Positions 1-64,000 of a DNA stretch of 64,000 bases are shown piece after piece. This stretch comes from Deltaproteobacteria bacterium. Its GTDB lineage: Bacteria > Bdellovibrionota > FAC87 > UBA2466. How positions within the stretch are numbered: position 1 is the stretch's first letter; each line of letters opens with the position of its first letter. The notes below the pieces were generated by a model, which did not search any database, was not told the origin of the DNA, and saw only the letters and a list, made by a program, of their open reading frames with translations. The stretch is taken from positions 70-64,069 of the forward strand of contig JACPWY010000055.1 in NCBI GenBank assembly GCA_016196825.1, in the 5' to 3' direction. A program made the position numbers and the translations under genes.

Positions 1-434
1 GAGAGCGTGACCTCCGAGTGGGTGCTGCAGATGGGGCGCGTGATTTCGCGTCTCTTCCCCGGAAAACGCTTCTTAAGCTCACATTCAAGGCCCCGTTTGG
101 TTTGCGTGGAGGCCAACTCTAGGAGTTCCTCTTCATTACAACTATTGATAACTTTAAGGAGCAGTGTGGCATGCGATACCGACAAGGAACCTTGATCAAT
201 GAGTTCAAGCATCTTGGGACATTCCCTGCTCTTTCTGGCAATGCCTACGAGTGAATAGGCCTGAAAATCACTCAGCCCTAGCGGGCCCACACAATAGGAC
301 CGCATCGAGGCAAAACCCAAGGCAACAAATCCTCGAGTCCTATCCATCTCATTCAACAGATCGATGAGGTGTCTCTCACAGCGTTTGAATTCTTTTGCGA
401 CGCCAAGGTTCTTCTCATGCAGAAAGAGAATCAT
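1..434 (-). CDS. HNH endonuclease / DUF222 (13E12-repeat) family protein, N-terminal part, truncated by window edge
   Basis: Hand translation of the minus strand from ATG (rc of 432-434) to position 3 is stop-free: MILFLHEKNLGVAKEFKRCERHLIDLLNEMDRTRGFVALGFASMRSYCVGPLGLSDFQAYSLVGIARKSRECPKMLELIDQGSLSVSHATLL... This aligns with the N-terminal half of the HNH protein at 62726-63646 (shared pattern LxxxDxxRxxxxxGYxSxxxYCxxxLGxSxxxAyxxxxxARxS...LSxT). It is not in the ORF track because it runs off the edge. Confidence 0.6.
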   Translation of the reverse strand, partial: MILFLHEKNLGVAKEFKRCERHLIDLLNEMDRTRGFVALGFASMRSYCVGPLGLSDFQAYSLVGIARKSRECPKMLELIDQGSLSVSHATLLLKVINSCNEEELLELASTQTKRGLECELKKRFPGKRREITRPICSTHSEVTL

Positions 435-461
435 AGGAGAAATCATCATGAAGCACCTAAA

Positions 462-528
462 TATCGACGATAGATCTCACAAATATAGACGATATGTCAA
501 CGTGAAACAAGCTGATCTATCGTCGATA
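462..528. repeat. 15-bp perfect inverted repeat (tatcgacgatagatc / gatctatcgtcgata) with a 37-bp spacer in an AT-rich leader
   Basis: Direct reading: 462-476 tatcgacgatagatc and 514-528 gatctatcgtcgata are exact reverse complements. It lies 28 bp upstream of the partial HNH-family gene start (434, minus strand). The spacer carries related half-sites (tagacgatat). Confidence 0.7.
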
Positions 529-736
529 ACGAGAGAATGACAGGAAAGAAATATCAGTTTCATTGCCCGGGCAATAACTTGCGTCTAGGCGACAGCGACC
601 GCCGACTGCGGGAGATGTTCTTTTCTTTAAGAGATTTACGCATGGAGCGCTTCGGTTTTTGGCGGCTCACTGAGCCTTATTTCGCTACTTCTGGACTCCT
701 GACTACACGAAACCGATCCGTAGCTGCGGCAAGGCG

Positions 737-916
737 ATGCAATGGTTTGCAGCCCCAGCGCTCCTGGCCGTGGGGGCCACAGGGTATGTGCTCAATACTC
801 CAACCCAGAATCGCGAACTCCGATACGCTAAGGCTGCTTCGGATGTGTCTCTGGCCGAGGCGGAATTGAACGAGTGTGTCCGGGAGCTCAAAGCCAAACT
901 CGAAGTGGCGCGCTAA
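737..916 (+). CDS. possible small membrane protein (59 aa; one hydrophobic helix plus charged C-terminal helix)
   Basis: ATG at 737 to TAA at 914-916 gives MQWFAAPALLAVGATGYVLNTPTQNRELRYAKAASDVSLAEAELNECVRELKAKLEVAR. It is below the 60-aa track cutoff. Codon bias is not decisive. Confidence 0.2.
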   Translation: MQWFAAPALLAVGATGYVLNTPTQNRELRYAKAASDVSLAEAELNECVRELKAKLEVAR

Positions 917-1225
917 CGACGGGCGAACAAGGCTAAACAAAAGACCTCGTGGCGCGAGAGATTCGCACAGGGCGTGCTCAGATGCGCTGGCCCCTCAGAT
1001 TGGAGATTCGGGCGAGGCCATCACAATCGCGGTCTCGGGTCAGAAATATCCCTCGCACATCAATACAAGCTTGCGACCAGACCCTTCCGCAGTCCAGATT
1101 TCCATTGCCGATCCACAAATCGAACCTGAAGAGACGCATCCCGCGCACCAAATCGATGGCCCCCGTCTTGCTCTATTTCCCCCACGTTCGGCTCAACATT
1201 GACAATATAGGTGTATTATACCAAT

Positions 1226-1507
1226 ATGCTCGTGCGACGTGAGAAGTTTGTCTTTCAAGGAAGTTACATCGTCGAAATCTCTGTACACGAAGTTGCGAGA
1301 GACGATCGATATCAAGACGGTCTCAAGTGGGGATTGGTTTGCGTTGATCAGAAAACAGGAAAACGGATTCTGATGGATAATCACCATCCCAAGGGACCGC
1401 ACGTGCACGTCAATGAATTTGAGGAGAATTACGAATTCCTGGGGCTAAACGAGCTTGTAGCCGATTTCAGGCGATTGATTGTCGAACATCTGGGAGTAGA
1501 AATATGA
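1226..1507 (+). CDS. small conserved-motif protein (HHPKGPHVHV motif), first gene of a coupled two-gene cassette; possible toxin-like partner
   Basis: ORF 1211-1507 (GTG) with internal ATG at 1226 gives MLVRREKFVFQGSYIVEISVHEVARDDRYQDGLKWGLVCVDQKTGKRILMDNHHPKGPHVHV... The stop TGA (1505-1507) overlaps the ATG (1504-1506) of the next gene. TTGACA sits at 1199-1204 just upstream. Confidence 0.45.
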   Translation: MLVRREKFVFQGSYIVEISVHEVARDDRYQDGLKWGLVCVDQKTGKRILMDNHHPKGPHVHVNEFEENYEFLGLNELVADFRRLIVEHLGVEI

Positions 1508-1872
1508 AACGTCTCATAGTTTCGTGTAAAACAGCTGACCAGGTCTTTGCCGACTTCAAATGCACTGCAAAGAAAGTGCAGCGGGGCACGTTTCGTGGGG
1601 AGCCCGAGTATGAGGTGAGTTTTGATTCGAAGGCCAACTTCAATCAATTCGTGCGAAATATTCCCGTTCTCTCCGCCATCCTGGTTTTCAAGCCACGATC
1701 GATCTATGAGCTCGCAAAGGTGACAGGCGCCGACGTTTCTAATCTCAACAAGGTGATTAAGTTTTTCGAGGATATTGGGGTGGTTCAAATCAAAACGACC
1801 AAGGTCTCCGGACGACAGGTAAGACGACCCAGCGTTGAGTTCGAGGAAGTGACCTTTCGTCTAGCCGCCTGA
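1504..1872 (+). CDS. HTH DNA-binding protein (putative partner/antitoxin-like regulator of upstream small gene)
   Basis: 122 aa. The segment SIYELAKVTGADVSNLNKVIKFFEDIGVV has helix-turn-helix character. It is translationally coupled (ATGA) to the upstream ORF. Confidence 0.45.
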   Translation: MKRLIVSCKTADQVFADFKCTAKKVQRGTFRGEPEYEVSFDSKANFNQFVRNIPVLSAILVFKPRSIYELAKVTGADVSNLNKVIKFFEDIGVVQIKTTKVSGRQVRRPSVEFEEVTFRLAA

Positions 1873-2076
1873 CCACTGCCCCTGACAAAATCCGTCACCG
1901 TATTCAGGCGAGTTACAGACGATATTTCACACTCTCCCGAAAACCCCTCACTCGTCCGCACGAAAATCCCGCACGGGCCGTGGCACCTCTCTTGCTCTTA
2001 TTAATATTCAGGTTTGGGCCTGTGGCTGCCAGTTTGGCGACCGCCCCCCAAGACCAGTTGTATACAGGTGTGGTGG

Positions 2077-3405
2077 ATGTTGCGGTTGTTGTGGAAGCTG
2101 GTGGTCCTGTTGACGATAATCCCGAGTATAGGGATCCAAGCGAATCCTCCCATCGCCAAGAAAACTTCTCTCCTCGGCCAGCTGACGCCGATGAAGCGTG
2201 CGGCTAAGCTCAACTATCCCGAATTCCCCAAGGAACTCAAGGCTCGCATCGAGGGCAAAACGCCCGCGAGCCACCCAGCTGTTGCCACCTCGACGACGAA
2301 GGATTGGGGCTTGAGCCACATCGGTTTTTTCCAGATCTTCAATACATTTCTATTGCCTGTGAAACCCGCGACAGTCCCCTGCTCTGCTGCCGTCGTAGTC
2401 GCTGTGGTTGACACAGGAATTGATTACACACACGCCGAGCTCAGGGACAGCGTTTGGATCAATAAGGGCGAAACCGGATCGTGGTCCCCTCCGCCCGGAA
2501 TGGAAAGATATATCAGCTGCCGCGACAAAAGCTGCAATGGCATCGATGACGATGGTGATGGTTTCGTGGATGATGTCGCTGGCTGGGATTTCGTGAATGA
2601 CGTGCCATTGGCCTACGATACTCACGGCCATGGCTCCCACATCGCGGGGATCATCGCGAGCACCGGCGCCGATGGCATCGGAAGTCCGGGCGTCTGCCCC
2701 GGCGTCTCGATCATGCCGCTCAAGTATTACGACGCCTCAGGCGTCGGCTATAACAATCTTCAAAACACAGTCCGCGCTTTCCACTACGCCATTCAGATGG
2801 GTGCGCAGATCATCAACTACAGTGGCGGCGGCACCGATCCTGCTCCCGCTGAGCGCCTCGCGCTGGAAGATGCCAAGAACCACGGCATCCTCGTCGTCGC
2901 AGCCGCCGGCAACGAAGGGCAAAACAATGACATCGCCCCCTATTTTCCCGCTAGCTACGGCCTTGAGAACATCATCAGCGTGGCCTCTATCAACCCCGAG
3001 AACCAGCTGCTCCCATCGAGCAACTGGGGCCCGGGCCGCGTCCACATCGCAGCCCCCGGCCAAGGAATCGTGAGCACGCTTCCCGGCGGCCAGCTTGGCG
3101 CCATGACCGGCACCTCCCAAGCCACCGCCTTTGTCACCGGCACCGCAGCCCTGCTTCTGAGCCAGCTCTCTAACCCCAAGGATTTTGACTACCACCAATT
3201 GAAAAGGTGGATCACCGATGGCGCCAAGCCCCTCCCCGGCAACGCCAAGAGGCAGATTCTGATGAGCGGCGTTCTCAACGTTGGCGGCGCGCTTGAGGCC
3301 GAGCGCAAAGATGTCCAGCGCGACAAGACACCGGTGAAACTCCCGGCCGTCGCTCTCAACCCCGGAAAGCCCACCTCGGGGACGTCACTCTCCAAAACCC
3401 AGTGA
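2077..3405 (+). CDS. secreted subtilisin-like serine protease (peptidase S8)
   Basis: Catalytic triad motifs are present: VVDTGIDYTHAEL (Asp), HGHGSHIAGII (His), GTSQATAFVTG (Ser), NEG oxyanion region. A signal-peptide-like N-terminus (MLRLLWKLVVLLTIIPSIG) starts from the internal ATG at 2077; the track ORF starts at 2014. Confidence 0.85.
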   Translation: MLRLLWKLVVLLTIIPSIGIQANPPIAKKTSLLGQLTPMKRAAKLNYPEFPKELKARIEGKTPASHPAVATSTTKDWGLSHIGFFQIFNTFLLPVKPATVPCSAAVVVAVVDTGIDYTHAELRDSVWINKGETGSWSPPPGMERYISCRDKSCNGIDDDGDGFVDDVAGWDFVNDVPLAYDTHGHGSHIAGIIASTGADGIGSPGVCPGVSIMPLKYYDASGVGYNNLQNTVRAFHYAIQMGAQIINYSGGGTDPAPAERLALEDAKNHGILVVAAAGNEGQNNDIAPYFPASYGLENIISVASINPENQLLPSSNWGPGRVHIAAPGQGIVSTLPGGQLGAMTGTSQATAFVTGTAALLLSQLSNPKDFDYHQLKRWITDGAKPLPGNAKRQILMSGVLNVGGALEAERKDVQRDKTPVKLPAVALNPGKPTSGTSLSKTQ

Positions 3406-3671
3406 CACTCCAAGGGCTTGAAACCGCGAATGAAACAGGATGGGTACACCGCACTTCTTCACAATCCGAGCTGTCCTGAAATTTCACACCTCAAGCCCTC
3501 GACTCCACACCGGTTTTTCAATTGTGTTTTTCGGACCGAATAGCTGGCTTACAGAAATCACCCTTCACAATCTGTCTAAAGTCTCGTCGACACAATTGTC
3601 TTTCCCATCCCATTCCATGGGTTACACGCCATCTCCGGCCCCTGGCGTGCGACTTGAAGGAGATCAGGGGT

Positions 3672-4886
3672 ATGAACCAAGCCCCAATCAAGCTGGTGAT
3701 TACCTTTTGGACGCTTTTCACATTTCCCTCAGTGGCCCAAACGGCGGCCGAAAAAATGAGTGCGCTCGGTTACCCAGCCATTCCTGCCTCCATTCGAGGT
3801 GAGAAGAGCACCCGCAATCCGAACTCCATCGGACTCACAGCTCCAGCCCACAGCGGCGACTGGGCCCTAGCTGACATCGGCTTCTTCCGCGTCTTTAATC
3901 CTCTCTTTCAGGCGATCGACCCCAAAACCACCCCCTGCTCAAAATCGACCATTGTGGCCGTCGTCGACACGGGCATCGACTACACCCACGCCGATCTCGT
4001 CGACGCTCTCTGGGTGAACCAAGGCGAAGTGGGACAGTGGGCACCCCAGGCCGGTTGGGTTCCACCCGCCGGAATCGATGCGCTCTGCCGCGACCGAAGC
4101 TGCAACGGCATCGATGACGACGCCAACGGCTTTGCCGACGATGTGATTGGTTGGGATTTCGTCCACAACATCGCGGCCCCCTACGATATCATCGGCCACG
4201 GCTCCCACATCGCGGGCATCATCGCGGCAACGGGCCGAAGCCAAATGAGCGGCGTGTGCAGCGGCGCTTCGATCATGACCCTTAAGTATTATGATCCGAC
4301 CAATCCCGGCGCGAATAACCTGAGCAATCTCGTGAGGTCGATTCACTATGCCGCCGCCAATGGCGCCGACATCATTAACTTCAGCGGTGGCGGCGTAGAG
4401 CCAGCCGAATCGGAACTTAAAGCTGTGAGAGCGGCGCGCGAAATGGGAGTGCTCATCGTGACCGCCGCGGGCAACCAGGGCCGCAGCAATGATCTTTTCG
4501 GCTCGTACCCGGCCAACTACCCTGTCGACAACATTCTCTCCGTCGCAAGCGTCGACTCCGAAAACAAGGTTCTTCCCTCGAGTAATTATGGCCAGCGCGT
4601 CCACCTCGCGGCCCCCGGTTCTGAGATTCTGAGCACCCTCCCCCAGGGTGGACTCGGCCGCCTCACCGGCACGAGCCAAGCAACGGCCTACGTCACCGGT
4701 GCCGCTGCATTCCTCATGAGTCAGCTCGGCAAGCATACGAGCTATGACTACATTAAGATCAAGTCCTGGCTCACCCGCGGCGCCAAGTCGCTCCCCAGCC
4801 CCAAGGTCATTGCGCACGGTCTTCTCTCGCTCCCCGACTCTCTGAAGCTCCTCAGAGCCGAAGAAGCCCACGTCTCCAAAAACTAA
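3672..4886 (+). CDS. secreted subtilisin-like serine protease (peptidase S8), paralog of upstream gene
   Basis: The same S8 motifs are present: VVDTGIDYTHADL, HGHGSHIAGIIA, GTSQATAYVTGAAA. It is collinear with the first protease, including the CRDxSCNGIDDD insert. ATG 3672 gives signal peptide MNQAPIKLVITFWTLFTFPSVAQTAAEK. The track ORF begins at TTG 3522. Confidence 0.85.
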   Translation: MNQAPIKLVITFWTLFTFPSVAQTAAEKMSALGYPAIPASIRGEKSTRNPNSIGLTAPAHSGDWALADIGFFRVFNPLFQAIDPKTTPCSKSTIVAVVDTGIDYTHADLVDALWVNQGEVGQWAPQAGWVPPAGIDALCRDRSCNGIDDDANGFADDVIGWDFVHNIAAPYDIIGHGSHIAGIIAATGRSQMSGVCSGASIMTLKYYDPTNPGANNLSNLVRSIHYAAANGADIINFSGGGVEPAESELKAVRAAREMGVLIVTAAGNQGRSNDLFGSYPANYPVDNILSVASVDSENKVLPSSNYGQRVHLAAPGSEILSTLPQGGLGRLTGTSQATAYVTGAAAFLMSQLGKHTSYDYIKIKSWLTRGAKSLPSPKVIAHGLLSLPDSLKLLRAEEAHVSKN

Positions 4887-5008
4887 CCATAAATAATTCG
4901 CTAACGTGTTGAAATCCCGCGCGAAACATTCCCAGATTTCCCCTTGAATTCAATTTTTGACACATGGTATCAAATGCCCTTCGGTTCAATCGGTTACAGG
5001 GAGAAAAC

Positions 5009-8000
5009 ATGGTGAAGAGGCGCAGTGTTGGGGGCGTCCTGTCGTTGGCTTTTCTCGCAAAGCGGCTGCACCAAGCCCTTTGGATGAAGGCCCTCATCGC
5101 GGTCCTTTGCTTTCAATTCGCGTTGCCGGTGCATCTCATGGCGGCGCCCGAAGACGAAGCGCAGGAGGCCGGTGAAACATCAAGTCCCCACGAAGAGGCG
5201 ATCAAGGTCAGCTTAGACGATCTTCGCGCCCGTATCGAACGGGCGGGCAACACCTCGGCCCGTCTCGCGCTGACCGCCGTTCAGCGCAATGTTGGCCTCT
5301 TGCTCAATCAGGAGCTGATCGACACTCAAACCGGAAAAGTTTACGACCTGACCGTGGAAAACCTGGCACTCCCCCGAGCGAGCGTGCCAGCCGGTCTAGT
5401 CAACCGCGCCCTCACCGTCGAAAAGACCGATAACGGCGTCGTCCTCGGTCTCAAAGGCAATCGATACAAGCACCGAATCTCGCTCAACCCCGGCGTGGAG
5501 CTCGTGGATTTCGATTGGGACAGCGACGTTGTCGAGCTTCTCTTGAGCGACGGCTCACGTCACGTCATAGAGGTGTCGTCTCTAGGCCCCACATCCGAAA
5601 ACATGGCGCAGGGTCTCCTCTTTTCGGCGCCCATTCCGGTGTTTTATCTCGGCATAGCCCAATCGGTGAACGGGAAACCCGTGAACCGCATTCGCATTCT
5701 TCAAAGACGGGTCGATCCTGTCGATCGCTCGCGCGCGGCCCAGCTCGCCCGCCTCGATCGCAACCCCCGCACACGGGAGCAGGGCCTCCTCTCCGCCAAT
5801 CGCGATCTCGTGAACCGCGTGGCCGATAATCTCGAACTGCTTCGGCCCGTTCCCCTTGCCCCAGAACTGGAACAGATCCTGAAGACCCACTCCGACGATG
5901 GGCAGGCCTGGCTCTACGCCGGTGACACGGCTCTGATCCATGACGACGGAAACAGCGAAGAGATGGTCGGCTGCGACTCGCGTCTCACCGAAGTCGGCAT
6001 GATCGGGCTCCAGATGGGGCCACTTACGGGTCTGTGGCACATCGCCTCTCCGGAAAGCGCGAAGGCCTCGAAGGATCTCTTCGACCTGCGCAACAGCGCC
6101 AAGCTCGCAGTCTCCGAGATGGTCAGTGATCCAGAAGAGCTGGCGAGATTCTTCAGAGACGGAACTCAGAGTGCCCTCTCCCGCATTCCCGCGAGCGCAC
6201 TCAACGCCACGAATGATTACGCGATCCGAATCGCAGAGCGGGTGAAGAAGCTGAAAGAGCAGGGCACGCCTGACGCCCTCCGAGATGCTTTCACGGGAGA
6301 ACAGCAACTCGCCGACTACGAATCTTTCAAGAGGTATCACTCCGAGCTCACCGAGCGCACCCTTGCCCATGAGAAAAAGAGTCTCTGGAACCCTTCGCGC
6401 TATCCGTTCGCCCGCCGCATGGGCACACGAATGGCCGATTTCGGAAAGGGCATCGCCAGTTTTGATCTTCCGAGAAGAATGCGCCAGGTGACGACGGTCT
6501 TGAAAAAGCCGCTAGTGGCCGGCGCCATTGCTATCGCAAGCTCGGCGGCGGCGACCGATTACATGGCAAACCATGGACAGAACGTGGGGTTGGTCGTGGA
6601 TACGGTGACATCGGCCTGGAACCACGTCCAAGATTTCACAGTCCCCATCATGCGCGACATGAACTACGCCAAGGACGTCACCCTCTATTCATTTCCCAGC
6701 CGGACCGCCATGATGATGTCGGTTTTTCTGTTAGCGGCCGCGGCCTATCCGTTCACTCAGCACTCGATTAATAAGCTCATCACCCGATCGGGCCTGAAGT
6801 ATCTCTTCAGCGCGTCTATCATGCCCCCCCAGCGGTTTCTCGCGGGGCTCACCCTGCGCCCAGAGCTCGTCGATGCGATGAAGAAGGGTCATTTTCCGCG
6901 CGAGCTTCTCAATCCCATGGGCCGCCTCAGTAGCTCCTGGCCCGACCGATTGGCGCTGGCCTCGCGGAATATCAATGACCACAACCGGTATAAGAGCATC
7001 GCCTCCGCCATCGCGCTCACTGCCATCGCAGACCGCCAGGGAATCGACATGGCGGCGCTACTCTCCTCCCCCGAGTTGGCCACGCCATCGTCCAATCTTG
7101 CGCTAGGCCTCGGCGATCTCTTAGGCAATTCAAGCCAAGGCACGCTCTTCCGAGCTCTGAATGAAAGCCCCGAAGAGTTCTTCCATTCGCTGCTGAATGC
7201 ACGACAACTCGCGAGCAGCGTCCTCATCCCCTCCGGCGCCATAGACCGAGCGCCAGGAATGGCGATAATGCGTTCGATCGTGCTCCCGAACATTCTCTCC
7301 AGCGTCGGAAACTTTCAGGAGGCCCGTTATCAGGCTTTGCGCGACCCGCAACCGACTCAGGATTTTTCTGACTACGTCATGAGAGGTTATCTGGTCGACG
7401 GCCTCTTTTCGCTCATTCAATCCACGTATATCCGTGGCAGGTACGCCGATTTTGAAAATCCCGACGCCTTGGCTTATCAAGCCGATGGAGCCCTTTGGAC
7501 GAACAAAATGATCTGGATCAACGATTGGGAGCAGATCTTTCTCCACCTCGGAGCCTCGGCGGCGGTGGATTTCCTCTCTTCAGGCCTTGAGGCAAAGGCT
7601 GTGTTCAACTTCCTTCAACCGGCCTCGGGATACGACCTGGATCGCACCACGGGGACCCGCAGTGCCGCCCGTGACGGTTTGGAATATTTCAAGTTGCTCT
7701 TCGATCTTCGGGGTAACAACTACCTCGTGGGGTTTGGCGAGCGAAGCTGGAACCAGTGCGTGCGATTGCTGCAGGGATTTTTCCTCATTGGCATGGGACT
7801 TCGTCTTTTCGAAGGGATGCTGGGAGGCGAGCCGGTGTCGAGCCTCTTCTCCATGCAGTCATTCGAACACGCCACGGTGGGGCAGCTCTATTTCGTATTC
7901 GCTGCGCCTTTTGTCTATCGTTGGGTGTGGGCTGTGGTTATCACCTCGATGCGTGCCTTCGGCGCCCAGATTGGTAAAATGAGCGCCGGGTACCAGGACC

Positions 8001-8623
8001 ACTACACGCAACTCATGGCCTCCCTCAATAAGAAGGACATCGCCGGAGCGCGGAGGGAGGCCGATCACATGGTCTCGCTTTACGATCGGGAATTTCGATC
8101 CATCCCGCAAAATATTCGGGATTCTCTTAAGAGAACAGCGAATGACAATCCGCTCGAGTGGGCCAACAGAGTCCTTGAGGCCTGCCGCAATACACCGCCC
8201 GTGCCCGAGGGAAGCAATGAGAAGGTGAACAAAGCCATCATGTTCGTGGCCTCAGTTGCGACCACCTACCTCGCTGGGTTTCTCATGGTCGATAGCTTCG
8301 AAAACCGCCCCTTCCGTGGCTTCGACGTGCCCGAGGGGCAAATGGGCTTCGACACCTCTGACTGGTTCGCCTGGAACGGAATGTCGAGACGAGACTCGAT
8401 ACCGGCCCTAATGTTCAAGTCTCTTCTCAACATCATGGCCATCTGGGGCGCCGGCCATGCATTCAATGTCGCGCGCGACTGGTGGGCTGGGAAGGATACG
8501 AGCGAGGCGGTCAAAGGTCTACGATCGATGCCGCTCGTGAATTTCGGGAACCCTTCGCCGCCCCTCATGAAGCCAGTGAAAGACTCCAATTGTCCGGAGC
8601 AACTTCTGCGCAAAGCCTCTTAG
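5009..8623 (+). CDS. large hypothetical membrane/secreted protein (about 1,200 aa), no recognisable catalytic motif
   Basis: Long ORF 4964-8623. ATG 5009 is preceded by AGGGAG. The N-terminus is basic then hydrophobic (MVKRRSVGGVLSLAFLAKRLHQALWMKALIAVLCFQFALPVHLMAAPEDE). Several hydrophobic helices lie near the C-terminus. It is on the same strand as, and directly after, the two S8 proteases. Confidence 0.6.
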   Translation: MVKRRSVGGVLSLAFLAKRLHQALWMKALIAVLCFQFALPVHLMAAPEDEAQEAGETSSPHEEAIKVSLDDLRARIERAGNTSARLALTAVQRNVGLLLNQELIDTQTGKVYDLTVENLALPRASVPAGLVNRALTVEKTDNGVVLGLKGNRYKHRISLNPGVELVDFDWDSDVVELLLSDGSRHVIEVSSLGPTSENMAQGLLFSAPIPVFYLGIAQSVNGKPVNRIRILQRRVDPVDRSRAAQLARLDRNPRTREQGLLSANRDLVNRVADNLELLRPVPLAPELEQILKTHSDDGQAWLYAGDTALIHDDGNSEEMVGCDSRLTEVGMIGLQMGPLTGLWHIASPESAKASKDLFDLRNSAKLAVSEMVSDPEELARFFRDGTQSALSRIPASALNATNDYAIRIAERVKKLKEQGTPDALRDAFTGEQQLADYESFKRYHSELTERTLAHEKKSLWNPSRYPFARRMGTRMADFGKGIASFDLPRRMRQVTTVLKKPLVAGAIAIASSAAATDYMANHGQNVGLVVDTVTSAWNHVQDFTVPIMRDMNYAKDVTLYSFPSRTAMMMSVFLLAAAAYPFTQHSINKLITRSGLKYLFSASIMPPQRFLAGLTLRPELVDAMKKGHFPRELLNPMGRLSSSWPDRLALASRNINDHNRYKSIASAIALTAIADRQGIDMAALLSSPELATPSSNLALGLGDLLGNSSQGTLFRALNESPEEFFHSLLNARQLASSVLIPSGAIDRAPGMAIMRSIVLPNILSSVGNFQEARYQALRDPQPTQDFSDYVMRGYLVDGLFSLIQSTYIRGRYADFENPDALAYQADGALWTNKMIWINDWEQIFLHLGASAAVDFLSSGLEAKAVFNFLQPASGYDLDRTTGTRSAARDGLEYFKLLFDLRGNNYLVGFGERSWNQCVRLLQGFFLIGMGLRLFEGMLGGEPVSSLFSMQSFEHATVGQLYFVFAAPFVYRWVWAVVITSMRAFGAQIGKMSAGYQDHYTQLMASLNKKDIAGARREADHMVSLYDREFRSIPQNIRDSLKRTANDNPLEWANRVLEACRNTPPVPEGSNEKVNKAIMFVASVATTYLAGFLMVDSFENRPFRGFDVPEGQMGFDTSDWFAWNGMSRRDSIPALMFKSLLNIMAIWGAGHAFNVARDWWAGKDTSEAVKGLRSMPLVNFGNPSPPLMKPVKDSNCPEQLLRKAS

Positions 8624-8633
8624 GGAGGTCAGG

Positions 8634-10850
8634 TCAGCCGTCTTTTTTCTGAACGCGTTCGACCGAGATCACACCTTCAACGCCTTCGAGGGCGCGGATG
8701 ATCTTTGAAAGATGCGGCAAATCCTGGATCGCCACCCCAAAGGTGCAGACCGCTTTCTTGTCTTTCGTCGTTCCCACGGTTGCGCGGCTGATGTTGGTGT
8801 CGAGCTCCTTGATCACGCGGCTCATGTCGGCGAGGAGTCCCGGCCGATCCTCGCACAACACTCGCACCTTGACGATCCGCTCGGCCCTCTTCGACACATC
8901 CCAGTCGATATCGACGAGACGGTGAGGATCGGTGTCAAAGACCTTCGGGCATTTTCGGGAGTGGACGCTGATGCCGCGGCCACGCGTGATGAAGCCGACC
9001 ACGCTGTCCCCCGGCACCGGGTTGCAGCAGCGGGCGAAGCGGACGAGGATGTCATCGACCCCCTTCACCTTCACAACCTGGCGCTCCTGATTCTTTCTTT
9101 TTGCCTCTTGAAAGATCTTCTGAAGAGGCGATTCGGGGCTAGCCGTCAGCGCCTCGCCCTCGGGCTGGATCTTGGTGAGGATCTTTCTCACGCTGATCTT
9201 GCCATATCCGACAGCGCTCATGAGGTCGTCCACCGATTTCAGAGAAAACTCTTCGGCGACCCGCAGGAGTGTGCCGTCCTTCTGCAGTGTCTTGAGCTTC
9301 AGATTCTCGCGCTTGAGCTCCCTATCAAGGACCATCTCGCCCATCGTTTTCGATTTCTCATGCTCGGCGCTTTTAATGAACTGACGAATCTTGTTTTTGG
9401 AGCGCGAGGTGCGGACGATCTTGAGCCAATCCTTGTTGGGCTTCTGATTGGGCGAGGTGATGATCTCAACGGTATCACCGCTTTTCAGCTTATGCTTGAG
9501 CGGCACAATGCGGCCGTTGACTTTGGCGCCGATGCAGCGGTGGCCCAGATCCGTGTGAACCGCGTAGGCGAAATCGAGCGGCGTGGACCCTTGGGGAAAC
9601 TCCATCACCTGCCCTTTCGGCGTGAAGACATAAACATCTTCCGCGAAGAGATCGAGCTTCACCGTCTCTAAGAACTCATTGGGGTCGGAGAGATCGCGGT
9701 TCCATTCGATGAGTCTCGTGAGCCATCCGAACTTCTCCTGGTCCTTATCGGTATCCTTCCCGAGGCTGACATTTTCTTTGTAGGCCCAGTGGGCAGCAAT
9801 TCCGCGTTCAGCGGTATCGTGCATTTCATGGGTGCGAATCTGGATCTCAATGCGTTCGCCCCCGGGGCCGACGACCGTCGTATGCAAGGACTGATAAAAA
9901 TTGGCCTTGGGAATGGCAATGTAATCCTTGAACCGCCCCGGCACCGGCGTCCACAAGGAGTGCAAGAGCCCCAGAACCGCGTAGCACTGCTCGACCGTAT
10001 CCACGAGCACGCGGAAACCGGTAATGTCATAAACCTGATCGTATGAAACGTTCCGTTTCTCCATCTTTTTGTGGATGGAATAGAAATGCTTCGGGCGGCC
10101 GGTGACGTTAGCCGAGCCGTAACCGTGCTGCGCGAGCGTGCTCTGGATGAGCGCCTGCACATCGACAGTGTATTGCTCGCGCTCCTTCATCTTCTTACTC
10201 ACCTGCGAAACGAGGCGGTAGTAGATCTCGGGCTTTGTGAAACGGAGCGAGAGATCCTCCAGCTCACGTTTCAAGGAAGACAATCCCAGGCGATTGGCGA
10301 GTGGACTGTAGATATCCAAAGTCTCCTGCGCGATCTTCACCTGCTTCTCGGGCTTCAAGTGCTGGAGCGTGCGCATGTTGTGGAGGCGATCGGCGATTTT
10401 TACGATGATCACGCGCAGGTCCTTCGCCATTGCGAGGATCATCTTGCGAAAATTCTCGGCCTGCTTCTCCTCGCTGGTCTGGAACGTGATCTGGGAGATT
10501 TTGGTGACGCCATCGACAAGCACCGCGATATCATGGCCGAAGTTGGCCTCAATCTCCGCCAGAGTCGCGCGCGTGTCTTCGACGGTGTCGTGCAAAAGAC
10601 CCGTCACAATCGTCGTCGTGTCGAGCTTGAGCTCGGCGAGGATCCGCGCCACTTCAAGCGGGTGCTGAATATAGGGCTCGCCGCTCGAACGCTTTTGATC
10701 CTGGTGGGCGCCGGCGGAGAAGTGGAACGCCTTCTCGATCAGGGCCGTGTCGGACTTTGGGCTGATCTGTTTCACCGTATTGATGAGTGACTTTAGTGCG
10801 GCAACTGGCTCGAAAGGCGGAGGAGTATTTTGCGTCGTTGTTACTGACAT
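8634..10850 (-). CDS. rel: bifunctional (p)ppGpp synthetase/hydrolase RelA/SpoT family
   Basis: HD hydrolase motif (HDTVEDT), synthetase region, TGS and C-terminal ACT-like region are present. The likely start is MSVTTTQNT at 10850; the track extends to 10934, overlapping gmk. Confidence 0.9.
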   Translation of the reverse strand: MSVTTTQNTPPPFEPVAALKSLINTVKQISPKSDTALIEKAFHFSAGAHQDQKRSSGEPYIQHPLEVARILAELKLDTTTIVTGLLHDTVEDTRATLAEIEANFGHDIAVLVDGVTKISQITFQTSEEKQAENFRKMILAMAKDLRVIIVKIADRLHNMRTLQHLKPEKQVKIAQETLDIYSPLANRLGLSSLKRELEDLSLRFTKPEIYYRLVSQVSKKMKEREQYTVDVQALIQSTLAQHGYGSANVTGRPKHFYSIHKKMEKRNVSYDQVYDITGFRVLVDTVEQCYAVLGLLHSLWTPVPGRFKDYIAIPKANFYQSLHTTVVGPGGERIEIQIRTHEMHDTAERGIAAHWAYKENVSLGKDTDKDQEKFGWLTRLIEWNRDLSDPNEFLETVKLDLFAEDVYVFTPKGQVMEFPQGSTPLDFAYAVHTDLGHRCIGAKVNGRIVPLKHKLKSGDTVEIITSPNQKPNKDWLKIVRTSRSKNKIRQFIKSAEHEKSKTMGEMVLDRELKRENLKLKTLQKDGTLLRVAEEFSLKSVDDLMSAVGYGKISVRKILTKIQPEGEALTASPESPLQKIFQEAKRKNQERQVVKVKGVDDILVRFARCCNPVPGDSVVGFITRGRGISVHSRKCPKVFDTDPHRLVDIDWDVSKRAERIVKVRVLCEDRPGLLADMSRVIKELDTNISRATVGTTKDKKAVCTFGVAIQDLPHLSKIIRALEGVEGVISVERVQKKDG

Positions 10851-11431
10851 TCTTTCCTGAAGATGCTTTGGAGTTCCTTGTAGGCCCGGTCCAGCTGGTC
10901 GTTCAAAATCTGGTAGTCGAAGATCCTGCTCCATTCGACTTCATTGTAGGCATTGCGCAAACGCGTTTCAATAGCCTGCGGGCTGTCGCCCTTGCGATCC
11001 ACCAGTCTTTTCTCGAGCTCCTTCATCGACGGTGGGTGGATGAAAATGAGCAAAACCCGGTCGCCATAGGCCTTTTGCAGGCTCTTAGCGCCCTGTACGT
11101 CGATATCAAAAAGGACATGCTTTCCATTTGTTAACGCCTTTTCGATCTGCTCGCGGGAGGACCCATAAAAATTACGATGGACCTCGGCCCATTCGGCAAA
11201 ATTGCCCGCCGTCTGCTGGGCCTTGAACTCGTCGGGAGTCACAAAAAAATAGTGAACTCCTTGAGTTTCGTTAGGTCTTTGGGGCCGAGTTGTCGTCGAA
11301 ATGGAGAGCTGGACCGTGGGGAACTCCTTGAGGAGCCTCTCACAGAGTGTGGTCTTCCCAGCGCCCGAGGGGGCTGAAAGAATGATGAGGCGAGGAAGAG
11401 GTGTCTTCGATGTTCTACGAGACAAACTCAC
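10841..11431 (-). CDS. gmk: guanylate kinase
   Basis: P-loop SAPSGAGKTTL and overall guanylate-kinase pattern. It sits in the conserved position next to remA/yicC. Confidence 0.88.
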   Translation of the reverse strand: MSLSRRTSKTPLPRLIILSAPSGAGKTTLCERLLKEFPTVQLSISTTTRPQRPNETQGVHYFFVTPDEFKAQQTAGNFAEWAEVHRNFYGSSREQIEKALTNGKHVLFDIDVQGAKSLQKAYGDRVLLIFIHPPSMKELEKRLVDRKGDSPQAIETRLRNAYNEVEWSRIFDYQILNDQLDRAYKELQSIFRKECQ

Positions 11432-11741
11432 CCTCCTCCAGCTCCTGCCTTGAAAGCGCAGATTGGAGGGGCGCGACTTTGAAACGTTCCTGCAGCGTGG
11501 TCGACAGCACGCTTGTCACAACCACGTGGCCGGAATCGAGCACAATGAGCGACTTCTCTCGGCGCCCAGCAGACGCATCGATGAGCCGATTCTCTTGCTC
11601 GGCCCTATTGCGCATGCGGCGCACTGGCGACGAATTGATCTCCTGAATCGCCACGATGCGATCACAGGGCAGGTAGTTTTTGAATCCAACGTCCAAAGTG
11701 TTCCCCTGGTTCAAACGGAATGCCTTAAACTTATTCGACAT
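11415..11741 (-). CDS. remA: RemA/DUF370 family protein
   Basis: VGFKNYLPCDRIVAIQEINSSPVRRMRNRAEQENRLIDASAGRREKSLIVLDSGHVVVTSVLSTTLQERF is collinear with RemA/YlzA (IGFGN...RxIaIvsPeSaPikR...LIDATyGRrTRavIitDSdHviLSa...ET.asRF). It lies in the conserved yicC-remA-gmk synteny. Confidence 0.75.
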   Translation of the reverse strand: MSNKFKAFRLNQGNTLDVGFKNYLPCDRIVAIQEINSSPVRRMRNRAEQENRLIDASAGRREKSLIVLDSGHVVVTSVLSTTLQERFKVAPLQSALSRQELEEGEFVS

Positions 11742-12615
11742 TTTGCGCCTGCTCCCTTAGCTTTTCGATCGCATGCTTCGCTTCGATAACGCTTTGCGAA
11801 ATCCTCGTTGAAGCGACCTTGGCTCCGAGCGTGTTCACCTCACGATTGATCTCCTGCAACAGAAAATCGAGCTTCCGGCCGACGCTCCCCTGATCCTTGA
11901 GAGCAGCCCGGAAGGCCCCGAGGTGGTGCGCGAGACGATCGAGCTCCTCCGAGACATCCGCCTTGTCGGCCAACAGTGCCAGCTCGAGCTCAAGGCGCTG
12001 CGAGTCAATCCCTTCGAGCTTCCATTTTTTCAGTCGGGCCGTGAGCCGCTCATGGATGAGTTGGGGTTGATCAACGGAAGCCTTGAGGATGCGATCGGCG
12101 ATCTCTTGGAGATCATTGATTCCAGAAAGAAGAATCTCGGAAAGCCGTTGGCCCTCGCTTTCGCGCATCTTCGAGAGAGCCTGAAGACCCTTTTCGACGA
12201 TGCCTTTGATGTCAGTGAAGATCGCTTCGTCCTTCTCTTCTTCGGTGGCAACGACGACCCGGGCGGTGCTGATGACCGCTTCCGCTGTGAGGGCGATCGG
12301 GGTGCCGGCGGCTTTGGAAACCTTTTCTAAGGACTGCAGAAGGCTCCTGAGAGCCAGCTCATCCACGATAAATCGGGAGACGCCTTTGATAGCTCCCTGC
12401 TTCGGGGCAAGACGTGTGCGAATCGAGAGCTCGAAGGATCCGCGCTCAAAGCGGGAGCGGAGGAGTTCGTTCAGGGGAATTTCAAGTGAAGACAGGGCCG
12501 ACGGAAGCCGAAACCGGGCCTCAAGATACCGATGGTTCACACTTTTTGATTCAAACGTATAGTGGGTGTCGCCGACCGTTCCATCCGAACGGCCAAAGCC
12601 GGTCATTGATCTCAT
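11731..12615 (-). CDS. yicC: YicC/YloC family stress-induced protein
   Basis: The N-terminus MRSMTGFGRSDG is the hallmark of the YicC family (TIGR00255). Length is 294 aa. Confidence 0.8.
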   Translation of the reverse strand: MRSMTGFGRSDGTVGDTHYTFESKSVNHRYLEARFRLPSALSSLEIPLNELLRSRFERGSFELSIRTRLAPKQGAIKGVSRFIVDELALRSLLQSLEKVSKAAGTPIALTAEAVISTARVVVATEEEKDEAIFTDIKGIVEKGLQALSKMRESEGQRLSEILLSGINDLQEIADRILKASVDQPQLIHERLTARLKKWKLEGIDSQRLELELALLADKADVSEELDRLAHHLGAFRAALKDQGSVGRKLDFLLQEINREVNTLGAKVASTRISQSVIEAKHAIEKLREQAQNVE

Positions 12616-13556
12616 GGTGGGGTCTCCAGAGCGTATTTGAGGTTTTCCACCTCTAGGGCGACGCGATCGAGATCGCGCGAATCGACGTAGCGAATCTCCG
12701 GGTCGCTCCTCAGCCAGGTGATCTGACGCTTCGCCAGCCGGCGAGTCTTCTCGATGATCTCATTCCTGAGCTGCTTATCCGTGAGTTCTTTCGAGAGGAA
12801 GCGAGCCGCTTCGTTGTATCCGATGCAAGAGAGAGAGCGAGTCTTGGGATACTTTTGCAAAAGGGCGCGCGCCTCATCCACTAGGCCGGTCATGAGCATA
12901 GTTTCCGTTCGTCGAGTGATGTTGTTGGTGAGGACACGGCGAGAGACCGCCATGGCATACTTCATCCAAAGACGCGATGACTGCTCGGGAGAGACACGTT
13001 CGGGTTTGAGCTCGCTCGGTTTCTGTTTGTAGTGTTTCAGAATAGCGAGAGCGCGAACGAGGCGATAACGATCGTTGGGGTGGATCTTCTCTGCCGCGGC
13101 AGGGTCCTGTGACTTGAGATTGGCGTACATCTTCTCGCCATCGAGCGTTTCATCGATCGTGTATTCATTTTCGATCGCCTCGATCTCGACCGCCGAGACA
13201 AACACATTCTGGTACATGCCGTGCTGTAGGGCCCGGAGGTAAAAATAGGTTCCCCCCACCACGATGGGGAGCTTTCCACGGGATGCAATCTCCGTAATGC
13301 TGCTCTCGGCCTGTTCCACAAAATGGTAGGCCGAAAAATTTTCATCGGGGTTCAGGACATCGAGTAGGTGGTGGCGCACCCGTTCCCGCTCCTCGCGAGA
13401 GGGCTTACTCGTGCCGATGTCGAGCTCGCGATAGACCGTCGAGGAATCAAGGCAAACAATTTCGCCGCCCAGACGCGCGGCCACCTCAATGGCAAAGGCC
13501 GACTTGCCGGAGGCGGTGGGGCCCAGTATAGCGAGGGTGAGGTGGCGGCTCTTCAT
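12612..13556 (-). CDS. miaA: tRNA dimethylallyltransferase
   Basis: The N-terminal P-loop ILGPTASGKSAFAIEVA, followed by LDSSTVYRELDIGTSKP, is typical of MiaA. Confidence 0.88.
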   Translation of the reverse strand: MKSRHLTLAILGPTASGKSAFAIEVAARLGGEIVCLDSSTVYRELDIGTSKPSREERERVRHHLLDVLNPDENFSAYHFVEQAESSITEIASRGKLPIVVGGTYFYLRALQHGMYQNVFVSAVEIEAIENEYTIDETLDGEKMYANLKSQDPAAAEKIHPNDRYRLVRALAILKHYKQKPSELKPERVSPEQSSRLWMKYAMAVSRRVLTNNITRRTETMLMTGLVDEARALLQKYPKTRSLSCIGYNEAARFLSKELTDKQLRNEIIEKTRRLAKRQITWLRSDPEIRYVDSRDLDRVALEVENLKYALETPP

Positions 13557-15349
13557 ATTCTTTGAAAATACCTCTTCATCTCCCCAAAGCTCAACCGGAA
13601 GAGTACGGGGCGGCCATGAGGGCAGGTCCAGCCCATTTCGAGGTCCTTCAGGTAATTCATCAGCGAACGGGCCTCGGTGTCGCTCAGACGCTGATTCGCG
13701 CGGACCACGCTGTGGCAGGCCACGGTCGCGAGATAGGGCCGGAGAATTTTTTCCTTGAGCCGTGAGGCATCCTCTTCACTGAGACAGAGGCGGAGTGTTT
13801 CAAGAAGTGTTCTCTCGGCCTCGGATTCGCTCAGGACCTGTGGAATTGATCGGATTGCCACATCACAGCCGCCAATCGATTCGACCTCCATGCCGAGCTC
13901 GGAGAGAAGGGGAAGGGCGACCTCGGCGATGGCCGTGAGATCGGGTGGAAGAGAGATGACCTTGGGCACCAATAGCGATTGTGTGGGTTGCCGCCCCACC
14001 GCGGCCGAGGCCATGAGCTCTTCAAAACGAAATTTTTCATGGAGAGCGTGTTGATCGACGAGGAGAAGGCCTTCATCGTCCTCGCATACCAGATAGGCCG
14101 CATCCGCCTGGCCGAGGTAGCGCACCGAAGAGGGCTCGATCACTGGAACGGGCTGGTACATTGCCGATCGCGGTCCAGAAACTCCGGGGACAACCAAATT
14201 TTCCGCCTCCGACACGTACTGGTGCACCGCCTCTAAAACTGGCGGCGCAAAGAGATCCGGCTCGGGGCTGGACATAGGAATCTCACTCAACAAAGGCGAA
14301 GACTCCTCTTTGTTCCCCCCTGCGGAACTGCGCCGGGCAAGCCAGGTTTTGGGGAGAGCCTCGGTGATTTTTTTGGGCGGTTGGGAGAGGTGCTTACGGA
14401 TAGAGGCCACGATCCAGCTGTAGAGGATCTCACCTTTTAAGATGCGGACCTCGGATTTTTGGGGGTGAACGTTTACATCGACCCAGTCGGCGCGGATGTC
14501 GATGAAGAGCGCGCCGCTTGGGTCGTGGTGGGGTCCGAGGGTGTCGATGTAGGCGCTGCGCACGGCGCTCATGAGATTGCGGTTTCTAACGCTGCGACCG
14601 TTCACATATACGAAGAGCTCACCCCGATCATTGATTGTGTGCGCTGGCGAGAGAAACCCTTCGAGCTCGATGCCCTCCGTGCTCTCTTTCAAACAGAGTG
14701 GTTCCCAATCAACTTTGAGGCATTCCCGCACCCGATCGGCCCGTGAATCGCTCACGTAGGATTTTGGAGTGCCTCCATTGTGCGACACAAAAAAGGAGAC
14801 GCTCGGGTTCCCGAGGGCGATCTCTTTCAAAATCTTTTGGCAGTGAGCAAGCTCCGTGGAGTGGCTGCGCAGAAACTTTTGCCGCGCCGGAAGTTTTTCA
14901 AAAAGACGGGTGACCGTAATGGTGGTCCCCTCCTTTTGACCGACCGGCTGAGCGGCCCCCTTTACCTCACCAAACTCCACAGCGATCTTATGGCCCAGGC
15001 TCTCGCCCCGGCGCCTACTCTGAATCGTGAGATGGCCTACCGCCGCGATGCTTGAAAGCGCCTCGCCGCGAAACCCGAAGGTCTCAATCGCCTCGAGGCA
15101 ATCGGCATCCACAATCTTGCTGGTCGCGTGGCGCTCGATGCAAAGAATGAGGTCCTCGCCTGTCATCCCCTCACCATCATCGATGATCTCGATGAGATCC
15201 GTACCGCCTTCACCCAGACGGACGTCCACCCGCCTGGCGCCGGCGTCGATGGCATTTTCCACGAGCTCCTTGAGTACACTCGCCGGCCTTTCGACAACTT
15301 CGCCCGCAGCGATAAGGTTAATAAGGTGGTCAGGAAGGCGCCGAATCAT
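13553..15349 (-). CDS. mutL: DNA mismatch repair protein MutL
   Basis: GHKL ATPase N-terminus: IRRLPDHLINLIAAGEVVERPASVLKELVENAIDAG. Length is 598 aa. Confidence 0.9.
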   Translation of the reverse strand: MIRRLPDHLINLIAAGEVVERPASVLKELVENAIDAGARRVDVRLGEGGTDLIEIIDDGEGMTGEDLILCIERHATSKIVDADCLEAIETFGFRGEALSSIAAVGHLTIQSRRRGESLGHKIAVEFGEVKGAAQPVGQKEGTTITVTRLFEKLPARQKFLRSHSTELAHCQKILKEIALGNPSVSFFVSHNGGTPKSYVSDSRADRVRECLKVDWEPLCLKESTEGIELEGFLSPAHTINDRGELFVYVNGRSVRNRNLMSAVRSAYIDTLGPHHDPSGALFIDIRADWVDVNVHPQKSEVRILKGEILYSWIVASIRKHLSQPPKKITEALPKTWLARRSSAGGNKEESSPLLSEIPMSSPEPDLFAPPVLEAVHQYVSEAENLVVPGVSGPRSAMYQPVPVIEPSSVRYLGQADAAYLVCEDDEGLLLVDQHALHEKFRFEELMASAAVGRQPTQSLLVPKVISLPPDLTAIAEVALPLLSELGMEVESIGGCDVAIRSIPQVLSESEAERTLLETLRLCLSEEDASRLKEKILRPYLATVACHSVVRANQRLSDTEARSLMNYLKDLEMGWTCPHGRPVLFRLSFGEMKRYFQRI

Positions 15350-15446
15350 GAAGTGTGAAACGGTATCAACACAACCAAAATGCCGTCAAACAACTTGGCA
15401 GAAAAGGGGGGTAATCCCTCAGCTCGGTTGAATTTGGCCAGAGGGA

Positions 15447-15704
15447 TTACACGTTGGGCACCGGAGGCATGTCCTCGACTTCGCCCTCTATCGTACGCCC
15501 ACCCGGAGGCACCGGAGCGCGGCCACCCACCGAGTCATCCGTATCGTGAGCGCCATCGTTGGGGCCCACACCGGGATTATGCGCTACAAGACCCCCGCCG
15601 TCGGTGCACTGGTTGCACCCCCCACGCTTTGCCTTCATCGACCGACAACCCAAGCCGAGCGTGGCAAATAGACCTATCGCAATCCAAAGTATGACCGTTT
15701 TCAT
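15447..15704 (-). CDS. small secreted/lipoprotein-like hypothetical protein
   Basis: Internal ATG (rc at 15702-15704) gives MKTVILWIAIGLFATLGLGC. The mature part is Gly/Cys-rich. The track ORF extends to 15791. Confidence 0.45.
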   Translation of the reverse strand: MKTVILWIAIGLFATLGLGCRSMKAKRGGCNQCTDGGGLVAHNPGVGPNDGAHDTDDSVGGRAPVPPGGRTIEGEVEDMPPVPNV

Positions 15705-15909
15705 CGATCCCCCTAACGGTAGTGAATACAAGAAACATGCCGGGGGTTTAGGCATGCGTATACAGGAAGTGCGCGTAGGGGTTTTGGGCACGCGAATTCT
15801 CGGTTTGGCGGTAGCTTAAAAAATGGCGCGCGGGCGTGTAGGGACTACCGGCGCAATCTTCGTCTTCCAAACTGTGAAGAGGCACCAAGTTACTTTTCAG
15901 CCGCGACTG

Positions 15910-15937
15910 TTGACATAACTATACACATTGATATACA
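15910..15937 (+). promoter_or_regulatory. sigma70-like promoter (TTGACA-16-TATACA) with overlapping direct repeats (atacac) immediately upstream of the TA operon; transcript nearly leaderless
   Basis: TTGACA at 15910-15915 and TATACA at 15932-15937. The antitoxin ATG is at 15946, with no Shine-Dalgarno between them. The atacac motif is repeated, a possible operator. Confidence 0.4.
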
Positions 15938-15945
15938 CTCCACAC

Positions 15946-16212
15946 ATGAAGGTCAACGCCCTCCAGGTTCGGCAGTCGTTTGGGAAGATTCTTAAGAAGC
16001 TTATTGCCTCCGATGAACCCATCATCATTGAGAAGGGGCGTTTGCCAGTGGCCGTCTTGATCTCTCTCAAGACGTTTCAGGAACGTTTTATTGACTACCG
16101 TGAGCAGCAGAAAAAAGAGGCGGTCCTGGAGAGATTCAAAAAGGCCGCAGTGGAATCCAAGACAGACTCTCTCAAAGCGCTCCGCGAGCTCCGCTATGGT
16201 TCGGATCGTTGA
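15946..16212 (+). CDS. type II antitoxin, Phd/YefM-like
   Basis: 88 aa: MKVNALQVRQSFGKILKKLIASDEPIIIEKGRLPVAVLISLKTFQERF... This is a Phd/YefM-like N-terminus. Its stop overlaps the downstream PIN gene. Confidence 0.65.
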   Translation: MKVNALQVRQSFGKILKKLIASDEPIIIEKGRLPVAVLISLKTFQERFIDYREQQKKEAVLERFKKAAVESKTDSLKALRELRYGSDR

Positions 16213-16606
16213 CGCATCGGTAGCGATCAAGTGGTTCATCGAAGAACCCGGGCACGAAGTGGCCATTGCCATGCTCGAGGAGCTCATTGAAAAACCGAGA
16301 AACTTCGCCGTTCCGGAACTATTCTTTTTTGAGCTATTTCACGTATTCCACAGGATTCTGCCCCGAGCTACGAACGAACAGTTTGACCTGTTGACCACGG
16401 TCGTTGAATTACCCATTCAACGATTCTCGATGACCCGCGAACTTCTTGAGGCCTGCAGTGAGTTTCAGAAGATGGGCTTGTCGGGGTACGACAGCGCTTA
16501 TGTCGGACTCGCCAAAGTCTTAAAGGGCCAATGGGTAACCTTTGATTCGAAAGCCCACGCCGTCGTCAGGCACACCAACCTTTCCAAGCTCCTCTTAGCG
16601 CAGTAA
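16196..16606 (+). CDS. vapC: PIN-domain toxin VapC
   Basis: MVRIVDASVAIKWFIEE... carries the conserved PIN Asp near the N-terminus. The later acidic residues and GYDSAYV... are typical of VapC. It has a 17-nt overlap with the antitoxin. Confidence 0.7.
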   Translation: MVRIVDASVAIKWFIEEPGHEVAIAMLEELIEKPRNFAVPELFFFELFHVFHRILPRATNEQFDLLTTVVELPIQRFSMTRELLEACSEFQKMGLSGYDSAYVGLAKVLKGQWVTFDSKAHAVVRHTNLSKLLLAQ

Positions 16607-16739
16607 CCCCGCTGGCGAGAACGCACTAAGGAGGCCCCCCAGGCGGGCCTGTAGGCCCGTCGGGGACGGCGACTGCGGAGGACGAAGTCCAGCGGGCCTT
16701 GCAGCCGCCAGGCATGGATCTTTCTCGATGCGTCCCTGT

Positions 16740-17924
16740 TTAGCTCCAGCCGCCCCATGGAACGAGAGCAACCCCGTCATTCTCCTTGGGAGGAACAAAA
16801 TTTTCGATTGGTCCCACGAGCATCCCATAGGGGCTTTTCAATTTCTTCATTGCGCCGCGGATGGAACGCTCTTCCCATGAGAGGCGTTTCTGCATCTGGG
16901 ACAGTGAAGAAACAATGCGAATGGGAATATCCTCTACAATATAATCGACGGGAGAGCCTTGAGCTGATTTGTAGTAGCAGGCATCGATCCTGTTTCCAGC
17001 ATAACTGTGAAGGCATCGCCACTCATTCCATAGAAAATGCCTGACTAAAGTCAGCGTTGCCCCCTCTCCCATGACCTTCTTCATGAGAAAGGCCGAAAGC
17101 CCGGCATCCATGAATTGCCAGGCCTCTTTGCCAATCCCGCTTGGGTGGCACCGATGCCGGTACAAGAGAAAAATCGTTTCCATACCGGAGAGGTACCGTC
17201 GAACGGTGCTCGCGGGTTCTTTGAAGTGTTTCAGAGTGGGAAGTTCACCGTCTGCCAAGACCTTCCCCATTTGTCGTACGAGTGAAAAAGCGATTTCAGC
17301 GTCATAATTTTTTTTGAGAACCCGGCCCAGATCTCGGTAAAGCGTAGTTTCAAGCCACGAAGTCCAATACAGATTTCGTTGTTCGTCTGATCGAGCAAAC
17401 GCCGGCACGGGCATTCCCCCCAATGCCAGATCTTGACTGATCTTCTCTGCTGACACACGCGGTTTTAGACCCTTCCAGGGCTCCAAAAACTGCGCCGGTC
17501 GAACTGGCAGTTGGTTGCGTTCCGCGAAGTTCAGAGGGTGCAGTTCCAAAATACCAATACGGCCCGTAAGACTCTCTCGAATGCCAACCTGATCAGAAAA
17601 AGACGTCGACCCGGTGATCAGGTAACTCCCCGGGAGCTTTTTCTTGTCCACCACCCTCTTAAGCTCGTCGAATATCGCCGGAACTTTTTGAACCTCATCG
17701 ATGAGGGCTGGTGTGCCGAGCCGAGCAACGAATGTCTTGATTGATCCCACGGCCTCTTCTCTAATTTCAGCGTCATCAAACGTGTAGTCACGTCCATTGG
17801 GGAGAAGCAACTTGGCCAAAGTAGTCTTGCCGCACTGCCGAGGCCCAATAATTCCGGTGACCGGCCAATAAGAGAAAAGCTTCTTCAGCTGCTCCAAGGC
17901 GAAACGGTCTCTAAAATGAGGCAC
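16740..17924 (-). CDS. AAA+ superfamily ATPase (COG1373 / DUF4143 type)
   Basis: Walker A GPRQCGKTTLAKLL near the N-terminus. Length about 394 aa with a C-terminal DUF4143-like region. Confidence 0.65.
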   Translation of the reverse strand: MPHFRDRFALEQLKKLFSYWPVTGIIGPRQCGKTTLAKLLLPNGRDYTFDDAEIREEAVGSIKTFVARLGTPALIDEVQKVPAIFDELKRVVDKKKLPGSYLITGSTSFSDQVGIRESLTGRIGILELHPLNFAERNQLPVRPAQFLEPWKGLKPRVSAEKISQDLALGGMPVPAFARSDEQRNLYWTSWLETTLYRDLGRVLKKNYDAEIAFSLVRQMGKVLADGELPTLKHFKEPASTVRRYLSGMETIFLLYRHRCHPSGIGKEAWQFMDAGLSAFLMKKVMGEGATLTLVRHFLWNEWRCLHSYAGNRIDACYYKSAQGSPVDYIVEDIPIRIVSSLSQMQKRLSWEERSIRGAMKKLKSPYGMLVGPIENFVPPKENDGVALVPWGGWS

Positions 17925-18025
17925 CCTCTAATAATGCCTATAATAAATATCATTTGCAATATGCTTATTATATGCATTATTGTTCGGATATCGTTATTAT
18001 TCAGAGATGGCACGGATTAGGCGTA

Positions 18026-18077
18026 GGTACCTGCTACCGTGCTTTTCGGCCGAAAAGTAACTTGGTACCTGCTAGCG
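18026..18077. repeat. two 14-bp direct repeats (ggtacctgcta[c/g]cg) flanking a 16-bp perfect palindrome cttttcggccgaaaag (18042-18057)
   Basis: Direct reading. It lies in the AT-rich gap between the GGDEF gene end (18072) and the AAA ATPase start (17924). Confidence 0.6.
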
Positions 18078-18986
18078 CACGCAGACTTTATTGCGGCCGC
18101 TGTTTTTGGCGTCGTAGAGGGCCTTGTCGGCCATGGCGATGAAGGCGTCGGGGCTTTTGCACGTGGAATCCAGACTCACCACCCCCATACTGACCGTGAC
18201 GGGGATCAATTGGCTGTCGTAGAGGAATCGGTGTTTCTCGATAGTCGATCGAATGCGTTCGGCGACCTCGACGGCAATCCTCAACGGCGTCTCGCGAAGT
18301 AATAGCGAGAACTCCTCGCCGCCGTAGCGGCCGAGGGCGTCTTGGCTGCGGATCATTTTGTTTTTGATGATCGCACAGGTCTCTTTCAAGACGAAGTCGC
18401 CCGCGAGGTGGCCGAATTTGTCATTAGTCTGTTTGAAATGATCGAGGTCAAACATGATGAGGCACAATGATAGCTCGCGTGCGAGTGACTTCGAAAACTC
18501 TTCGGCGATGAGCTCTAGGATCGCCTTCTTGTTGAGCGCCTGAGTGAGATCGTCGCGAGTGGCGAGGTCGTACATTTTGTTGTAGTGGATGTTTTCGATC
18601 TTCCCCTCTTTAAGGAATTTCAAGATCGTGTTGCCCGTGCGGATGAGATCGCCATCCTGAAGCACTTTTTTCCCGATCTTCACGTCGTTGACGTAAGTGC
18701 CATTGGTGCTGCCGAGATCGACCACGACGATGCCTTCGTCGGTGACCTTGAATTCGGTGTGCTTCCTCGAAATGGCGGTCTCGGCGATCTGAATGTCAGC
18801 CTCGAGATCGCGGCCCAGGATCATCCCATCGCGGGTGACGAAGAATGATTTGCCGAGTGGACGGCCCGAGATCACAACCAGCACCGGCGCTGAGGACTTC
18901 GCCTCTTCGAGGCGAATCTTCAGCGTATCGCTATCGGCAACCTCGGTTTTATCGATTTCGGGCTTACCGTCTTTTTTGTCGGCCAT
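18072..18986 (-). CDS. FHA domain-containing diguanylate cyclase (GGDEF)
   Basis: N-terminal FHA pattern (GRDLEADIQIAETAISRKHTEF...GSTNGTYVND). C-terminal GGDEF domain with intact RYGGEEF active site. Confidence 0.85.
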   Translation of the reverse strand: MADKKDGKPEIDKTEVADSDTLKIRLEEAKSSAPVLVVISGRPLGKSFFVTRDGMILGRDLEADIQIAETAISRKHTEFKVTDEGIVVVDLGSTNGTYVNDVKIGKKVLQDGDLIRTGNTILKFLKEGKIENIHYNKMYDLATRDDLTQALNKKAILELIAEEFSKSLARELSLCLIMFDLDHFKQTNDKFGHLAGDFVLKETCAIIKNKMIRSQDALGRYGGEEFSLLLRETPLRIAVEVAERIRSTIEKHRFLYDSQLIPVTVSMGVVSLDSTCKSPDAFIAMADKALYDAKNSGRNKVCVR

Positions 18987-18996
18987 TGCAGTGAGA

Positions 18997-20277
18997 TTAT
19001 ATCAGGGCCTCTTTGAGAAGACGCTTACCTTCCTCAACCCCCGGCTGACCGAATGCGTCGACATCATAGAGCTCACCCGCCAGAGCACAGACGGTCTCAA
19101 AAAAGAAAAAGGCCGAACCAAGCGCTTCGGGCGAGAGGCCCTCGAGTGCGAGGCGGTAGGTAGGCATCCCGCCGTTCTGGAGCGAGAGCTCTGTCGAGCG
19201 ACAGGCGAGATGGTTGAGCTGTTCAAAGGTTGTCTTCGTCAAGTAAGCCGCCTCGCCTGGCGAAAAACTTGGCATTCCCACAACCGTTGAGGCCTTCACA
19301 GGAGTGTCGATAAAACCCACCATCTTGTCCCTTGGCCCCTGCCGCAACATCTGAAGAATCGAGTGCTGATCGCTGGGCCCGAGGGCCGCGACCGGTGTGA
19401 AACCGACGGCCTTCCCGGTCCTATCGATCTTCCCCAGACTTTCGGCAAAAAGCTGTGTGTGCCACTCGGCCAGGCTCTTGAGCGTCTGACGATAGGGCAT
19501 CAGGTAATGGATATTACGGCGAAACTCCGTGTCCCAGCGGAAATGGCTCAGAGCCAGCCAAAAGGCGGGGCATTCATCGGGCGTCGAATTGAGAATCGCT
19601 TCCCGCATCCGTCGGGCCCCCGTGAGGATCCTTTGCGAAGAAATCTTCGCGAGTTCAGCCGGGAAGAGCCCGACCGAAGTCAGCACGGAGAATCGGCCAC
19701 CCACGTCGGGAGGGACCGAGAAAGTCGACCAACCTTCTCGTCTTGCCATCTCCCGCAGCGCCCCCTTCTCGGGATCGGTGATGATCAAATACCCCTGGGC
19801 GTTCACGCTCTGGCTCAGATTGAAAAAGGCTGACAGAGTTTCCGTCGTGTTTCCCGACTTGGAAATGACGACGAGCGCGTAACGTTTTTCGAGCGCTAGG
19901 CGCTGCAGAATATGGATCCGCTCCGGATCGGGCTGAGTAACCCAAAGAATAGGAAAATCCTCCTGATCGGTCGCTACCCTCAAAGATTCCAAAAGGGTTT
20001 GAGGCCCCAGGTAAGACCCGCCAATGCCCACGATGATTGCGCCGTCAAAACTCGATCGCAATCGGTGGGCCGTCACAGCCCACTCCTTAGGAGCCGCCTC
20101 GGGTGTTGTCTCGGGCAGATCGAAGAAGCCTATTTCTTCGGTCACTGACCGGTGGCGAAAAGCTTTCCAGACCCGTTGGCTGAGCGCCCCCTCCTCGCCC
20201 GTCAGACGCGGCCCGCCGGGATGAGTCCAGAGGTGAGAGAGGTCCAATGACAGATTAGGGAGTATCCACTGCTTCAT
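18997..20277 (-). CDS. pgi: glucose-6-phosphate isomerase
   Basis: PGI signatures IVGIGGSYLGP and VISKSGNTTET. Start is chosen at MKQWILP (20277); the track extends to 20337. Confidence 0.75.
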   Translation of the reverse strand: MKQWILPNLSLDLSHLWTHPGGPRLTGEEGALSQRVWKAFRHRSVTEEIGFFDLPETTPEAAPKEWAVTAHRLRSSFDGAIIVGIGGSYLGPQTLLESLRVATDQEDFPILWVTQPDPERIHILQRLALEKRYALVVISKSGNTTETLSAFFNLSQSVNAQGYLIITDPEKGALREMARREGWSTFSVPPDVGGRFSVLTSVGLFPAELAKISSQRILTGARRMREAILNSTPDECPAFWLALSHFRWDTEFRRNIHYLMPYRQTLKSLAEWHTQLFAESLGKIDRTGKAVGFTPVAALGPSDQHSILQMLRQGPRDKMVGFIDTPVKASTVVGMPSFSPGEAAYLTKTTFEQLNHLACRSTELSLQNGGMPTYRLALEGLSPEALGSAFFFFETVCALAGELYDVDAFGQPGVEEGKRLLKEALI

Positions 20278-21406
20278 ACATTCTATCCAATTCTCGAGAC
20301 AGCACGAGGCGCTGAATCTGATTAGTCCCTTCAACAATCTGAAGGGCCTTGGCGTCTCTGAGCAGACGCTCGACTCCGAAAGACTTCTTGTAACCGTCGG
20401 GCCCGAGGTAGGTGATGGCGTCGCTCGACACCTTCACGGCGAGATCGCTGCCCAGCATCTTTACCTGGCTCGCAATAATCGTGAGCCGCTCCTCGCGATC
20501 CCGAAGTCGAGCCGCTTCATTCACCAAGAGACGGGCGGCCTGTATTTCCGCGAAATGAGCCGAGAAGAGATCTCGTTCGCCCTGCTCGAAGTGGCCAGCG
20601 CGGGTGCGGTGGCTCCAGAACTGGGCCAGGGCCTCGATAGCCGTGCCGATACCGCCCACGCCAATGGTGACGCGGCCGGCGTCGAGTTGAGACAGCGCAA
20701 CCTTAAAACCTTCTCCCTCAGCACCCAGTCGCTGTTTCTCACCGAGAAAACAGTCCTCAAAGATAAGCTCGGCCAGAGTCGAGCCCCTCAGACCGAGCTT
20801 CTTCTCCAGCTTTCCGACACGAAAGCCAGCAGTCCCCTTCTCGACGAGAAAAGAGGTCACCCCCTTGGCACCGGGCTCGCCGGTTCTGGCCATGAGCAGA
20901 AAGAGATCGGCGTCGCCCGCGTTACTGCACCACATCTTGGTGCCGGTGACGCTGAAACCACCCGAAACCTTTTTCGCCGAGGTCCTTAAGGCCGCTGCAT
21001 CCGAACCGCTGTGGCTCTCAGACAACGAGAAGGCTCCCAACCATTCCCCGCTGATAAGCTTGGGCAGATATTTCTTCTTCTGCTCATCGGTGCCAAAGGC
21101 GAGGATTCCGCTTTGGACAATATTGTTAACCCCGACCGCGACGGTCATCGATAGGCTCGCCCGGGAGATCTCCTCCAGAACCGCGTAGTGGCAACCGTAG
21201 GGCATCTCGCTCCCGCCGAAGGCCTTCGGCGCAAAGCTCGCGAGCAACCCCTGTTTACCCAGTTCCTTGAACGCGCCCTTTCTGTAAAAACACTTTTCAT
21301 CGTCCTCGAATGCGAACGGGCGTAGAAGGTCATCGCAAATCGCGCGGGTCTTCGTGCGGTTGAGCGCCTCCGCGGGTGTGTCGGGTGGATAGAACTGGAG
21401 CTTCAT
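20255..21406 (-). CDS. acyl-CoA dehydrogenase
   Basis: Acyl-CoA dehydrogenase family pattern throughout, including the C-terminal catalytic region (...QIVEGTNQIQRLV...). Stop overlaps the next gene. Confidence 0.8.
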   Translation of the reverse strand: MKLQFYPPDTPAEALNRTKTRAICDDLLRPFAFEDDEKCFYRKGAFKELGKQGLLASFAPKAFGGSEMPYGCHYAVLEEISRASLSMTVAVGVNNIVQSGILAFGTDEQKKKYLPKLISGEWLGAFSLSESHSGSDAAALRTSAKKVSGGFSVTGTKMWCSNAGDADLFLLMARTGEPGAKGVTSFLVEKGTAGFRVGKLEKKLGLRGSTLAELIFEDCFLGEKQRLGAEGEGFKVALSQLDAGRVTIGVGGIGTAIEALAQFWSHRTRAGHFEQGERDLFSAHFAEIQAARLLVNEAARLRDREERLTIIASQVKMLGSDLAVKVSSDAITYLGPDGYKKSFGVERLLRDAKALQIVEGTNQIQRLVLSRELDRMYEAVDTP

Positions 21407-22539
21407 GCCTCGCCCAAGAGTTTCTTAGCGATGATCACGCGCATCACTTCATTCGTCCCGGCCCCGATCTCCATGAGCTTTGCGTCGCGCATGTAGCGCT
21501 CGACCGGGTGCTCCTTCATGTAGCCATAGCCACCGAGAATCTGAATGCCATCGAGCGCGGCGACTGTCGCCATTTTCGCGGTGAAGAGTTTGGACTTAGC
21601 ACCGAGATCCATTTCGCGATTTCCCTTGTCGTACGCGCGGCCCGCGGCGTAGACGAGGGCGCGGCCCGCGTCCCGCTGTGTTGCCATCTCGGCGAGCCGC
21701 TCCTGCACCATCTGAAAACTTGCGATCGGTTTTCCAAATTGAGTCCGCTCCTGGGCGTAGGTCAAAGAATAGTCGAGGGTGGCCCCGGCAATGCCCAGCG
21801 AAATGCCCGAGATGGTGATGCGCTCGATGTTGAGGTTCTTCATCATGTGGGCCACGCTGTCGTTCTCCTCCCCCACGAGATTTTCAACGGGCACCTCACA
21901 TTCATCAAAAACGAGCTCCGAGGTCGGTGAGCCGCGCATGCCCATTTTGTGCAGCCGCTTCCCCAGCCGAAAGCCAGGGAAAGTTTTTTCGACGATAAAG
22001 GTGGAAATATCTTTCTTGGTGGCACCCGTACGGGCGTAAACCACAAACACATCGGCCACGGGGCCATTTGTAATAAAGGTCTTGGTGCCGGTGAGGATGT
22101 ACTTGTTGCCCTTCTTGACGGCCTTCGTCGCAAGGCCAAGCGCATCGCTGCCAGCGCCAGGCTCTGTCATCCCCATTCCGCCGATGCATTCACCGGTGAT
22201 GAGCTTCGGAAGATATCTTTTCTTCTGCTCGGGTGACGCATTCTCGTGAAGATTGTTCACACAAAGAATCGAGTGCGCGAGGTAGGAAAGCGTCGTCGAA
22301 GCGCAGGCGCGGCCGAGCTCCTCCATCGCGATGGTCGCGGCTATACAACCCATTTCACTCCCGCCGTACTCCGATTTGGCAGTAATCCCCAACAGGCCCA
22401 GAGGCCCCATTGCCCGGAAGGCGGCCTCGTTGAAGCCCTCCAATTTGTCGATCTCCTCGGCCTTGGGTTTGAGTGATTTTTCAGCAAAAGACCTCACGGT
22501 CGATTGCAGTAGCGTCTCGTCACCAGAGAATTCGATCAC
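21403..22539 (-). CDS. acyl-CoA dehydrogenase (short/branched-chain type)
   Basis: Acyl-CoA dehydrogenase family: GLLGITAKSEYGGSEMG..., FIVEKTFPGF..., and C-terminal EIGAGTNEVMRVIIAKKLL. Confidence 0.85.
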   Translation of the reverse strand: MIEFSGDETLLQSTVRSFAEKSLKPKAEEIDKLEGFNEAAFRAMGPLGLLGITAKSEYGGSEMGCIAATIAMEELGRACASTTLSYLAHSILCVNNLHENASPEQKKRYLPKLITGECIGGMGMTEPGAGSDALGLATKAVKKGNKYILTGTKTFITNGPVADVFVVYARTGATKKDISTFIVEKTFPGFRLGKRLHKMGMRGSPTSELVFDECEVPVENLVGEENDSVAHMMKNLNIERITISGISLGIAGATLDYSLTYAQERTQFGKPIASFQMVQERLAEMATQRDAGRALVYAAGRAYDKGNREMDLGAKSKLFTAKMATVAALDGIQILGGYGYMKEHPVERYMRDAKLMEIGAGTNEVMRVIIAKKLLGEA

Positions 22540-22871
22540 AGCGCCTCCTTTCCCGTCTCAGCGGGTCTTCGGCGGGCTTCGCCGAAGCGAAGGTTGCGGA
22601 TCAGAATCTCCTGGAGCTCTACCTTTTTCGTGAGGCGCTCGAGCTCCTTCACTCGACCGTCGAGCTCGGTGAGCGCCTCTTGGCCGGCCGACAATCTTTG
22701 GTAGACGATTTCACCGAGATCGCGAAGGAGCCTTTTACGCTCAGTGACAAGATAAGCCCCTTTGGCCATCAACGATCCCAGGCGCCAGGAGTGGATCACC
22801 CAAAAGCGCAGTTCATCAAAGGTGTTACCTAATCGTTCCGCAAAGCTCACTTCAGGTGCTGGAGGTGTCAC
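22536..22871 (-). CDS. hypothetical protein (predicted helical/coiled-coil), co-operonic with acyl-CoA dehydrogenases
   Basis: 111-aa ORF whose stop overlaps the downstream acyl-CoA dehydrogenase start. It has no recognisable motif. Confidence 0.4.
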   Translation of the reverse strand: MTPPAPEVSFAERLGNTFDELRFWVIHSWRLGSLMAKGAYLVTERKRLLRDLGEIVYQRLSAGQEALTELDGRVKELERLTKKVELQEILIRNLRFGEARRRPAETGKEAL

Positions 22872-22983
22872 AGCTCATCAATTTATCGCTCCCACGAACC
22901 TCTAGTAAAGGAGCGATAACCAAAGTTACCGGTCGGGAAAGCTTCACCTTTCCATTCATGACGAGGCTTGTTAGATGTTGAAT

Positions 22984-24087
22984 ATGTCTTGGGGGAATTG
23001 GGCGTGGATGGCTGCGGTGTTGTGTTGTCTCTCCGTCTGGGGGGCTTCCCGACAATCCAAGGCCCCGGTTCTGTACGACCTGTCTTCTATTCTTGTGGCT
23101 AATTCTGATTCGATTCCGCTTTTGGGTGGCCGATTCGTGCCACTGCCAAAAATTGTGTTCGACCGGATCCAATTTGTGGATGAACACCCCGATGCCAACT
23201 GGGAGCACGCCGCGCGATTTCGTTTTTTTCTCAAGGGGCGCTTGATTCAAGAGATGCCGACCCGCCTTCCTCCGAAGGGGCTCGATCGAAGGTGGCGAAT
23301 CTCTCCTCCTACGGCCGATGACACGACACCAACCTTCAAGATATCCGGGTTCGACGGAAAGTACCGTGTCAAGGACGCTTCTAAACACTTTGCTCTTCTC
23401 TTCAGTGGAAATGCCGACGATCGGCACTGGAATGACTTTTCATTTCTCTATCGCACGCTGACTCAGGTGTACGGTTACAGCCGCGAAAACATCCTGGTGG
23501 GTGACAGCAACTTCCGGGAGAAGGCCGGGGATCTCGATGGTGACGGCAAGACGGACATTCTATTTGGTTCAACGCTCGCCGATCTTCAGGGGCTCATGAC
23601 CTCGCTGACCGAGCGGATGAAGAAGGGCGATCAGCTCCTGCTCGTCGTCAATGATCACGGGAGCACCAAGGACGGAGAGTCCACTCTGATCCTTGCCGAC
23701 AACGAGATCAAGGCATCGGAATTTGCAGCCCTGATGAAGCCGCTCCCAACCGATCGGGTGCTCTCCGTTTTCGAGCAGTGCTTCAGCGGAGGCTTTGTGA
23801 GGCCGACGGTTGCGGCGGGCCGGGTCTCGGTGGCCGCTTCGACCAACCGGGAGATCAGCTGGGCAAGCGACGACGGCCTCTTTGACGAATTCCTCTACCT
23901 GTTTACTGCTGCCTTCGCACACCAGACTCACGACGGCGTCCCCGCCAATGCCGACCTCGACGGCAACGGCCGCGTGAGCGCTCGCGAAGGCTTCACCTAC
24001 GCCCTCGGCCAGGACGCATCCTCGGAAAGCCCGTTCCTGGAGTCCTACGTCAACACCAACTCAGCCTTCACACTCGGATTTGACTAA
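22984..24087 (+). CDS. peptidase C13 (legumain-like cysteine peptidase) family protein, secreted
   Basis: Catalytic His/Cys dyad in legumain-like context: LLLVVNDHGS ... FEQCFSGGF ... AASTNREISWA (compare legumain DHG / EACESGS / ATTAANPRESSYA). N-terminal signal peptide MSWGNWAWMAAVLCCLSVWGA. Confidence 0.65.
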   Translation: MSWGNWAWMAAVLCCLSVWGASRQSKAPVLYDLSSILVANSDSIPLLGGRFVPLPKIVFDRIQFVDEHPDANWEHAARFRFFLKGRLIQEMPTRLPPKGLDRRWRISPPTADDTTPTFKISGFDGKYRVKDASKHFALLFSGNADDRHWNDFSFLYRTLTQVYGYSRENILVGDSNFREKAGDLDGDGKTDILFGSTLADLQGLMTSLTERMKKGDQLLLVVNDHGSTKDGESTLILADNEIKASEFAALMKPLPTDRVLSVFEQCFSGGFVRPTVAAGRVSVAASTNREISWASDDGLFDEFLYLFTAAFAHQTHDGVPANADLDGNGRVSAREGFTYALGQDASSESPFLESYVNTNSAFTLGFD

Positions 24088-24115
24088 GGCTTTGTCGCGC
24101 AGCGATGATACCCGA

Positions 24116-24198
24116 GGAGGGATAGGCAAATTGGTATGCCACCGCACTCGAAATGCGGCGGGAGCAATCCCTTGAGAGTTCAAGTCTCTCTCCCTCCG
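24116..24198 (+). tRNA. tRNA-Ser (anticodon CGA), long variable arm
   Basis: Cloverleaf folded by hand. Acceptor ggaggga/tccctcc plus discriminator g. D-stem ggca/tgcc with loop aattggta. Anticodon stem ccgca/tgcgg with loop ctCGAaa (U33, A37). Variable arm cgggagcaatccctt (ggga/tccc hairpin). T-arm gagag-ttcaagt-ctctc. No encoded CCA. The track ORF start 24136 would translate through it. Confidence 0.8.
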
Positions 24199-24264
24199 CG
24201 CTCCCACATAATCCTTCGCTCGCTAGTTGTTGACCGGATGCAGCGGGGATGGCAGAACGGCGGA

Positions 24265-24972
24265 ATGATAATTTCATATCGCCTGTTTTTGGTCTTTTGC
24301 TTTTTTCTTAACTGCTTTGTCTTCGCCGGTGAACACCTGGTGCCGAATACACCACCCAACAAGGATATCCAGATCGTTTCTGGATCGTTGTCTAAGACTT
24401 TGCATCTTGGGGAGCAGGTCGACTTCAAAAAGTGTTCTGAGATCGCTGTGAAGACCTTTAAGGGTGGTCGTTTGGTGAACGCCGATTGCACGAATTATTT
24501 TGCAGAAATGTTGGGAGTGCCGCTCGCTCACCGGCTGGTCATCCCGTACACGGAGTCAAACGGCTCCATCTCCAGTGACTGGCGCTGCTACGACAGCCAG
24601 ATCGTGGCCGCAATCAAAACGAAGGCTCTCGAGTCATCGAGCTTCGTGCGGGTGGGATTCTACCATTCCCACGGCGAGCTGCTCCTCACACCCAAAAAGG
24701 CCCTCCATACCCTTGGCAAGGCGACCCTCAAATCGGGTGACGAAGTGACCTTGACTCAGTTTACGTCGTTGGCCCAGTGCTGGCTCGGCACGGCCTCGTC
24801 GAGCGCGTACCAAACTCAGGAGTTCAAACCCTTCGTTGATTTTGGCGTCGAAGAGGAGGGGGGCAGCCTTTCAATTTATCGACGCTGGGAAGACGTCCCC
24901 ACCAATTTCAAGCTGGGTTGGGGCAAAGAATTCGATCGCTCAACCGAGCTCTTTCAGTCCCAGCCCTACTAG
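24265..24972 (+). CDS. secreted hypothetical protein
   Basis: Internal ATG 24265 gives a signal-peptide-like MIISYRLFLVFCFFLNCFVFAGEH. The upstream part of the track ORF overlaps the tRNA and is rejected. Confidence 0.5.
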   Translation: MIISYRLFLVFCFFLNCFVFAGEHLVPNTPPNKDIQIVSGSLSKTLHLGEQVDFKKCSEIAVKTFKGGRLVNADCTNYFAEMLGVPLAHRLVIPYTESNGSISSDWRCYDSQIVAAIKTKALESSSFVRVGFYHSHGELLLTPKKALHTLGKATLKSGDEVTLTQFTSLAQCWLGTASSSAYQTQEFKPFVDFGVEEEGGSLSIYRRWEDVPTNFKLGWGKEFDRSTELFQSQPY

Positions 24973-25107
24973 GGAAGCGGCAGTGGCCGTATTGACGTAT
25001 ATACAAGAGCGCCGCTGGGCTCAAGCTGGCCTAAAACGCACCCGGGCACCATGACTCGAGTTGCCTAATTGGTTCTTTGCGACAGTAAGGGCAACTTTTT
25101 TGTAAAT

Positions 25108-25947
25108 CTAGCGCCAAGCGGGGGCCGTGGGGCTCGACGCCCTCGGGCTTTGTTCATACCGGGGAACCGCTCCGAGCGACCGCTCCATGATTCGGGATTG
25201 ATCGTTAAAGGGGCCGTAGAACCCGGGAACAATCGGCGGACTGCCGTACGCGCCAGGAGGAGTGGAACCGGCGTGGACTGGAATCAATCTTTTCGGACCG
25301 CTCACTACGCCGCCCCGGTCGTGAACGACCGCGCTCGGGCCGGTCATGGGGAGGAAGGGCGTCTCGCCTTTCTGAATTCGCTTGAGATCACTCGCCAAAA
25401 CGCTTTGGCAAAAAAAGGCCGCGTAGGCTCCCACATCGGCTAACGGGGTGCTCGCGAACGTTTCGAACGGAAGTGAAGATGGGAGACTCAGGTCGGCTCC
25501 GCGTTTCAACTCTTGCCGGAGAAGCTCGATAAACGCCCTATAGCTCTTCAATTTCTGCAGGCGCGCTACCGGAAGAGTGCGATCCTTGAGAGCCTCTTCG
25601 AGAGATTTGTCGGTCACCTCGACTTCATCAGCAAGCGATTGGGTGCTACGCTCGTAGGCCTTCAGGACCTCATCGAGAGCGCGAGATATTTGAAATCTCA
25701 AACTGGGCGGCAAAGGGCCGGCTGCGATCGCTTTCTTCAGAGATACTATGCGCTCGGCGTATGTTGGATAGATTCCTTTGGGGTCAGCCCAGGCACGAGG
25801 GAGAAAGTCATCCTTCGAGAATTGACCGATCAGAATCTTATTAATGAGCTTTCCATCAACGCGCGCATAGAGAACCTCGGTGTACGGATCTTCCGCCCAA
25901 AGAGATGTCACAAAAGTGATCGAGATCAATGCTGCCAGTGTCTTCAT
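25108..25947 (-). CDS. secreted hypothetical protein
   Basis: Internal ATG (rc 25945-25947) gives MKTLAALISITFVTSLWAEDP (signal peptide). The rest has no known motif. Confidence 0.5.
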   Translation of the reverse strand: MKTLAALISITFVTSLWAEDPYTEVLYARVDGKLINKILIGQFSKDDFLPRAWADPKGIYPTYAERIVSLKKAIAAGPLPPSLRFQISRALDEVLKAYERSTQSLADEVEVTDKSLEEALKDRTLPVARLQKLKSYRAFIELLRQELKRGADLSLPSSLPFETFASTPLADVGAYAAFFCQSVLASDLKRIQKGETPFLPMTGPSAVVHDRGGVVSGPKRLIPVHAGSTPPGAYGSPPIVPGFYGPFNDQSRIMERSLGAVPRYEQSPRASSPTAPAWR

Positions 25948-26087
25948 GGATGCCCCTATCAAATTCATGCTCGTCAGCCTAGCTGCTGCAAATCCAAGAC
26001 CAGGCTCAGTTCGTGCGTGGGGAAAAACTCCCAAGTGTCTAACGGGACGAGAGTGTCGATGAAATAGACAGGCCGAGGGGTGCGGGA

Positions 26088-27260
26088 TCAGGCTGCTTGC
26101 AAGGCTCCTGCCCGAGGCGGGACTGAGGAGACGATCTCTTTCACCCATTGGGTGAGCCCGCTTTCATAGTGTTTCCAGTCGAGAGCGGGGGCTGTTTTTC
26201 GGAGCGTCTCGGCCAGAGCCACCCTTTGCGCGGGATCTCGTATGAGCGCATGGAGGAGCGACTGAATCGCCTCCGCACTAAAAGCGGGCACGACAAATCC
26301 GTTTCGGCCGGTCTGAATTAGCTCCGCCGCTCCACAGTGGTTGGTTACGATGGGAATGAGGCCCGAGGCCATCGCCTGCGGGACGACGGTGGCAAATCCA
26401 TCGTGAATCGAGGGCAAGACGAAAACATCAAAATCGCGGATAAACTGAGCAAGCCTTGAGTGCGGCATCGGTGGAAAATGGGTGTAGTGTCCATAGTGGG
26501 CGAGTGTGTCGGCAAATTCCGGATCGACCGATCCCACCAACGTGAGGGTGAGATCACGGCCAGCCAGTGGCTTCGTGGCCTCAAGGAGATACTTCACCCC
26601 CTTCTGGATCGAAAGAGTTCCGAAATAGATCACCCGCAGTGGGCCGGGGGCCGTTCGCACGGGGCCGGAAGTGAACAGAGAGAGGTCGGCGCCGAGCCCC
26701 AAGACCTTGATCTTTTTCTCGGGGAAACCCTTTTCCAAAAACGTCCGTTTTGCAAATTCAGAGAGCACCAGAATCCGATCGCTCAATGCGTATTCCTTCA
26801 CCTCACGATTGCGGACAAAGGAATGTTCGGGGAAGCGCTGGTTGAATCGACGGTATTCCGCTTCGAGCACCTCGATCTGGAAGTCGATGTGGGCCGAGTC
26901 CCGAATCGTCACATACCGACGAGCATAGCCCTGCTCCATCACCTCGAGTCCAAACGATGACCATGTTAACGAAAGATCACTAGCACGATTGAGCCGCCGA
27001 ATCTCAGCCGCCATGGCCCTGCCAAACGCCGCCATCTTGAGCGCGCCGCCGTAGGCATCAAGCCCCAAAGCCTTCCACCCGCGGAAGAGAATCTCAGGCC
27101 AGAGGAAGGAGTGGACAGCCGCCGCTGGGATTCTCGGGAAGCGGGACTTGGGAAAGGAGGTGAAGAGTTGCGCGTCGAACTGTGCGCGCAGAGCCAAGAC
27201 CATACGATCAGCGTGAAAACGACCGCCAACACCCACATCAATGGAAAAGGGTTGAATCAA
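26088..27260 (-). CDS. glycosyltransferase family 1 (GT4-like)
   Basis: The C-terminal region FDVFVLPSIHDGFATVVPQAMASGLIPIVTNHCGAAELIQTGRNGFVVP is the classic GT1/GT4 EX7E nucleotide-sugar-binding region. Confidence 0.8.
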   Translation of the reverse strand: MIQPFSIDVGVGGRFHADRMVLALRAQFDAQLFTSFPKSRFPRIPAAAVHSFLWPEILFRGWKALGLDAYGGALKMAAFGRAMAAEIRRLNRASDLSLTWSSFGLEVMEQGYARRYVTIRDSAHIDFQIEVLEAEYRRFNQRFPEHSFVRNREVKEYALSDRILVLSEFAKRTFLEKGFPEKKIKVLGLGADLSLFTSGPVRTAPGPLRVIYFGTLSIQKGVKYLLEATKPLAGRDLTLTLVGSVDPEFADTLAHYGHYTHFPPMPHSRLAQFIRDFDVFVLPSIHDGFATVVPQAMASGLIPIVTNHCGAAELIQTGRNGFVVPAFSAEAIQSLLHALIRDPAQRVALAETLRKTAPALDWKHYESGLTQWVKEIVSSVPPRAGALQAA

Positions 27261-27420
27261 ATGGCCTCGGAATTAGGAGTCGGGAGGTTTTGCCTGCTTA
27301 ATAAGAATACCATCCACCCCAAGAGCTCGGCGTCGCGCCGCTTCCCAAGGATTTCGGCGTGTACTTAAGAAACCAGTTATACTGAATTCACGCCTCATCA
27401 CCGCTATTCCGGATAAAACC

Positions 27421-27885
27421 ATGGACAAGAAAACGCCGCCTGAGAGCGAAGTTCAGATAGTTGATCTGCAGCGCTACCGGAAAAACAAGAACGAAGAGCG
27501 ACGACGGGAGTACGAACGCGTGCTCTTCAATCGAATCTTAGGGGTGTATAGCTTCGCGGAGAAAAACTCCCTCAACCATATTGAGGTCATCGATATTAGT
27601 TACTCCGGTCTCAAGTTCCGGGAGGAGAATCCCGAGCGCCCGTTAAAGGCGGAAGAGAAGGTGGCCTTGCGCTTTTATTTCACTCCAAGCTCCTACCTCA
27701 AGGTGATCGTCGATGTGAAACGCGCCATCCCATTCAAAGATGACGATCGCGAGGGGATGGAATACGGCTGCCAACTCGATAAGTCCACAAAGTCCTACGA
27801 AGTCATTCGGGAGCTGATCGCCTTCATGTATAAGTACTCAGAAACAGCGTGTCAGGACACCAACCCGCCCATGATCTGGTTCTAA
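27421..27885 (+). CDS. PilZ domain protein (c-di-GMP receptor)
   Basis: RxxxR (RRREYER) followed by DxSxxG (DISYSGLKF) about 25 residues later. Length 154 aa. It lies 45 bp upstream of the giant gene on the same strand. Confidence 0.7.
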   Translation: MDKKTPPESEVQIVDLQRYRKNKNEERRREYERVLFNRILGVYSFAEKNSLNHIEVIDISYSGLKFREENPERPLKAEEKVALRFYFTPSSYLKVIVDVKRAIPFKDDDREGMEYGCQLDKSTKSYEVIRELIAFMYKYSETACQDTNPPMIWF

Positions 27886-27930
27886 TCCCTCAGCTCAATT
27901 CCGTTACTGCACTGTCCGATAAGAAGGGGA

Positions 27931-30900
27931 ATGTGTGTCTCGGGGAAAAATGTGCGTATTGGGCTGGTTTTGGTGGTTCTTGCCGCCCTGGCCAGCTGCC
28001 GATTCAACATGTCCGACCGATCTCCTTCGGGCGTCAGCTCGGTCACGAGTCCGGCCACCCCCTCCTCAACGACGGCGACCACCGCTGGAGGCGACACCTC
28101 CCTCACCTCGGTAACCGCCGGACCAGCCGTCAAACTGGCGGTCAATGGGCTTCCACCCTTTCAGGCGGGTGTTTGTGCTGGCCCCTTTACGATCACCGCA
28201 ATCGACGCCCACGGGAACGTCGCGACCCCTTCCAACAACACCGAGCTTTTCAAGCTCGAGGGCACCCCGCCCAACGCCATTTTTATTGATGTCAATTGCA
28301 CGGAGCTCGCCCCTGAAGGATCCGTTGTATCGGACTCTTCCGGCACCCGCGCTCTATTCTATGTGAACGGCACTCAAGCCTACTCCAAGGTGATCGCCGT
28401 CAACGGCGCCGGCGTGACGGGAACGTTTGGGATTCAAATCCTCAGTGGCACCCCCACCCGCCTTGAAGTGACTGCGCCAGCCGCCGTGTCGGCAGGCGAT
28501 TGCTTCGCAGGCGCCCTTTCACTCGTTGACAAAAATGGGAACGTCGCCACCGCCACAAAACGATTTTCCGCAGGCGTGCTCATTCATGGGCTTTCCAACG
28601 CCGGAGTTTTTTCTGATCCGCAGTGCTCCCAGCCGCTCGCCACGTTGGATTTCTCGGTGGGGACCTCCTCCCAGCCGTTTCATTTTCTCACACAGTCACC
28701 CGGCACCGGTTCCCTGGCCGCGCAAGCTCCGTCGGGACTGGAAGGAGGAAGCGCCAACCTCACCGTCTTCGTGGAAAATTCACCGCAGCTAGGCCTCATC
28801 CCTCCCCCGGGCCAGATGGTGGCCGGGCTATGTTCGGCATTTCGAATCGTTTCACTCGACACCGCCGGAAACACTCTGGTGACCCACAACGGCCTCCCCG
28901 TCACAGTGAGTTCCAAAACGAGCCAGCTCGTTCTCTTCTCCGATGCGGCGTGTTCCACTCCTCTCAATCCCGCCACAGTGACGCTTGCCGCGGAATCATC
29001 GACCAATCAATTTTTTGCCCGCAGCGAGCTTGCCCACACGGGGCAGGTGGCGGTCAGCGCCAGTGGGTATCTCTCTGCGACCGTCGCCCCCATTGTCGCG
29101 CCGGCCCCCGCAGTCTCTCTGTCGCTCGATTCTCTGCCCGACTCACTCACCATGGGCGGATGCATGACAGCTGTTGTGCGTTCCAAAGATCCGTTTGGAA
29201 ACGTATCGACCGTCCCGGTCGGTGTGCCGATCCTGATTTCCGGCTCAGGCACTGCCGCGACGGGAACCAATTTCTACGCCGGCGGCTCCTGCACGACCTC
29301 CGCCACCAAACAATTCACACTCGGCAATGGGTCCTCCCTCGCAGCCTTTTCATTCTCGCCTGGGAGCCCAGGGGCACTCACCATCACGCTCACCCCGAGC
29401 GGTCTCACCGGAAGTGGTGGAGCCACATCCACATCCGGCACTACGACGATCGCCCCCTCCCCCACTGTGCGCCTCTCGCTGAGCTCTTCGACAAGCGCCA
29501 TCATTGCGGGCCTCTGCGCCAAAATGTCTCTCTCAACCATCGACGCAGCCGGGACGGTAACGATGGCCCCCATCGACACCTCGGTCACTCTCTCAAATGA
29601 TCAGAGTCTGCAACCACTCTTTTTCTCGGACGCGTCGTGCTCCTCGGCCACATCCAATCTGATCGTGAGATCGGGGACGTCTTCCGCCGATTTTTACATT
29701 CAAAGCACAAAGATCAATGCAATCGTTGTCTCGGCCCAAGGGACCGATTCCACTGGAAAAGCGATCTCGACCTCAAAGGGAGTCGCCATCGTTGCAGCTG
29801 CGCCCTCTACGTTAAGCATCGGCTCGCTCGGAAGCGCCCCATCAGGAAAACTGTGCCTCGGCCCTGTCGCGGTCGACACCCTCGATCAATTCCGCAATCC
29901 AGCGATCGTTCCGAAGACCACATCATTCGCGCTGGAATCAACGGGAGCCGTCGAATTGCAATTCTCATCAAACTCGACCTGCTCTGACTCCATTAGCTCC
30001 CTCACGATCCCGGCGGGAAAAGGTGAAGGTGTCTTTTACGCCAAGGCCCAATCGGGAGGGGCGGTCTCATTTTCTATTTTGGGGGGAGACCTCCAGGGCT
30101 CGGGCGGCACCACGCTCAGCGATCCCCCCGCGCTGCACCTTGTGCTGGCAGGACCCTCATCGGCCTCAGCCACCGTCGGCACCTGCGTGGCCTTTCAGGT
30201 CGGGAGTGTCGACCCCACAAACACTCCTAAGATCTTTGATCCTAATACGATCACGGTCGGGGTCACTCCCACGACAAATGCAGTGTTTTTCTCGGACAGC
30301 AGCTGTGCAACGGGGCTGCCAAACAATCAAGTGACCATCAGCCCGGCGCTCAACCCCGCGCCTTTCTACTTCAAGTTCACGACGGCCCAGTCAATGACCA
30401 TCTCGGCCAACGGATCACTGAATTCACAGGGGGCGGGAAGCCAGCTTACGCTCACGCCAGCCAACCCTTCCCAGATTGTCTTGTCACCGATGGGTGCGGG
30501 CACCTTTTCGGCCTCGACTTGCGCGGGTCCCTATTCGGCTGAGGCGCAGGATAGTTTCGGTAACTCATCACCTGTGCGCTCAACGCTGCCATTCACTTTT
30601 CAACCCACGGGCGTGTCGGCCAGCTTCTACTCCGATGCGGCGTGCTCGACTTCAGGAGCGGCCATCGCAGCAGGCAAAACGTCCGGCCTTTTCTATATGA
30701 AGGGAGCCGAACCAGGGTCGCTCACCGTCTCAGTGGGCGCAACGTCGCTGCATAGCTCCTGGCGGATCTTCACCGTCGCAGCCGATGGCGCAGTGAAGCT
30801 CACGTTGCTCGGGCAACCGGTGACTCAGGCCTCATTCGGGTCGGTGAGCCAGGGGCAGACATCATCCCTCATCTTCACTCTGACCAATAGTTCGACCAGG

Positions 30901-33900
30901 ACGGCGGCGAGTAAAATCGCGGTGACGGTGAGCAGCAGCTCCTTTTCCGCCGCGCTTTCAACCGCACCCGCCGGTTGCAGCACCCTCACCGATCTCAAGC
31001 TAGCGCCGGGCCAACAGTGTGGATTCGGGGTCCTCTTCACCGCCAACAGCCAGGGCGCTGCCTCGGGATCACTCGACTACACCTTTTCGATGGGAGGCGC
31101 TTCTCAATCACAGTCGGTCTCTCTTTCCGGAACTGGCACCACCCCGCTCGCTGCAGTCCTCACAGCGTCTGCGCAGTCGATCGACTTTGGCATGCTCATG
31201 GCCGGCCAAACGACCAAACAGCATGTGACAGTGACCAATTCCGGAACTAGGGACGCCTCACAGATATCGCTCAGTGGAGTATCTGCTCCCTTCTCGGCCA
31301 GTTTTGAAAGCGGGTGCGCAACTCTAGCCCCGGGATCCGCATGTGACCTCACCCTCGCCGCTGCCCCCTCCACCTCGGGCAGCGCACAACAGACGCTCGT
31401 GATCGACTACTCCGATGGAACGGATCACACACCCAACCCTTCGACGGTGAGCCTCAAAGAGACGTCGAACCTACCAGCGGTACTGCAGGTCTCGAACTCA
31501 TCGCTTTCATTTCCAGCCACGGTCGTAAAGGGAACCTCCGGTGCGCAGACGCTGACAGTTACCAACATGGGAAGTCTTCCGGCCACGGAAGTCAGCTATT
31601 CCCTCTCCGGCTCGGCCTTCTCACTCAACAGCTCGAGCTGCCCGGCCACCCTGGATGCGTTCACGAGCTGCGCACTTTCGATCACCTTTAACCCAACCGC
31701 GCTGGGTTCCTTTTCGGACGTCCTCTCCATCAGTTACACGAGCTACGCTCAAGCCAAGGCCACCACCGTGGCGATCGTTTCCGGGGATTCGACTTCGCCT
31801 CCCCACTTGATCTTTAACCCCGCGCTGGGGACATTCGCTCCCACCGCCATCAACAAGGCAGCACCATCGGTCAGTCTACTCCTTACAAACTCCGGTAATG
31901 GCGATGCCCAAGGGATCACGCTTGCAACCTCCGCCCCTTTCTCCGTGAACTCCACCGAGTGCAGCATGCTCAACGCCGGACAATCGTGTTTCGTTAAGGT
32001 CGGTTTCACTCCGACTGCCGCGGGGTCCTTCTCGAGCACGCTCACGGCCAACTGCTCTAATGCTACGCTTGGGTGCGCGGCCACCACCGCCTCCCTCACT
32101 GGCAGCACGTTGCCTCAATCCTCCCTCACCCTGAGCGCAACCCAGCTCTCCTTTGGCCTCTTAACGATCGGCCAGACGATGACCGAGACCATTACGCTCA
32201 GCAACAGTGGCGCCTTAGGAAATCCCGCGATCCAACTCTCGACGCCGCAGCTGGGAGGCTCCAATTCGGCAGCGGCTCTGGCTCTCACTCATAGTTGCGG
32301 CACCACCCTGGCGAGCGGATCAAGTTGCACGGTTTCCGTCACCTTTAGTCCAACGAACGCCGGAACCTTTGACAACACTCTCGATATCGTTTGGAGCTCC
32401 GGCAACGGCCTCACTACATCAACCGTTGGTCTTTCCGCGTCAGCCCTCTCCGCGGCAAACGTCACGCTCTCTCCGGCAACGTCCAATTTTCCTGACACAG
32501 TTGTCGGTAATACGTCACAAGCAATCGCAGTCACCGTCTCTAATGGCGGTCAGAGCAGCGCGAAGGACATTGTGATTTCAGGCCCAACCTCGGTGTTCAT
32601 CCGCTCCGCCGCCACCTGCCCGCCCGAACCTTTCGCGCTCGCTGCTGGTGCCAATTGCACCGTTAGCTACACCTTTACCCCACCCGGTATAGGAAAGACG
32701 ACCCACTCCTTCGGAGGCACCTTTGCTGGCACTTCCGGCGCAACGAGTATCGGAAACATTTCTTTCTCCGGCACCGGCATTGCAACCGCCTCACTTGTCG
32801 TTGATGAAACATCTCTGAACTTCCCTCCCACATCCGTTGGAAAAAGCTCACAAGCGAGTCTTGTTTTCACGAACACCGGAAATGGTCCCGCCTCCCAAAT
32901 CAATTTAGCCAACAATCTCGCAAGTCCCTACTTTCTTTCGGGCCCGCTTTGCTCGTCGCTCGCTGCTGGAGCCCAATGCACCGTCACCATCACCTTCACC
33001 CCGGTTGCGATTGGCACATTTCCGAGTAACGTTCAGGTGCAATACTCCGACGGATCCACCCTCCAGAAAACTTCGAGCATCTCCCTCACGGGGACAACCG
33101 GCGGAAAGGTGAACGCGACCCCCTCGACTGTGAGTTTCTCCAACGTTGTCGTCGGGCAGACCAATCATCAAGATGTAACGATCACTAACAATGGCGCGGT
33201 CAGCCTATCCTTTTTGGCGGCAGGCATCGATCCGAACAGCAGCCCTGGCTTCAGCGTCAATCCAGGTGCTTGTGGGACGCTGTCAGTTGGACAATCATGC
33301 GAAATCGTTTTTAGCTTAAGTCCCAACGCTGTCTCGAACTCACTCAGCGGTTCCTCAACCGTGCGATTTTCCGACAGCGTCGGAAACGTTGTAACCGCGC
33401 CCCCCATTGCACTTTCCGGCACCTCCGTGGGACTCGCCAAGCTCACGGTCGCTCCCCAATCGCTGACATTCAGCGACACTGTCATCGGAACACAGTCCGC
33501 CACCCAAACTCTCACGATCACCAATACCGGTGTCGGTCAGGCCACAAAGATCGCGCCAGCGCTTCCAGCCGATTTTCTCAACTCAGGGGGAAGCTGCGGG
33601 GCAAGTCCCTTCTCCCTCTCACCCAATGCCCAATGCACCATTTCTCTCATCTTCAAGCCAACAGCGGCTGAGGACCTTTCCCAGGCCATCACCGGGACTT
33701 ACTCTAACGGAGTTGCCGATGACATCTTCAGCTTTGACGTGAGGGGAAATGGCCAAACACCCGGCAATCTTATGCTCTCAGTGGCTAGCTTAGATTTCGG
33801 TTCGATTGCTCTGGGCACGACCTCGCCGTTAAGAAGTGTCACTGTCTCCAACACCGGAGGGTCGGCCGCGACCCAAATCACAATCCTCAATCTCTCCCCG

Positions 33901-36900
33901 CCCTTTAAAAACCCCTCTTCGAGTTGCGGCGCTCAACCCTTTGCCCTTGCGGCTGGATCGAGTTGTGAGCTCGACTACGCATTCAATCCGACCTCGGCAG
34001 GCAATTCCACGGAAAAACTCGCGGTAAACTATAGCAACGGAGTCGGGAGCGGAACTCAGCGCAGCCTCAATCTCTCAGGTACGGGGATGGGAGGCAGTTT
34101 CTCCGCCCTGCCCAACCCACTCAATTTCAACAACACGCTCCTCGGCCAGACCGGCAACCTTTCGGTTACCGTCACCAACACTGGAGCGACCAACCTGAAT
34201 TTCGCCGGCGCCGGAATCAATACTGGAAGCGGCGCCGGCTACAGCATCGCGAATGGCAACTGCGGATCGCTTTCTACCGGGGCCACCTGCTCACTGACCT
34301 ACTCCTTCACTCCCACGGCCATCTCTAGCTCCTTCAGCGGATCCTCCACGATCCAGTTCACCGATAACATGGACAACGCAGTGTCGCAGGTGTTGCCCCT
34401 TTCCGCATCGTCTTCGGGGGTCGGCCTTCTCTCCTCTTCGAAAGCATCATTGAGCTTCGGCGATGTCACCGTGGGCAGTTCATCGGCCGCGCAAACGTTC
34501 ACGGTTACCAATATCGGCTCGGGCCCGGCGACCCAAATCTCGTGGAGCGGCCCATCGCCCGATTTTGTGGTCAACTATGGTTCGTGTGGCTCCAATGCCT
34601 CTCTTGCGGCGGGGGCCCAATGCACCGTCAGCCTCTCGCTGAAGCCCGCAGCGCCGGGAACTTTCAATCAAACCCTCACGGTTGGCTATTCCGACGGACA
34701 AACAACAACCACGGCAAACATGGTGACCGTCTCGGGAAGAGGCCTCGGCCCCGCCAATTTGGCTCTTTCACCCTCATCTCTCGATTTCAGTGGCATTGCG
34801 GTCGGTGCCACTTCTCCCACGAAGTTGGTGACGATCACAAACAGCGGCTCGGCCACTGCTTCGAACATTCTTCTCAACCCCACTCTCTCAGGCAATAGTT
34901 TCACCAAGGTCAGCTCCACCTGCGGGAACGAGCCCTTCGTTCTCGCCGCGGGGACAAATTGCCAAATCAATCTCGCCTTTTCGCCGGCGGTCGCGGGATC
35001 GGCCTCGCAGATCTATAGCGTGAGCTATTCCGATAGCGTTTCTCAACAAAGTGGCAGCACTCTGACGTTGAACGGAACCGGAATCGAGGCGGCCGTCCTC
35101 ACCACAAATCTGTCGAATGTTGTTTTCCCCTACACCGCTCTCGGTCAATCCTCGAGCGCAACGGTTGTCCTGACCAACGCGGGCGGAACCGATGCCACGC
35201 AAATCGCCCTGTCACCTTCCACGCTTCCAGCCCATTTCAGTTATGGGAACAGCACCTGCGACAGCACTCTGTCACCCGGCGCGACCTGCAGTCTCACCCT
35301 CAACTTCATTCCCAAAGTGAGCGGCACCTTCACGGCGTCTCTGCAGATCACTTACAATAATGGCACCCCCACGACGCCAACTCCGCCCTCCATAAGCTTA
35401 ACGGGAACTACCGCCGGCGCGTATTCCCTCACGACGGCCTCACTCGACTTCGGAGCAGTCCCAGTCGGGTCGAGCAAGAATCTCTCCCTGACCGTGACAA
35501 ATATCGGGGCTCCAACAATTACCTCCTCAACCCCAACGATGGACACCGGCTCCGATGCCGCCTTTCGGTTGATCAACTCGACATGCTCGACGCTCGCATC
35601 CGGGCAAAACTGTTTAATCACATATTCATTTCAGCCCACGACTGCGATGACGAACGCCGGAGGCGCCTCCACGCTGGCCTTCACCAATCCCGACAATAGC
35701 CCGCTCCCTTCCACTCAGGTGAGAATGACTGCTTCAGCCCCCGGTGTCGCGAGAATCACCGCCTCTCCGTCTACTCTGGCCTTTGGCCCCATCGCGGTGA
35801 ATGGCTCCTCCAGCCCCCAAACGCTCACTCTCACCAATGCCGGCACGGGCCCAGCCACCCAGCTCGCCTGGAGCGGGGTAACGAACGACTTTTCTATTGC
35901 CTTTAGCACTTGTCCCAATGGCTCCGCGCTTTCAGTCGGCGCGCAGTGCACGATTTCTGTCACTTTTAGACCAACATCAGCCGCCACATTCTCCCAATCC
36001 CTGGCACTCAGCTATTTCGATGGCACGGCCAATAGCAATCTCATCGCCTCTACACTCACGGGGCAGGGAGTGGGTGCGGGAGTGATGGCCTTAAGTCCTC
36101 TGAGCCTTGATTTCGGAAGCGTACTGGTGGGACAGACGAAAGCGCTCAATTTTGCGATCACGAACACGGGTACTGGTCCCATCACCAATGTTCAATTTTC
36201 ATCACCCGTCGCTTTGCCCTTTGCGACGGGCTCGTTGTGTTCATCCATTCAGCCGGGTGCCAGTTGCCAACTGAGCACGGCCTTTCTTCCGTCTGCGGCC
36301 GGAACCTTTCAGGCCACGGGCCAGCTCAGTTATTACGACGGCGCCTCAGCCCAGCTCTCGCCGGCGTTCACGCTCTCAGGGCACACCGGACCAGCTTTTA
36401 GGTTCAGTCCGACATCACTCAGTTTTGGAAACGTTGCCTATGGGACAACCTCGACGGCGCAGGCCATCACGATCACCAACACCGGCGGCACTTCCATTAA
36501 GCTGAATACCATTCTCTTCGACGGACAAAACTCTCCTCAAAATGGGTTCAGACTAGTCACCAGCAATTGCGGCACAACCCTCTCCCCAAACGGGATCTGC
36601 ACACTCTCGGCCACTTTCACTCCGGCGGCGGCCAACTCGGGTTACTCCTCCGTCTGGACAATCAGCTTCGTTGATGCCGTGACAAGTAGTAATCCCATCT
36701 CCGGGTCAATCATTCTGAGCGGTTCAGGCACGTCACCAGGAGCACTCTCAGCCAACCCAGCCTCTTTCTCCTATGGTACGGTGTCGCTCGGTTCAACAGC
36801 CAACACCACGATAGTCATTTCAAACCCAGGTGGAACATCGACTCTGATCACGGGGGTCACGGCTCTGGCGAGCCCTTTCAGGGCAGTCAATCAATGCACT

Positions 36901-39474
36901 GGGATTGCGTTGGCGCCGTCGGGCACCTGCCTCGTTCAGATCGCGTTCACCCCTTTGAGTGGAACCACGAGCTCCTGGCAGCAAAACTTGATCGTGAGCG
37001 GTCAGGCCGGTTCCACGCCCGTGAGCGTTTCGGTCCCGATCAGCGGCAACACCACCTCGGTCGGAGCTCTGAGATTTTCTCCCGCCTCGGTCGCCTTCCC
37101 GGCGACCGCGCTCAATTCGTTCGCGACCATGAACGTCTCCCTTTCCAACACCGGGGGAACGGCGATCACCTTGGGTGCTCTTCCGACGCTCACCCCTCCC
37201 TATTCGGTGAATGCAGCCAACTGCTCCGGAATCACACTTCTGCCCGGCTCAAACTGCACGCTCATCATTACGTTCACGCCGGTGAGCGGAGCGACGAATT
37301 TCAATCAGACTCTCACGGTGGCAGGCACCTCCGGGGGTGTTCCGCTTTCCGCCTCGCTCCCGGTGAGTGGATCAACATTATCCTCCGGTGTTCTCACACC
37401 GTCGGCCAGTACGTACAACTTTGGTTCACTCCTGGCGGGACAGACCCGCACCTCCACGATCACTTGGACAAATACGGGAGGCGCCTCGCTCACAGCCACT
37501 TCGGCATCAGGTCTCTCCAGTCCCTTCACCCTCACCGCCAACAACTGCCTGAACGTGACACTGCAGGCGGGGATGAGCTGCTCGACCACGGTCACGTTCA
37601 CATCGCCCGGCGGGGCCGACATGGCGTGGAGCCAAGTTCTTAGACTCGCGTACGCGACGGCGGGAACCTCCGCCACATCGTCAGTTACTTACATTGCCGC
37701 GGCGTCCGCTACTCCCGGGACATTCACCCCAAGCCCGACAAGCTATAACTTTGGCACGATTAGCTCCGGCACATCGAGGAGCGTAAACATCACGTGGACT
37801 AACACCGGTGGCGCCACATCTCAGGCCCTCTCCTTCACGGGCTACTCGGCGCCCATCACGCTGACTTCAGACGGGTGCACGGGAAGGGCGCTCGCGGTCG
37901 GCGGCTCCTGCACCACGATGTTTACATTCAGCCCCACAACCGGGGGCCCGAGCTTCACCCGCACGGTGATCGCGCAATATACAACCAACGGGGCGGTTTT
38001 ATCGTCGAGCATTACCCTGGCAGGATCCATCGCTGCTCTTCCCGGCACGCTCACCGCAAGCCCGACAAGTTACAACTTTGGAAGTTTGCCCCCAGGAGGC
38101 ACCGGCTCCTCGACGGTGACCTGGACCAACACGGGCGGGTCGAGCCTCACTATCGCACCTGCGACAGGCATTTCGAGTCCGTTCACTCTGACTTCCAATT
38201 CATGCTCGGCTGCCACTCTTCTTCCAGGAGCGAGGTGCAGCACAACGGTCATATTCACGGCGCCTTTCGGGACGACCACCTCGTGGAACCAGATTCTAAG
38301 GCTCTCCTACTCGACGAACGGAGCTTCCGCGTCCACTTCGGTGGCATACTACGCCGCCACTACCGCCCCGCCGGGGACGCTCACGCCCAACACAGCCTCC
38401 TACAATTTCGGGTCGGTCAGCGTCGGCTCCGCCGTCCGCCAATGTTTCACCGAGACAAATACTGGTGGGGCCGCCATTACACTGCCGGCCGTTCCACGCA
38501 CGCTCTCCATCGCCGGCGGCTTCAATATTGTCGTCGACTCCTGCATCGGATCATCCCTGCAACCGAGCCAATCGTGTCAGGTGTGTCTCTCCTTTGCGCC
38601 GACAATCGCGGGCACCATGACCGCAACCTTCTCAGAAACTTTCACAAATACCGATGGCACCAACACGCGATCGGGCGGCACTATTAAGCTGATGGGAAAC
38701 GGCGTGGCACCCTCACCCTCCCCCACTCCCACCTATGGCTTCCTCCGCATCACTCCGACCCAATACAATTTTCCGGCCACCGCCGTGAATTATTCCAAGC
38801 TCCAAGTGTTCACTGTCACCAACACGGGCTCTGGCCCTGCCACCATCAACAATGTCCAGTACGGGGAGAATCCGGGGTGGCCGCAAAAGGCAATCGTCTA
38901 TAGCACCAACTGCTGTTCTGGTCTCAACACAACCACCGGGGCATGCACCCCCACAAACCTCAACCCTTACAGCTCTTGCACCGTCTCCCTCAATTTCTTG
39001 CCCAATATCTACATGATTCTGTCCAACTATGCCTTCACGGTCACCACGAACCTGATGGGGGTAGGTGGACTCTATAGTGGCCAATCCGTAATGGTCCAGG
39101 GCTCCATGGGGGTACTTTCGAATCCGCCGACCTCGGGAGCCCGGTGGTTCGCCACGTCCGGATCGACGACACTCCATGCTGCCGTGGGCGCTCAATCCGC
39201 CGCCACCACGGTCGTGCTTCAATCATTTTCGACGACGGCCAGAGCACCAACGATACCGGGTGTCGGCCCCGGATTCATGAGTCTCTCCGCCAACTACATC
39301 AATAGCCCGTTTCTGCTCACAAGCTCGTGCCCCATTGGGGGTAGCGTCGGGAGTTGTTACGCGACCGTCCGTTGCACACCTCGGGCCACCGGCTCGGTCA
39401 CTCTCCCGCTGACGGCGACCTTCAGTGACGGCACCCCCACGGCCACCCTCCCCTTCACCTGTGCCTCCCCTTAA
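27931..39474 (+). CDS. giant surface lipoprotein (3,847 aa) made of about 25 tandem HYDIN/VesB/CFA65-type (choice-of-anchor-D-like) Ig domains plus about 8 N-terminal Cys-containing repeats; putative adhesin
   Basis: Single uninterrupted 11.5-kb ORF. N-terminal lipoprotein signal (alt. GTG 27952: MRIGLVLVVLAALASC). Residues about 60-900 hold about 8 repeats with FxSDxxCS...FY motifs. Residues about 950-3600 hold about 25 repeats of about 100 aa with the pattern LxFGxVxVGxTSxxxxTVTN(T/S)Gxxx(A/L)TxIxxxGxSxPFxxxxxxCGxxLAxGAxCTxSVxFxPTxAGTFxxTLxxxY. That is, a (T/S)N(T/S)G motif plus a conserved Cys pair per module. The C-terminal 300 aa are unique and Cys-containing. Confidence 0.85.
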   Translation: MCVSGKNVRIGLVLVVLAALASCRFNMSDRSPSGVSSVTSPATPSSTTATTAGGDTSLTSVTAGPAVKLAVNGLPPFQAGVCAGPFTITAIDAHGNVATPSNNTELFKLEGTPPNAIFIDVNCTELAPEGSVVSDSSGTRALFYVNGTQAYSKVIAVNGAGVTGTFGIQILSGTPTRLEVTAPAAVSAGDCFAGALSLVDKNGNVATATKRFSAGVLIHGLSNAGVFSDPQCSQPLATLDFSVGTSSQPFHFLTQSPGTGSLAAQAPSGLEGGSANLTVFVENSPQLGLIPPPGQMVAGLCSAFRIVSLDTAGNTLVTHNGLPVTVSSKTSQLVLFSDAACSTPLNPATVTLAAESSTNQFFARSELAHTGQVAVSASGYLSATVAPIVAPAPAVSLSLDSLPDSLTMGGCMTAVVRSKDPFGNVSTVPVGVPILISGSGTAATGTNFYAGGSCTTSATKQFTLGNGSSLAAFSFSPGSPGALTITLTPSGLTGSGGATSTSGTTTIAPSPTVRLSLSSSTSAIIAGLCAKMSLSTIDAAGTVTMAPIDTSVTLSNDQSLQPLFFSDASCSSATSNLIVRSGTSSADFYIQSTKINAIVVSAQGTDSTGKAISTSKGVAIVAAAPSTLSIGSLGSAPSGKLCLGPVAVDTLDQFRNPAIVPKTTSFALESTGAVELQFSSNSTCSDSISSLTIPAGKGEGVFYAKAQSGGAVSFSILGGDLQGSGGTTLSDPPALHLVLAGPSSASATVGTCVAFQVGSVDPTNTPKIFDPNTITVGVTPTTNAVFFSDSSCATGLPNNQVTISPALNPAPFYFKFTTAQSMTISANGSLNSQGAGSQLTLTPANPSQIVLSPMGAGTFSASTCAGPYSAEAQDSFGNSSPVRSTLPFTFQPTGVSASFYSDAACSTSGAAIAAGKTSGLFYMKGAEPGSLTVSVGATSLHSSWRIFTVAADGAVKLTLLGQPVTQASFGSVSQGQTSSLIFTLTNSSTRTAASKIAVTVSSSSFSAALSTAPAGCSTLTDLKLAPGQQCGFGVLFTANSQGAASGSLDYTFSMGGASQSQSVSLSGTGTTPLAAVLTASAQSIDFGMLMAGQTTKQHVTVTNSGTRDASQISLSGVSAPFSASFESGCATLAPGSACDLTLAAAPSTSGSAQQTLVIDYSDGTDHTPNPSTVSLKETSNLPAVLQVSNSSLSFPATVVKGTSGAQTLTVTNMGSLPATEVSYSLSGSAFSLNSSSCPATLDAFTSCALSITFNPTALGSFSDVLSISYTSYAQAKATTVAIVSGDSTSPPHLIFNPALGTFAPTAINKAAPSVSLLLTNSGNGDAQGITLATSAPFSVNSTECSMLNAGQSCFVKVGFTPTAAGSFSSTLTANCSNATLGCAATTASLTGSTLPQSSLTLSATQLSFGLLTIGQTMTETITLSNSGALGNPAIQLSTPQLGGSNSAAALALTHSCGTTLASGSSCTVSVTFSPTNAGTFDNTLDIVWSSGNGLTTSTVGLSASALSAANVTLSPATSNFPDTVVGNTSQAIAVTVSNGGQSSAKDIVISGPTSVFIRSAATCPPEPFALAAGANCTVSYTFTPPGIGKTTHSFGGTFAGTSGATSIGNISFSGTGIATASLVVDETSLNFPPTSVGKSSQASLVFTNTGNGPASQINLANNLASPYFLSGPLCSSLAAGAQCTVTITFTPVAIGTFPSNVQVQYSDGSTLQKTSSISLTGTTGGKVNATPSTVSFSNVVVGQTNHQDVTITNNGAVSLSFLAAGIDPNSSPGFSVNPGACGTLSVGQSCEIVFSLSPNAVSNSLSGSSTVRFSDSVGNVVTAPPIALSGTSVGLAKLTVAPQSLTFSDTVIGTQSATQTLTITNTGVGQATKIAPALPADFLNSGGSCGASPFSLSPNAQCTISLIFKPTAAEDLSQAITGTYSNGVADDIFSFDVRGNGQTPGNLMLSVASLDFGSIALGTTSPLRSVTVSNTGGSAATQITILNLSPPFKNPSSSCGAQPFALAAGSSCELDYAFNPTSAGNSTEKLAVNYSNGVGSGTQRSLNLSGTGMGGSFSALPNPLNFNNTLLGQTGNLSVTVTNTGATNLNFAGAGINTGSGAGYSIANGNCGSLSTGATCSLTYSFTPTAISSSFSGSSTIQFTDNMDNAVSQVLPLSASSSGVGLLSSSKASLSFGDVTVGSSSAAQTFTVTNIGSGPATQISWSGPSPDFVVNYGSCGSNASLAAGAQCTVSLSLKPAAPGTFNQTLTVGYSDGQTTTTANMVTVSGRGLGPANLALSPSSLDFSGIAVGATSPTKLVTITNSGSATASNILLNPTLSGNSFTKVSSTCGNEPFVLAAGTNCQINLAFSPAVAGSASQIYSVSYSDSVSQQSGSTLTLNGTGIEAAVLTTNLSNVVFPYTALGQSSSATVVLTNAGGTDATQIALSPSTLPAHFSYGNSTCDSTLSPGATCSLTLNFIPKVSGTFTASLQITYNNGTPTTPTPPSISLTGTTAGAYSLTTASLDFGAVPVGSSKNLSLTVTNIGAPTITSSTPTMDTGSDAAFRLINSTCSTLASGQNCLITYSFQPTTAMTNAGGASTLAFTNPDNSPLPSTQVRMTASAPGVARITASPSTLAFGPIAVNGSSSPQTLTLTNAGTGPATQLAWSGVTNDFSIAFSTCPNGSALSVGAQCTISVTFRPTSAATFSQSLALSYFDGTANSNLIASTLTGQGVGAGVMALSPLSLDFGSVLVGQTKALNFAITNTGTGPITNVQFSSPVALPFATGSLCSSIQPGASCQLSTAFLPSAAGTFQATGQLSYYDGASAQLSPAFTLSGHTGPAFRFSPTSLSFGNVAYGTTSTAQAITITNTGGTSIKLNTILFDGQNSPQNGFRLVTSNCGTTLSPNGICTLSATFTPAAANSGYSSVWTISFVDAVTSSNPISGSIILSGSGTSPGALSANPASFSYGTVSLGSTANTTIVISNPGGTSTLITGVTALASPFRAVNQCTGIALAPSGTCLVQIAFTPLSGTTSSWQQNLIVSGQAGSTPVSVSVPISGNTTSVGALRFSPASVAFPATALNSFATMNVSLSNTGGTAITLGALPTLTPPYSVNAANCSGITLLPGSNCTLIITFTPVSGATNFNQTLTVAGTSGGVPLSASLPVSGSTLSSGVLTPSASTYNFGSLLAGQTRTSTITWTNTGGASLTATSASGLSSPFTLTANNCLNVTLQAGMSCSTTVTFTSPGGADMAWSQVLRLAYATAGTSATSSVTYIAAASATPGTFTPSPTSYNFGTISSGTSRSVNITWTNTGGATSQALSFTGYSAPITLTSDGCTGRALAVGGSCTTMFTFSPTTGGPSFTRTVIAQYTTNGAVLSSSITLAGSIAALPGTLTASPTSYNFGSLPPGGTGSSTVTWTNTGGSSLTIAPATGISSPFTLTSNSCSAATLLPGARCSTTVIFTAPFGTTTSWNQILRLSYSTNGASASTSVAYYAATTAPPGTLTPNTASYNFGSVSVGSAVRQCFTETNTGGAAITLPAVPRTLSIAGGFNIVVDSCIGSSLQPSQSCQVCLSFAPTIAGTMTATFSETFTNTDGTNTRSGGTIKLMGNGVAPSPSPTPTYGFLRITPTQYNFPATAVNYSKLQVFTVTNTGSGPATINNVQYGENPGWPQKAIVYSTNCCSGLNTTTGACTPTNLNPYSSCTVSLNFLPNIYMILSNYAFTVTTNLMGVGGLYSGQSVMVQGSMGVLSNPPTSGARWFATSGSTTLHAAVGAQSAATTVVLQSFSTTARAPTIPGVGPGFMSLSANYINSPFLLTSSCPIGGSVGSCYATVRCTPRATGSVTLPLTATFSDGTPTATLPFTCASP

Positions 39475-39501
39475 GGGCCCTAAATTCTCCACTGTCGGAT
39501 T

Positions 39502-40257
39502 TTATCGGAGTTTTTTCGGATCGATTCCCCAGGCGTCAAGGATGGCCTTCTCATCCTCGGCCGACACGGCCTTCTTGAATTTGGCGCTCGAGCGGCCCTT
39601 CACCCGGCTCTCGCATTCTTTCCAGGTCGAGTGCCGATAGGCGATATCGCCGATAAGACTCAGGTAAGAATAGGCCGCCACCTTCTCGTGTTTGCGTGAT
39701 TTTGAGGCGGCCGGTTTCTCGGTCTCCTCGGGAATGTCGTGCACCGGCACCGTGTATTTCAGAAGCGGGCCATCGAAAAGGCTCGGTCGGCGTTTTTGCG
39801 AGAAGTCCACCGCAATGGCATCAGCGCGGTCGTTGCCCGCAATCCCCGCGTGCCCCTTCACGTAGCGCCAACTCACTTTACCATCCGCTCCACGCGCCCG
39901 AGCCACACTCAAGAGTGCCTGCCACAATTCCCGATTGGCGACATCCTTCCCGTCGACCGTTTTCCACCCTTTTTTCATCCAGCCCCAGATCCACCCTGTC
40001 ATCCCCTGGATCACATACTTGGAATCGGTGTGGATGAAGACCTCCTCGCTTCGATCGCGCACAAACTCCAAAGTCCGAATCGCCGCCGTGAGCTCCATCC
40101 GATTGTTAGTGGTCTCAGGATCTCCGCTCCCAATCTCTCGCACCCGACCCTCGGGGAAAACAATCACAGCCCCCCAGCCCCCCGGCCCCGGATTCCCGGA
40201 GCAAGCCCCGTCACAAAACACAATAATGTTACTTAGAGCGCTCTTAATCTCTTCCAC
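39502..40257 (-). CDS. rnhA: ribonuclease HI with C-terminal extension
   Basis: The N-terminus IVFCDGACSGNPGPGGWGAVI...TNNRMELTAAIRTLE...IHTDSKYV matches the RNase H catalytic core (D, E, D ...H/D). An extra 90-aa C-terminal region resembles a hybrid-binding or viroplasmin-type domain. Confidence 0.8.
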   Translation of the reverse strand: MEEIKSALSNIIVFCDGACSGNPGPGGWGAVIVFPEGRVREIGSGDPETTNNRMELTAAIRTLEFVRDRSEEVFIHTDSKYVIQGMTGWIWGWMKKGWKTVDGKDVANRELWQALLSVARARGADGKVSWRYVKGHAGIAGNDRADAIAVDFSQKRRPSLFDGPLLKYTVPVHDIPEETEKPAASKSRKHEKVAAYSYLSLIGDIAYRHSTWKECESRVKGRSSAKFKKAVSAEDEKAILDAWGIDPKKLR

Positions 40258-40280
40258 CCGGCGAGCTTACCGGGGACCGA

Positions 40281-40574
40281 TCACTTTCGAAAGGGCGGAA
40301 TCACGAGTGGCTTGGGCTCGAGGGCTGCGGGTTGGTTGGCGCGAACGGACGGCGCCGCGGGTGGAAACTCCAGTATCACGCGAAATGTTTGACCGTTTCG
40401 TCGACAGGTCATCTCGACGGCGTCCCCGGGCCCTACCCCGATGAGCGCGCGCTCCAGATCGAGGCGGTCGCGCACCGCAATGCCTCGCACTTCCTTTTGA
40501 GGAAGTCCGACTGGTCGACGAGTGGCAATTTTTGGAATAAGCTGGATCTCTTTGCGACGCAGCGTAGCAAGCAC
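40281..40574 (-). CDS. small hypothetical protein (possible PDZ-like fold)
   Basis: 97-aa ORF divergent from mmsA. There is weak PDZ-like GVGPGDAV...NG pattern only. Confidence 0.25.
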   Translation of the reverse strand: MLATLRRKEIQLIPKIATRRPVGLPQKEVRGIAVRDRLDLERALIGVGPGDAVEMTCRRNGQTFRVILEFPPAAPSVRANQPAALEPKPLVIPPFRK

Positions 40575-40590
40575 AGTTTTAGGGGGAGTT

Positions 40591-42039
40591 ATGGTCCGAA
40601 ATTACATTGATGGTCGTTGGGTTGATTCGACGGGGCGGGAATCTGTCGACATCATCAACCCCGCCACCGAAGAGGTGCTCGACAAATGTCCACTCGGTAC
40701 AGCCGAGGATGTAAACCGCGCGGTAGCGGCCGCCCAAGCGGCCTTTCCCGCCTGGCGCCAGACGCCGGTCATCGATCGCGTCCAGTATCTTTTCAAACTC
40801 AAAAGCCTGCTCGAGGCCACCTTCGACGAAATCGTCGCCCTCAATACCGCTGAACACGGCAAGACACTGGTCGAATCGCGCGGCGACGTCCGCCGCGGTA
40901 TCCAGATGGTGGAAACTGCCTGCGGCATGCCGAGCCTCATGATGGGCCAATGCTCCGAAGACGTAGCAGCGGGTATCGACTCGATGAGCGTGCGCCAGCC
41001 GATGGGAGTCTTCGCCGCCATCACGCCGTTTAATTTTCCAGCGATGGTTCCCTTTTGGTTTTGGCCATTCGCCATCGCGAGCGGCAACACATTCGTCCTC
41101 AAACCTTCCGAGCGCGTGCCACTCACCCAAGTTAAAATCTTTGGCCTCCTAGAAAAGACCGGCCTACCCAAAGGCGTGATGAATCTGGTCGCGGGCAGCA
41201 AGGATGTGGTCAATGCACTCTGCACTCACCCCGATGTGAAGGGCGTCTCGTTCGTCGGCTCAACTCCGGTCGCGAAACACGTCTACCAAACCGGCACGTC
41301 GCACGGAAAAAGGGTCCAGGCCCTGGGCGGCGCGAAAAATTTCATGGTGATCCTCCCCGACGCCGCGATGGACACCTCCATCAGCACCTGCCTCGAATCG
41401 ATCATCGGCTGCGCCGGGCAGAGGTGCCTCGCAGGCTCCGTGATCATCTCGGTCGGCGATTGCGCCAAGACGGTGAGCGATCGCATCGTACGGCTCGCCA
41501 GCGATGTGCGCATAGGCAACGGCGCCGACCCGCAAACCCACATGGGGCCCGTGATCTCGCGCTCTTCGCTAGAACGGATCCACGGCCTCATCCAATCTGC
41601 GGCCCTTGACGGCGCGCAGATTCTCCTCGATGGCCGGCAGACCGCAGGCCGCGGCTATTTCTTAAAACCCACGGTCATCGCGGGCGTGACTCCCAAGATG
41701 CGCATCGCCCAGGAGGAGATCTTTGGCCCGGTCGTCTGCCTGGCGAACACCGACTCGCTCGCAAGCGCCATCCAGTGGATCAACTCGTCGCCGTTTGCCA
41801 ACACGGCTTCCCTTTTCACCAACTCAGGCGCAGCGGCCCGACAGTTCAGCTACGAGGCGGCCCCGGCCATGTTAGGCCTCAACATTGGGGTCCCGGCCCC
41901 GATGGCCTATTACTCCTTTGGCGGCGCGAAAGATTCCTTTTTTGGTGACGTGAAGGCGCACGGAGCACAGGGCGTGCTCTTCTTCACCGATCAGAAGGTC
42001 ACCATCTCGCGCTGGAAGAAGAACTCAAACATCTGGTGA
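40591..42039 (+). CDS. mmsA: CoA-acylating methylmalonate/malonate-semialdehyde dehydrogenase
   Basis: AAITPFNFPAMVPFWFWPFAIASGNTFVLKPSE and catalytic Cys context GCAGQRCLAGS are MmsA hallmarks. ATG 40591 is preceded by AGGGGGAG. Confidence 0.85.
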   Translation: MVRNYIDGRWVDSTGRESVDIINPATEEVLDKCPLGTAEDVNRAVAAAQAAFPAWRQTPVIDRVQYLFKLKSLLEATFDEIVALNTAEHGKTLVESRGDVRRGIQMVETACGMPSLMMGQCSEDVAAGIDSMSVRQPMGVFAAITPFNFPAMVPFWFWPFAIASGNTFVLKPSERVPLTQVKIFGLLEKTGLPKGVMNLVAGSKDVVNALCTHPDVKGVSFVGSTPVAKHVYQTGTSHGKRVQALGGAKNFMVILPDAAMDTSISTCLESIIGCAGQRCLAGSVIISVGDCAKTVSDRIVRLASDVRIGNGADPQTHMGPVISRSSLERIHGLIQSAALDGAQILLDGRQTAGRGYFLKPTVIAGVTPKMRIAQEEIFGPVVCLANTDSLASAIQWINSSPFANTASLFTNSGAAARQFSYEAAPAMLGLNIGVPAPMAYYSFGGAKDSFFGDVKAHGAQGVLFFTDQKVTISRWKKNSNIW

Positions 42040-42043
42040 GACC

Positions 42044-43426
42044 ATGAAAAAGACCCTCATCAAAAATGGCACGGTCGTGACAGCGACCGACACAGCCGCG
42101 GCCGACATTCTCATCGAAGGGGAAAAGATCGCGGCCATCGGACGCGACCTCTTCCATTCACCCGACACGACGGTCGACGCCACCGGTTGCTACGTCATCC
42201 CGGGCGGCATCGACGCCCACACTCACCTCGATCTCCCCTTCATGGGCACCTCCTCGAGCGACGATTTTGAGACAGGCACCCGCGCGGCCCTCTTTGGCGG
42301 CACGACCTCCATCATCGATTTCGCCTTCCAAACTCAAGGGCGCTCACTCAAAGAGGGGCTCGCCACCTGGCGCGAAAAGGCCGCAGGCCGTGCCATCGCC
42401 GATTATGGATTCCACATCGCCGTCACCGATTTCAATCCGACTGTCCATCAAGAGGTCCGCGACCTAATCGAAAAGGATGGCGTCACCTCCTTTAAGACCT
42501 TCATGGCCTATAAAGGCGCTCTCATGATTGACGATAAGCAGATGATCGGCCTCATGAATGAGGTCAAGAAGTGGGGTGGGCTCGTCACGGTCCACGCCGA
42601 AAATGGTGATCTCGCCGATTCGCTCATTCAGCAAAACTGTGAGGCCAAGAACCTCGCCCCGAAGTTCCACGCCCTTTCACGGCCCGAAATCGTTGAGTCC
42701 GAGGCCACGGGGCGCGCAATTGACATCGCCTACGCCGGAGGCCACCCGCTCTATGTCGTGCACATGACGTGCGAGGGGGCGCTCAACCGAGTGCGCGAGG
42801 CCACCAAGCGCAACCAGACGGTTCTCGTCGAGACCTGCGTGCAGTACCTCCTTCTCGATGATTCCGTCTACGAACGGCCCGGTTTCGAGGGGTCTAAATG
42901 GGTGATGAGCCCTCCGATTCGCAAACCAAAAGATCAGACAGCACTCTGGAACGGGATCGATCAAGGACTCGTCCACACAGTAGCCACCGATCACTGCCCC
43001 TTTTGCCTCGATCAAAAGGCAATGGGGAAGGATGACTTCTCCAAGATCCCCAACGGCGCCCCCGGCATCGAGCACCGGATGGAGCTCATGCACTCCGAGG
43101 GCGTCGTTAAGAACCGGATCACGCTCAACCGTTTCGTCGATCTCAATTGCACAGCGCCTGCGAAGATTTTTGGCCTCTACCCGAAAAAGGGGAGTCTCTC
43201 CGTCGGAAGCGACGCCGACATCGTCATTTTTGATCCCAAGGTGCAGCACACGATTTCCCAAAGCACCCACCACATGCGGTGCGATTACTCGGCCTACGAA
43301 GGCTGGAAGGTCCAGGGCAAGGTCCGCACCGTGTATTTGCGCGGCACCTGCGCCATCGACAAGGGGCAGGTCCTGATTGGCAAGGGCTTTGGACAATACC
43401 TGCCCCGCAAGAAGTTTAAGGAGTAG
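42044..43426 (+). CDS. dihydropyrimidinase / D-hydantoinase
   Basis: Cyclic amidohydrolase N-terminus: KNGTVVTA...VIPGGIDAHTHLDLPFMGTSSSDDFETGTRAALFGGTTSIIDFA. Length 460 aa. Confidence 0.85.
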   Translation: MKKTLIKNGTVVTATDTAAADILIEGEKIAAIGRDLFHSPDTTVDATGCYVIPGGIDAHTHLDLPFMGTSSSDDFETGTRAALFGGTTSIIDFAFQTQGRSLKEGLATWREKAAGRAIADYGFHIAVTDFNPTVHQEVRDLIEKDGVTSFKTFMAYKGALMIDDKQMIGLMNEVKKWGGLVTVHAENGDLADSLIQQNCEAKNLAPKFHALSRPEIVESEATGRAIDIAYAGGHPLYVVHMTCEGALNRVREATKRNQTVLVETCVQYLLLDDSVYERPGFEGSKWVMSPPIRKPKDQTALWNGIDQGLVHTVATDHCPFCLDQKAMGKDDFSKIPNGAPGIEHRMELMHSEGVVKNRITLNRFVDLNCTAPAKIFGLYPKKGSLSVGSDADIVIFDPKVQHTISQSTHHMRCDYSAYEGWKVQGKVRTVYLRGTCAIDKGQVLIGKGFGQYLPRKKFKE

Positions 43427-43428
43427 AA

Positions 43429-44295
43429 ATGGCAAGACCCGTGAAAATTGGCCTCATCCAGATGGCAAGCAAATTGCCGACAAGCGCTTCGTGCGAAGAG
43501 CACAGAAAGGCTATGACCGAGGCGCATGTCACCTACATCGAAGAGGCGGCCAGAAAGGGCGTGAATATTCTCTGCATGCAGGAGATCTTCACCGGCCCCT
43601 ATTTCTGCCCCTCGCAGGAGACGAAATGGTACGGCCTCACCGAGAAGATCCCCGAAGGCCCCACGACCCAGCTCATGATGGAGCTCGCCAAGAAGCACAA
43701 GATGGTGATCGTGGTCCCGATCTATGAGGAGCACATGACCGGCGTTTACTACAACACGGCCGCCGTCATCGATGCTGATGGAAAGTATCTTGGTAAATAC
43801 AGAAAGAATCATATCCCGCAGGTGAAGGGCTTCTGGGAGAAGTTTTTCTTTAAGCCAGGCAACCTCGGCTACCCGGTTTTCAACACCGCCTTTGGCAAAG
43901 TCGGCGTCTACATCTGCTACGATCGGCATTTTCCTGATGGCGCGCGCTGCCTCGGGCTCAATGGCGCTGAAATCGTTTTCAATCCCTCCGCCACGGTGGC
44001 GGGCTTGTCGGAATACCTTTGGGAGATCGAGCAGCCGGCACATGCCGTTGCCAACGGTTACTTCATCGCCGCTATCAACCGCATCGGCCGCGAAGAGCCG
44101 TGGAACATCGGCGATTTCTACGGCCAAAGCTACGTGGCCAGTCCGCGGGGAAAAATTCTTAAGAAAGCCTCGCGCGACAAGGACGAGCTCCTCATCGCCG
44201 ACATCGATCTCGATGAGGTGAAGGAAATTCGAGACCTCTGGCAGTTTTATCGGGACAGGCGACCCGAGACCTATGGCGCCATCACGGAAATTTAA
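43429..44295 (+). CDS. carbon-nitrogen hydrolase family protein, beta-ureidopropionase-like (N-carbamoyl-beta-alanine amidohydrolase)
   Basis: Nitrilase-superfamily E-K-C triad context: KIGLIQM..., ...YRKNHIP..., VGVYICYDRHFPDGAR. Its position between dihydropyrimidinase and aminotransferase supports the call. Confidence 0.75.
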   Translation: MARPVKIGLIQMASKLPTSASCEEHRKAMTEAHVTYIEEAARKGVNILCMQEIFTGPYFCPSQETKWYGLTEKIPEGPTTQLMMELAKKHKMVIVVPIYEEHMTGVYYNTAAVIDADGKYLGKYRKNHIPQVKGFWEKFFFKPGNLGYPVFNTAFGKVGVYICYDRHFPDGARCLGLNGAEIVFNPSATVAGLSEYLWEIEQPAHAVANGYFIAAINRIGREEPWNIGDFYGQSYVASPRGKILKKASRDKDELLIADIDLDEVKEIRDLWQFYRDRRPETYGAITEI

Positions 44296-44305
44296 GGGGA
44301 AAGAC

Positions 44306-45613
44306 ATGATGACCACGGACCAGATAGGTGAAATCAGAAAGAAGCATTTTCTGCACACGACGGTGCACTACTACAAAAAGCCCCTGCAGCTCGTAAAAGC
44401 GAAGAACCAGTATGTCTTCGACGAAACGGGGCGACAGTATTTGGATTGCGTCGGCGGCATCGTCTGCATCTCGGCGGGCCACAACCACCCTCGCATCAAG
44501 GCCCAGCTCAAGAAGATGCTCGACGAGGATGAGATCCAGCACACCTCAACGCTTTATTTTAATCCGCACGCGGCCGAGCTGGCGGCTCGTCTCATCGAAG
44601 AGGCCCCACCGGGAGTGGATCGCGCCTTTTTCACCAACTCCGGCAGCGAGGCCAATGAGCTCGCGTTTCTCGCCGCCCGTCAGGCCACAGGCGAGACGAT
44701 GATCGTGAACCTGCGCCACAGCTACCACGGCTGCACATCCGGCGCTCTTTCTTCTTGCGGCCACAACACGTGGCGATTCCGGAGCCAACCCGTGACGGCC
44801 GTCACCTCCGCGATGGAGCCGTATTGCTATCGGTGTCCATTTGGAAAAGCTCCAAGCTCATGTGAGTTGGAATGCGCGAAAAACGTCGAGACAACGATTC
44901 AGACCACGACCCACGGGAAAATAGCGGCGTTTATCGCCGAGCCCGTGATGGGCGTGGGCGGATTCATCACGCCTCCAGCTGACTACTTTCCCGAGGTCAC
45001 CAAGATCGTCCACAAGTATGGCGGCAAATACATTAGTGACGAAGTCCAGACAGGCGCCGGCCGGGCCGGGCAGACCGTGCTGCTCACCAAGGATCTTGAG
45101 ATCGATGCCGACATGGTGACGATGGCCAAGGGGCTTGGCAACGGCGCCCCCATCGGAGCCACCCTCATGAAGAGTGACATCGCTGAAGCGATGTCGGGCA
45201 AGATGATGTTCAATACCTTCGGCAGCGACCCCTACCAAGCCGCACAGGCCAAGCTCGTGCTCGACATCATCCACGATGAACACCTCATCGAGAACGCCCA
45301 GACCGTCGGAAAATACCTGATGGACAGCCTCAAGGGGCTCATGAAGACGCACCCGCTCATCGGCGATGTCCGAGGCCGCGGCCTCCTTCTGGGTGCCGAG
45401 CTGGTAAAAGATCGCACGACTAAGGAATACGCCACCGCCGAGACGTCCGAGCTGATGGAGCGTTGCCGGGACAAGGGGGTGCTCATCGGAAAGGGTGGCC
45501 TGTTCGGCAACGTCATCCGCTTTGCGCCCCCACTCACCTTCACCCGAGCCAACGCCGACGAGCTCCTGAAGGCTATAGACGAGGGACTCTTCGAAATCGA
45601 GAGGAAGCAATGA
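44306..45613 (+). CDS. class III aminotransferase (beta-alanine/omega-amino acid--pyruvate or 2-oxoglutarate aminotransferase)
   Basis: PLP fold-type I class III pattern: ...FTNSGSEANELA..., DEVQTGAGRAGQ, and the lysine region TMAKGLGNGAPIGA. ATG 44306 is preceded by AAGGGGA. The stop overlaps the next start (ATGA). Confidence 0.8.
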   Translation: MMTTDQIGEIRKKHFLHTTVHYYKKPLQLVKAKNQYVFDETGRQYLDCVGGIVCISAGHNHPRIKAQLKKMLDEDEIQHTSTLYFNPHAAELAARLIEEAPPGVDRAFFTNSGSEANELAFLAARQATGETMIVNLRHSYHGCTSGALSSCGHNTWRFRSQPVTAVTSAMEPYCYRCPFGKAPSSCELECAKNVETTIQTTTHGKIAAFIAEPVMGVGGFITPPADYFPEVTKIVHKYGGKYISDEVQTGAGRAGQTVLLTKDLEIDADMVTMAKGLGNGAPIGATLMKSDIAEAMSGKMMFNTFGSDPYQAAQAKLVLDIIHDEHLIENAQTVGKYLMDSLKGLMKTHPLIGDVRGRGLLLGAELVKDRTTKEYATAETSELMERCRDKGVLIGKGGLFGNVIRFAPPLTFTRANADELLKAIDEGLFEIERKQ

Positions 45614-46887
45614 GTCTCAAGACGGAATTCCTCGGCTTTGAACTCGAGAATCCGTGGTGCCTCGCCTCAGCTCCGCCGACTGCCACAGGAAAGCTCATGA
45701 GCGATGCTTTTGAAGTGGGCTGGGGAGCGGCCATTATGAAGACCGTGGGCCCGGTGGAAGAGCCCATCATTAACGTCGCTCCCCGCATCCACACCTATAA
45801 AAAGTGGAACCGTGAAATTGCGATGCAAAACATCGAGCTCATCACCGATCGCAAGCTCTCGGTCTGGCTCGAAGAGCTCAAAGTCCTTAAGAAGCGATAC
45901 CCCAAGAAGATGGTCATCGGCTCGATCATGGCCCCCGGCCATGAAATGGACGCCTGGGCCCGCCTCATCGAGGAGATGAACCGGGTCGGCTGCGACGCCA
46001 TCGAGCTCAACCTCGGCTGTCCCCACGGCATGCCCGAAAGAGACATGGGTGCTATCTGCTCCCAGGACCCTGAGATCGTCTACAACATCGTCTCCACCTG
46101 CAAGGGTGCAAGCAAGGTTCCCATCCTCACCAAGCTCACGCCGAACGTGACTAATATTAAAGTCATGGCCGCCGCCGCCAAACGCGGTGGCACCGATGCG
46201 ATCACGGTCATCAATACGGTGAACGGCATCATCGGCGTGGACGTCTACTCGCGAAAACCCCACCTTTCGGTGAACGGCTATACCGCTGTCGGCGGCATCT
46301 CAGGTAACGCCGTAAAGCCCATTGGCTTGAAATGCGTCGCCGAGTGCAAGCAGGCGACAGAGCTTCCGATCTCCGCCACCGGCGGCATCACCACATGGTC
46401 CGACGGAGTCGAATACCTCATCATGGGTGCAAGCCAACTCCAGCTCTGCACGGAGGTGATGATCCGCGGCTTTAAGATCATCTCTGGGCTCAATCAAGGC
46501 ATTGAAAAGTACATGACCGAGATGGGTTACACGTCGATAGATGAGGTCAAAGGGACGCTCTATAAAAATATCACGTCATTTGATTACCTTCTCAAACAAA
46601 GCCACTCCGAAAAGGTTCGCGTTAACGAAGAGACCTGCACCGGCTGCAACATCTGCGTCGTCGCCTGCCGCGACGCCGGCTACGACGCCCTCAAGCTGAA
46701 AGGCGTCCCCGCCCACGATCGCACCAAAGGAACTCGCAATGTGGCCGACGTCATCGTAGATCACTGCACGGGCTGCAACCTCTGCGTCGCCGTCTGCCCA
46801 GTGCCAGAATGCATGAGCCTCTACGACTCCCATGAACAATTCCCTTACGACCTCCACACCAGCTACGCACAGAATACGTTAACGTAA
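45610..46887 (+). CDS. preA: dihydropyrimidine dehydrogenase PreA-like subunit (DHOD-like TIM barrel + two 4Fe-4S ferredoxin motifs)
   Basis: N-terminal dihydroorotate-dehydrogenase-like barrel (LASAPPT..., IELNLGCPHGM, GGITT). C-terminal CTGCNICVVACRDAG and CTGCNLCVAVCPVPEC. ATG 45610 overlaps the upstream stop. Confidence 0.75.
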   Translation: MSLKTEFLGFELENPWCLASAPPTATGKLMSDAFEVGWGAAIMKTVGPVEEPIINVAPRIHTYKKWNREIAMQNIELITDRKLSVWLEELKVLKKRYPKKMVIGSIMAPGHEMDAWARLIEEMNRVGCDAIELNLGCPHGMPERDMGAICSQDPEIVYNIVSTCKGASKVPILTKLTPNVTNIKVMAAAAKRGGTDAITVINTVNGIIGVDVYSRKPHLSVNGYTAVGGISGNAVKPIGLKCVAECKQATELPISATGGITTWSDGVEYLIMGASQLQLCTEVMIRGFKIISGLNQGIEKYMTEMGYTSIDEVKGTLYKNITSFDYLLKQSHSEKVRVNEETCTGCNICVVACRDAGYDALKLKGVPAHDRTKGTRNVADVIVDHCTGCNLCVAVCPVPECMSLYDSHEQFPYDLHTSYAQNTLT

Positions 46888-46937
46888 GGGGCCAGTCGCC
46901 TTCCAATATTGAAAGGTGCCGGGTCCTAGAAATGACC

Positions 46938-47297
46938 TTAATAGGGAACGCGAATATCCGGCCATTTCCGGGAGAAGTCCTTCGTATTCCGAGTGACCAA
47001 CACATACCCGAGGCGCTCCGCAGTGGCTTTGATGATTGCGTCGGGAATTCTCATCTTAAACTTCCTACGAACTCGGACAGTTTCCTTCGCCATTTCACCA
47101 TCAATCGCGTGAGTCTTGAAACGGCTTAGAAACCCGGCAAGCTCGATCTCCTCACGACCACTTCGAGCCCCGACCAAAATTTCGATTTGTGTGATGATAC
47201 TAATGTGCAGTTCATCGTAGCGCTCAAACTCCTCCTTCGAACGCCGGTCGCCGTTCAGGTAGTCAATCAAGATATTGGTGTCAAAAACGGCGTTCAC
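46938..47297 (-). CDS. vapC: PIN-domain toxin VapC
   Basis: MNAVFDTNILIDYL... carries the PIN N-terminal Asp. The later acidic residues and TRNTKDF are also present. Length 119 aa. Confidence 0.75.
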   Translation of the reverse strand: MNAVFDTNILIDYLNGDRRSKEEFERYDELHISIITQIEILVGARSGREEIELAGFLSRFKTHAIDGEMAKETVRVRRKFKMRIPDAIIKATAERLGYVLVTRNTKDFSRKWPDIRVPY

Positions 47298-47521
47298 TTT
47301 TTTTCCCAGTCCTTCCTCAGTTTCTTTTCATAAGCCAGGGAGTCCACACCCCGTCCCTTCCACAAACCGAACGAGGCGTCCTTCGGCAAGCAATGGGGGG
47401 ACTCCGCGAGAAACAGGGTGATAGCCCTTCGAATGGCCTCAGCCCGCGAAATGGACTCTTTCGCGCAAATCTCAGCGAGCTGCTTGATTATCTTCTCCGG
47501 AATGTCGATGAGAGTCTTCAT
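47294..47521 (-). CDS. vapB: ribbon-helix-helix (CopG-like) antitoxin VapB
   Basis: 75 aa. ...ISRAEAIRRAITLFL... is RHH-like. There is a 4-nt overlap with vapC. Confidence 0.6.
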   Translation of the reverse strand: MKTLIDIPEKIIKQLAEICAKESISRAEAIRRAITLFLAESPHCLPKDASFGLWKGRGVDSLAYEKKLRKDWEKK

Positions 47522-47615
47522 TCATATAGTATATCTATATATAATATGCTTTTCAAGCTGGATGGAGTTTTCAGCAGTAGGCGTAATTGCCGAAATTGTC
47601 CTATAGAATAATCAC

Positions 47616-49055
<1,440 letters not shown>

Positions 49056-49061
<6 letters not shown>

Positions 49062-49865
49062 ACGCTGCCGGCGAGTGTGGGTCAAACACCCGACCTGCAC
49101 GATCATGCTCGCACTAAAGAAAAACACATTGCACATGGCCGCTCCAAACGCATGGATGGCGCTAGTCAGTCCGAGTGCCGCTAGGAAAAACACCCGCCTG
49201 TGGCGTGGCCAAAACCACCAGGCGACTAGCACAGCGCCAAGCGCCGCCTCCCCAATCACCCCCATCCACGCCAAGATCGCGTTGTGCGAAAGCGCCGCTA
49301 TCCACTGACGGTACAGGTCCGGAAACCACCAGTCCCGCGCGGTGGCCAGATAATTCTGTCGCACGTACAGATCCCCCCCACTCAAAAACTCAGTGTTCAC
49401 CTTCATCAGCGCCGTCGACAGATAAATCCAAGCCGTCTCGATCACAAACACGTCACGTGGCCAGATCCTGACCGCCTTCCCACGGTCCGCATTGGAGCAC
49501 TCACTCTGCGCCAGCAGAAAAACACTCACACAGTAGTAAAGAAAATCATTCAGCGGAAAAATATACGCCTCAAGCCCCCGCGCCAGCAGCGCCCCCACCG
49601 CAAACCACCGCGCCCGCCACCCAATCAGCAAACCCACTTCGCAAAATATCACCCCCAATTGCGATAACTGGATCGCCCGGTGAAAAGTCTGGTCCGGCAC
49701 CAGCCACAAAACACCCTGCGTCCCGCCGTAAAAGAGATCCATCAGATCATAAGTCAGCCACACGAGCGCAAAACCAATTCGCAAAGCAATGTAGGGATTG
49801 TGGTCCGTGGTCTCCCCCACCCAGCGACGCCACCGTTCAACCACAGGGCACCTCCTCCTCGGCAT
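49056..49865 (-). CDS. hypothetical integral membrane protein (HTTM-like?)
   Basis: 269 aa with several hydrophobic helices. There is no confident family assignment. Confidence 0.4.
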
Positions 49866-50238
49866 GGGTGCCGTCTGGCGAGAAGCAATGGAATTTCACC
49901 CGGTGCCGCGCCTCCGGCGAACTCCTCAATCGACACACCAGCTGCCCCACCGCGTGGTAGTCGCGGGCGGTGTCATAGATGATGTCCCACTCAAGAGACG
50001 TGCCGAATCGCCGAAGCGAAGAAAACTCCCCAAGCTCGGTCGCAACCGGCGGATCCCAGCTCAACTGGCAGCGCTCCACCCGAGTGGCGAACATGTCCCA
50101 CGAAAAGGCCACCCGTCCAGGCGGCGCGCCGAAGAGCCGAAAGCCCCTCTCAAACTGCAGGCGGGTGGAGTTCAACTGGAGCACCACAAGCCCCCCCACG
50201 AGCACCGCCACATACACTGGAGACGCCAAGAATTTCAT
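49837..50238 (-). CDS. hypothetical secreted protein
   Basis: Internal ATG gives MKFLASPVYVAVLVGGLVVLQ. The track start at 50259 would extend into the palindromic element. Confidence 0.4.
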   Translation of the reverse strand: MKFLASPVYVAVLVGGLVVLQLNSTRLQFERGFRLFGAPPGRVAFSWDMFATRVERCQLSWDPPVATELGEFSSLRRFGTSLEWDIIYDTARDYHAVGQLVCRLRSSPEARHRVKFHCFSPDGTHAEEEVPCG

Positions 50239-50241
50239 TGA

Positions 50242-50380
50242 TTTAAGAGCGCATTGCAAAATTAACCCCTACTCGGTCGGATAAAATGGCCAGGCCCTTC
50301 GTCCTCCGCGTTCGCGTCCTCGGTCCTGGCCATTTTATCCCTCCCTCGCTCACGGGGTTAATTTTGCAATGCGCTCTAAA
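50242..50380. repeat. nested imperfect palindrome. The outer 24-bp arms agagcgcattgcaaaattaacccc / ggggttaattttgcaatgcgctct sit 2 bp inside the stated ends. The inner 16-bp arms are ggataaaatggccagg / cctggccattttatcc. The core is a GC-rich direct-repeat (gtcctccgcg..gtcctcggtcc).
   Basis: Direct reading of 50242-50380. The two arm pairs are exact reverse complements. It lies in the divergent intergenic region between 49837-50238(-) and 50436-50879(+). Confidence 0.75.
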
Positions 50381-50435
50381 TTATATACCGAGTCAGCCTT
50401 GAAAGTCCGTTCACCCGTTTGCTATAGCCTCATGC

Positions 50436-50879
50436 ATGAAAACCACCCTCATCGTCACAGGCCTTCTCTTCCTTTCGCCCACACTCTTCGCCACCGAGGA
50501 TAAAATCCTCGGTCCCATCGAGGCTATCGAAAGAACGGTGGTCGTCGATCCCAAGAAGTGTCTTGAAAACCTCAAGATGACCGTAGAGGTCGGGGGCGGC
50601 GGCGGGTGGGGCTACGCAATCCAGGTGGGTCAGTGCGAGATCACTTTCGAAGACGCCGACCGCATTCTTCAATCCGACAAGATCGAAAAGCCATTTCCAA
50701 GCGCTGGCCCTATCGGAACCCAAGTTTCTCTCGGTGTCGATGGCAAGAGCTATCACATCAGTGTGAGATTCCGGAACGAAGGCTTCAAGGATAAGACCGA
50801 CACGGCCAGAGGTCTCATTCTCAACTCCGTCCCCCGACAGACTTTTCTCGTGAATGCGATTCGCGTTATCGCGCAATGA
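50436..50879 (+). CDS. secreted hypothetical protein
   Basis: Signal peptide MKTTLIVTGLLFLSPTLFA. Length 147 aa with a poly-Gly loop. No known motif. Confidence 0.5.
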   Translation: MKTTLIVTGLLFLSPTLFATEDKILGPIEAIERTVVVDPKKCLENLKMTVEVGGGGGWGYAIQVGQCEITFEDADRILQSDKIEKPFPSAGPIGTQVSLGVDGKSYHISVRFRNEGFKDKTDTARGLILNSVPRQTFLVNAIRVIAQ

Positions 50880-50892
50880 CGCCGATGGTGGG

Positions 50893-51222
50893 CTACAGCA
50901 GGCGAATTTGTTTATTGATGCGCTCTACGTCAGACTCAACACGCTCTTGGCGGGAGATAACAGCTGCGAGGCCGTCGAGAACGATACGATTCTCGTTGCG
51001 CTGCTCCTCCATAAGAGAGGCCACACGATGAATTTCACCGGTGAGGCCCTCAATTTTGGATTCTATCCCCGCAAATCGAGCGTCCATCCTTTTGCCGAGA
51101 GATCGAATGTCCGCTTTGAGCTCACTTCGGATCTCTTTGACCAGCCCAACCGATGCTGGGGCGGAAGAACGAGTGATGTGTCTCTTTTCCATCAGGCATT
51201 GATAGCCACGAACGTGAGCCAA
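50893..51222 (-). CDS. hypothetical coiled-coil protein
   Basis: 109-aa ORF. Weak. Confidence 0.25.
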   Translation of the reverse strand: MAHVRGYQCLMEKRHITRSSAPASVGLVKEIRSELKADIRSLGKRMDARFAGIESKIEGLTGEIHRVASLMEEQRNENRIVLDGLAAVISRQERVESDVERINKQIRLL

Positions 51223-51402
51223 ATCAAAGGGAAATGCGTCATGAAATATGGGTCCCGATTGTGGACTCGCAAGTGGGAATTCCGGACCGCAAGTAAACTT
51301 ATCAATTCCGCAAGCGGTAGGAACCGGTCAGCCGCGACAGCCAGCCGGCACGCGCGCTTTCAAGAAATGAATGATTAAAGAGCAACTCAGGCTCTCCCAA
51401 AA

Positions 51403-52548
51403 TCAGCGAAAATCCTGCACCTGGACTCGAGACAAGAAAATCGGATCCGCGATGAAACGGTTGTAGCGCTCCAAGGATTGCATCGATGTATCCAGGGCAA
51501 AGTTATTGTCAGGGCCGCCATTCTCCGAATGGAAGTGGTAGTAGTTGATCGCCTTTATCTGTGGGTACCTTCCACCGATAAACGCCCGCAACGCCCCTTC
51601 GATCCAGTCGGCCTTGCCATCCGGCACATGAGGCTTTTCGATTACGCCCCACTCCGACAGGATCACCGGCCGCGTAGCTGAAACAGCCGTGAGCTCGGCC
51701 CACCTGGCATCGAGCGTCTCGGTGAAGGGCCCCCACCAATCCCCCTGCAATTGAGCGCCATACACCGTGATGCCGAGCCAATCGATGTAGTCATCGCCCG
51801 GGTAATAAAACTTCAGATTATTCCATGGCATTTCCGGAATCGGCTGGGAATCGCCATGAAACACCCAAGTGATGTTGTGGGCGTGCTCCTGGCGAAACAA
51901 CGCAACGATCCTTTGAAACGTGAGCTTGAATCGTGTGGGCCCGGTCGGAACCGTCTGTCCCGCCCAGATCATCGGCGTCTCGCCGCCATTGGAATCGCCG
52001 CTCCATTGAAACCATTTCCCATTACACTCGGGGCCAAATTCCACCATCAGAGCCGCGTTCGTCGCCTTCGCGTCCCGCGCCCACTGCCGAATCTCCCCGT
52101 CGAAATCGCCCTTCACAAACCGCTCGAGTGAAAACACGGGATCCGTGCCAGTGAACACCTTCCTCGTGCTCCTCGGCAGCATACGAATGAGCGGCGTCTT
52201 CCCCTTTATGAGAATCTCCCGGATGGGGGCATCCGGAAATCTGAACCCATCCACGAAATCATTATCAAAGGAAACGAAAGCAAGCGGCCTCTTCAGCATC
52301 CCCTCGATCTGATCGATCTTTTCTCCCACCCCCTCGAAGACCCCATCGGCGATGTCCGGATAGACTCCGTGATAGATGCCATTCGGCGAGGGGACGACCT
52401 TCACGCCCGAACTCACAACCGAAAGCATCGGCTGCGCCACCAACCCCGGAGGTTGCGCAGCGCAACACGAAAGGCTCAAAACACCACAAACCCACACCAA
52501 TCGGAGCCAAAATGACCTCATGACCGCCACTCCCCACGGAATTTGCAA
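51403..52548 (-). CDS. glycoside hydrolase family 26-like (beta-mannanase type), secreted/lipoprotein
   Basis: GH26-like blocks: MVEFGPECNGKWFQWSG, YYPGDDYIDWLGITVYG, ILSEWGV (catalytic Glu pair context). The N-terminal signal has LSLSCC. Confidence 0.6.
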   Translation of the reverse strand: MQIPWGVAVMRSFWLRLVWVCGVLSLSCCAAQPPGLVAQPMLSVVSSGVKVVPSPNGIYHGVYPDIADGVFEGVGEKIDQIEGMLKRPLAFVSFDNDFVDGFRFPDAPIREILIKGKTPLIRMLPRSTRKVFTGTDPVFSLERFVKGDFDGEIRQWARDAKATNAALMVEFGPECNGKWFQWSGDSNGGETPMIWAGQTVPTGPTRFKLTFQRIVALFRQEHAHNITWVFHGDSQPIPEMPWNNLKFYYPGDDYIDWLGITVYGAQLQGDWWGPFTETLDARWAELTAVSATRPVILSEWGVIEKPHVPDGKADWIEGALRAFIGGRYPQIKAINYYHFHSENGGPDNNFALDTSMQSLERYNRFIADPIFLSRVQVQDFR

Positions 52549-52714
52549 TTCGCGTGCCTCCGCGCAGACTCAAACCCATGAGCAAAGCATCGGTGACATT
52601 TACATCTGCTAAACCACCGCTCTCTTTGACTTTACGACGACAACCACCTCGGCCATCACAGTCACGGGAACCTCGCGCGCGAACCGAGTCTTAAGCAGCG
52701 GCACGCTTCACGTA

Positions 52715-52924
52715 GTGAATAACCTCGCGAGCAGCTCCTGCGATTTTTCCGCAACCGACGTGACCTGGGCGTCCACCTGCAACTGTCCCGTCTCTGGAAG
52801 CTGGACCGGCACGTGCTCCGACGGCAAGACCGCCACAGTCACGATCGTCAGCTGTGGGTACGGCACCATCGACATCGGCTCAGACACTCAAGGCCTGACG
52901 TTCGATCGTTGCTACAGCCTGTAA
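52715..52924 (+). CDS. small Cys/Ser/Thr-rich peptide (69 aa, 7 Cys), possible secreted or modified peptide
   Basis: GTG start. MNNLASSSCDFSATDVTWASTCNCPVSGSWTGTCSDGKTATVTIVSCGYGTIDIGSDTQGLTFDRCYSL. Strong GC third-position bias consistent with coding. No obvious SD or signal peptide. Confidence 0.3.
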   Translation: MNNLASSSCDFSATDVTWASTCNCPVSGSWTGTCSDGKTATVTIVSCGYGTIDIGSDTQGLTFDRCYSL

Positions 52925-52930
52925 CCGCTA

Positions 52931-53311
52931 TCAATTCGAAACCGGCTGCAGGGCCTTGGGCTGGAGCCAGCCCGTGACAGCAGTGCCGTCGGGTTTTTGA
53001 AGATTGATCCAGCCGCTCTGCTTCTTCGCAACGACGTAGATTTCTCCCTTTTTCACTTGTCCCACCACTTGGCTGCCCACCAAGAGATCGGTGTCTTCCA
53101 CGATTGAAACCTGATCACCAACCTTGAAGGTGAATTGAATCGTGTAATAGTTGCCCAGCGAATAGCTGGCCGTCTTTTCTCTGAGACTGCGTTTCACGAT
53201 GAGTCCGACGTAGGCCTTGGTGCCGAGCTTTAGGTAATCGACATTGATTCCCAGTTTTCCCATCTGAATTTGCACGCCCTCTTTGCCGGCGACCAGGGCT
53301 TCGGGGGGCAC
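52931..53311 (-). CDS. hypothetical protein
   Basis: 126-aa ORF (GTG start). The upstream in-frame extension has no canonical start. Weak. Confidence 0.3.
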   Translation of the reverse strand: MPPEALVAGKEGVQIQMGKLGINVDYLKLGTKAYVGLIVKRSLREKTASYSLGNYYTIQFTFKVGDQVSIVEDTDLLVGSQVVGQVKKGEIYVVAKKQSGWINLQKPDGTAVTGWLQPKALQPVSN

Positions 53312-53634
53312 AGCCGCGTCGTAATGGACCTTGTAAGCGCCAGCCTCCTGCGTAAAGTATTTGAGGGCGACCGAAGTCGAAAGAACATCGGAGACGTGGG
53401 AGGCGTCATCGATCGTAACAGTGGTAGTTTCAATCTCAGACCTTCAGAGCTGCAAGAGGTGCGCCAACCGTTTCGCGCAAGAACGTCGCGTCAACCTCAC
53501 GAACTCTGGTTCCCCTTTGACACCACTTCACGCCACGCCAGTAGATCTTACCCTGCGCCGCGTGCTAAAATTCAGCTGTGCAATCAGCGCTTGCAAAAAA
53601 GTGTCGTCAGGATCTTATCGAACTGTGCAGAAAA

Positions 53635-53742
53635 ATGTCGCCCGCCGAACGACTTGAGGCGTTTCTCAATCAGTCTAAGACCCTAGCGGAGATTGCCTTG
53701 CAGGGTGAGACCGATCGAAATCGGAAAGCGAACAAACGATGA
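53635..53742 (+). CDS. possible 35-aa leader/partner ORF translationally coupled (ATGA) to NTase-like gene
   Basis: ATG 53635 gives MSPAERLEAFLNQSKTLAEIALQGETDRNRKANKR. Stop TGA 53740-53742 overlaps the ATG 53739 of the next gene. Confidence 0.25.
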   Translation: MSPAERLEAFLNQSKTLAEIALQGETDRNRKANKR

Positions 53743-54302
53743 CAGCGGGCCCGGGGCAGTCCGCGCAGCTCCTCCTGGAAGTAGTGCCTCTATTGGACCG
53801 GTTGGCCATTCCTCACGCAATCGTGGGTGCACTCGCTGCCTCCTACTTCGGTGTCGTGCGAGGAAGTCTAGACGCCGATGCGATTATTTCAGTGAGCGGT
53901 CCCACCACACGGATCGATCAGCTGGTACTTTCACTCAAGAAGCTTGGGCTTTCAGTAAGCTTACGGATGGGAGACCCATCCGATCCGCTCATTGGGGTGA
54001 TTTCGCTCGAAGATTCTCACCACAATCGTGTCGATCTGATTCTTGGCATACGAGGAATGGATCCCGCTGCATTCTCAAGAGTCGTCGAGACCAGCCTACT
54101 CGGATCGACGATCCGGATCATTGGGATCGAGGATTTCATAGCAATGAAACTCTTCGCGGGCGGCCCAATCGATCTCAATGACGTCCGCGGCGTTCTTGAG
54201 ATTTCCCGCTCAATGATCAAAATGGATCTCCTCAGACAACTCGCAATTCATTTTGGCCCACAGACGCGCGCCTCTCTCGAAACTCTCCTCACAGAGAAAT
54301 AG
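53739..54302 (+). CDS. nucleotidyltransferase-fold protein (putative)
   Basis: The N-terminus IVGALAASYFGVVRGSLDADAIIS resembles the minimal NTase G[SG]...[DE]xD motif. Length 187 aa. Confidence 0.4.
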   Translation: MTAGPGQSAQLLLEVVPLLDRLAIPHAIVGALAASYFGVVRGSLDADAIISVSGPTTRIDQLVLSLKKLGLSVSLRMGDPSDPLIGVISLEDSHHNRVDLILGIRGMDPAAFSRVVETSLLGSTIRIIGIEDFIAMKLFAGGPIDLNDVRGVLEISRSMIKMDLLRQLAIHFGPQTRASLETLLTEK

Positions 54303-54326
54303 GGCCCCGTACTCACAGCACTAGAC

Positions 54327-54764
54327 TCACTCCCCGATATCCTCATTCCACAGCTCGGGGGAGCGCACTATAAATACGCGCATGAGCTCGATGCAGCGGG
54401 AGTCATCGACAATCGTCAGCTCCACGCCGCGGCTTTTCACATAGTCCTCCGGCCCCTGGAACGATCGGTTCTCACCGATCACGATGCGGGGGATCTTATA
54501 AAGCAGCGCCGTTCCGCTGCACATGTCACAGGGCGAAAGCGTCGAGTAAAGAACCGCGTGCTGATAGTCGCGCGCTTTCAAGCGGCCCGCGTTTTCAAGA
54601 CAATCCATCTCAGCGTGCAAAATCGAGCTTCCCTTTTGCACCCGGCGGTTGTGACCACGCCCCACAATCTTTCCGCCGAGGACCAGCACCGACCCAATAG
54701 GAATGCCGCCCTCTTTCAGACCCAGCTCCGCCTCTTCAATAGCCGCTTTCAAAAACTCGCTCAT
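54327..54764 (-). CDS. cytosine deaminase, Fcy1/yeast-type (CDA fold)
   Basis: Collinear with Fcy1: EEAELGLKEGGIPIGSVLV...GRGHNRRVQKGSSILHAEMDCLENAGRL...LYSTLSPCDMCSGTALLYKIPRIVIGEN...RGVELTIVDDSRCIELM...WNEDIGE. Zinc ligands HAE and PCxxC are present. Confidence 0.85.
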   Translation of the reverse strand: MSEFLKAAIEEAELGLKEGGIPIGSVLVLGGKIVGRGHNRRVQKGSSILHAEMDCLENAGRLKARDYQHAVLYSTLSPCDMCSGTALLYKIPRIVIGENRSFQGPEDYVKSRGVELTIVDDSRCIELMRVFIVRSPELWNEDIGE

Positions 54765-55426
54765 ATCAACAGGTCCTCAAAGAAAGCTCCACACCCGGTC
54801 TTCGGATCGTAGAGCTGGATCTCCAGAATCCACCGCCCTTCGGTGGGGACAAAATCGATCTCCCAAAGTCCGTGGTTGAAGTACTGGCGATGAGAAAACT
54901 CCGACAGGCGGTGCCCATCCACATCGGTCTTGAGCTCAAAGCCCTCACCTCGCGCCTGACCACTCAGCCACTCGTAGAGCTGTCGTCCTTTGGGGCGCTC
55001 GGCCTTCCAATGGTCGCAACCTTTTCTGTAAAGAGACGCGGCGGTTCGCGCCAAATGGTCGAGGTCATCGCTCTTCCCGACGGTGAAGGTCTCGCCGATA
55101 TCCCCTTCATACTCGACGCCATCGATCACCCAATTCGGACCCAGGTCGAGAAAGAAGATGTCATCCTTTTGCAATATCGATCGCACCCTCTGGTTCTCGT
55201 TGAACTTATAGATCGTGTTCTTCCCGACCCGCACCACCGGCCGGTGCCACGCCCGTGGCGAGCCCATCCGCTGCATGTGACTGACAGCTATTTCAACGAT
55301 GGCAATCTCATCCATTCCCGGCCGCACCTCGGCCGCTATCTCATTCAATGCCCGGCGGGACAAATCCTGCGCCTTGATAAGGCCCGCCAATTGGAATACG
55401 TCCCCTGATCTCTCGAGAGGGTTCAC
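54761..55426 (-). CDS. M24/pita-bread-fold-like protein (short; creatinase/aminopeptidase-like)
   Basis: 221 aa. Segments DDIFFLDLGPNWVIDGVEYEGDIGETFTVG and ...TEGRWILEIQLYD...GAFFEDLL resemble M24 metal-ligand blocks. It is co-directional and overlapping with KMO. Confidence 0.35.
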   Translation of the reverse strand: MNPLERSGDVFQLAGLIKAQDLSRRALNEIAAEVRPGMDEIAIVEIAVSHMQRMGSPRAWHRPVVRVGKNTIYKFNENQRVRSILQKDDIFFLDLGPNWVIDGVEYEGDIGETFTVGKSDDLDHLARTAASLYRKGCDHWKAERPKGRQLYEWLSGQARGEGFELKTDVDGHRLSEFSHRQYFNHGLWEIDFVPTEGRWILEIQLYDPKTGCGAFFEDLLI

Positions 55427-56772
55427 AACATCGCCTCCACCAGCTTCTTAGCCCGCGCAATGTCGACATCCTCAGCAATCTCGATCCCATCGCACAGCTC
55501 ATCCAGAATTTTTTGCTGAATGAGCCCCTTCTCATAGGCCTCCCGGTACGGCGTGCGCGTGAACGACACCAGCGTGTAGCGCGGCACATACCGGCTCGGA
55601 AAGGCCGCTTGGAGCAGACGCTCCACCTTTTTCTCGAGTTGAAATCTTGTATCGGCCACCTTGTCGCGCATCTCGATAAAGTTCTCGATCGCCATGTCGG
55701 CTATTGCATCGGCGTTGGATTTGCGGCGCGAATAGAAATCATCAAAGGCCGCATCCCAATCCTCTCCCCACTTCTCAAGACACTCATTGAGGACGGAACA
55801 ATCCTCAAATCCGCAGTTCATCCCCTGCCCAAAAAACGGCACGATCGCATGGGCCGCGTCTCCCAGCAGAAGCACGCGACCCTTCACAAACCAGGGCCCC
55901 GCCTTTACGGTCACCATCTTCCCGGTCGGGTGGCCAAAGAACTCTTCGGTCAGATTTGGAATGTGATCCAAAGCATCCACGAACTGACTCTCAAAGAAAC
56001 TCTCAACGGCTGCCTTATCATTCAGCGCCGCGAAGCTCCTCTCCCCCTCAAAGGGCAAAAAGAGCGTGCAGGTGAAGCTCCCCTCTTCATTGGGAAGCGC
56101 AATGAGCATGTCCTTCCCGCGCGGCCAGATGTGAAGCGCGTTCTTTTCGATCGCAAACCCGCCCCCCGGAAGTGCTGGCATGACGACCTCTTTATAACCG
56201 TGGCTCAAATGCGATTCGCTCGTGTCGACTCCCATCGAGTCGCGCATCGCATGCCGAATCACCGACGCCGAGCCATCCGTGCCGAGAATCCGTTCATACG
56301 TCGCCTCTCGCCTTTTCCCGTCCCGCTCGCTCATGATCTGAAGAGTATTGGTCTCAAAATCGATTCCGGTCACCGTGGAATAAAATTGAAACCGCACGCG
56401 CCCCGTCTTTTCCGCCCCCGTCATCAACATCTTATTGAGCCCATTACGCGAAACGGAATTGATGCACTGGCCACTCGCTCCGTAAGGTTGAAACTGGTTC
56501 CGGCCGTCGAGCATGTGGACCATCCGCCCTGGCATCTGGATAATGTGCGGCAAAACTTCGTCTTTGAGCCCAATTTCTTCGAGCGCGTGAAGACCACGCA
56601 CCGAAATCGCCAAGTTGATTGAACGCCCTTCGCCCACCGACTCCCGACGCATGTCTCCGCGCCGCTCAAACACATCGCTCTGAAATCCCCTCCGCGCCAA
56701 GTAGGTTGCCAGCACCGACCCCACAAGGCCCCCGCCCACAATCGCAATAGGCGCTGTCACAGGTGTCGCCAT
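55423..56772 (-). CDS. kmo: kynurenine 3-monooxygenase
   Basis: FAD-binding N-terminus IAIVGGGLVGSVLA. The KMO-specific EGRSINLAISVRG block is present. The FAD monooxygenase fold continues throughout. Confidence 0.8.
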   Translation of the reverse strand: MATPVTAPIAIVGGGLVGSVLATYLARRGFQSDVFERRGDMRRESVGEGRSINLAISVRGLHALEEIGLKDEVLPHIIQMPGRMVHMLDGRNQFQPYGASGQCINSVSRNGLNKMLMTGAEKTGRVRFQFYSTVTGIDFETNTLQIMSERDGKRREATYERILGTDGSASVIRHAMRDSMGVDTSESHLSHGYKEVVMPALPGGGFAIEKNALHIWPRGKDMLIALPNEEGSFTCTLFLPFEGERSFAALNDKAAVESFFESQFVDALDHIPNLTEEFFGHPTGKMVTVKAGPWFVKGRVLLLGDAAHAIVPFFGQGMNCGFEDCSVLNECLEKWGEDWDAAFDDFYSRRKSNADAIADMAIENFIEMRDKVADTRFQLEKKVERLLQAAFPSRYVPRYTLVSFTRTPYREAYEKGLIQQKILDELCDGIEIAEDVDIARAKKLVEAML

Positions 56773-57974
56773 AGCTCCTCCGAAAAGTGCCATACATCTT
56801 CATAAGAATTGTAAAATGGCACCGGCGCCACCCGAATCACATCCGGGAAGCGGAAATCAGCGATAATCCCTTGCGCCTTCATGGCCCTCACGACCGCCTC
56901 AGCGCTCTTGTGGCGAAAAGACAACTGAGAACCCCGGCGGGCTGATTCGCGCGGCGTGAGAAGCTCGGCCTCAGGATTCAGGAATTCCATAAACGCCGTG
57001 AGGCGCTCGCTCTTCTTACGGATCTCACCCATCCCTGCTTCATCAAAGAGCGAAAGCGACGCCCTTAGCGCTGCGGCCTGAAAAATAGGCGGATTGGAAA
57101 CCTGCCAACGCTCGACCGTGGGAATGGGCTTGAAACCATCCGTCATAAGAAATCGGCTCTTTTTGTCATGGCCCCACCAACCCGCACACTGCGGAACATC
57201 CGCCGCATGATGCTTCTCATGAACAAAGCAGCCCGCAATCGCGCCTGGGCCTGCGTTGAGGTATTTGTACGAGCACCAAACCGCAAAATCGATCTCCCAA
57301 TCATGGAGATTCAAAGAAAGATTTCCGATCCCATGCGCTAGATCGACTCCAAAAACCACACCCGCCTTCTGAGTCGCCCGAGCCACGGCCTCGAGGTCAA
57401 ACGCCCGGCCCGTGATGTAGTTCGGCTGGCCCAAAATCACGAGAGCGATCTTTTCGCCGTTCTCCTCGATAAACCGAATGATCTCGGAATCGCTCTCGGT
57501 TTTAAGCCGCACCACCGCCTTCGCAAATCCATGAAACTCAGCCTGGGACTGCACCGCATAACGATCCGATGAAAACGCGCCATCCTCGATCACAATCCAA
57601 TGGCGATCGGTCGTGGGCCTATAGAATGACACCATCATCAAATGAAGATTCACCGTGAGCGAATTCATCGCTACGACTTCACTCGGTCGCGCCCCCGTGA
57701 GCCGGCAGAGCGGCTCCGTCAAAAACTCATGGTACGGCAGCCAGGGGAATTTCCCTTTGAGGTGCCCCTCGACGCCGAGTGTCCGCCACTGCTCGAGTTC
57801 CGCTTCAAGATACCGCTTCGTCTCGATGGGCTCCAAACCCAAGGAGTTGCCGGTCAGGTAGACCGTGTCCCTTCCCTGGTGTTGCGGCGTAAAAAACTTC
57901 GCGCGGAAACGCGCCAGGGGATCCTGCCGATCCAGCTCCTGGGCACACGCCAGGCTCTTTTCAAAAGGCTTCAT
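56757..57974 (-). CDS. kynU: kynureninase
   Basis: Hallmark YLTGNSLGLEP and PLP-dependent class V-like fold pattern. Length 405 aa. Confidence 0.85.
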   Translation of the reverse strand: MKPFEKSLACAQELDRQDPLARFRAKFFTPQHQGRDTVYLTGNSLGLEPIETKRYLEAELEQWRTLGVEGHLKGKFPWLPYHEFLTEPLCRLTGARPSEVVAMNSLTVNLHLMMVSFYRPTTDRHWIVIEDGAFSSDRYAVQSQAEFHGFAKAVVRLKTESDSEIIRFIEENGEKIALVILGQPNYITGRAFDLEAVARATQKAGVVFGVDLAHGIGNLSLNLHDWEIDFAVWCSYKYLNAGPGAIAGCFVHEKHHAADVPQCAGWWGHDKKSRFLMTDGFKPIPTVERWQVSNPPIFQAAALRASLSLFDEAGMGEIRKKSERLTAFMEFLNPEAELLTPRESARRGSQLSFRHKSAEAVVRAMKAQGIIADFRFPDVIRVAPVPFYNSYEDVWHFSEELWRHL

Positions 57975-58969
57975 GGCAGCCCCAGCCAGACACGAGCATT
58001 GCCGGCGAGCATTCCGGTCTTCTCTACCTCAGACAGATCGGACATCGACTGGATCATTTCACCCGGGCGAAGTTCACCCAGCGGAAACGGGTAGTCGGAC
58101 CCCAACAAAATCTTGTCGGCGCCAAAGACCTTCAGGCAATGGCGAAGAAGATCCGGAGCGTGGACTATCGAATCCACGAAAAAATGGCCCAAATATTTCT
58201 TGGGGTTCACGGGATTCTGCGTGGCTACAAGATCCGGTCTCGCGCTAAAGCCGTGTTCCATCCGACCATACACACTCGCAAAGCTCCCGCCCCCATGCGC
58301 GAAAGCCACCCGCAGCTTGGGGAATTTTTCAAACACACCGCCAAAGATGAAATGGGCGATGGCGAGCGCTGTTTCCGTCGGCATCCCGATGAGCCATGGC
58401 AACCAATACCGATCCATCCGCTCTTTCCCCAACATCTCCCAAGGGTGAACAAAGAGCGCCGCCCCCAGACGCTCAGCCTCCGCGTAAAAGGGAAATAACG
58501 ACGCATCATCGAGGCTACGACCATTGAAGTGGGTCCCGATCTGCACACCACTGAGTTTGAGATCCTTCACAACCCTTTGGAGCTCCAGCGTCGCCAGCTC
58601 GGCGTCCTGCAAAGGCACCGTCGCCAACCCCAAAAACCTCTTCGGGTGCTGGGCCACGACACCTGCCAGGTGATCGTTCAAGAAGCGCGCCACCTCGAGC
58701 GTGTCTCTTCCTTTGGCCCAATAGTTAAACATCACCGGAACCGTCGATAAAACTTGGGTGGCCACACCCTGAGCATCGCACTCTTCAACGCGACGTTTCG
58801 GATCCCAGCAGTTGTCCCCGACCTCGCGAAAGAATCGCCCGTCGTCATACACCATACGCGCGTTACACCCGGCCTTATGCTGCACCTCGATGAACCCTCC
58901 GTATCCAAAGCGCTCCGCAAAACGCGGCACCCTTTTGGGAAGGATGTGGGTGTGGACGTCGATCTTCAC
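57971..58969 (-). CDS. 2-amino-3-carboxymuconate-6-semialdehyde decarboxylase (amidohydrolase_2)
   Basis: [11 protein letters not shown]-terminal metal-binding motif. The ACMSD-like pattern continues through ...FVHPWEM. A GTG start at 58969 overlaps the upstream stop (GTGA). Confidence 0.75.
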
Positions 58970-59502
58970 GCGGCCTTCTCCACCTTCGTTCCACACTGGG
59001 GACAGGTGCATTTCGCGGGATCGGAATAGAACCGGTCAAACACTGGCGGGAGCTGCGAGACGATGTTGGTGAGCCTGAAAAATTCATCGTAGAGGCGGGT
59101 ATTACAATTGGGGCAGTACCAGACAAAACCATCGAGTTCATGGGGCAGGCGTTTGCGCTCAACGACAAGCCCGACGGTGTTGGCCGGCCGCTGGGGGGAA
59201 TGCGGCACCTTTCGCGGCAGGAGATAGATCTCCCCCTGGCGAATGGGAATCTCGTAGGGCTTGCCCTCTTTCATGATTCGCAACGTGATGTCACCCTCGA
59301 TCTGATAAAAAAACTCCTCACCCTCATTCACATGGTAATCGGTTCGTCGGTTCGGCCCGCCCACCACCATAATGATGAACTCTCTGTCCTCCCACACCTG
59401 CTGATTGCCGACGGGCGGCTTGAGAAGGTGCCGGTGCTCATCGATCCACTTCTGAAAATTAATGGCCTGAAAAAACTCCATCACGTCACTCCAAAGTCGC
59501 AA
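58966..59502 (-). CDS. 3-hydroxyanthranilate 3,4-dioxygenase
   Basis: Cupin HAO pattern (...[30 protein letters not shown]...). C-terminal rubredoxin-like CPNC...CPQC. The start is either 59502 or the internal MEFFQ at 59481. Confidence 0.8.
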
Positions 59503-59914
59503 TGCATTTCAGCTCGATCGCAATCGGCGTCGGGAGGCTTGTGATCCCGAGAGTGGTGCGGCACGGCTGGTGGGTTTTGAAATATTCACTATAGATCTTG
59601 TTATAGATCGGAAAATCGTCGCGCATGTTGGTGAGGTAGACCGTCACATCCACCAATCTGTCCCAACCGCTTCCGGCCTCCTCGAGAATCACCTTCACAT
59701 TGTGAAAGACCGAGTGACACTGCTGGGCGATGTCGTAGCTCGTAATCTTACCGTCAGGGCCAAGTGTCACGCCCGGAATCTCCTTTTTGCCTCGTTCGCG
59801 CGGCCCCACGCCCGACAGAAACAACAGGTTTCCCACCCGGCGCGCGTGCGGGTAGGCCCCCACCGGTTCCGGGGCTCGACTCGATCTCACCTCATCGGAC
59901 TTGAATGCAGACAT
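59486..59914 (-). CDS. RidA/YjgF family deaminase (2-aminomuconate deaminase-like)
   Basis: RidA fold signature: 142 aa ...[19 protein letters not shown]... and C-terminal ...[21 protein letters not shown]. Confidence 0.75.
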
Positions 59915-61376
59915 TTTTCGACTCCGTAAAGAATCTCATCGCCTCAAAACCACCCTCGCGCCCCAGTCCCGACTGTTTCACGCCGCCAAAAGGGGTGCGT
60001 AGGTCGCGCACCATCCAGCAGTTGCCCCACACCATCCCCACTTCAAGCCCCTGGCCAAATCGGTGGAGACGACCTGCGTCGGCGGTCCACACGCTCGCGG
60101 CAAGGCCATACACCGATTGGTTTGCAAGCCCCAACGCCTCGTTCTCCGTGTCAAAAGGAACCAGGGTGACGACAGGGCCAAAGATCTCCTCTTGGTTCGT
60201 ACGACAATCATTTTTCAAACCGGTAATGACGGTCGGCTCGATAAACCACCCCTTCGCGCAACGCCCCCGAGCGGCGAATCGCTGGCCCCCACAAAGAATT
60301 TTTCCGCCCTCTTTCCGAGCGAATTCCAGGTAGCCCATCACCTTCTTGAAATGGGTCTCCGAGACCACAGCGCCCTGGTCGGTGGCTTCGTCGTCGGGAT
60401 CTCCAACGCGCAATCGCTGAACGCGCTCGACAAAACCTTGCGTGAATTTGTCAAAGAGCGACCGCTCAACAAGGATGCGCGATCCACAGAGACAGATCTG
60501 CCCCTGGTTGGAGAAGCCGGCCCGCACACACTCGCTCAACGTCCGATCAAAATCACAGTCGGCAAAAACAATTGTCGCATTCTTGCCCCCCATCTCAAGC
60601 GACACCTTCTTGAAATCCTTCGCGACCGCTTCACTGATAGCTCGCCCGGTCGCCGTGCTGCCGGTGAAGGTTACTGCCTTAACGTCGGGGTGAGTCACAA
60701 GCGGAGATCCCACTCGAGGTCCGCTGCCGTGAACGATGTTGAGAACGCCCGCAGGAAACCCCATTTCACTCGCGAGTTTTCCCAGAAGTCCCGCGGTCAA
60801 TGGCGTTATTTCCGAGGGCTTTGCGACCACGCAATTCCCGGCAGCCAAAGCCGGCGCGATCTTCCAAGTGAACAGATAAAGCGGCAGGTTCCACGGAGAG
60901 ATCGCCCCCACTACCCCCAAAGGCTTTCTCAGCGTGTAATGGATCGCATCCCCCGAGGCGTGGCTTTCCGACGCAAACTGGGTTGCCACGTCAGCGAAGA
61001 ATTCGAAATTGAGAATGCTCCGGGGGATGTCCACCGACCGCGCCACTGAGCGGGGCTTGCCCGTGTTTTGGCTTTCCGCTTCTGCCATGAGCTCGAGGTT
61101 ATCACTGATTGAGGTCGCCAGGCGCCGGAGCCATCGGCCCCGTTCCTGTGCGGAGAGTGCACTCCAGAAGGGGAATGCATGCCGCGCGGCCTCTATCGCA
61201 TTCGCCACGTCGGCCGCGCCGGAATCGGGCGCGTTCCCCAAAACCGCCCCCGCGGCCGGCTCAAAAAACGGGAGCGTCCCACCCTCGGTCGCGGGCACGA
61301 GCTTGCCATCGATAAGATTCAAAACTGACTGCACGCGACTAGTTTTGTCGGGGGAGGCACGAAGTGCAAGGGACAA
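59892..61376 (-). CDS. aldehyde dehydrogenase (2-aminomuconate-6-semialdehyde dehydrogenase-like)
   Basis: Aldehyde dehydrogenase family: ...ISPWNLPLYLFTWKIAPALAAGNCVVAKPSE, ELGGKN, and catalytic Cys in GQICLCGSR. It belongs to the kynurenine cluster. Confidence 0.8.
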   Translation of the reverse strand: MSLALRASPDKTSRVQSVLNLIDGKLVPATEGGTLPFFEPAAGAVLGNAPDSGAADVANAIEAARHAFPFWSALSAQERGRWLRRLATSISDNLELMAEAESQNTGKPRSVARSVDIPRSILNFEFFADVATQFASESHASGDAIHYTLRKPLGVVGAISPWNLPLYLFTWKIAPALAAGNCVVAKPSEITPLTAGLLGKLASEMGFPAGVLNIVHGSGPRVGSPLVTHPDVKAVTFTGSTATGRAISEAVAKDFKKVSLEMGGKNATIVFADCDFDRTLSECVRAGFSNQGQICLCGSRILVERSLFDKFTQGFVERVQRLRVGDPDDEATDQGAVVSETHFKKVMGYLEFARKEGGKILCGGQRFAARGRCAKGWFIEPTVITGLKNDCRTNQEEIFGPVVTLVPFDTENEALGLANQSVYGLAASVWTADAGRLHRFGQGLEVGMVWGNCWMVRDLRTPFGGVKQSGLGREGGFEAMRFFTESKNVCIQVR

Positions 61377-61411
61377 GTTGTGACTGAAAGCTCAGACGGT
61401 TAGGGGCTGCC

Positions 61412-62530
61412 TCAGGGAAACTCCATGGCCCACCAGGTCTGGAAGAGTGTGCAGGGGGCGCCGCCGCCACAGACATTGCCGCCGCCGTGGCTGTTGCCGC
61501 CGTTACCCTTGATGACAAGCAGATTATTGGTGGCCGAGCCACCCTGGTTCTTGGCGGGAAGACTTAAGTGGTCATAGTACATCGATTCGTAATCGTTGAA
61601 GGTGCTGTGACACGTCAAACAGCTTCCGATGCCGTTCTTCACCGTATTGTTGAAATAGTTCGTCCCCGCTGTCGTCGGCGAGTAGAGGAGATAATTGTAC
61701 GGACTCTTCGACAGAACTGAGGCCGTGCCGCCGCTTAAGCTCGGCGCGTCTGTGAAAAGGGTGTGGTTAGTCCCGTTGCGATACGCGGCTGGAATCTGGA
61801 AATTGAAGCCGTGATTACCGGAAAAGCCCGACGGCGGCGTCGCCAGATTCGCGGTCGTCGATCCGATGAGCGTCCCGGTCCCTTTGGGCCCATCGATATA
61901 GAAATTGATCACAACCGGTGAGGTCTGGGCCCCGATGTCGACCGCCCACCCCAGCACCTGGCCCCGGTTAGTCATGAGGGTGATTTGGCCGATAGGAGAC
62001 GAGCTCGTCACACCACCGCGTGAAGCCACCTCTTTCGCCCACCAGATCTTCACCTCGAAGCATGGCGAGTTGTTGCTACTCCCTGAACAGACGTCTCCGC
62101 CGGTGTGGGCAATCTGATTTCGCATTCGGCTCATCAGGGAATTTGTATCGGGGCTCGATCCGTTGAGAAGCTGGGCCACCATCTTGTCATAAGAATAGAT
62201 CGTCAGACCGCCCGAACCGCCAAAGCGCGGGTCGTTGTGACAGCTCGTGCATTGCGCCTGAAACGAAAGAGCCACCGTGTTGGCGAAATAGGAGGAGGGA
62301 GAATTCGGATCGCCCCCAATAGCCCCACCGCCCCCTGACCCATTTCCGGACCCAGAACCAGTGGACCCATTGCCCCCAGCCGCACTCCCCAGCTGCGAGG
62401 GAAACCGAAACCCGCAGCCCGAAAGGGCCACCAGGACGCAAATGGCCAGGATAGCAGTAACTTGAGAGTACTTCGTGTGAGTGGGCACGCCCCTAATAAG
62501 TGCAATCCCCAGGCCCAAACGCCCACGCAC
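61412..62530 (-). CDS. lipoprotein with two CxxCH motifs (putative di-heme c-type cytochrome-like) and Gly/Ser-rich linker
   Basis: Lipobox-like ILAICVLVALSGC. The low-complexity stretch GGNGSTGSGSGNGSGGGG. CTSCH and CLTCH heme-binding-type motifs. Confidence 0.5.
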   Translation of the reverse strand: MRGRLGLGIALIRGVPTHTKYSQVTAILAICVLVALSGCGFRFPSQLGSAAGGNGSTGSGSGNGSGGGGAIGGDPNSPSSYFANTVALSFQAQCTSCHNDPRFGGSGGLTIYSYDKMVAQLLNGSSPDTNSLMSRMRNQIAHTGGDVCSGSSNNSPCFEVKIWWAKEVASRGGVTSSSPIGQITLMTNRGQVLGWAVDIGAQTSPVVINFYIDGPKGTGTLIGSTTANLATPPSGFSGNHGFNFQIPAAYRNGTNHTLFTDAPSLSGGTASVLSKSPYNYLLYSPTTAGTNYFNNTVKNGIGSCLTCHSTFNDYESMYYDHLSLPAKNQGGSATNNLLVIKGNGGNSHGGGNVCGGGAPCTLFQTWWAMEFP

Positions 62531-62725
62531 ACAACAATCGCCAATTTCATAATCGCCTGTCTAAATTCTAGACACCTGTCAGGACCTTGGGCGAAGCGGT
62601 TTTTTTTCTCTTTTTTGTGCAAGTGGTTAATTGCTCGTTGCGCCGCACGCCAAGGGCAGGCCGCGTCTCCATTGAGATTGCCCCAGCGTAATTGACCTTC
62701 GATTGGTCGTGCAGCTCTATCTGGG

Positions 62726-63646
62726 TCATCTACTGGTTTCTAAAGCTCGACCATCCTGCCCATGGCTTTTGCCCCTTCCCCAATCAACCCTGGGGGTAAT
62801 TTGCGGCCTCTCCCACCGAGGAAAATCCAGGCATGCTTTGGCGAGATTGTGGGCTCTGCACAGGAGCCTGAGGTTTTCTAGATCGCGACTGCTCCCACCC
62901 AAAGCGTATGGCCGAATGTGATCGATCTGGAGATGTGCGGTTTGGTTGCACCGAACGCCGTTCGGACCGACATACGAGCATTGATAACCATCACGATCTT
63001 TTACCTCTTTCGCCGTATGTGCAAGTACCCGGTGCGTGTGACGTGGCGTGACGGTGTTCCGGGTTTTCTTCTGTCTCACGAAGCTTTTGAGTACTCTTTT
63101 TAAGAGCACAGCTCCATCCTTTTCCGAGGCGAGTCTCTTTGCCTGTTCGAGAAGTTCTTTGAGTTCCTCGTCTAAGACGATTTTCAAAATCTCCTTTTGG
63201 ATCTTTTCAGGAAATTCCTTGGCCAAGATATCCGCCACCTCCCGGGATGGTTTGTTGATGACCTTGGGAAGAAGGTCTTGAGCGTTAGACTTCTCAAGAA
63301 CAGGAGAAAGCAGAGTGAGAGAGGTTAAAGACAGAGTCCCGTTCTCAAGAAGAGGCTTCACCTCGACTACTTTTTGACTCAGCCGACAGGCCTGAATTCG
63401 TCGGTGGGTTTCCCCCTCGGAGTACCCAAGATATCGAATACAAAAATCATAAAGACTGGCGTAGCCTTCCTTGAGCCACAGCCGGCGACGATCCACTTCA
63501 CCCAAGTAATCAAGGACCCGACTAGTCTGAGTCTTTTCCTTAAGCACCGCAGTCTTTGTTTCAACCAATAGAGTTTCATCACAGATATTTTCAAACATAG
63601 AACCTCTCAATTGAGATGACTCTAACCCGAGTTTTTGACGATGCAT
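62726..63646 (-). CDS. HNH endonuclease / DUF222 (13E12-repeat) family protein
   Basis: C-terminal HNH: CSYVGPNGVRCNQTAHLQIDHIRPYALGGSSRDLENLRLLCRAHN. The N-terminal DUF222-like helical region is paralogous to the partial gene at 1-434. Confidence 0.8.
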   Translation of the reverse strand: MHRQKLGLESSQLRGSMFENICDETLLVETKTAVLKEKTQTSRVLDYLGEVDRRRLWLKEGYASLYDFCIRYLGYSEGETHRRIQACRLSQKVVEVKPLLENGTLSLTSLTLLSPVLEKSNAQDLLPKVINKPSREVADILAKEFPEKIQKEILKIVLDEELKELLEQAKRLASEKDGAVLLKRVLKSFVRQKKTRNTVTPRHTHRVLAHTAKEVKDRDGYQCSYVGPNGVRCNQTAHLQIDHIRPYALGGSSRDLENLRLLCRAHNLAKACLDFPRWERPQITPRVDWGRGKSHGQDGRALETSR

Positions 63647-63907
63647 TTTTCACTGCAAAAAACCCAATGAAATCGCAAGATGGTCACAGAAAATTGATAG
63701 TTTTTGAAAACAGAAAAAATATCCCCTCAAAAATCGATCTGACTACAACGACTTACCGTCGATAAATCTGAACAACATCGGGATTTCGTCAATCACAAAA
63801 TGGAATTTCTGAATATTTTTTTACTAAAAATGTGAGCGCTTCATAAACCGCACCTGGAAGTCGTAAATCCGAATCCTTATGCTGGGCCCATTAAGGAGGT
63901 CTGGCAG

Positions 63908-64000
63908 ATGGGTCCAATCAATCAGGAAAAAGAGAAGTTTTGGCGGGCGAAGATGGCCGAGGCGAAGGAGCACGGCGGCTCGATTGACGGGTTTTGTAGG
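63908..64000 (+). CDS. start of unknown CDS (truncated by window end)
   Basis: AAGGAGG lies 8 nt upstream of ATG 63908. MGPINQEKEKFWRAKMAEAKEHGGSIDGFC... It follows a 250-bp AT-rich segment. Confidence 0.35.
   Translation, partial: MGPINQEKEKFWRAKMAEAKEHGGSIDGFCR

Follow-up and report, generated by a model that had tools for sequence, protein, structure and literature searches.

Choice-of-anchor D proteins (NF012200, PF22544, PF15780) are named for the variety of sorting signals found at the C-termini of their members. In the literature on "choice-of-anchor D" we found nothing about giant proteins of this type, nor any test of their function. A C-terminal Ig-fold domain is present in VesB (PDB ID: 4LK4) and VesC (6BQM); VesB carries one such domain on a trypsin-like protease, and its anchor is of the GlyGly-CTERM/rhombosortase type. 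Eukaryotic HYDIN, CFAP65/74/47 and CEP192, which are cytoplasmic ciliary or centrosomal proteins, are giant single polypeptides in which this fold recurs in long tandem series. Large exported proteins with tandem Ig-like modules also include the length-variable adhesins of the Rib/alpha-C, SasG/Aap, Bap and Esp type. Their repeats are more than 90% identical at the nucleotide (nt) level, and copy number varies between strains.

Our present results concern a window of 64,000 nucleotides, the whole stretch of DNA that was analysed, and one giant gene within it (Table 1). We propose that the striking 8-kb "repeat" region of this gene consists of copies of a known domain that diverged long ago, and that the array is stable and presents no assembly hazard. 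The gene most probably encodes a single very large exported lipoprotein whose choice-of-anchor D array is old, long diverged and not expanding. The source is an uncultured Deltaproteobacteria MAG, for which NCBI lists the protein as MBI3295740.1, "choice-of-anchor D domain-containing protein", starting at GTG 27952 and 3,840 aa long; the domain type of the array was known and annotated by NCBI before this analysis. The repeat region would form the body of the lipoprotein, which from its N-terminus would consist of a lipobox signal peptide, eight uncatalogued beta-rich repeats and 25 (plus one degenerate) choice-of-anchor D modules. Within its very large family the protein is ordinary and deeply diverged, and its significance beyond annotation is small.

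Table 1. Features of the giant gene and its neighbourhood (positions in the window).
Feature	Position	Strand	Basis
GGDEF-FHA cyclase	18072-18986		
GT4 glycosyltransferase, divergently transcribed	26088-27260		
PilZ-domain gene, 46 nt upstream of the giant gene, same strand	27421-27885	+	
Giant ORF, 3,847 aa	27931-39474	+	ORF and translation
Lipoprotein-type signal peptide MRIGLVLVVLAALAS, followed by C; lipobox L-A-S-C	27952-27999	+	Read directly from translation
Eight N-terminal repeats, ~107 aa each, uncatalogued type	28114-30774	+	
25 tandem choice-of-anchor D/ASH-type Ig-like modules, M01-M25	30805-39102	+	HMM segmentation, family profiles, AF2
M08-M17, old three-module super-repeat (M8-9-10, M11-12-13, M14 interposed, M15-16-17)	33100-36387	+	Offset identities, NJ
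M21-M22-M23, most self-similar subgroup, earlier taken for recent copies	37384-38361	+	
Degenerate 26th module, aa 3749-3845	39175-39465	+	Own module HMM, E = 0.0024

The export signal was recognized by the lipobox pattern [LVI][ASTVI][GAS]C after a hydrophobic h-region. In the translation, MRIGLVLVVLAALASC presents such an h-region and then the lipobox L-A-S-C, as in substrates of SPase II, and the predicted lipidated residue is Cys23, counted on the ATG-started protein. Members of NF012200 typically carry a C-terminal sorting signal (PEP-CTERM, T9SS, LPXTG, MYXO-CTERM and similar were considered), although it is not formally required. Here none is detectable after the degenerate module, where no sorting-signal family of NCBIfam matched at E ≤ 0.01, and in its place the protein has the lipobox at its N-terminus. 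Pfam matches nothing in the last 123 aa, and the C-terminus (…LPFTCASP) is without a hydrophobic tail. A giant adhesin of the T1SS/RTX type was also considered; it was rejected because RTX and T1SS features are missing and the signal found is a lipobox at the N-terminus.

Segmentation with our own module HMM gave 25 clear modules of 104-123 aa (~107 aa), covering aa 959-3724, and a weak 26th one; the NF012200 match likewise falls into 25 stretches. A first-pass annotation of the sequence had described about 25 tandem modules of about 100 aa, and this count is borne out. The array end given there, 38520, lies inside M24; the array itself reaches 39102 and, counting the degenerate module, 39465; that module has kept the F..(L)T..C…GSC…P..G half and lost the TNxG motif. 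Asn30, Cys55 and Cys66 (M21 numbering) are invariant in 25/25 modules, Asn30 belonging to the (T/S)N(T/S)G motif. The motif and the Cys pair reported earlier are thus confirmed, while the reported distance of about 25 residues between the two Cys is not: they are 9-14 residues apart (mode 9-11), and 25 residues separate the Asn at position 30 from the first Cys at position 55.

Assignment to the family is based on scores far above its cutoffs: 814.4 bits for NF012200 "choice-of-anchor D" (cutoff 45; E = 8.5e-251), 475.5 bits for PF22544, HYDIN/VesB/CFA65-like Ig (gathering threshold 25.5), and 394.2 bits for PF15780, ASH (gathering threshold 27). All 25 modules match, the predicted fold and the NCBI name are identical, and the consensus …F G.v.vG.…t.tvtNtG…F…..C….L.pG.sC.v.v.F.P…G is common to the family and these modules. 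An AF2 model of M21, calculated from the alignment of the 25 modules, has eight strands and a pLDDT of 96.6. In Foldseek it comes closest to the Ig domain of V. cholerae VesB (4LK4; TM 0.84, rmsd 1.8 Å, 107 columns), with ASH/PapD-like domains of CEP192 (ASH domain 6FVI, TM 0.75) and HYDIN (2YS4 and 2E6J) next. The module profile matches Hydin, FAP65/74, VesB and CEP192 in the PDB. The modules are predicted to be Ig-like (PapD/MSP-like) beta-sandwiches of the fold of PF22544 and PF15780, in agreement with the Ig fold suggested at first reading. Whereas VesB has a single domain of this kind, the present protein has 25-26 in tandem and lacks a catalytic domain. Homology to HYDIN, CFAP65/74/47 and CEP192 is at the profile level (E = 3e-40 to Hydin); the cytoplasmic location of these proteins differs from that of an exported lipoprotein, and no common function is implied.

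In VesB the positions that align with the Cys pair of the modules are likewise occupied by Cys, whereas in one domain alignment with Hydin they face a non-Cys residue or a gap. Among 2,741 related modules from 265 proteins, 1,649 have both Cys, 902 have neither and only 190 have one alone. A short-range disulfide staple in each module is plausible because the pair is invariant, the VesB Cys are aligned with it, the two Cys co-occur and the protein bears a signal for export as a lipoprotein. Each module probably contains one such bond, linking Cys 9-14 residues apart and closing the loop before strand 6.

The modules are highly diverged from each other: any two of them share on average 28.0 ± 5.1% of aa and 41.1 ± 3.6% of nt positions, against module means of 38-49% aa identity in five other giant choice-of-anchor D proteins. 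The most similar pair, M21 and M23 (58% aa, 60% nt; 5.9 SD over the aa background), is not adjacent, and M22, which lies between them, is 40% identical to M21 and 42% to M23 (aa). In the NJ module tree M21 and M23 are sisters at 100% bootstrap with M22 as outgroup, and terminal branches are long. The earlier claim that C-proximal modules resemble each other more than upstream ones holds for M21-M23 only, as the mean for M19-M25 is 30% and that for M1-M18 is 29.5%. Several upstream pairs are also raised: M2-M14 (43%) and, three modules apart within the super-repeat, M8-M11, M9-M12 and M10-M13 (44, 43 and 43%). At offset 4 the super-repeat identities are 34, 40 and 34%. Bootstrap values there are 100 for M8/M11 (78 with M15), 70 for M10/M13 and 64 for M9/M12/M16. 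The array would have grown through duplications in the distant past, several modules at a time in some cases, giving rise to the M8-10/M11-13/M15-17 unit and the pairs M19/M20 and M2/M14; M21-M23 would be its youngest or most constrained group.

Judged by sequence identity, most modules appear about equally close to siblings in the array and to modules of unrelated organisms: for most of them the best match among foreign modules (34-47%, in one case 31%) and that among siblings (32-46%) fall in the same range. Adjacent tandem domains are reportedly kept below about 40% identity, which avoids misfolding, a principle ascribed to Wright et al. in 2005. The high divergence between neighbouring domains of the array fits this principle.

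Synonymous sites bear on the age of even the closest pair. Between M21 and M23, pS is 0.67 and dS has reached saturation at about 1.7; every tested pair has a dS of at least about 1.7. At identical residues the two modules use the same codon in a fraction of 0.42 of cases, near the 0.35 expected from codon usage (0.24-0.48 in other pairs). Since synonymous sites are saturated, the 58% similarity at the protein level is no proof of recent duplication, and the inference that it implies one is corrected here. By these measures M21-M23 appear to be old duplicates in an array that is not expanding now. As saturation affects all pairs, a younger age of M21/M23 and mere stronger constraint are inseparable by dS. 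It is possible, if doubtful, that the two are no younger than other modules and that purifying selection on a common binding or structural role has slowed their divergence. Their dN of 0.39, compared with 0.5-1.1 in other pairs, agrees with this, and a lipid anchor at the N-terminus would make the C-terminal modules distal and potentially ligand-facing. On the other hand, M22 is much less similar despite its position between the two, no ligand or partner is known, and the M22-outgroup topology is equally explained by duplication order.

The N-terminal repeats differ in type: they show a D..GN motif and an invariant Cys pair of their own, whose members lie about 41 aa from each other. Pfam gave no match even at E ≤ 1, on which ground Big_1/invasin identity was rejected, and a sequence search of the PDB returned nothing specific. 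AF2 gave an all-beta model (pLDDT 71), with only generic Ig-like or macroglobulin-like Foldseek matches. Seven homologues were found; all those with a source name come from Myxococcota MAGs.

As to function, we infer a lipid-anchored, rod-like, multi-Ig fibre of the cell envelope or surface, for example an adhesin or a matrix-binding protein. The PilZ-domain gene and the giant gene are possibly co-transcribed; promoter and terminator scans around the giant gene found no more sites than in shuffled sequence. An unlikely alternative to a surface adhesin or fibre is a periplasmic or matrix scaffold tied to exopolysaccharide production, on which the adjacent PilZ protein would impose control by c-di-GMP. 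The closeness and common strand of the PilZ gene, the divergent GT4 glycosyltransferase and the GGDEF-FHA cyclase (Table 1) agree with such a scaffold, all of them belonging to the gene neighbourhood of one genome. Returning to the fibre, a still bolder picture, which we consider rather improbable, would have the ordered array, which is not homogenised (M8-10/M11-13/M15-17 and distal M21-M23), as functional architecture and not as a relic of duplication: a lipid-anchored rod with position-specific modules that would bind a periodic partner (exopolysaccharide, for example, or the surface of a neighbouring cell) under c-di-GMP control via PilZ, with the N-terminal repeats representing an uncatalogued Ig-like family restricted for the most part to Myxococcota-like bacteria.

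Occasional gene conversion (concerted evolution) is very unlikely to be what keeps M21 and M23 alike. Modules of other giants are more uniform (in P0128, for example, mean 49% and maximum 71%), and therefore homogenisation may occur in the family. Against it, M21 and M23 have no nt tracts in common: when each is compared with every other module, the longest exact match is below 12 nt for M21 and 13 nt for M23. Further counterevidence comes from the saturated synonymous sites, from direct repeats that at best reach 47 nt at 83% identity, and from the lack, between any two modules, of exact common words longer than 16 nt. The scenario of the first-pass annotation, in which M21-M23 are recent tandem duplicates of an array that expands and contracts and is under-counted by short reads, can point to the high aa identity and full bootstrap of M21/M23, but is effectively refuted by their 60% nt identity, saturated dS, codon sharing near expectation and non-adjacent position, by the 16-nt limit on common words, by Tandem Repeats Finder, which found no repeat of module length, and by the copies described below.

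The near-identical nt repeats of actively expanding proteins are absent, the maxima here being 60% nt identity and a 16-nt word. Ongoing repeat expansion is not supported: no nt tract is of a length on which slippage or homologous recombination could act, and nothing in the module DNA would be able to drive slippage or unequal recombination at present. This separates the array from the adhesins of the Rib/alpha-C, SasG/Aap, Bap and Esp type; no copy-number variation is seen in the four near-clonal copies compared.

These copies are the window, a second NCBI MAG and two Logan short-read assemblies. Both Logan assemblies are 100% nt-identical to the window across the whole gene, and the second MAG protein has equal length and three aa substitutions; with differences of 0-3 aa, the four copies are near-clonal, which gives the comparison little power. 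The length variability predicted earlier was not seen among them, equal as they are in length. Repeat number was compared on these four only, as no more distant orthologue was found. Scans of genome and metagenome contigs with the C-terminal modules found no relative, and an exhaustive phmmer search of 1.84 billion representatives gave high identity in the protein's own cluster only, the next best being 33-36%. A homologue search with the C-terminal 804 aa yielded proteins of at most 1,407 aa at ≤ 35% and did not return the query itself, so that its index seemingly misses giants. The warning that short reads may collapse the gene also fails, as three short-read assemblies gave an identical gene; it assembles unambiguously from such data.

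Two further points may be mildly useful. The N-terminal repeat type is absent from Pfam, and giant choice-of-anchor D proteins, yet without experimentally assigned function, are extremely common. They account for 7,588 cluster representatives at E ≤ 0.001 and reach 7,259 aa in length.

The whole repeat region lies in a single ORF on the + strand (27931-39474, 3,847 aa), whose product is listed at NCBI as MBI3295740.1 (3,840 aa) and already named "choice-of-anchor D domain-containing protein". It scores 814 bits against NCBIfam NF012200 (choice-of-anchor D, cutoff 45), 475 bits against Pfam PF22544 (HYDIN/VesB/CFA65-like Ig) and 394 bits against PF15780 (ASH), and the related Cep192 and CFAP models match as well. 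The giant protein belongs to a known, already annotated kind and is unusual only in how diverged its modules are. The first-pass annotation had counted about 25 modules, and 25 are found both by our own HMM segmentation and by NF012200 (M1-M25, numbered from N- to C-terminus). Its coordinates were roughly correct, except that their end falls within M24, short of the real array end. Without exception, 25/25 modules keep the TNxG Asn and both Cys; the spacing of about 25 residues ascribed to the Cys pair is in fact that from Asn to the first Cys, the two Cys being 9-14 residues apart.

Features of the giant protein (aa of the 3,847-aa ORF) and of neighbouring genes
Feature	Protein (aa)	Window (nt)	Strand	Remarks
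N-terminal repeats	62-948	28114-30774	+	eight, ~107 aa each, type unlike M1-M25
M1-M25	959-3724	array end 39102	+	25 modules, 104-123 aa (HMM segmentation)
Degenerate 26th module	3749-3845		+	HMM segmentation
PilZ-domain gene		27421-27885	+	46 nt upstream of giant gene, same strand
GT4 glycosyltransferase		26088-27260	-	divergent from giant gene
GGDEF-FHA diguanylate cyclase		18072-18986	-	9 kb upstream of giant gene
Putative catabolic cluster		40522-49061 (whole cluster)	+	aldehyde dehydrogenase, dihydropyrimidinase, carbon-nitrogen hydrolase, class-III aminotransferase
Putative catabolic cluster (continued)			+	DHO_dh + 4Fe-4S protein (dihydropyrimidine-dehydrogenase-like), cytosine/uracil permease

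Modules near 37,400-38,400 had been taken for recent duplicates of an array still expanding. Raised similarity is indeed present there, but it concerns exactly three modules, M21-M23 (37384-38361), and not the C-terminal end as a whole. M21 and M23, which are not neighbours in the array, share 58% of amino acids and 60% of nucleotides, and M22 is 40% and 42% identical in amino acids to M21 and M23, respectively, against an all-pairs background of 28.0 ± 5.1% (aa) and 41.1 ± 3.6% (nt). Block averages are 30% for M19-M25 and 29.5% for M1-M18, and upstream pairs are raised too (M8/M11 44%; M9/M12, M10/M13 and M2/M14 43% each). In the neighbour-joining tree of modules, M21 and M23 are sisters (bootstrap 100%) with M22 as outgroup (86%), and every terminal branch is long.

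Synonymous sites speak against a recent origin of this pair. The proportion of synonymous differences between M21 and M23 is 0.67, giving a saturated dS of ~1.7, indistinguishable from other tested pairs (dS at least 1.65, several undefined with pS > 0.75). The same codon is used at 42% of their 62 identical residues, close to the 35% predicted by codon usage alone and within the 24-48% of other pairs. Exact words common to two modules reach 16 nt at most (M7/M12), and no word shared by M21 and M23 occurs among the matches listed, the smallest of which is 12 nt. Their dN is 0.39, compared with 0.5-1.1 in other pairs; because dS is saturated, a somewhat younger pair is not separable from a more constrained one, and in either case the duplication is old. 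Tandem Repeats Finder detected no module-length repeat in 27000-40000, and the best direct repeats, located at conserved motif positions, reach at most 47 nt at 83% identity. Slippage or homologous unequal exchange has no nucleotide substrate in the module array, and with such short repeats and shared words the idea of ongoing expansion is not borne out.

An older history is visible as a higher-order pattern absent from the first-pass annotation, a three-module super-repeat at 33100-36387 (+). In the identity matrix, offset 3 joins M8 with M11 (44%), M9 with M12 (43%) and M10 with M13 (43%), and offset 4 joins M11 with M15 (34%), M12 with M16 (40%) and M13 with M17 (34%). Bootstrap values are 100 for M8/M11 (78 with M15), 70 for M10/M13 and 64 for M9/M12/M16. 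An old three-module unit has been copied twice (M8-9-10, M11-12-13, M15-16-17), with M14 interposed. M19/M20 form a further supported old pair (bootstrap 88%), and the M2/M14 pairing is weaker (43% aa, bootstrap 54%).

All adjacent modules are at most 42% identical, which fits the known dissimilarity of neighbouring domains in tandem arrays, reportedly a safeguard against inter-domain misfolding. For most modules, the best matches in foreign organisms (34-47%, one 31%) cover the same identity range as the best siblings do (32-46%); M21/M23 alone clearly exceed it (59% vs 44%). An exhaustive phmmer run against 1.84 billion cluster representatives recovered the protein's own cluster, followed solely by matches at 33-36% identity; the choice-of-anchor D family numbers 7,588 representatives at E ≤ 0.001 and 422 at E ≤ 1e-30, with lengths up to 7,259 aa. 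In five other giant members the module mean is 38-49%, whereas the 28% found here marks the most divergent modules. One of them, P0128 (7,259 aa, 54 modules, mean 49%), has the more homogenised array imagined in the first-pass annotation. P0128 and P0129 (5,535 aa) have 47-54 far more uniform modules (mean 44-49%, maximum 71%), and these two would be better candidates for truly dynamic repeat arrays. The C-terminal end of P0128 shows RCC1-like repeats by eye.

The gene assembles cleanly from short reads, since it is present in full in each of two independent Logan assemblies of short reads (SRR12113416, SRR12113417), which match the window at 100% identity over 17.6 and 15.5 kb, and a second MAG protein, MBI1860568.1, equals MBI3295740.1 in length with three substitutions. 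The suggested collapse is thus not seen; nor is length variation among the four copies, which are all near-clonal and hence a weak test of long-term variability. No more distant orthologue emerged, either from the phmmer search or when the C-terminal modules were run against GTDB species genomes and JGI metagenomes.

The suggested Ig fold is supported, because the AlphaFold2 model of M21 (25-module alignment as input, pLDDT 96.6) is an eight-strand sandwich whose nearest Foldseek neighbour is the Ig-fold domain of Vibrio cholerae VesB (4LK4, TM 0.84, rmsd 1.8 Å), followed by CEP192 and HYDIN ASH/PapD-like domains. The 25-module profile likewise matched solved structures of Hydin (E = 3e-40), FAP65/74/47, VesB and CEP192. 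Judging from sequence, a disulfide within each module is plausible: the Cys pair is invariant in the giant protein, and the positions of VesB that align with it are also Cys (…FSVLSDGCStKVTLATGESCSVEV…). Among 2,741 modules of 265 related proteins, both Cys occur in 1,649, neither in 902 and one only in 190.

The N-terminal repeats share a D..GN motif and an invariant pair of Cys distinct from that of M1-M25, spaced by ~41 residues. Neither Pfam families nor PDB sequences match these repeats; their AlphaFold2 model is all-beta with moderate pLDDT (71), and Foldseek gave generic Ig-like or macroglobulin-like matches only (E ≥ 0.017). Seven homologues were found at E < 1e-5; the three for which a source is named are from Myxococcota MAGs and are annotated as MopE-related or beta-helix proteins. 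These repeats may form an uncatalogued Ig-like family.

The N-terminus, M(V)RIGLVLVVLAALAS-C, reads by eye as a lipoprotein-type signal with lipobox L-A-S-C, and NCBIfam and Pfam searches recognised no C-terminal sorting signal. The protein would be exported by Sec and lipidated at Cys23, its ~34 beta-sandwich domains in series forming a long flexible rod anchored N-terminally, with M21-M25 and the degenerate module at the distal end. It may be an adhesin or matrix fibre; literature search found no experimental work on the choice-of-anchor D family, so this reading is drawn from comparison with other surface proteins of multi-Ig type. The PilZ, GT4 and GGDEF-FHA neighbours hint at a possible c-di-GMP/polysaccharide context.

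The gene start is ambiguous between ATG 27931 (Logan gene calls, 3,847 aa) and GTG 27952 (NCBI, 3,840 aa); a G-rich stretch lies upstream of both, and the choice leaves signal peptide and lipobox unchanged. GC skew is strongly negative across the gene (-0.14 to -0.21, 28001-40000), likely caused by a coding strand C-rich from Thr, Ser, Ala and Pro codons, and should not be taken for a replication signal. Elsewhere in the window, ORF 4964-8623 (+, 1,219 aa) has no Pfam family at E ≤ 1e-5, and the protein collection contains no exact match to it, perhaps owing to a different start call. The putative catabolic cluster (40522-49061) resembles one for reductive pyrimidine catabolism. An RNase H gene (39502-40257, -) converges on the 3' end of the giant gene; its mechanical ORF has 251 aa, versus 198 aa in public gene calls.

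Follow-up and report, generated by a model that had tools for sequence, protein, structure and literature searches.

What is the long nested palindrome that separates two divergently oriented genes in this 64-kb stretch of DNA (hereafter the window)? The first-pass annotation, made from the sequence alone, had described an element with outer and inner perfect inverted arms around a GC-rich direct-repeat core, and had left it open whether this was a MITE/REP-like element, a cruciform-forming site or operator, or the attachment or resolution site of a small mobile element. We consider it reasonably likely that positions 50247 to 50376 are a 130-bp nonautonomous transposon, an IS5-family-type MITE, with one copy of a duplicated TAA target on either side. 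The basis of this reading is the anatomy of the element, the similarity of its terminal inverted repeats (TIRs) to known IS5-family ends, the flanking repeat, the promoter geometry that is restored by its excision and its predicted fold; from these observations we infer transposition, a transcription start site and an effect on expression.

Architecture of the nested palindrome

The element occupies a divergent intergenic region between a 133-aa gene on the minus strand and a 147-aa gene on the plus strand, 5 to 8 nt from the start codon of the former (ATG at 50238), and in this respect, as in its nested arms, it is as first described. The outer inverted repeat found by the repeat finder and by reading the sequence extends over 27 nt with one mismatch (50243-50269 and 50354-50380), 24 nt of which are perfect (50246-69 and 50354-77), and the inner inverted repeat extends over 19 nt with one mismatch, 16 nt of which are perfect (50279-94 and 50325-40). 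The outer-arm 24-mer occurs at only two sites in the 64-kb window, a result matched in 0 of 100 shuffles, and in an exhaustive scan of the window the outer and inner pairs were the top two inverted repeats, the next longest measuring 15 nt. The inner 16- to 19-nt repeat is no standard part of an IS-derived MITE, and counts against a reading of that kind.

The perfect terminal repeats are 23 nt long (50247-69 and 50354-76), or 24 nt if A50246 and T50377 are counted, and each is bordered by TAA. A T-N-A target is partly self-complementary, which accounts for the apparent 27-nt inverted repeat with one central mismatch. The target-site duplication that had been suggested for the ends of the element is present, but at 50244-46 and 50377-79 rather than at 50242 and 50380; with only 3 bp in an AT-rich flank, the TAA/TAA repeat fits simple palindrome extension too. 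Between the outer and inner arms the spacers are unequal (9 nt on the left versus 13 nt on the right), so that the palindrome lacks full symmetry, and the CTCGGTC of the left spacer was found by the repeat finder to recur in direct orientation at 50319-25. The core does contain a direct repeat, the 7-nt CGTCCTC at 50300-06 and 50315-21, but this is weaker than the first description implied, and the 24-nt loop in which it lies is pyrimidine rich.

Folding on both strands, which had been proposed as a check, gave structures far better than those of shuffled sequence. As RNA, the region folds with -78.3 kcal/mol on the plus strand (z -11.9) and -82.1 kcal/mol on the minus strand (z -10.5), and as DNA with -45.8 kcal/mol (z -12.4). 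The Rfam 15 covariance models gave no match at gathering score over 49000-51500, the only two sub-threshold matches lying outside the element. A consensus promoter and terminator scan found one weak internal promoter-like site (9/12) and one weak terminator-like site, neither count exceeding the shuffled expectation. The largest open reading frames within the 130 bp encode 23 to 38 aa. One of them, a 23-codon frame on the minus strand that stops 21 nt before the ATG of the neighboring operon, could speculatively be an upstream open reading frame, a relic or a product of chance.

Table 1. Features of the palindromic element and its flanks, in window coordinates
Feature	Position	Strand	Basis or remark
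262-aa membrane protein, distantly HTTM/VKG_Carbox-like	49056..49844	-	Overlaps end of 133-aa gene
133-aa gene, hydrophobic N terminus, no Pfam match, first of two-gene unit	49837..50238	-	Logan gene call with same start
Left TAA, putative 3-bp target-site duplication	50244..50246		Sequence read; same TAA after right TIR
Left TIR, GAGCGCATTGCAAAATTAACCCC, 23 nt	50247..50269	+	Perfect complement of 50354-50376
23-codon open reading frame, MARTEDANAEDEGPGHFIRPSRG, inside element	50262..50333	-	GGAGG 6 nt before its ATG
Left spacer, TACTCGGTC, 9 nt, unpaired	50270..50278		Sequence read, fold
Inner left arm, GGATAAAATGGCCAGGCCC	50279..50297	+	19 nt, 95% complementary; 16 nt perfect
Central pyrimidine-rich loop with CGTCCTC twice	50298..50321		Sequence read; loop of predicted hairpin
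Inner right arm, GGTCCTGGCCATTTTATCC	50322..50340	-	Repeat finder; also in Logan contigs L001 and L002
Right spacer, CTCCCTCGCTCAC, 13 nt; minus strand reads GTGAGCGAGGGAG, Shine-Dalgarno-like	50341..50353		Sequence read
Right TIR, 23 nt	50354..50376	-	Identical in Logan contigs L001 and L002
Right TAA, putative target-site duplication	50377..50379		Sequence read
Perfect -10 hexamer TATAAT toward 133-aa gene, abuts element	50380..50385	-	Motif count, in silico excision
Candidate promoter of 147-aa gene: TTGAAA, 18-nt spacer, TATAGC, 7 nt to ATG	50399..50428	+	Sequence read, inference
147-aa protein, signal-peptide-like N terminus, divergent neighbor	50436..50879	+	Orphan

Terminal repeats and the IS5 family

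Ends that begin with GAG are typical of the IS1031 and IS427 groups of the IS5 family, and the ends of the element match the IS5-family terminal type GAG....TTGCA(AAA). When the TIR tip, GAGCGCATTGCAAAA, was compared with IS5-family ends anchored at the terminus (Table 2 of PMC4596501), it agreed with ISPg1/ISPg9 (GAGACCATTGCA) at 10/12 positions, with ISPg4 (GAGACTGTTGCA) at 9/12 and with ISNme1 (GAGACCTTTGCAAAA) at 12/15. ISWpi1, another member of the family, also has TIRs of 23 bp. A short target duplication, here of 3 bp, is likewise a property of the family: a three-nucleotide insertion site is common in the IS1031 group (PMC2516522), and duplications of 2 and 4 bp are described for the IS427 and IS5 groups (PMC3281130). 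The element thus combines perfect TIRs at both ends, a 3-bp direct repeat (TAA/TAA) and 130 bp that hold no transposase gene. Among the window genes scanned with Pfam there was no transposase or integrase, nor was there a transposase in the precomputed annotation of the flanking downstream Logan contig.

Several MITE families derived from IS5-family elements are known, namely BrickBuilt and MITEPgRS in Porphyromonas gingivalis and, linked to ISNme1, the ATR of Neisseria meningitidis (PMC4596501). Like the present element they are noncoding, strictly intergenic and located near gene starts, and their terminal repeats start with the same GAG....TTGCA(AAA), of which the element shares 10/12 and 12/15 positions; BrickBuilt, too, has internal direct repeats, together with outward promoters. 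The differences concern number and form. The three families reach about 19 copies per genome and have known parent ISs in the same genome, whereas the element has one known copy and no parent; their TIRs are 12 to 15 nt long and often degenerate, whereas those of the element are 23 nt and perfect. BrickBuilt measures several hundred bp with a 23-nt minisatellite and has irregular flanking duplications (CT, GAAA, AAAAA), in contrast to the 130 bp, the additional inverted repeat nested inside and the clean TAA of the element. In these families, as in the element, similarity to an IS is limited to the TIRs, the mark of the type II class of MITEs, and prokaryotic MITEs may be present as a single copy per genome, as in MITEAba12, with 1 to 22 copies (PMC10969869).

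The Correia repeat-enclosed elements (CREE) of Neisseria resemble the element in size (about 100 to 155 bp), in having TIRs of about 26 bp and in lying beside gene starts; their transcripts form a long hairpin that RNase III cuts at the paired TIRs, and the promoter-to-gene geometry can change (PMC10969869). CREE differ in duplicating TA, in having unrelated TIR sequences and in numbering hundreds of copies, and experiments have demonstrated that they affect expression, whereas for the element such an effect is a prediction from sequence. PIF/Harbinger transposases, which are eukaryotic relatives of IS5, mobilize the Tourist and mPing MITEs. PIF/Harbinger elements make 3-bp duplications (PMC2213677), which read TTA/TAA in the case of the Tourist and mPing MITEs. 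These MITEs also resemble the element in being small, in having TIRs and in preferring AT-rich sites near genes; they differ in their eukaryotic hosts, their TIR sequences and their very high copy number.

Promoter geometry of the neighboring operon

The 133-aa gene heads a two-gene unit that continues with the 262-aa membrane protein. The latter has no Pfam match of its own at E <= 0.01, but its homologues, at 38 to 51% identity, include two that carry PF05090, and in the related loci L085, L087 and L088 the HTTM-like gene is again preceded by a protein of about 135 to 151 aa. The divergent 147-aa protein found, among 5.8 billion protein clusters, only itself (NCBI MAG protein HYZ71_13590). 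Its candidate promoter lies outside the element and was missed by the consensus scan, the second hexamer having no T at its end.

Next to the right TAA stands a perfect -10 hexamer, TATAAT, one of only seven in the window on both strands (128 kb). In silico excision that leaves a single TAA gives, on the minus strand, GGTATATAAT-TTAAATCA-ATG, in which TATAAT stands 8 nt before the ATG at 50238. Other first genes of the window that have no Shine-Dalgarno sequence show the same geometry, with 6 to 9 nt between the -10 box and the ATG: TATAAT-N9-ATG at 18986, TACAAT-N8-ATG at 10934, TAGAAT-N6-ATG at 47616 and TATAGC-N7-ATG at 50436. It therefore seems that the element has probably split a leaderless-type promoter from the 133-aa gene.

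The history that we propose begins with a DDE transposase of the IS5 family, the product of a gene elsewhere in the genome, which would have bound both TIRs and inserted the element at a TAA in a compact divergent promoter region of about 64 bp. The insertion would have separated the -10 box (TATAAT, 50385-50380, minus strand) from the ATG that opens the operon, which encodes the 133-aa membrane protein and the HTTM-like membrane protein. Before the insertion the arrangement would have been TATAAT-N8-ATG, of the leaderless type common in this genome, and the empty site would have read ...CATTGATTTAA directly joined to ATTATATACC.... After it, transcription would start at about 50372-50374 on the minus strand, inside the right TIR, and the mRNA would acquire a leader of about 135 nt made up of almost the whole element, with a predicted hairpin of 21 bp plus 16 bp whose end lies some 13 nt upstream of the ATG. 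By analogy with the Correia elements, expression may be reduced or altered because translation initiation is blocked or because RNase III cuts the transcript, and transcripts containing MITEs are known RNase III substrates (PMC10969869). On this account no host function of the element would need to be assumed.

An alternative that we regard as unlikely is that the palindrome is a host regulatory element, a cruciform, an operator or a structured leader RNA, which controls the divergent pair and whose arms stay perfect under selection, either for base pairing or because a symmetric protein binds them. Its position exactly in the divergent promoter region, 5 to 8 nt from one start codon, the extreme predicted stability of the hairpin on both strands and the single known copy are all what such an element would lead one to expect, and the minus strand of the element also contains a weak sigma-70-like TTAACC-18-TAAAAT and the 23-codon frame with its GGAGG Shine-Dalgarno-like motif. 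The promoter-like site, however, scores 9/12, a level at which chance alone predicts about 0.8 sites over the region scanned; an operator has no need of perfect 24-nt arms separated by 84 nt; the element matches no Rfam family; and the IS5-like terminal signature with its TAA duplication, as well as the normal promoter geometry that appears upon excision, would be left unexplained. Homologous operons at 40 to 51% identity, which lack the element, bear on the same point. Those at 42 to 51% keep the gene pair and have short upstream regions of 50 to 250 nt, none of which contains a palindrome of this kind, suggesting that the element stands outside the conserved operon; with no conservation upstream of homologous operons, there is no positive evidence for the cruciform or operator of the first-pass annotation.

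A combination of the two ideas, to which we give only a small chance of being right, is that a MITE has been domesticated as the regulatory leader of the operon. Translation of the 23-codon frame (GGAGG-N6-ATG, 50333-50262) or RNase III would then unfold or process the leader and so set the expression of the formerly leaderless gene. A related version would invoke a variable or switching core, with heterogeneity in the population behind the assembly breaks at 50273 and 50308 that are described below.

Copy number, assembly breaks and the nature of the element

Copy number had been proposed as the test of a MITE, with a single copy and no structured RNA as the outcome speaking against one. The 64-kb window contains one copy by blastn-short and nhmmer, and no further copy was found in the searchable collections, so that the MITE claim, which has the anatomy in its favor (TIRs, TAA/TAA, 130 bp of noncoding sequence and excision geometry) but no second copy, is unproven. 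An exact 20-mer of the TIR had no match in 185,579 GTDB representative genomes, and its sole match in the JGI metagenomes (L004) was rejected as due to chance, as it lies inside a histidine-kinase open reading frame and has no partner arm. IMG/VR gave 0 matches for the arm, the paired-arm pattern and the paired inner-arm pattern, plasmids gave none by blastn with 221-nt and 35-nt queries, and 1.3 Mb of fetched loci searched with blastn-short and nhmmer yielded no copy beyond the element itself. Across all loci, the only GAG-N4-TTGCA...TGCAA-N4-CTC pairs were that of the element and one in L085 that we attribute to chance, and the motif is as frequent as expected. A six-frame translation of the element, designed to catch spurious open reading frames called in other copies, was compared with 5.8 billion protein clusters and matched none at E <= 0.1. 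Both the genome and the metagenome scans missed the window's own copy, showing that the source genome is absent from the GTDB-representative and JGI collections; the negatives on copy number thus cover the window, GTDB representatives, JGI metagenomes, IMG/VR, plasmids and fetched loci. Comparison of orthologous loci was uninformative, because none of 80 loci found via the NCS1 permease, a widely shared gene 70 to 80% identical across Bdellovibrionota, Bacteroidota and Ignavibacteria, carries the genes that flank the element. The best homologues of the operon are at most 51% identical, and the 147-aa neighbor is an orphan.

These searches also bear on the REP half of the MITE/REP-like suggestion. 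A REPIN or REP-like hairpin, or a member of another palindromic family such as ERIC, whose mobilization or maintenance depends on a RAYT (Y1) transposase or some further non-DDE mechanism, would share with the element its general form, a long palindrome of about 140 bp that is nested and intergenic, as seen in REP doublets and ERIC. We find this very improbable, given that no RAYT or Y1 transposase gene was present among the window genes scanned, that the 64 kb hold no other copy, and that REPs are short GC-rich palindromes that have no target duplications, in contrast to the AT-rich, IS5-like tips and TAA/TAA of the element; the association of high-copy GC-rich palindromes with a RAYT that marks REPs and REPINs was not seen within the 64-kb window. 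ERIC (or IRU) sequences of the Enterobacteriaceae are intergenic, imperfect palindromes of roughly 127 bp that are included in neighboring mRNAs and alter mRNA stability (PMC10969869), but they number 30 to 700 copies with a conserved consensus, and they share no sequence similarity with the element and lack both IS5-like tips and a TAA duplication.

That the palindrome is a site for site-specific recombination, whether an integron attC, a prophage or island att or a resolution site, seems extremely improbable. The attC R''/R' consensus is RYYYAAC/GTTRRRY, and AATTAAC and GTTAATT in the outer arms each match it at 6/7 positions; the two-level inverted repeats with unequal spacers and the orphan small genes nearby would also suit such a site. 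Nevertheless, attC sites, which lie at the 3' ends of cassettes in arrays that adjoin intI, rely on short boxes (R''/L''...L'/R') and extrahelical bases and not on 24-nt perfect stems. No integrase or recombinase was present among the window genes scanned, there is one site between divergent genes and no second site or cassette array, and the surroundings are chromosomal housekeeping and catabolic genes, with the only tRNA gene of the window 26 kb from the element. The att or res site proposed at first was accordingly abandoned.

A fold-back chimera created during construction of the MAG contig is barely credible, although independent Logan assemblies do break inside the element, in at least two samples, at 50273 and 50308. 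Logan contigs from two sequencing runs (L001 and L002) match exactly over 50308-50382, and thus reproduce the right inner and outer arms with their own flank. A contig reported from two samples carries the left outer arm up to 50273, with its own unique flank and identical to the window. The arms are therefore no artifact of a single assembly; 50274-50307, which includes the left inner arm, is present only in the window's own assembly, none of the retrieved Logan contigs spanning it. Retron and terminator readings were rejected, their defining parts being absent.

The window contains no intrinsic repeated 30-mer that would cause the breaks. If the T of the left TAA is taken as the first nucleotide, position 50273 is exactly the 30th, and with a Logan k value that we take to be 31, this break is compatible with the expectation for a de Bruijn graph if the sample contains other copies with different flanks. 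Additional identical copies would not account for the break at 50308, and fragmentation is general in the Logan assemblies of these samples, where the left contig measures only 2.3 kb. Three rearrangements were rejected by comparison with the observed breaks at 50273 and 50308: if recombination between the outer arms had inverted the interior, the graph should break at 50270; if the inversion had involved the inner arms, at 50295; and if a deletion had occurred between the CTCGGTC repeats, at 50279.

Overall, the element looks like one of an ordinary kind, an IS5-type MITE, and opens no new kind of biology. If this reading is correct, it would provide a clean single-locus case in which a MITE has come to separate the start codon of a leaderless-type gene from its -10 box, so that the gene would gain a long leader with a hairpin. 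The case would come from an uncultured, Bdellovibrionota-related lineage whose mobile elements are little described. It would also be useful for annotation, and would counsel caution, in that such palindromes break short-read assemblies and may pass for regulatory sites.

Anatomy of the palindrome and its ends

The first-pass annotation had described a nested palindrome, with perfect arms of 24 and 16 nt, in a divergent intergenic region, and both the structure and its setting between the 133-aa and 147-aa genes were confirmed by the sequence and a repeat scan. Exhaustive scanning showed that its outer and inner inverted repeats are the two longest in the 64-kb window, the next being 15 nt, and the outer-arm 24-mer has no other occurrence in the window and appears in 0 of 100 shuffles. 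Left and right spacers between outer and inner repeats differ in length (9 and 13 nt, respectively), which leaves the palindrome short of full symmetry, and the proposed GC-rich direct-repeat core proved to be just the 7-nt CGTCCTC, present in two copies 15 nt apart within a pyrimidine-rich loop. Folding of both strands, as the annotation had advised, predicted a single long interrupted hairpin on either (RNA, -78.3 and -82.1 kcal/mol, z -11.9 and -10.5; DNA, -45.8 kcal/mol, z -12.4). Elsewhere in the window, an AT-rich noncoding stretch carries a second strong inverted repeat at 462-528 (ATATCGACGATAGATC / GATCTATCGTCGATAA; 15- to 17-nt arms, 37-nt loop), followed by a 14-nt perfect palindrome, ATTGCCCGGGCAAT, at 562-575.

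Read from G50247, the terminal repeat is a perfect 23-mer, GAGCGCATTGCAAAATTAACCCC. Its tip was compared, anchored at the terminus and with no sliding, with the termini that PMC4596501 lists for IS5-family insertion sequences and for their MITEs, and is identical to the ISPg1/ISPg9 end (GAGACCATTGCA) at 10 of 12 positions, to the ISPg4 end (GAGACTGTTGCA) at 9 of 12, and to the ISNme1 end (GAGACCTTTGCAAAA) at 12 of 15. This is a reasonably independent check, the table having been compared after the GAG end and a 3-bp duplication had pointed to IS5. The duplication itself, sought as a target-site duplication, is the TAA found on both sides of the terminal repeats; being of the form T-N-A, it makes the palindrome seem three bases longer, with a mismatch midway. 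Within the IS5 family, the IS1031 group is described as having a three-nucleotide target (PMC2516522), and other groups have 2-, 4-, or 9-bp duplications (PMC3281130). At 130 bp, with no open reading frame above 38 aa, the element is unable to encode a transposase, and its six-frame translation has no match among 5.8 billion protein clusters. Together, the IS5-like ends, the TAA duplication, and the lack of transposase capacity point to a transposon-derived origin, and the element is most probably a type II MITE of the IS5 family.

Features of the element, its neighbors, and nearby or comparable promoters
Feature	Position	Strand	Remark
Outer inverted repeat	50243-50269 / 50354-50380		27 nt, one mismatch
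Perfect part of outer repeat	50246-50269 / 50354-50377		24 nt
Inner inverted repeat	50279-50297 / 50322-50340		19 nt, one mismatch; perfect core 16 nt
TAA flanks	50244-50246 / 50377-50379		
TATAAT abutting far end of element	50385-50380	-	Directed at 133-aa gene
133-aa membrane-anchored protein gene	ATG 50238	-	5-8 nt from element; divergent neighbor
262-aa membrane protein gene, distantly HTTM-like		-	Overlaps 133-aa gene, downstream of it
147-aa secreted-looking orphan gene	ATG 50436	+	Divergent neighbor
Candidate promoter of 147-aa gene, TTGAAA-18-TATAGC	50399-50428	+	Outside element
147-aa gene, TATAGC-N7-ATG	50423-50435	+	
FHA-GGDEF gene, TATAAT-N9-ATG	18996-19001	-	
relA/spoT, TACAAT-N8-ATG	10935-10950	-	
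NCS1 permease gene, TAGAAT-N6-ATG	47600-47615	+	

Putative insertion site and chromosomal setting

Many first genes in this window lack a Shine-Dalgarno sequence and carry a -10-like hexamer 6 to 9 nt ahead of the start codon, and operon-internal genes carry GGAGG-type sites. Leaderless or nearly leaderless mRNAs have a -10 hexamer at this distance, and its recurrence here suggests that such mRNAs are common in this organism. The 133-aa gene at present has no -10-like box ahead of its ATG because the element begins 5 nt upstream, and its far end abuts a perfect TATAAT, a hexamer that occurs just seven times in the window, counting both strands. Deletion of 50247-50379 in silico yields GGTATATAAT-TTAAATCA-ATG, that is, TATAAT-N8-ATG, and shortens the divergent promoter region to a compact 64 bp. 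Insertion of the element at a TAA that lay between the -10 box and the start codon of the 133-aa gene would account for this most simply.

The surrounding DNA is ordinary chromosome (RelA/SpoT, MutL, MiaA, PGI, and acyl-CoA dehydrogenases), with a kynurenine-pathway operon and a pyrimidine-degradation/NCS1 island, and the flanking proteins are those of an uncultured “Deltaproteobacteria bacterium” MAG at NCBI (HYZ71_13580 and HYZ71_13590). An NCS1-anchored search for syntenic loci was uninformative on the element, as the island (40522-49061, including the NCS1 permease gene) proved to be widely shared, with differing neighbors. Its proteins are 70 to 83% identical to those of Bdellovibrionota, Bacteroidota, and Ignavibacteria MAG loci, where the adjoining orphan genes are not present, which suggests horizontal spread. 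The window also holds a 3,847-aa open reading frame (27931-39474, plus strand) and a lone 75-aa ribbon-helix-helix (CopG-like) gene (47294-47550) directly downstream of an AT-rich TATA-repeat region, with no toxin partner evident among the open reading frames listed nearby.

Alternative readings and copy number

That the palindrome is a host regulatory site or a structured leader, which would retain the cruciform regulatory site of the first-pass annotation, is unlikely, and this reading leaves the IS5-like tips, the TAA flank, and the restored promoter unexplained. The 147-aa gene is an orphan, and homologues of the HTTM-like protein are 38 to 51% identical. All three homologues whose contigs were fetched (P0003, P0010, and P0011; 42 to 51% identity; sources include Bdellovibrionia MAGs and metagenomes) retain the small partner gene, and nothing comparable to the palindrome occurs in their 50- to 250-nt upstream regions. 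The element is thus not a conserved part of the operon control region, although these operons are too distant to count as a true empty site. The two-gene module (49056-50238, minus strand, and fetched contigs L085, L087, and L088), a 133- to 151-aa membrane-anchored protein and an overlapping 257- to 284-aa protein distantly related to HTTM/VKG_Carbox, is conserved in uncultured Bdellovibrionia-like bacteria; PF05090 was found in two remote homologues of the HTTM-like protein. In two JGI metagenome contigs (L085, 3530-3625; L086, 2120-2215), four tandem 21- to 22-nt repeats, GGCGCACCTTTGCGAAGTGAC, directly precede the 135-aa/HTTM-like pair, so this upstream region seems prone to repeat insertions or to carry a repeated binding site. 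In the 214-kb contig L087, the operon is preceded at a distance of 0.5 kb by a weak Y1_Tnp (IS200/IS605-type) gene (2270-2923, minus strand), which is unrelated to the IS5-type ends of the window.

The defining parts of the remaining readings are missing. The annotation's MITE/REP-like label probably holds for its MITE half, a REP/REPIN-like element being very improbable; its attachment or resolution site, as a recombination site, is harder still to credit. The window genes scanned with Pfam included no transposase, integrase, or RAYT, and none appears in the precomputed annotation for the Logan contig downstream. Assembly artefact is the least credible: Logan contigs from two sequencing runs match 50308-50382 exactly, and one reported from two samples matches the left outer arm as far as 50273, all of them joined to their own unique flanks, so the palindrome is not one assembly's chimera.

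Copy number is the weak point of the MITE reading. Searches along the lines suggested as a MITE test found no second copy in the window, 185,579 GTDB representative genomes, JGI metagenomes, IMG/VR, plasmids, or 1.3 Mb of fetched loci; the single JGI match was rejected as chance, lying inside a kinase gene. The window's own copy is likewise unmatched in the genome and metagenome collections, from which its source genome is therefore absent. MITE copy numbers down to one per genome are documented (MITEAba12, 1 to 22). Logan assemblies from at least two samples or runs break at the same two positions inside the element, and none of the retrieved contigs covers 50274-50307; the breaks coincide with no intrinsically repeated 30-mer in the window. 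In Logan assemblies (k = 31), a contig entering a repeat stops 30 nt inside it, and the left break (50273) falls precisely 30 nt from the first base, T, of the left TAA, as expected from extra copies with other flanks. We treat this as a hint only: the right break (50308) would require extra copies whose sequence diverges starting at 50338, allelic variation within 50274-50307 or loss of coverage caused by the hairpin is equally possible, and these assemblies are generally fragmentary (the left contig is just 2.3 kb).

Possible effect on the 133-aa gene and known relatives

Transcription from the TATAAT that abuts the element would start about 7 nt downstream, near 50372-50374 within the right terminal repeat, so that the 5' end of the mRNA of the 133-aa gene would comprise nearly the whole element. 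This leader is predicted to fold into an outer stem of 21 bp and an inner one of 16 bp, the structure stopping about 13 nt short of the ATG (175-nt 5' region, -83.7 kcal/mol, z -7.0). On a gene lacking a Shine-Dalgarno sequence, such a hairpin would be expected to lower or change expression; alternatively, RNase III may cut the stem, as in Correia-containing transcripts of Neisseria (PMC10969869). On the minus strand, the element also contains a weak promoter-like site (TTAACC-18-TAAAAT; 9/12, no better than chance) and a 23-codon open reading frame that starts as GGAGG-N6-ATG, either of which might modify the effect of the leader. The 147-aa gene should be unaffected, its candidate promoter lying outside the element.

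In terminal sequence, the nearest described relatives are two elements of Porphyromonas, BrickBuilt and MITEPgRS, together with ATR of Neisseria, which is related to ISNme1; in size, position, and RNA hairpin, they are the Correia and ERIC elements. The element differs from known ones in its longer, perfect terminal repeats, its second, nested inverted repeat, its clean TAA duplication, and its single copy so far. Two by-products are of most use: this genome yields evidence of leaderless-type promoters, and the locus offers a clear case in which an insertion separates a -10 box from a start codon.

Follow-up and report, generated by a model that had tools for sequence, protein, structure and literature searches.

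Breakdown of kynurenine by way of 2-aminomuconate is encoded in the tryptophan catabolic cluster of Burkholderia cenocepacia J2315, reportedly described by Colabroy and Begley in 2005. That cluster reportedly encompasses the earlier reactions as well, and the later ones from 4-oxalocrotonate to pyruvate and acetate. A RidA-type 2-aminomuconate deaminase (AMD) is established there, and its role in kynurenine clusters of bacteria has been documented (bioRxiv 10.64898/2026.06.05.730449, which cites the 2005 work). The locus described here is a block of eight tightly packed minus-strand genes (54327-61376) from an uncultured member of the Bdellovibrionota, most likely a relative of the Pseudobdellovibrionaceae. 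The window, i.e. the whole stretch of DNA analysed, comprises 64,000 nt and represents nearly the entire contig of 64,088 nt. Six genes of the block form an ordinary and widely conserved type of bacterial operon; the one unusual feature is an intact gene for a small metal-dependent hydrolase, which is joined to the operon end in one small lineage.

Organization of the gene block

The six enzymes named in a preceding sequence-only reading were all found on the minus strand, in the order and over the span claimed for them; while these identities hold, that reading had left out an eighth co-oriented gene at 54327-54764. The first gene of the block (59892-61376) encodes 2-aminomuconate-6-semialdehyde dehydrogenase (AMSDH; PF00171, 555 bits), whose best PDB matches all represent this same enzyme (447-467 bits) and which is 64% identical to the syntenic gene of the related locus L006. 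The RidA/YjgF-family gene at 59486-59914 (PF01042, 90 bits) probably encodes the 2-aminomuconate deaminase; the solved deaminase 6izh is found within its top three PDB matches (75 bits). 3-Hydroxyanthranilate 3,4-dioxygenase (3-HAO, 58966-59481) scores 266 bits with TIGR03037 (cut-off 146) and 186 bits with the Cupriavidus enzyme 1yfu. Its mechanical ORF reaches TTG 59502, and a start at ATG 59481 yields a protein of 171 aa, matching its relatives. The C-terminus harbors a rubredoxin-like CxxC...CxxC site formed by Cys130, Cys133, Cys167 and Cys170.

2-Amino-3-carboxymuconate-6-semialdehyde decarboxylase (ACMSD, 57971-58969; PF04909, 152 bits) likely starts at GTG 58969 and not at ATG 59011 of the mechanical ORF, the alignment to homologues beginning at residue 15 of the longer frame. 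Kynureninase (KYNU, 56757-57974) reaches 385 bits with TIGR01814 (cut-off 246) and is eukaryote-like, belonging by similarity to the 3-hydroxykynureninase type. The earlier label of a eukaryote-like cluster is apt for these two enzymes: KYNU scores 322 bits against the human and 180 bits against the Pseudomonas fluorescens enzyme, and ACMSD 431 bits against human and 248 bits against Pseudomonas ACMSD. Kynurenine 3-monooxygenase (KMO, 55423-56793) matches solved KMOs with 222-327 bits (PF01494, 90 bits) and is 70-74% identical to the KMOs of L006 and of a further related locus, L005; among the matches listed, the nearest KMO locus belongs to a Pseudobdellovibrionaceae MAG (74% identity). ATG 56772 is an alternative start of KMO.

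The genes for the M24-like protein (54761-55426) and for an Fcy1-type cytosine deaminase (54327-54764; PF00383, 72 bits) complete the block. The latter aligns over its full length (residues 6-145) with yeast cytosine deaminase structures (156-159 bits), contains the zinc motifs HAE and PCDMC of the CDA family and is conserved downstream in L005 (75%) and L006 (84%). It probably serves the reductive pyrimidine catabolism genes located nearby, together with a cytosine/uracil permease, at 40522-49061. At the other end, 35 nt upstream of AMSDH, a minus-strand gene (61412-62530) encodes a predicted lipoprotein of 372 aa with two CxxCH motifs and sub-threshold Pfam matches only; in the closest relative, L006, its syntenic counterpart precedes AMSDH and is 48% identical.

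Direct reading of the sequence bears out the overlapping GTGA and ATGA junctions noted earlier. ATGA overlaps are found between ACMSD and KYNU and between the M24-like gene and the cytosine deaminase, the ATG of which lies on the M24 stop, and a GTGA overlap places the GTG start of the M24-like gene on the KMO stop. HAO and ACMSD likewise share a GTGA if ACMSD starts at GTG 58969, RidA and HAO are separated by 4 nt if HAO starts at ATG 59481, and AMSDH overlaps RidA by 23 nt. Junctions within the block are thus overlaps or gaps of at most 4 nt, and we infer its co-transcription. Promoter-like consensus matches occur at background level; terminator-like matches are about twice as frequent as the shuffle mean, but they fall mostly within genes and none coincides with an operon boundary.

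Distribution of the operon type and presumed location of the missing steps

KMO relatives were matched in at least 582 species genomes, so that the earlier view of KMO-containing pathways as uncommon in bacteria holds only in a relative sense. Gene order was compared in the best 80 loci. The colinear order AMSDH-RidA-HAO-ACMSD-KYNU-KMO is identical in 23 of them, which span Myxococcota, Bdellovibrionota, Elusimicrobia, Bacteroidota and Gammaproteobacteria. Across the same 80 loci KMO is adjoined by KYNU (71), HAO (55), AMSDH (49), ACMSD (46) and RidA, the last of which holds the same position in 43. TDO (tryptophan 2,3-dioxygenase) adjoins KMO in just 4/80, a KynB-type cyclase in 17/80 and an alpha/beta hydrolase in 7/80. 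Several neighbour-cluster "families" of KMO loci proved to be antisense shadow ORFs (e.g. c12, the antisense of AMSDH) and were discarded. The present block unites KMO, kynureninase and 3-HAO with ACMSD, AMSDH and a RidA-family protein in this shared order; its arrangement is therefore not special, and absence of TDO from the block is usual for this operon type.

As noted earlier, kynA and kynB, i.e. TDO and formamidase, are absent from the window, and three checks confirm this. A Pfam scan of all large ORFs in the window gave no PF03301, PF04199 or alpha/beta-hydrolase match. A six-frame hmmsearch of the window, employing HMMs built from KMO neighbours elsewhere, detected no KynB-cyclase, alpha/beta-hydrolase or TDO, an HMM of the FAA-hydrolase family of the same origin found nothing in the window, and tblastn of the window with a TDO sequence found no TDO. 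Genes for 4-oxalocrotonate decarboxylase, hydratase and aldolase gave no Pfam matches in the window either. The window hence lacks the TDO, formamidase and 4-oxalocrotonate steps of a complete Burkholderia-type cluster leading from tryptophan to central metabolism. The sequence-only reading had considered that kynA/kynB might lie immediately outside the window; since the contig measures only 64,088 nt, nothing does. The genes for TDO and formamidase and for the steps that follow 4-oxalocrotonate are assumed to lie elsewhere in the genome. For kynA, this placement is common: every predatory bacterium examined is reported to carry the gene, mostly apart from other pathway genes (PMC4646340).

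Fold and family of the M24-like protein

The sole Pfam match of the 221-aa M24-like protein is PF00557 (53.1 bits, cut-off 23), covering profile positions 3-170 of 208. Scores with the specific peptidase models remain far below their cut-offs (TIGR00500, 25 vs 171 bits; TIGR00501, 17 vs 223; PepP, 16 vs 465). The AlphaFold2 model has a mean pLDDT of 91.4 and a pTM of 0.89 and includes the last two strands. A Foldseek search with this model returned 210 PDB matches at E<=0.001, and all 50 that were listed are methionine aminopeptidases (MetAP), prolidases or aminopeptidases P (TM 0.6-0.74). In the top matches, MetAP1 and prolidase catalytic domains, essentially the whole protein is aligned with TM values of about 0.7 at 15-21% identity. 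By model and sequence, the protein is a member of the M24 family with a predicted pita-bread fold, placed outside the cut-offs of the MetAP and X-Pro subfamilies.

Residues Asp94, Asp109, His172, Glu202, His61 and His179 are invariant among 16 family members, and Glu217 is nearly so (at least 90%). Asp94, Asp109 and His172 align to Asp97, Asp108 and His171 of E. coli MetAP. Glu202 and Glu217, located in the last two strands, would correspond by motif and position to E. coli Glu204 and Glu235, and the five carboxylate and histidine ligands of a two-metal site thus appear to be present.

The gene is full length. Members of its family measure 215-245 aa (about 230 aa) and share 31 invariant columns, the metal ligands included. 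The two syntenic orthologues are 56-59% identical to the protein and retain its length and start; this identity is comparable with that of KYNU (54-58%) and ACMSD (62%). A single-sequence search yielded 18 matches only, owing to its word-based candidate step, and the resulting impression of a very rare family was rejected: the profile search found at least 1805 proteins, and metagenomes hold at least 542 loci. The family is hence large and without a characterised member, in keeping with the earlier remark that the protein has no assigned role.

Genomic context and possible role of the M24-like protein

Among the family loci examined, kynurenine genes adjoin the M24-like gene only in the small clade formed by the window and two relatives (56-59% identity). 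At about 90 other loci of the family, no kynurenine gene or TDO was found nearby. The nearest relatives outside the clade occur in peptide or amino-acid contexts, and family neighbours elsewhere comprise a MocR-type regulator with an amino-acid permease and a ferredoxin, a PTR2 peptide transporter with an S58 peptidase, a C11 peptidase, or proBA. The link of the M24-like protein to the kynurenine pathway is positional only. We regard the gene as intact and as encoding a predicted two-metal cytoplasmic hydrolase, translationally coupled to the operon end in one small lineage. Judging from its fold and from the neighbours of distant relatives, the enzyme most likely cleaves a small amide of either the dipeptide or the acyl-amino-acid type.

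A more specific role, which we consider unlikely, would be that of a third, non-homologous class of N-formylkynurenine formamidase. A small lineage of Bdellovibrionota that lost kynB from its operon would then have recruited the protein from a family of housekeeping amidohydrolases, as a non-orthologous displacement of the KynB-type cyclase, and the operon would cover the route from formylkynurenine to 2-oxohex-3-enedioate. Formamide hydrolysis is indeed the sole amide-cleaving step of the pathway without a gene in the block. Furthermore, in five loci of the Bdellovibrionota (L013, L036, L056, L070 and L086) the same operon has a KynB-type cyclase at its 5' end, whereas the window and L006 possess neither KynB nor an alpha/beta hydrolase and have the M24-like gene instead, an alternation that fits a pathway role better than a passenger role. 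Also consistent with such a role are the start codon placed on the KMO stop in both the window and L005, the intact metal site and an evolutionary rate equal to that of the pathway enzymes. The kynurenine-linked clade is moreover distinguished near the active site by a three-residue insertion between the two Asp ligands, and by a Ser in place of Pro ahead of the invariant His179.

However, the complementary distribution of KynB and M24 (five versus two Bdellovibrionota loci) stems from just two or three independent lineages and is confounded, as SDR and FAA-hydrolase genes, which go along with KynB elsewhere, are missing from the block of this lineage as well. Other KMO operons, e.g. L026 and L032, have no nearby formamidase candidate either, and on all three grounds this distribution was down-weighted as evidence of function. 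Synteny was rejected as specific evidence of M24 function: the block conserved with the two relatives also takes in an unrelated cytochrome-c-like gene and the cytosine deaminase, and the adjacency of the M24-like gene may consequently reflect simple inheritance. The sister branches in peptidase, peptide-transport or proline contexts and the family loci remote from kynurenine genes argue against a formamidase as well. Neither Pfam scan nor fold indicates homology to the KynB-cyclase or to the alpha/beta-hydrolase formamidases of the AFMID type. To our knowledge, none of the M24 enzymes characterised so far is an arylformamidase, and a literature search for a link between M24 and kynurenine formamidase returned nothing relevant. 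Were the formamidase assignment true, the kynurenine pathway would provide an instance of non-orthologous gene displacement; N-formylkynurenine is in any event a concrete candidate substrate for the large family of small M24 proteins.

Proposed pathway

The interpretation that we favour, and hold to be probable as a whole, is that of a kynurenine-catabolic operon with the remaining steps encoded elsewhere, followed by an intact M24 hydrolase with a positional link and by a cytosine deaminase acting for the pyrimidine genes. Enzyme identities are taken from curated HMMs and solved homologues, and the flux along them is what we infer. The block would accordingly serve the oxidative breakdown of tryptophan-derived kynurenine, which KMO would hydroxylate and the eukaryote-like kynureninase would cleave to 3-hydroxyanthranilate and alanine. 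Ring opening by HAO would yield 2-amino-3-carboxymuconate semialdehyde, part of which may cyclise spontaneously to quinolinate for NAD. ACMSD would decarboxylate this semialdehyde, AMSDH would oxidise the product to 2-aminomuconate, and the RidA-type deaminase would convert the latter to 2-oxohex-3-enedioate (4-oxalocrotonate).

It is quite improbable that the cluster is mainly devoted to de novo NAD synthesis (tryptophan to quinolinate) instead of catabolism. KMO, KYNU and HAO are enzymes of the quinolinate branch, many of the 80 best KMO loci carry HAO-KYNU-KMO without ACMSD, AMSDH and RidA, and kynurenine-to-NAD pathways are documented in bacteria (PMC4217691); but here ACMSD, AMSDH and the RidA-type deaminase, encoded in the same tightly coupled block, divert the HAO product from quinolinate, and Pfam scans found no nadC in the window. 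That the M24-like ORF represents the degenerate remnant of a gene for a methionine or X-Pro aminopeptidase, as was once considered and as its shortness and the partial span of its Pfam match might suggest, is refuted for practical purposes by the conservation data, namely the full-length family with invariant metal ligands, the confidently modelled last strands, the alignment of essentially the whole protein with M24 catalytic domains, the orthologues of equal length and start, and the sheer size of the family.

Comparison with known systems

The core operon offers nothing new; it is another case of a well-described kynurenine catabolic module common in predatory and soil bacteria. With the Burkholderia cenocepacia J2315 cluster it shares the chemistry from kynurenine to 2-aminomuconate, the deamination by a RidA-family AMD and homologous HAO, ACMSD and AMSDH. 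In contrast to that cluster, TDO, formamidase and all post-deaminase steps are missing from the 64-kb contig, KYNU and ACMSD more closely resemble their human counterparts, and the M24-like and cytosine deaminase genes are added. The operons of Myxococcota and Bdellovibrionota (e.g. Corallococcus L017, L019 and L020; the Bdellovibrionia MAG L086) have the same gene order and strand, and their proteins are 50-75% identical. They carry an SDR after KMO, and many include a KynB-type cyclase (Bdellovibrionota) or have an alpha/beta hydrolase close by (Myxococcota), together with an FAA-family hydrolase. TDO is present in L086 as well. The lineage of the window has none of these and possesses the M24-like gene instead.

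KYNU and ACMSD reach far higher scores with the human enzymes than with those of Pseudomonas, whereas for KMO the mammalian and Pseudomonas enzymes give equal scores. Contrary to the eukaryotic pathway, the genes are arranged as a bacterial operon, HAO is of the short bacterial type carrying the rubredoxin-like Cys4 site, and 2-aminomuconate would pass to a RidA-type deaminase, as known from bacteria and fungi, and not to the ASPDH-type reductase of metazoa. Published phylogenies do not support a eukaryote-to-bacterium transfer of the kynurenine pathway (PMC4217691).

With type 1 MetAP and the prolidase catalytic domain (MEROPS M24), the M24-like protein shares the predicted pita-bread fold, the aligned Asp-Asp-His ligands, the GHxxxxFxH motif and the two C-terminal Glu residues, but its identity to them is low, it falls far below every NCBIfam cut-off for MetAP and PepP, and, at 221 aa, it falls some 40 residues short of E. 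coli MetAP and is devoid of an N-terminal domain. Obligate predatory bacteria, finally, have been reported to possess TDO but no other gene of the kynurenine pathway (PMC4646340); unlike these, the uncultured Bdellovibrio relatives described here carry the whole downstream kynurenine pathway.

Architecture of the kynurenine block

Eight co-oriented open reading frames lie closely packed, with hardly any intergenic sequence, on the minus strand (54327-61376). From 5′ to 3′ these encode 2-aminomuconate-6-semialdehyde dehydrogenase (AMSDH, 59892-61376), whose best PDB matches are all AMSDH enzymes (up to 467 bits), a RidA/YjgF protein (59486-59914; PF01042, 90 bits) with a solved 2-aminomuconate deaminase within its top three PDB matches, and 3-hydroxyanthranilate 3,4-dioxygenase (HAO, 58966-59481; TIGR03037 with 266 bits versus a cut-off of 146, Cupriavidus HAO with 186 bits). 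They are followed by ACMSD (57971-58969), matching the human enzyme, kynureninase (KYNU, 56757-57974; TIGR01814 with 385 bits versus a cut-off of 246), kynurenine 3-monooxygenase (KMO, 55423-56793; up to 327 bits to solved KMOs), an M24-fold protein of 221 amino acids (54761-55426; PF00557 with 53 bits versus a cut-off of 23) and a yeast-type cytosine deaminase (54327-54764; 159 bits over the full length).

Read directly from the sequence, the ACMSD/KYNU and M24/cytosine deaminase junctions are ATGA overlaps and the KMO/M24 junction is a GTGA overlap. HAO and ACMSD also share a GTGA overlap, provided that ACMSD starts at GTG 58969; this start yields 332 residues as in the relatives and agrees with the onset of the human alignment. 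RidA and HAO are separated by 4 nt if HAO starts at ATG 59481, while AMSDH and RidA overlap by 23 nt, as they do in the closest relative. The HAO tail carries a CxxC...CxxC arrangement (Cys130, Cys133, Cys167 and Cys170). The gene identities, backed by curated profiles and solved structures, together with the junctions and this cysteine tail confirm the sequence-only reading, which had described a contiguous one-strand cluster of the six pathway genes and a rubredoxin-like HAO tail; its gene list was largely right but left out the cytosine deaminase. Among the matches listed, every gene of the block finds its closest locus in an uncultured Pseudobdellovibrionaceae MAG (74% identity for KMO, 48-84% for the others), in keeping with a position of the window in or near Bdellovibrionota.

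Upstream of AMSDH, at a distance of 35 nt, a predicted lipoprotein of 372 amino acids (61412-62530, minus strand) displays a Gly/Ser-rich linker and two CxxCH motifs. It matches no Pfam family above threshold, and its position is kept in the Pseudobdellovibrionaceae relative (L006, 2312-3196, 48% identity).

By homology, the enzymes would act in the order KMO, KYNU, HAO, ACMSD, AMSDH and RidA-type deaminase, so that kynurenine yields 2-oxohex-3-enedioate (4-oxalocrotonate) and alanine, CO2 and ammonia are set free. The deaminase step of the RidA type is established in a Burkholderia cluster (bioRxiv 10.64898/2026.06.05.730449). The block is presumably expressed as a single transcript; part of the HAO product may be diverted to quinolinate, and conversion past 4-oxalocrotonate would fall to unlinked genes.

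Distribution of the operon

A KMO alignment scan with one genome per species confirmed at least 582 relatives, and neighbors were counted at the best 80 of these loci. KYNU is found beside KMO at 71 of the 80, HAO at 55, AMSDH at 49, ACMSD at 46 and RidA at 43, followed by a short-chain dehydrogenase-type SDR gene (32), a KynB-type cyclase (17), an FAA-family hydrolase (13), an alpha/beta hydrolase (7) and tryptophan 2,3-dioxygenase (TDO; 4). By these counts the TDO-less operon is therefore the rule and not the exception. All six core genes occur together at 35 of the same 80 loci, and 23 show exactly the order AMSDH-RidA-HAO-ACMSD-KYNU-KMO on a single strand, in hosts comprising Corallococcus, Myxococcus, Archangium, Bdellovibrionales, Bacteriovoracaceae, an Elusimicrobia MAG, a Bacteroidetes MAG, Microbulbifer and Kangiella. 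The cluster thus belongs to a well-known and widely distributed operon type.

In many Myxococcota and Bdellovibrionota operons the SDR gene directly follows KMO (loci L014-L022, L029, L036, L056, L070, L086 and others). Its product may catalyse a so far unrecognised step beyond 2-aminomuconate or 4-oxalocrotonate.

The first two pathway steps

Pfam scans of all large open reading frames of the window revealed no TDO, KynB-type cyclase, alpha/beta-hydrolase formamidase or IDO. HMMs for KynB-type cyclase, alpha/beta hydrolase, SDR and FAA hydrolase, built from KMO-neighboring genes of other genomes, gave no match at E ≤ 1 in the window and the sister contigs translated in all six frames; likewise, none was obtained with a TDO HMM, whose seed was confirmed as TDO by Pfam (247 bits). 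The absence of TDO and formamidase from the window, noted from sequence alone, is borne out by both searches. As the window is almost the whole of the 64,088-nt contig, kynA and kynB do not lie directly beyond it. Both may be located elsewhere in the genome, from where TDO and a formamidase would be provided.

The M24-like protein

The gene following KMO is not a decayed fragment, a possibility the sequence-only reading had raised and which is ruled out by invariant ligand columns, a confident model and matches to the M24 fold. Sixteen aligned members of the family (215-245 amino acids) share 31 invariant columns, among them His61, Asp94, Asp109, His172, His179 and Glu202, with Glu217 conserved in at least 90%. 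In profile alignments Asp94, Asp109 and His172 fall on the metal ligands Asp97, Asp108 and His171 of E. coli methionine aminopeptidase, and His179 coincides with the conserved histidine of the GHGxxxxFH motif. Glu202 and Glu217 sit in the last two β-strands of the predicted model and, judged by motif and position, would be equivalent to the two glutamate ligands of M24 enzymes. The AlphaFold2 model (mean pLDDT 91.4, pTM 0.89) has 210 PDB matches at E ≤ 0.001 in Foldseek; the 50 listed are all methionine aminopeptidases (MetAP), prolidases or aminopeptidases P, with TM scores of about 0.7 and an identity of just 15-21%. The sequence misses all curated MetAP and PepP cut-offs by a wide margin. 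Sequence and model together suggest a minimal, divergent two-metal hydrolase that is probably active and has no characterised close relative.

This lineage-specific gene more likely encodes an accessory or passenger hydrolase of small amides or dipeptides than a formamidase. That it represents a third class of kynurenine formamidase is a reasonable idea but seems unlikely to us, even though formylkynurenine hydrolysis is the sole amide-cleaving step without a gene in the block. Translational coupling of the gene to KMO is seen both in the window and in the sister contig L005, both orthologues hold the same place behind KMO, and they diverge at the rate of the pathway enzymes (56-59% identity, compared with 54-58% for KYNU and 62% for ACMSD). 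However, the shared synteny with the two relatives also takes in the cytochrome-c-like lipoprotein upstream (48% identical) and the cytosine deaminase downstream (75-84%); no pathway role is evident for either, so that the adjacency may be inherited and not selected. Five operons of this type in Bdellovibrionota encode KynB at the 5′ end, whereas the window and L006 possess the M24-like gene and no KynB; this complementarity is confounded, since the SDR and FAA-hydrolase genes found together with KynB elsewhere are likewise missing from the block of the M24 lineage.

The wider family points away from the pathway as well. It is large (a profile search gave at least 1805 proteins, and metagenomes contain at least 542 loci), and some 90 further loci of the family have none of KMO, KYNU, HAO, ACMSD, RidA or TDO as a neighbor; recurring instead are a MocR-type regulator (10), an amino-acid permease (8), a DJ-1/AraC regulator (7) and small ferredoxins. 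Conversely, among the best 80 of at least 582 KMO loci an M24-like gene accompanies KMO at one, that of the window's own relative. In a neighbor-joining tree the kynurenine-linked clade (P0001, the window's protein, to P0003) is sister to P0004, whose gene adjoins a C11 peptidase, and the branch after it comprises Bacteriovoracaceae proteins placed behind proB-proA-yajQ-yqeY. Next nearest by sequence distance are P0019, P0020 and P0033, the latter accompanied by a PTR2 peptide transporter, a beta-lactamase-fold protein and an S58 peptidase.

Genes of the mainstream short-M24 family belong to a conserved module (L090, 5519-8687; L091, 6086-8693), which consists, in this order, of a divergent MocR-type regulator (GntR plus aminotransferase), an amino-acid permease, a ferredoxin or ferredoxin reductase and the M24 gene; a redox partner beside a 'peptidase' is odd.

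Cytosine deaminase and other features of the window

The start of the cytosine deaminase gene overlaps the M24 stop, and the two are therefore probably on the same transcript. At a distance of about 5 kb, the plus strand carries a complete-looking set for reductive pyrimidine catabolism (40522-49061): an aldehyde dehydrogenase, a dihydropyrimidinase-like Amidohydro_1 protein, a beta-ureidopropionase-like CN_hydrolase, a class III aminotransferase, a PreA-like dihydropyrimidine dehydrogenase subunit (DHO_dh plus 4Fe-4S) and a cytosine/uracil permease. Together with the Fcy1-type deaminase (54327-54764) this set suggests the use of cytosine and uracil as nitrogen sources. The deaminase fits pyrimidine catabolism and not tryptophan breakdown, hence the tail of the transcription unit is not confined to kynurenine chemistry. 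The two sister contigs each encode a 4-TM membrane protein of the Phage_holin_4_2 family (PF04020) between the M24-like and deaminase genes (L005, 4740-5165; L006, 10137-10574); no such gene separates the overlapping pair in the window.

Tandem S8 subtilases (463 and 454 amino acids) precede a 1219-residue protein without Pfam match (2014-8623, plus strand), an arrangement that fits a proteolytic, possibly predatory, lifestyle. Repeated HYDIN/VesB/CFA65-like, ASH and Cep192-like Ig domains make up a giant protein of 3847 amino acids (27931-39474, plus strand), which probably resides at the cell surface or serves as an adhesin. Near the contig end, a 306-residue protein (62726-63646, minus strand) carries an HNH nuclease domain at its C-terminus; its resemblance to IscB is weak and below threshold (24 bits versus a cut-off of 175).

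Comparison with known systems

The label "eukaryote-like", originally applied to the whole cluster, is fair for two enzymes, KYNU and ACMSD: the former scores 322 bits against human and 180 bits against Pseudomonas fluorescens kynureninase, the latter 431 bits against human and 248 bits against Pseudomonas ACMSD. With respect to predatory bacteria, kynA has been found in 14 of 14 predatory genomes, the obligate predators lacking the other pathway genes (PMC4646340), which makes a kynA elsewhere in the genome studied here plausible. In contrast to those cultured obligate predators, which have kynA only, the uncultured relatives described here possess the downstream pathway.
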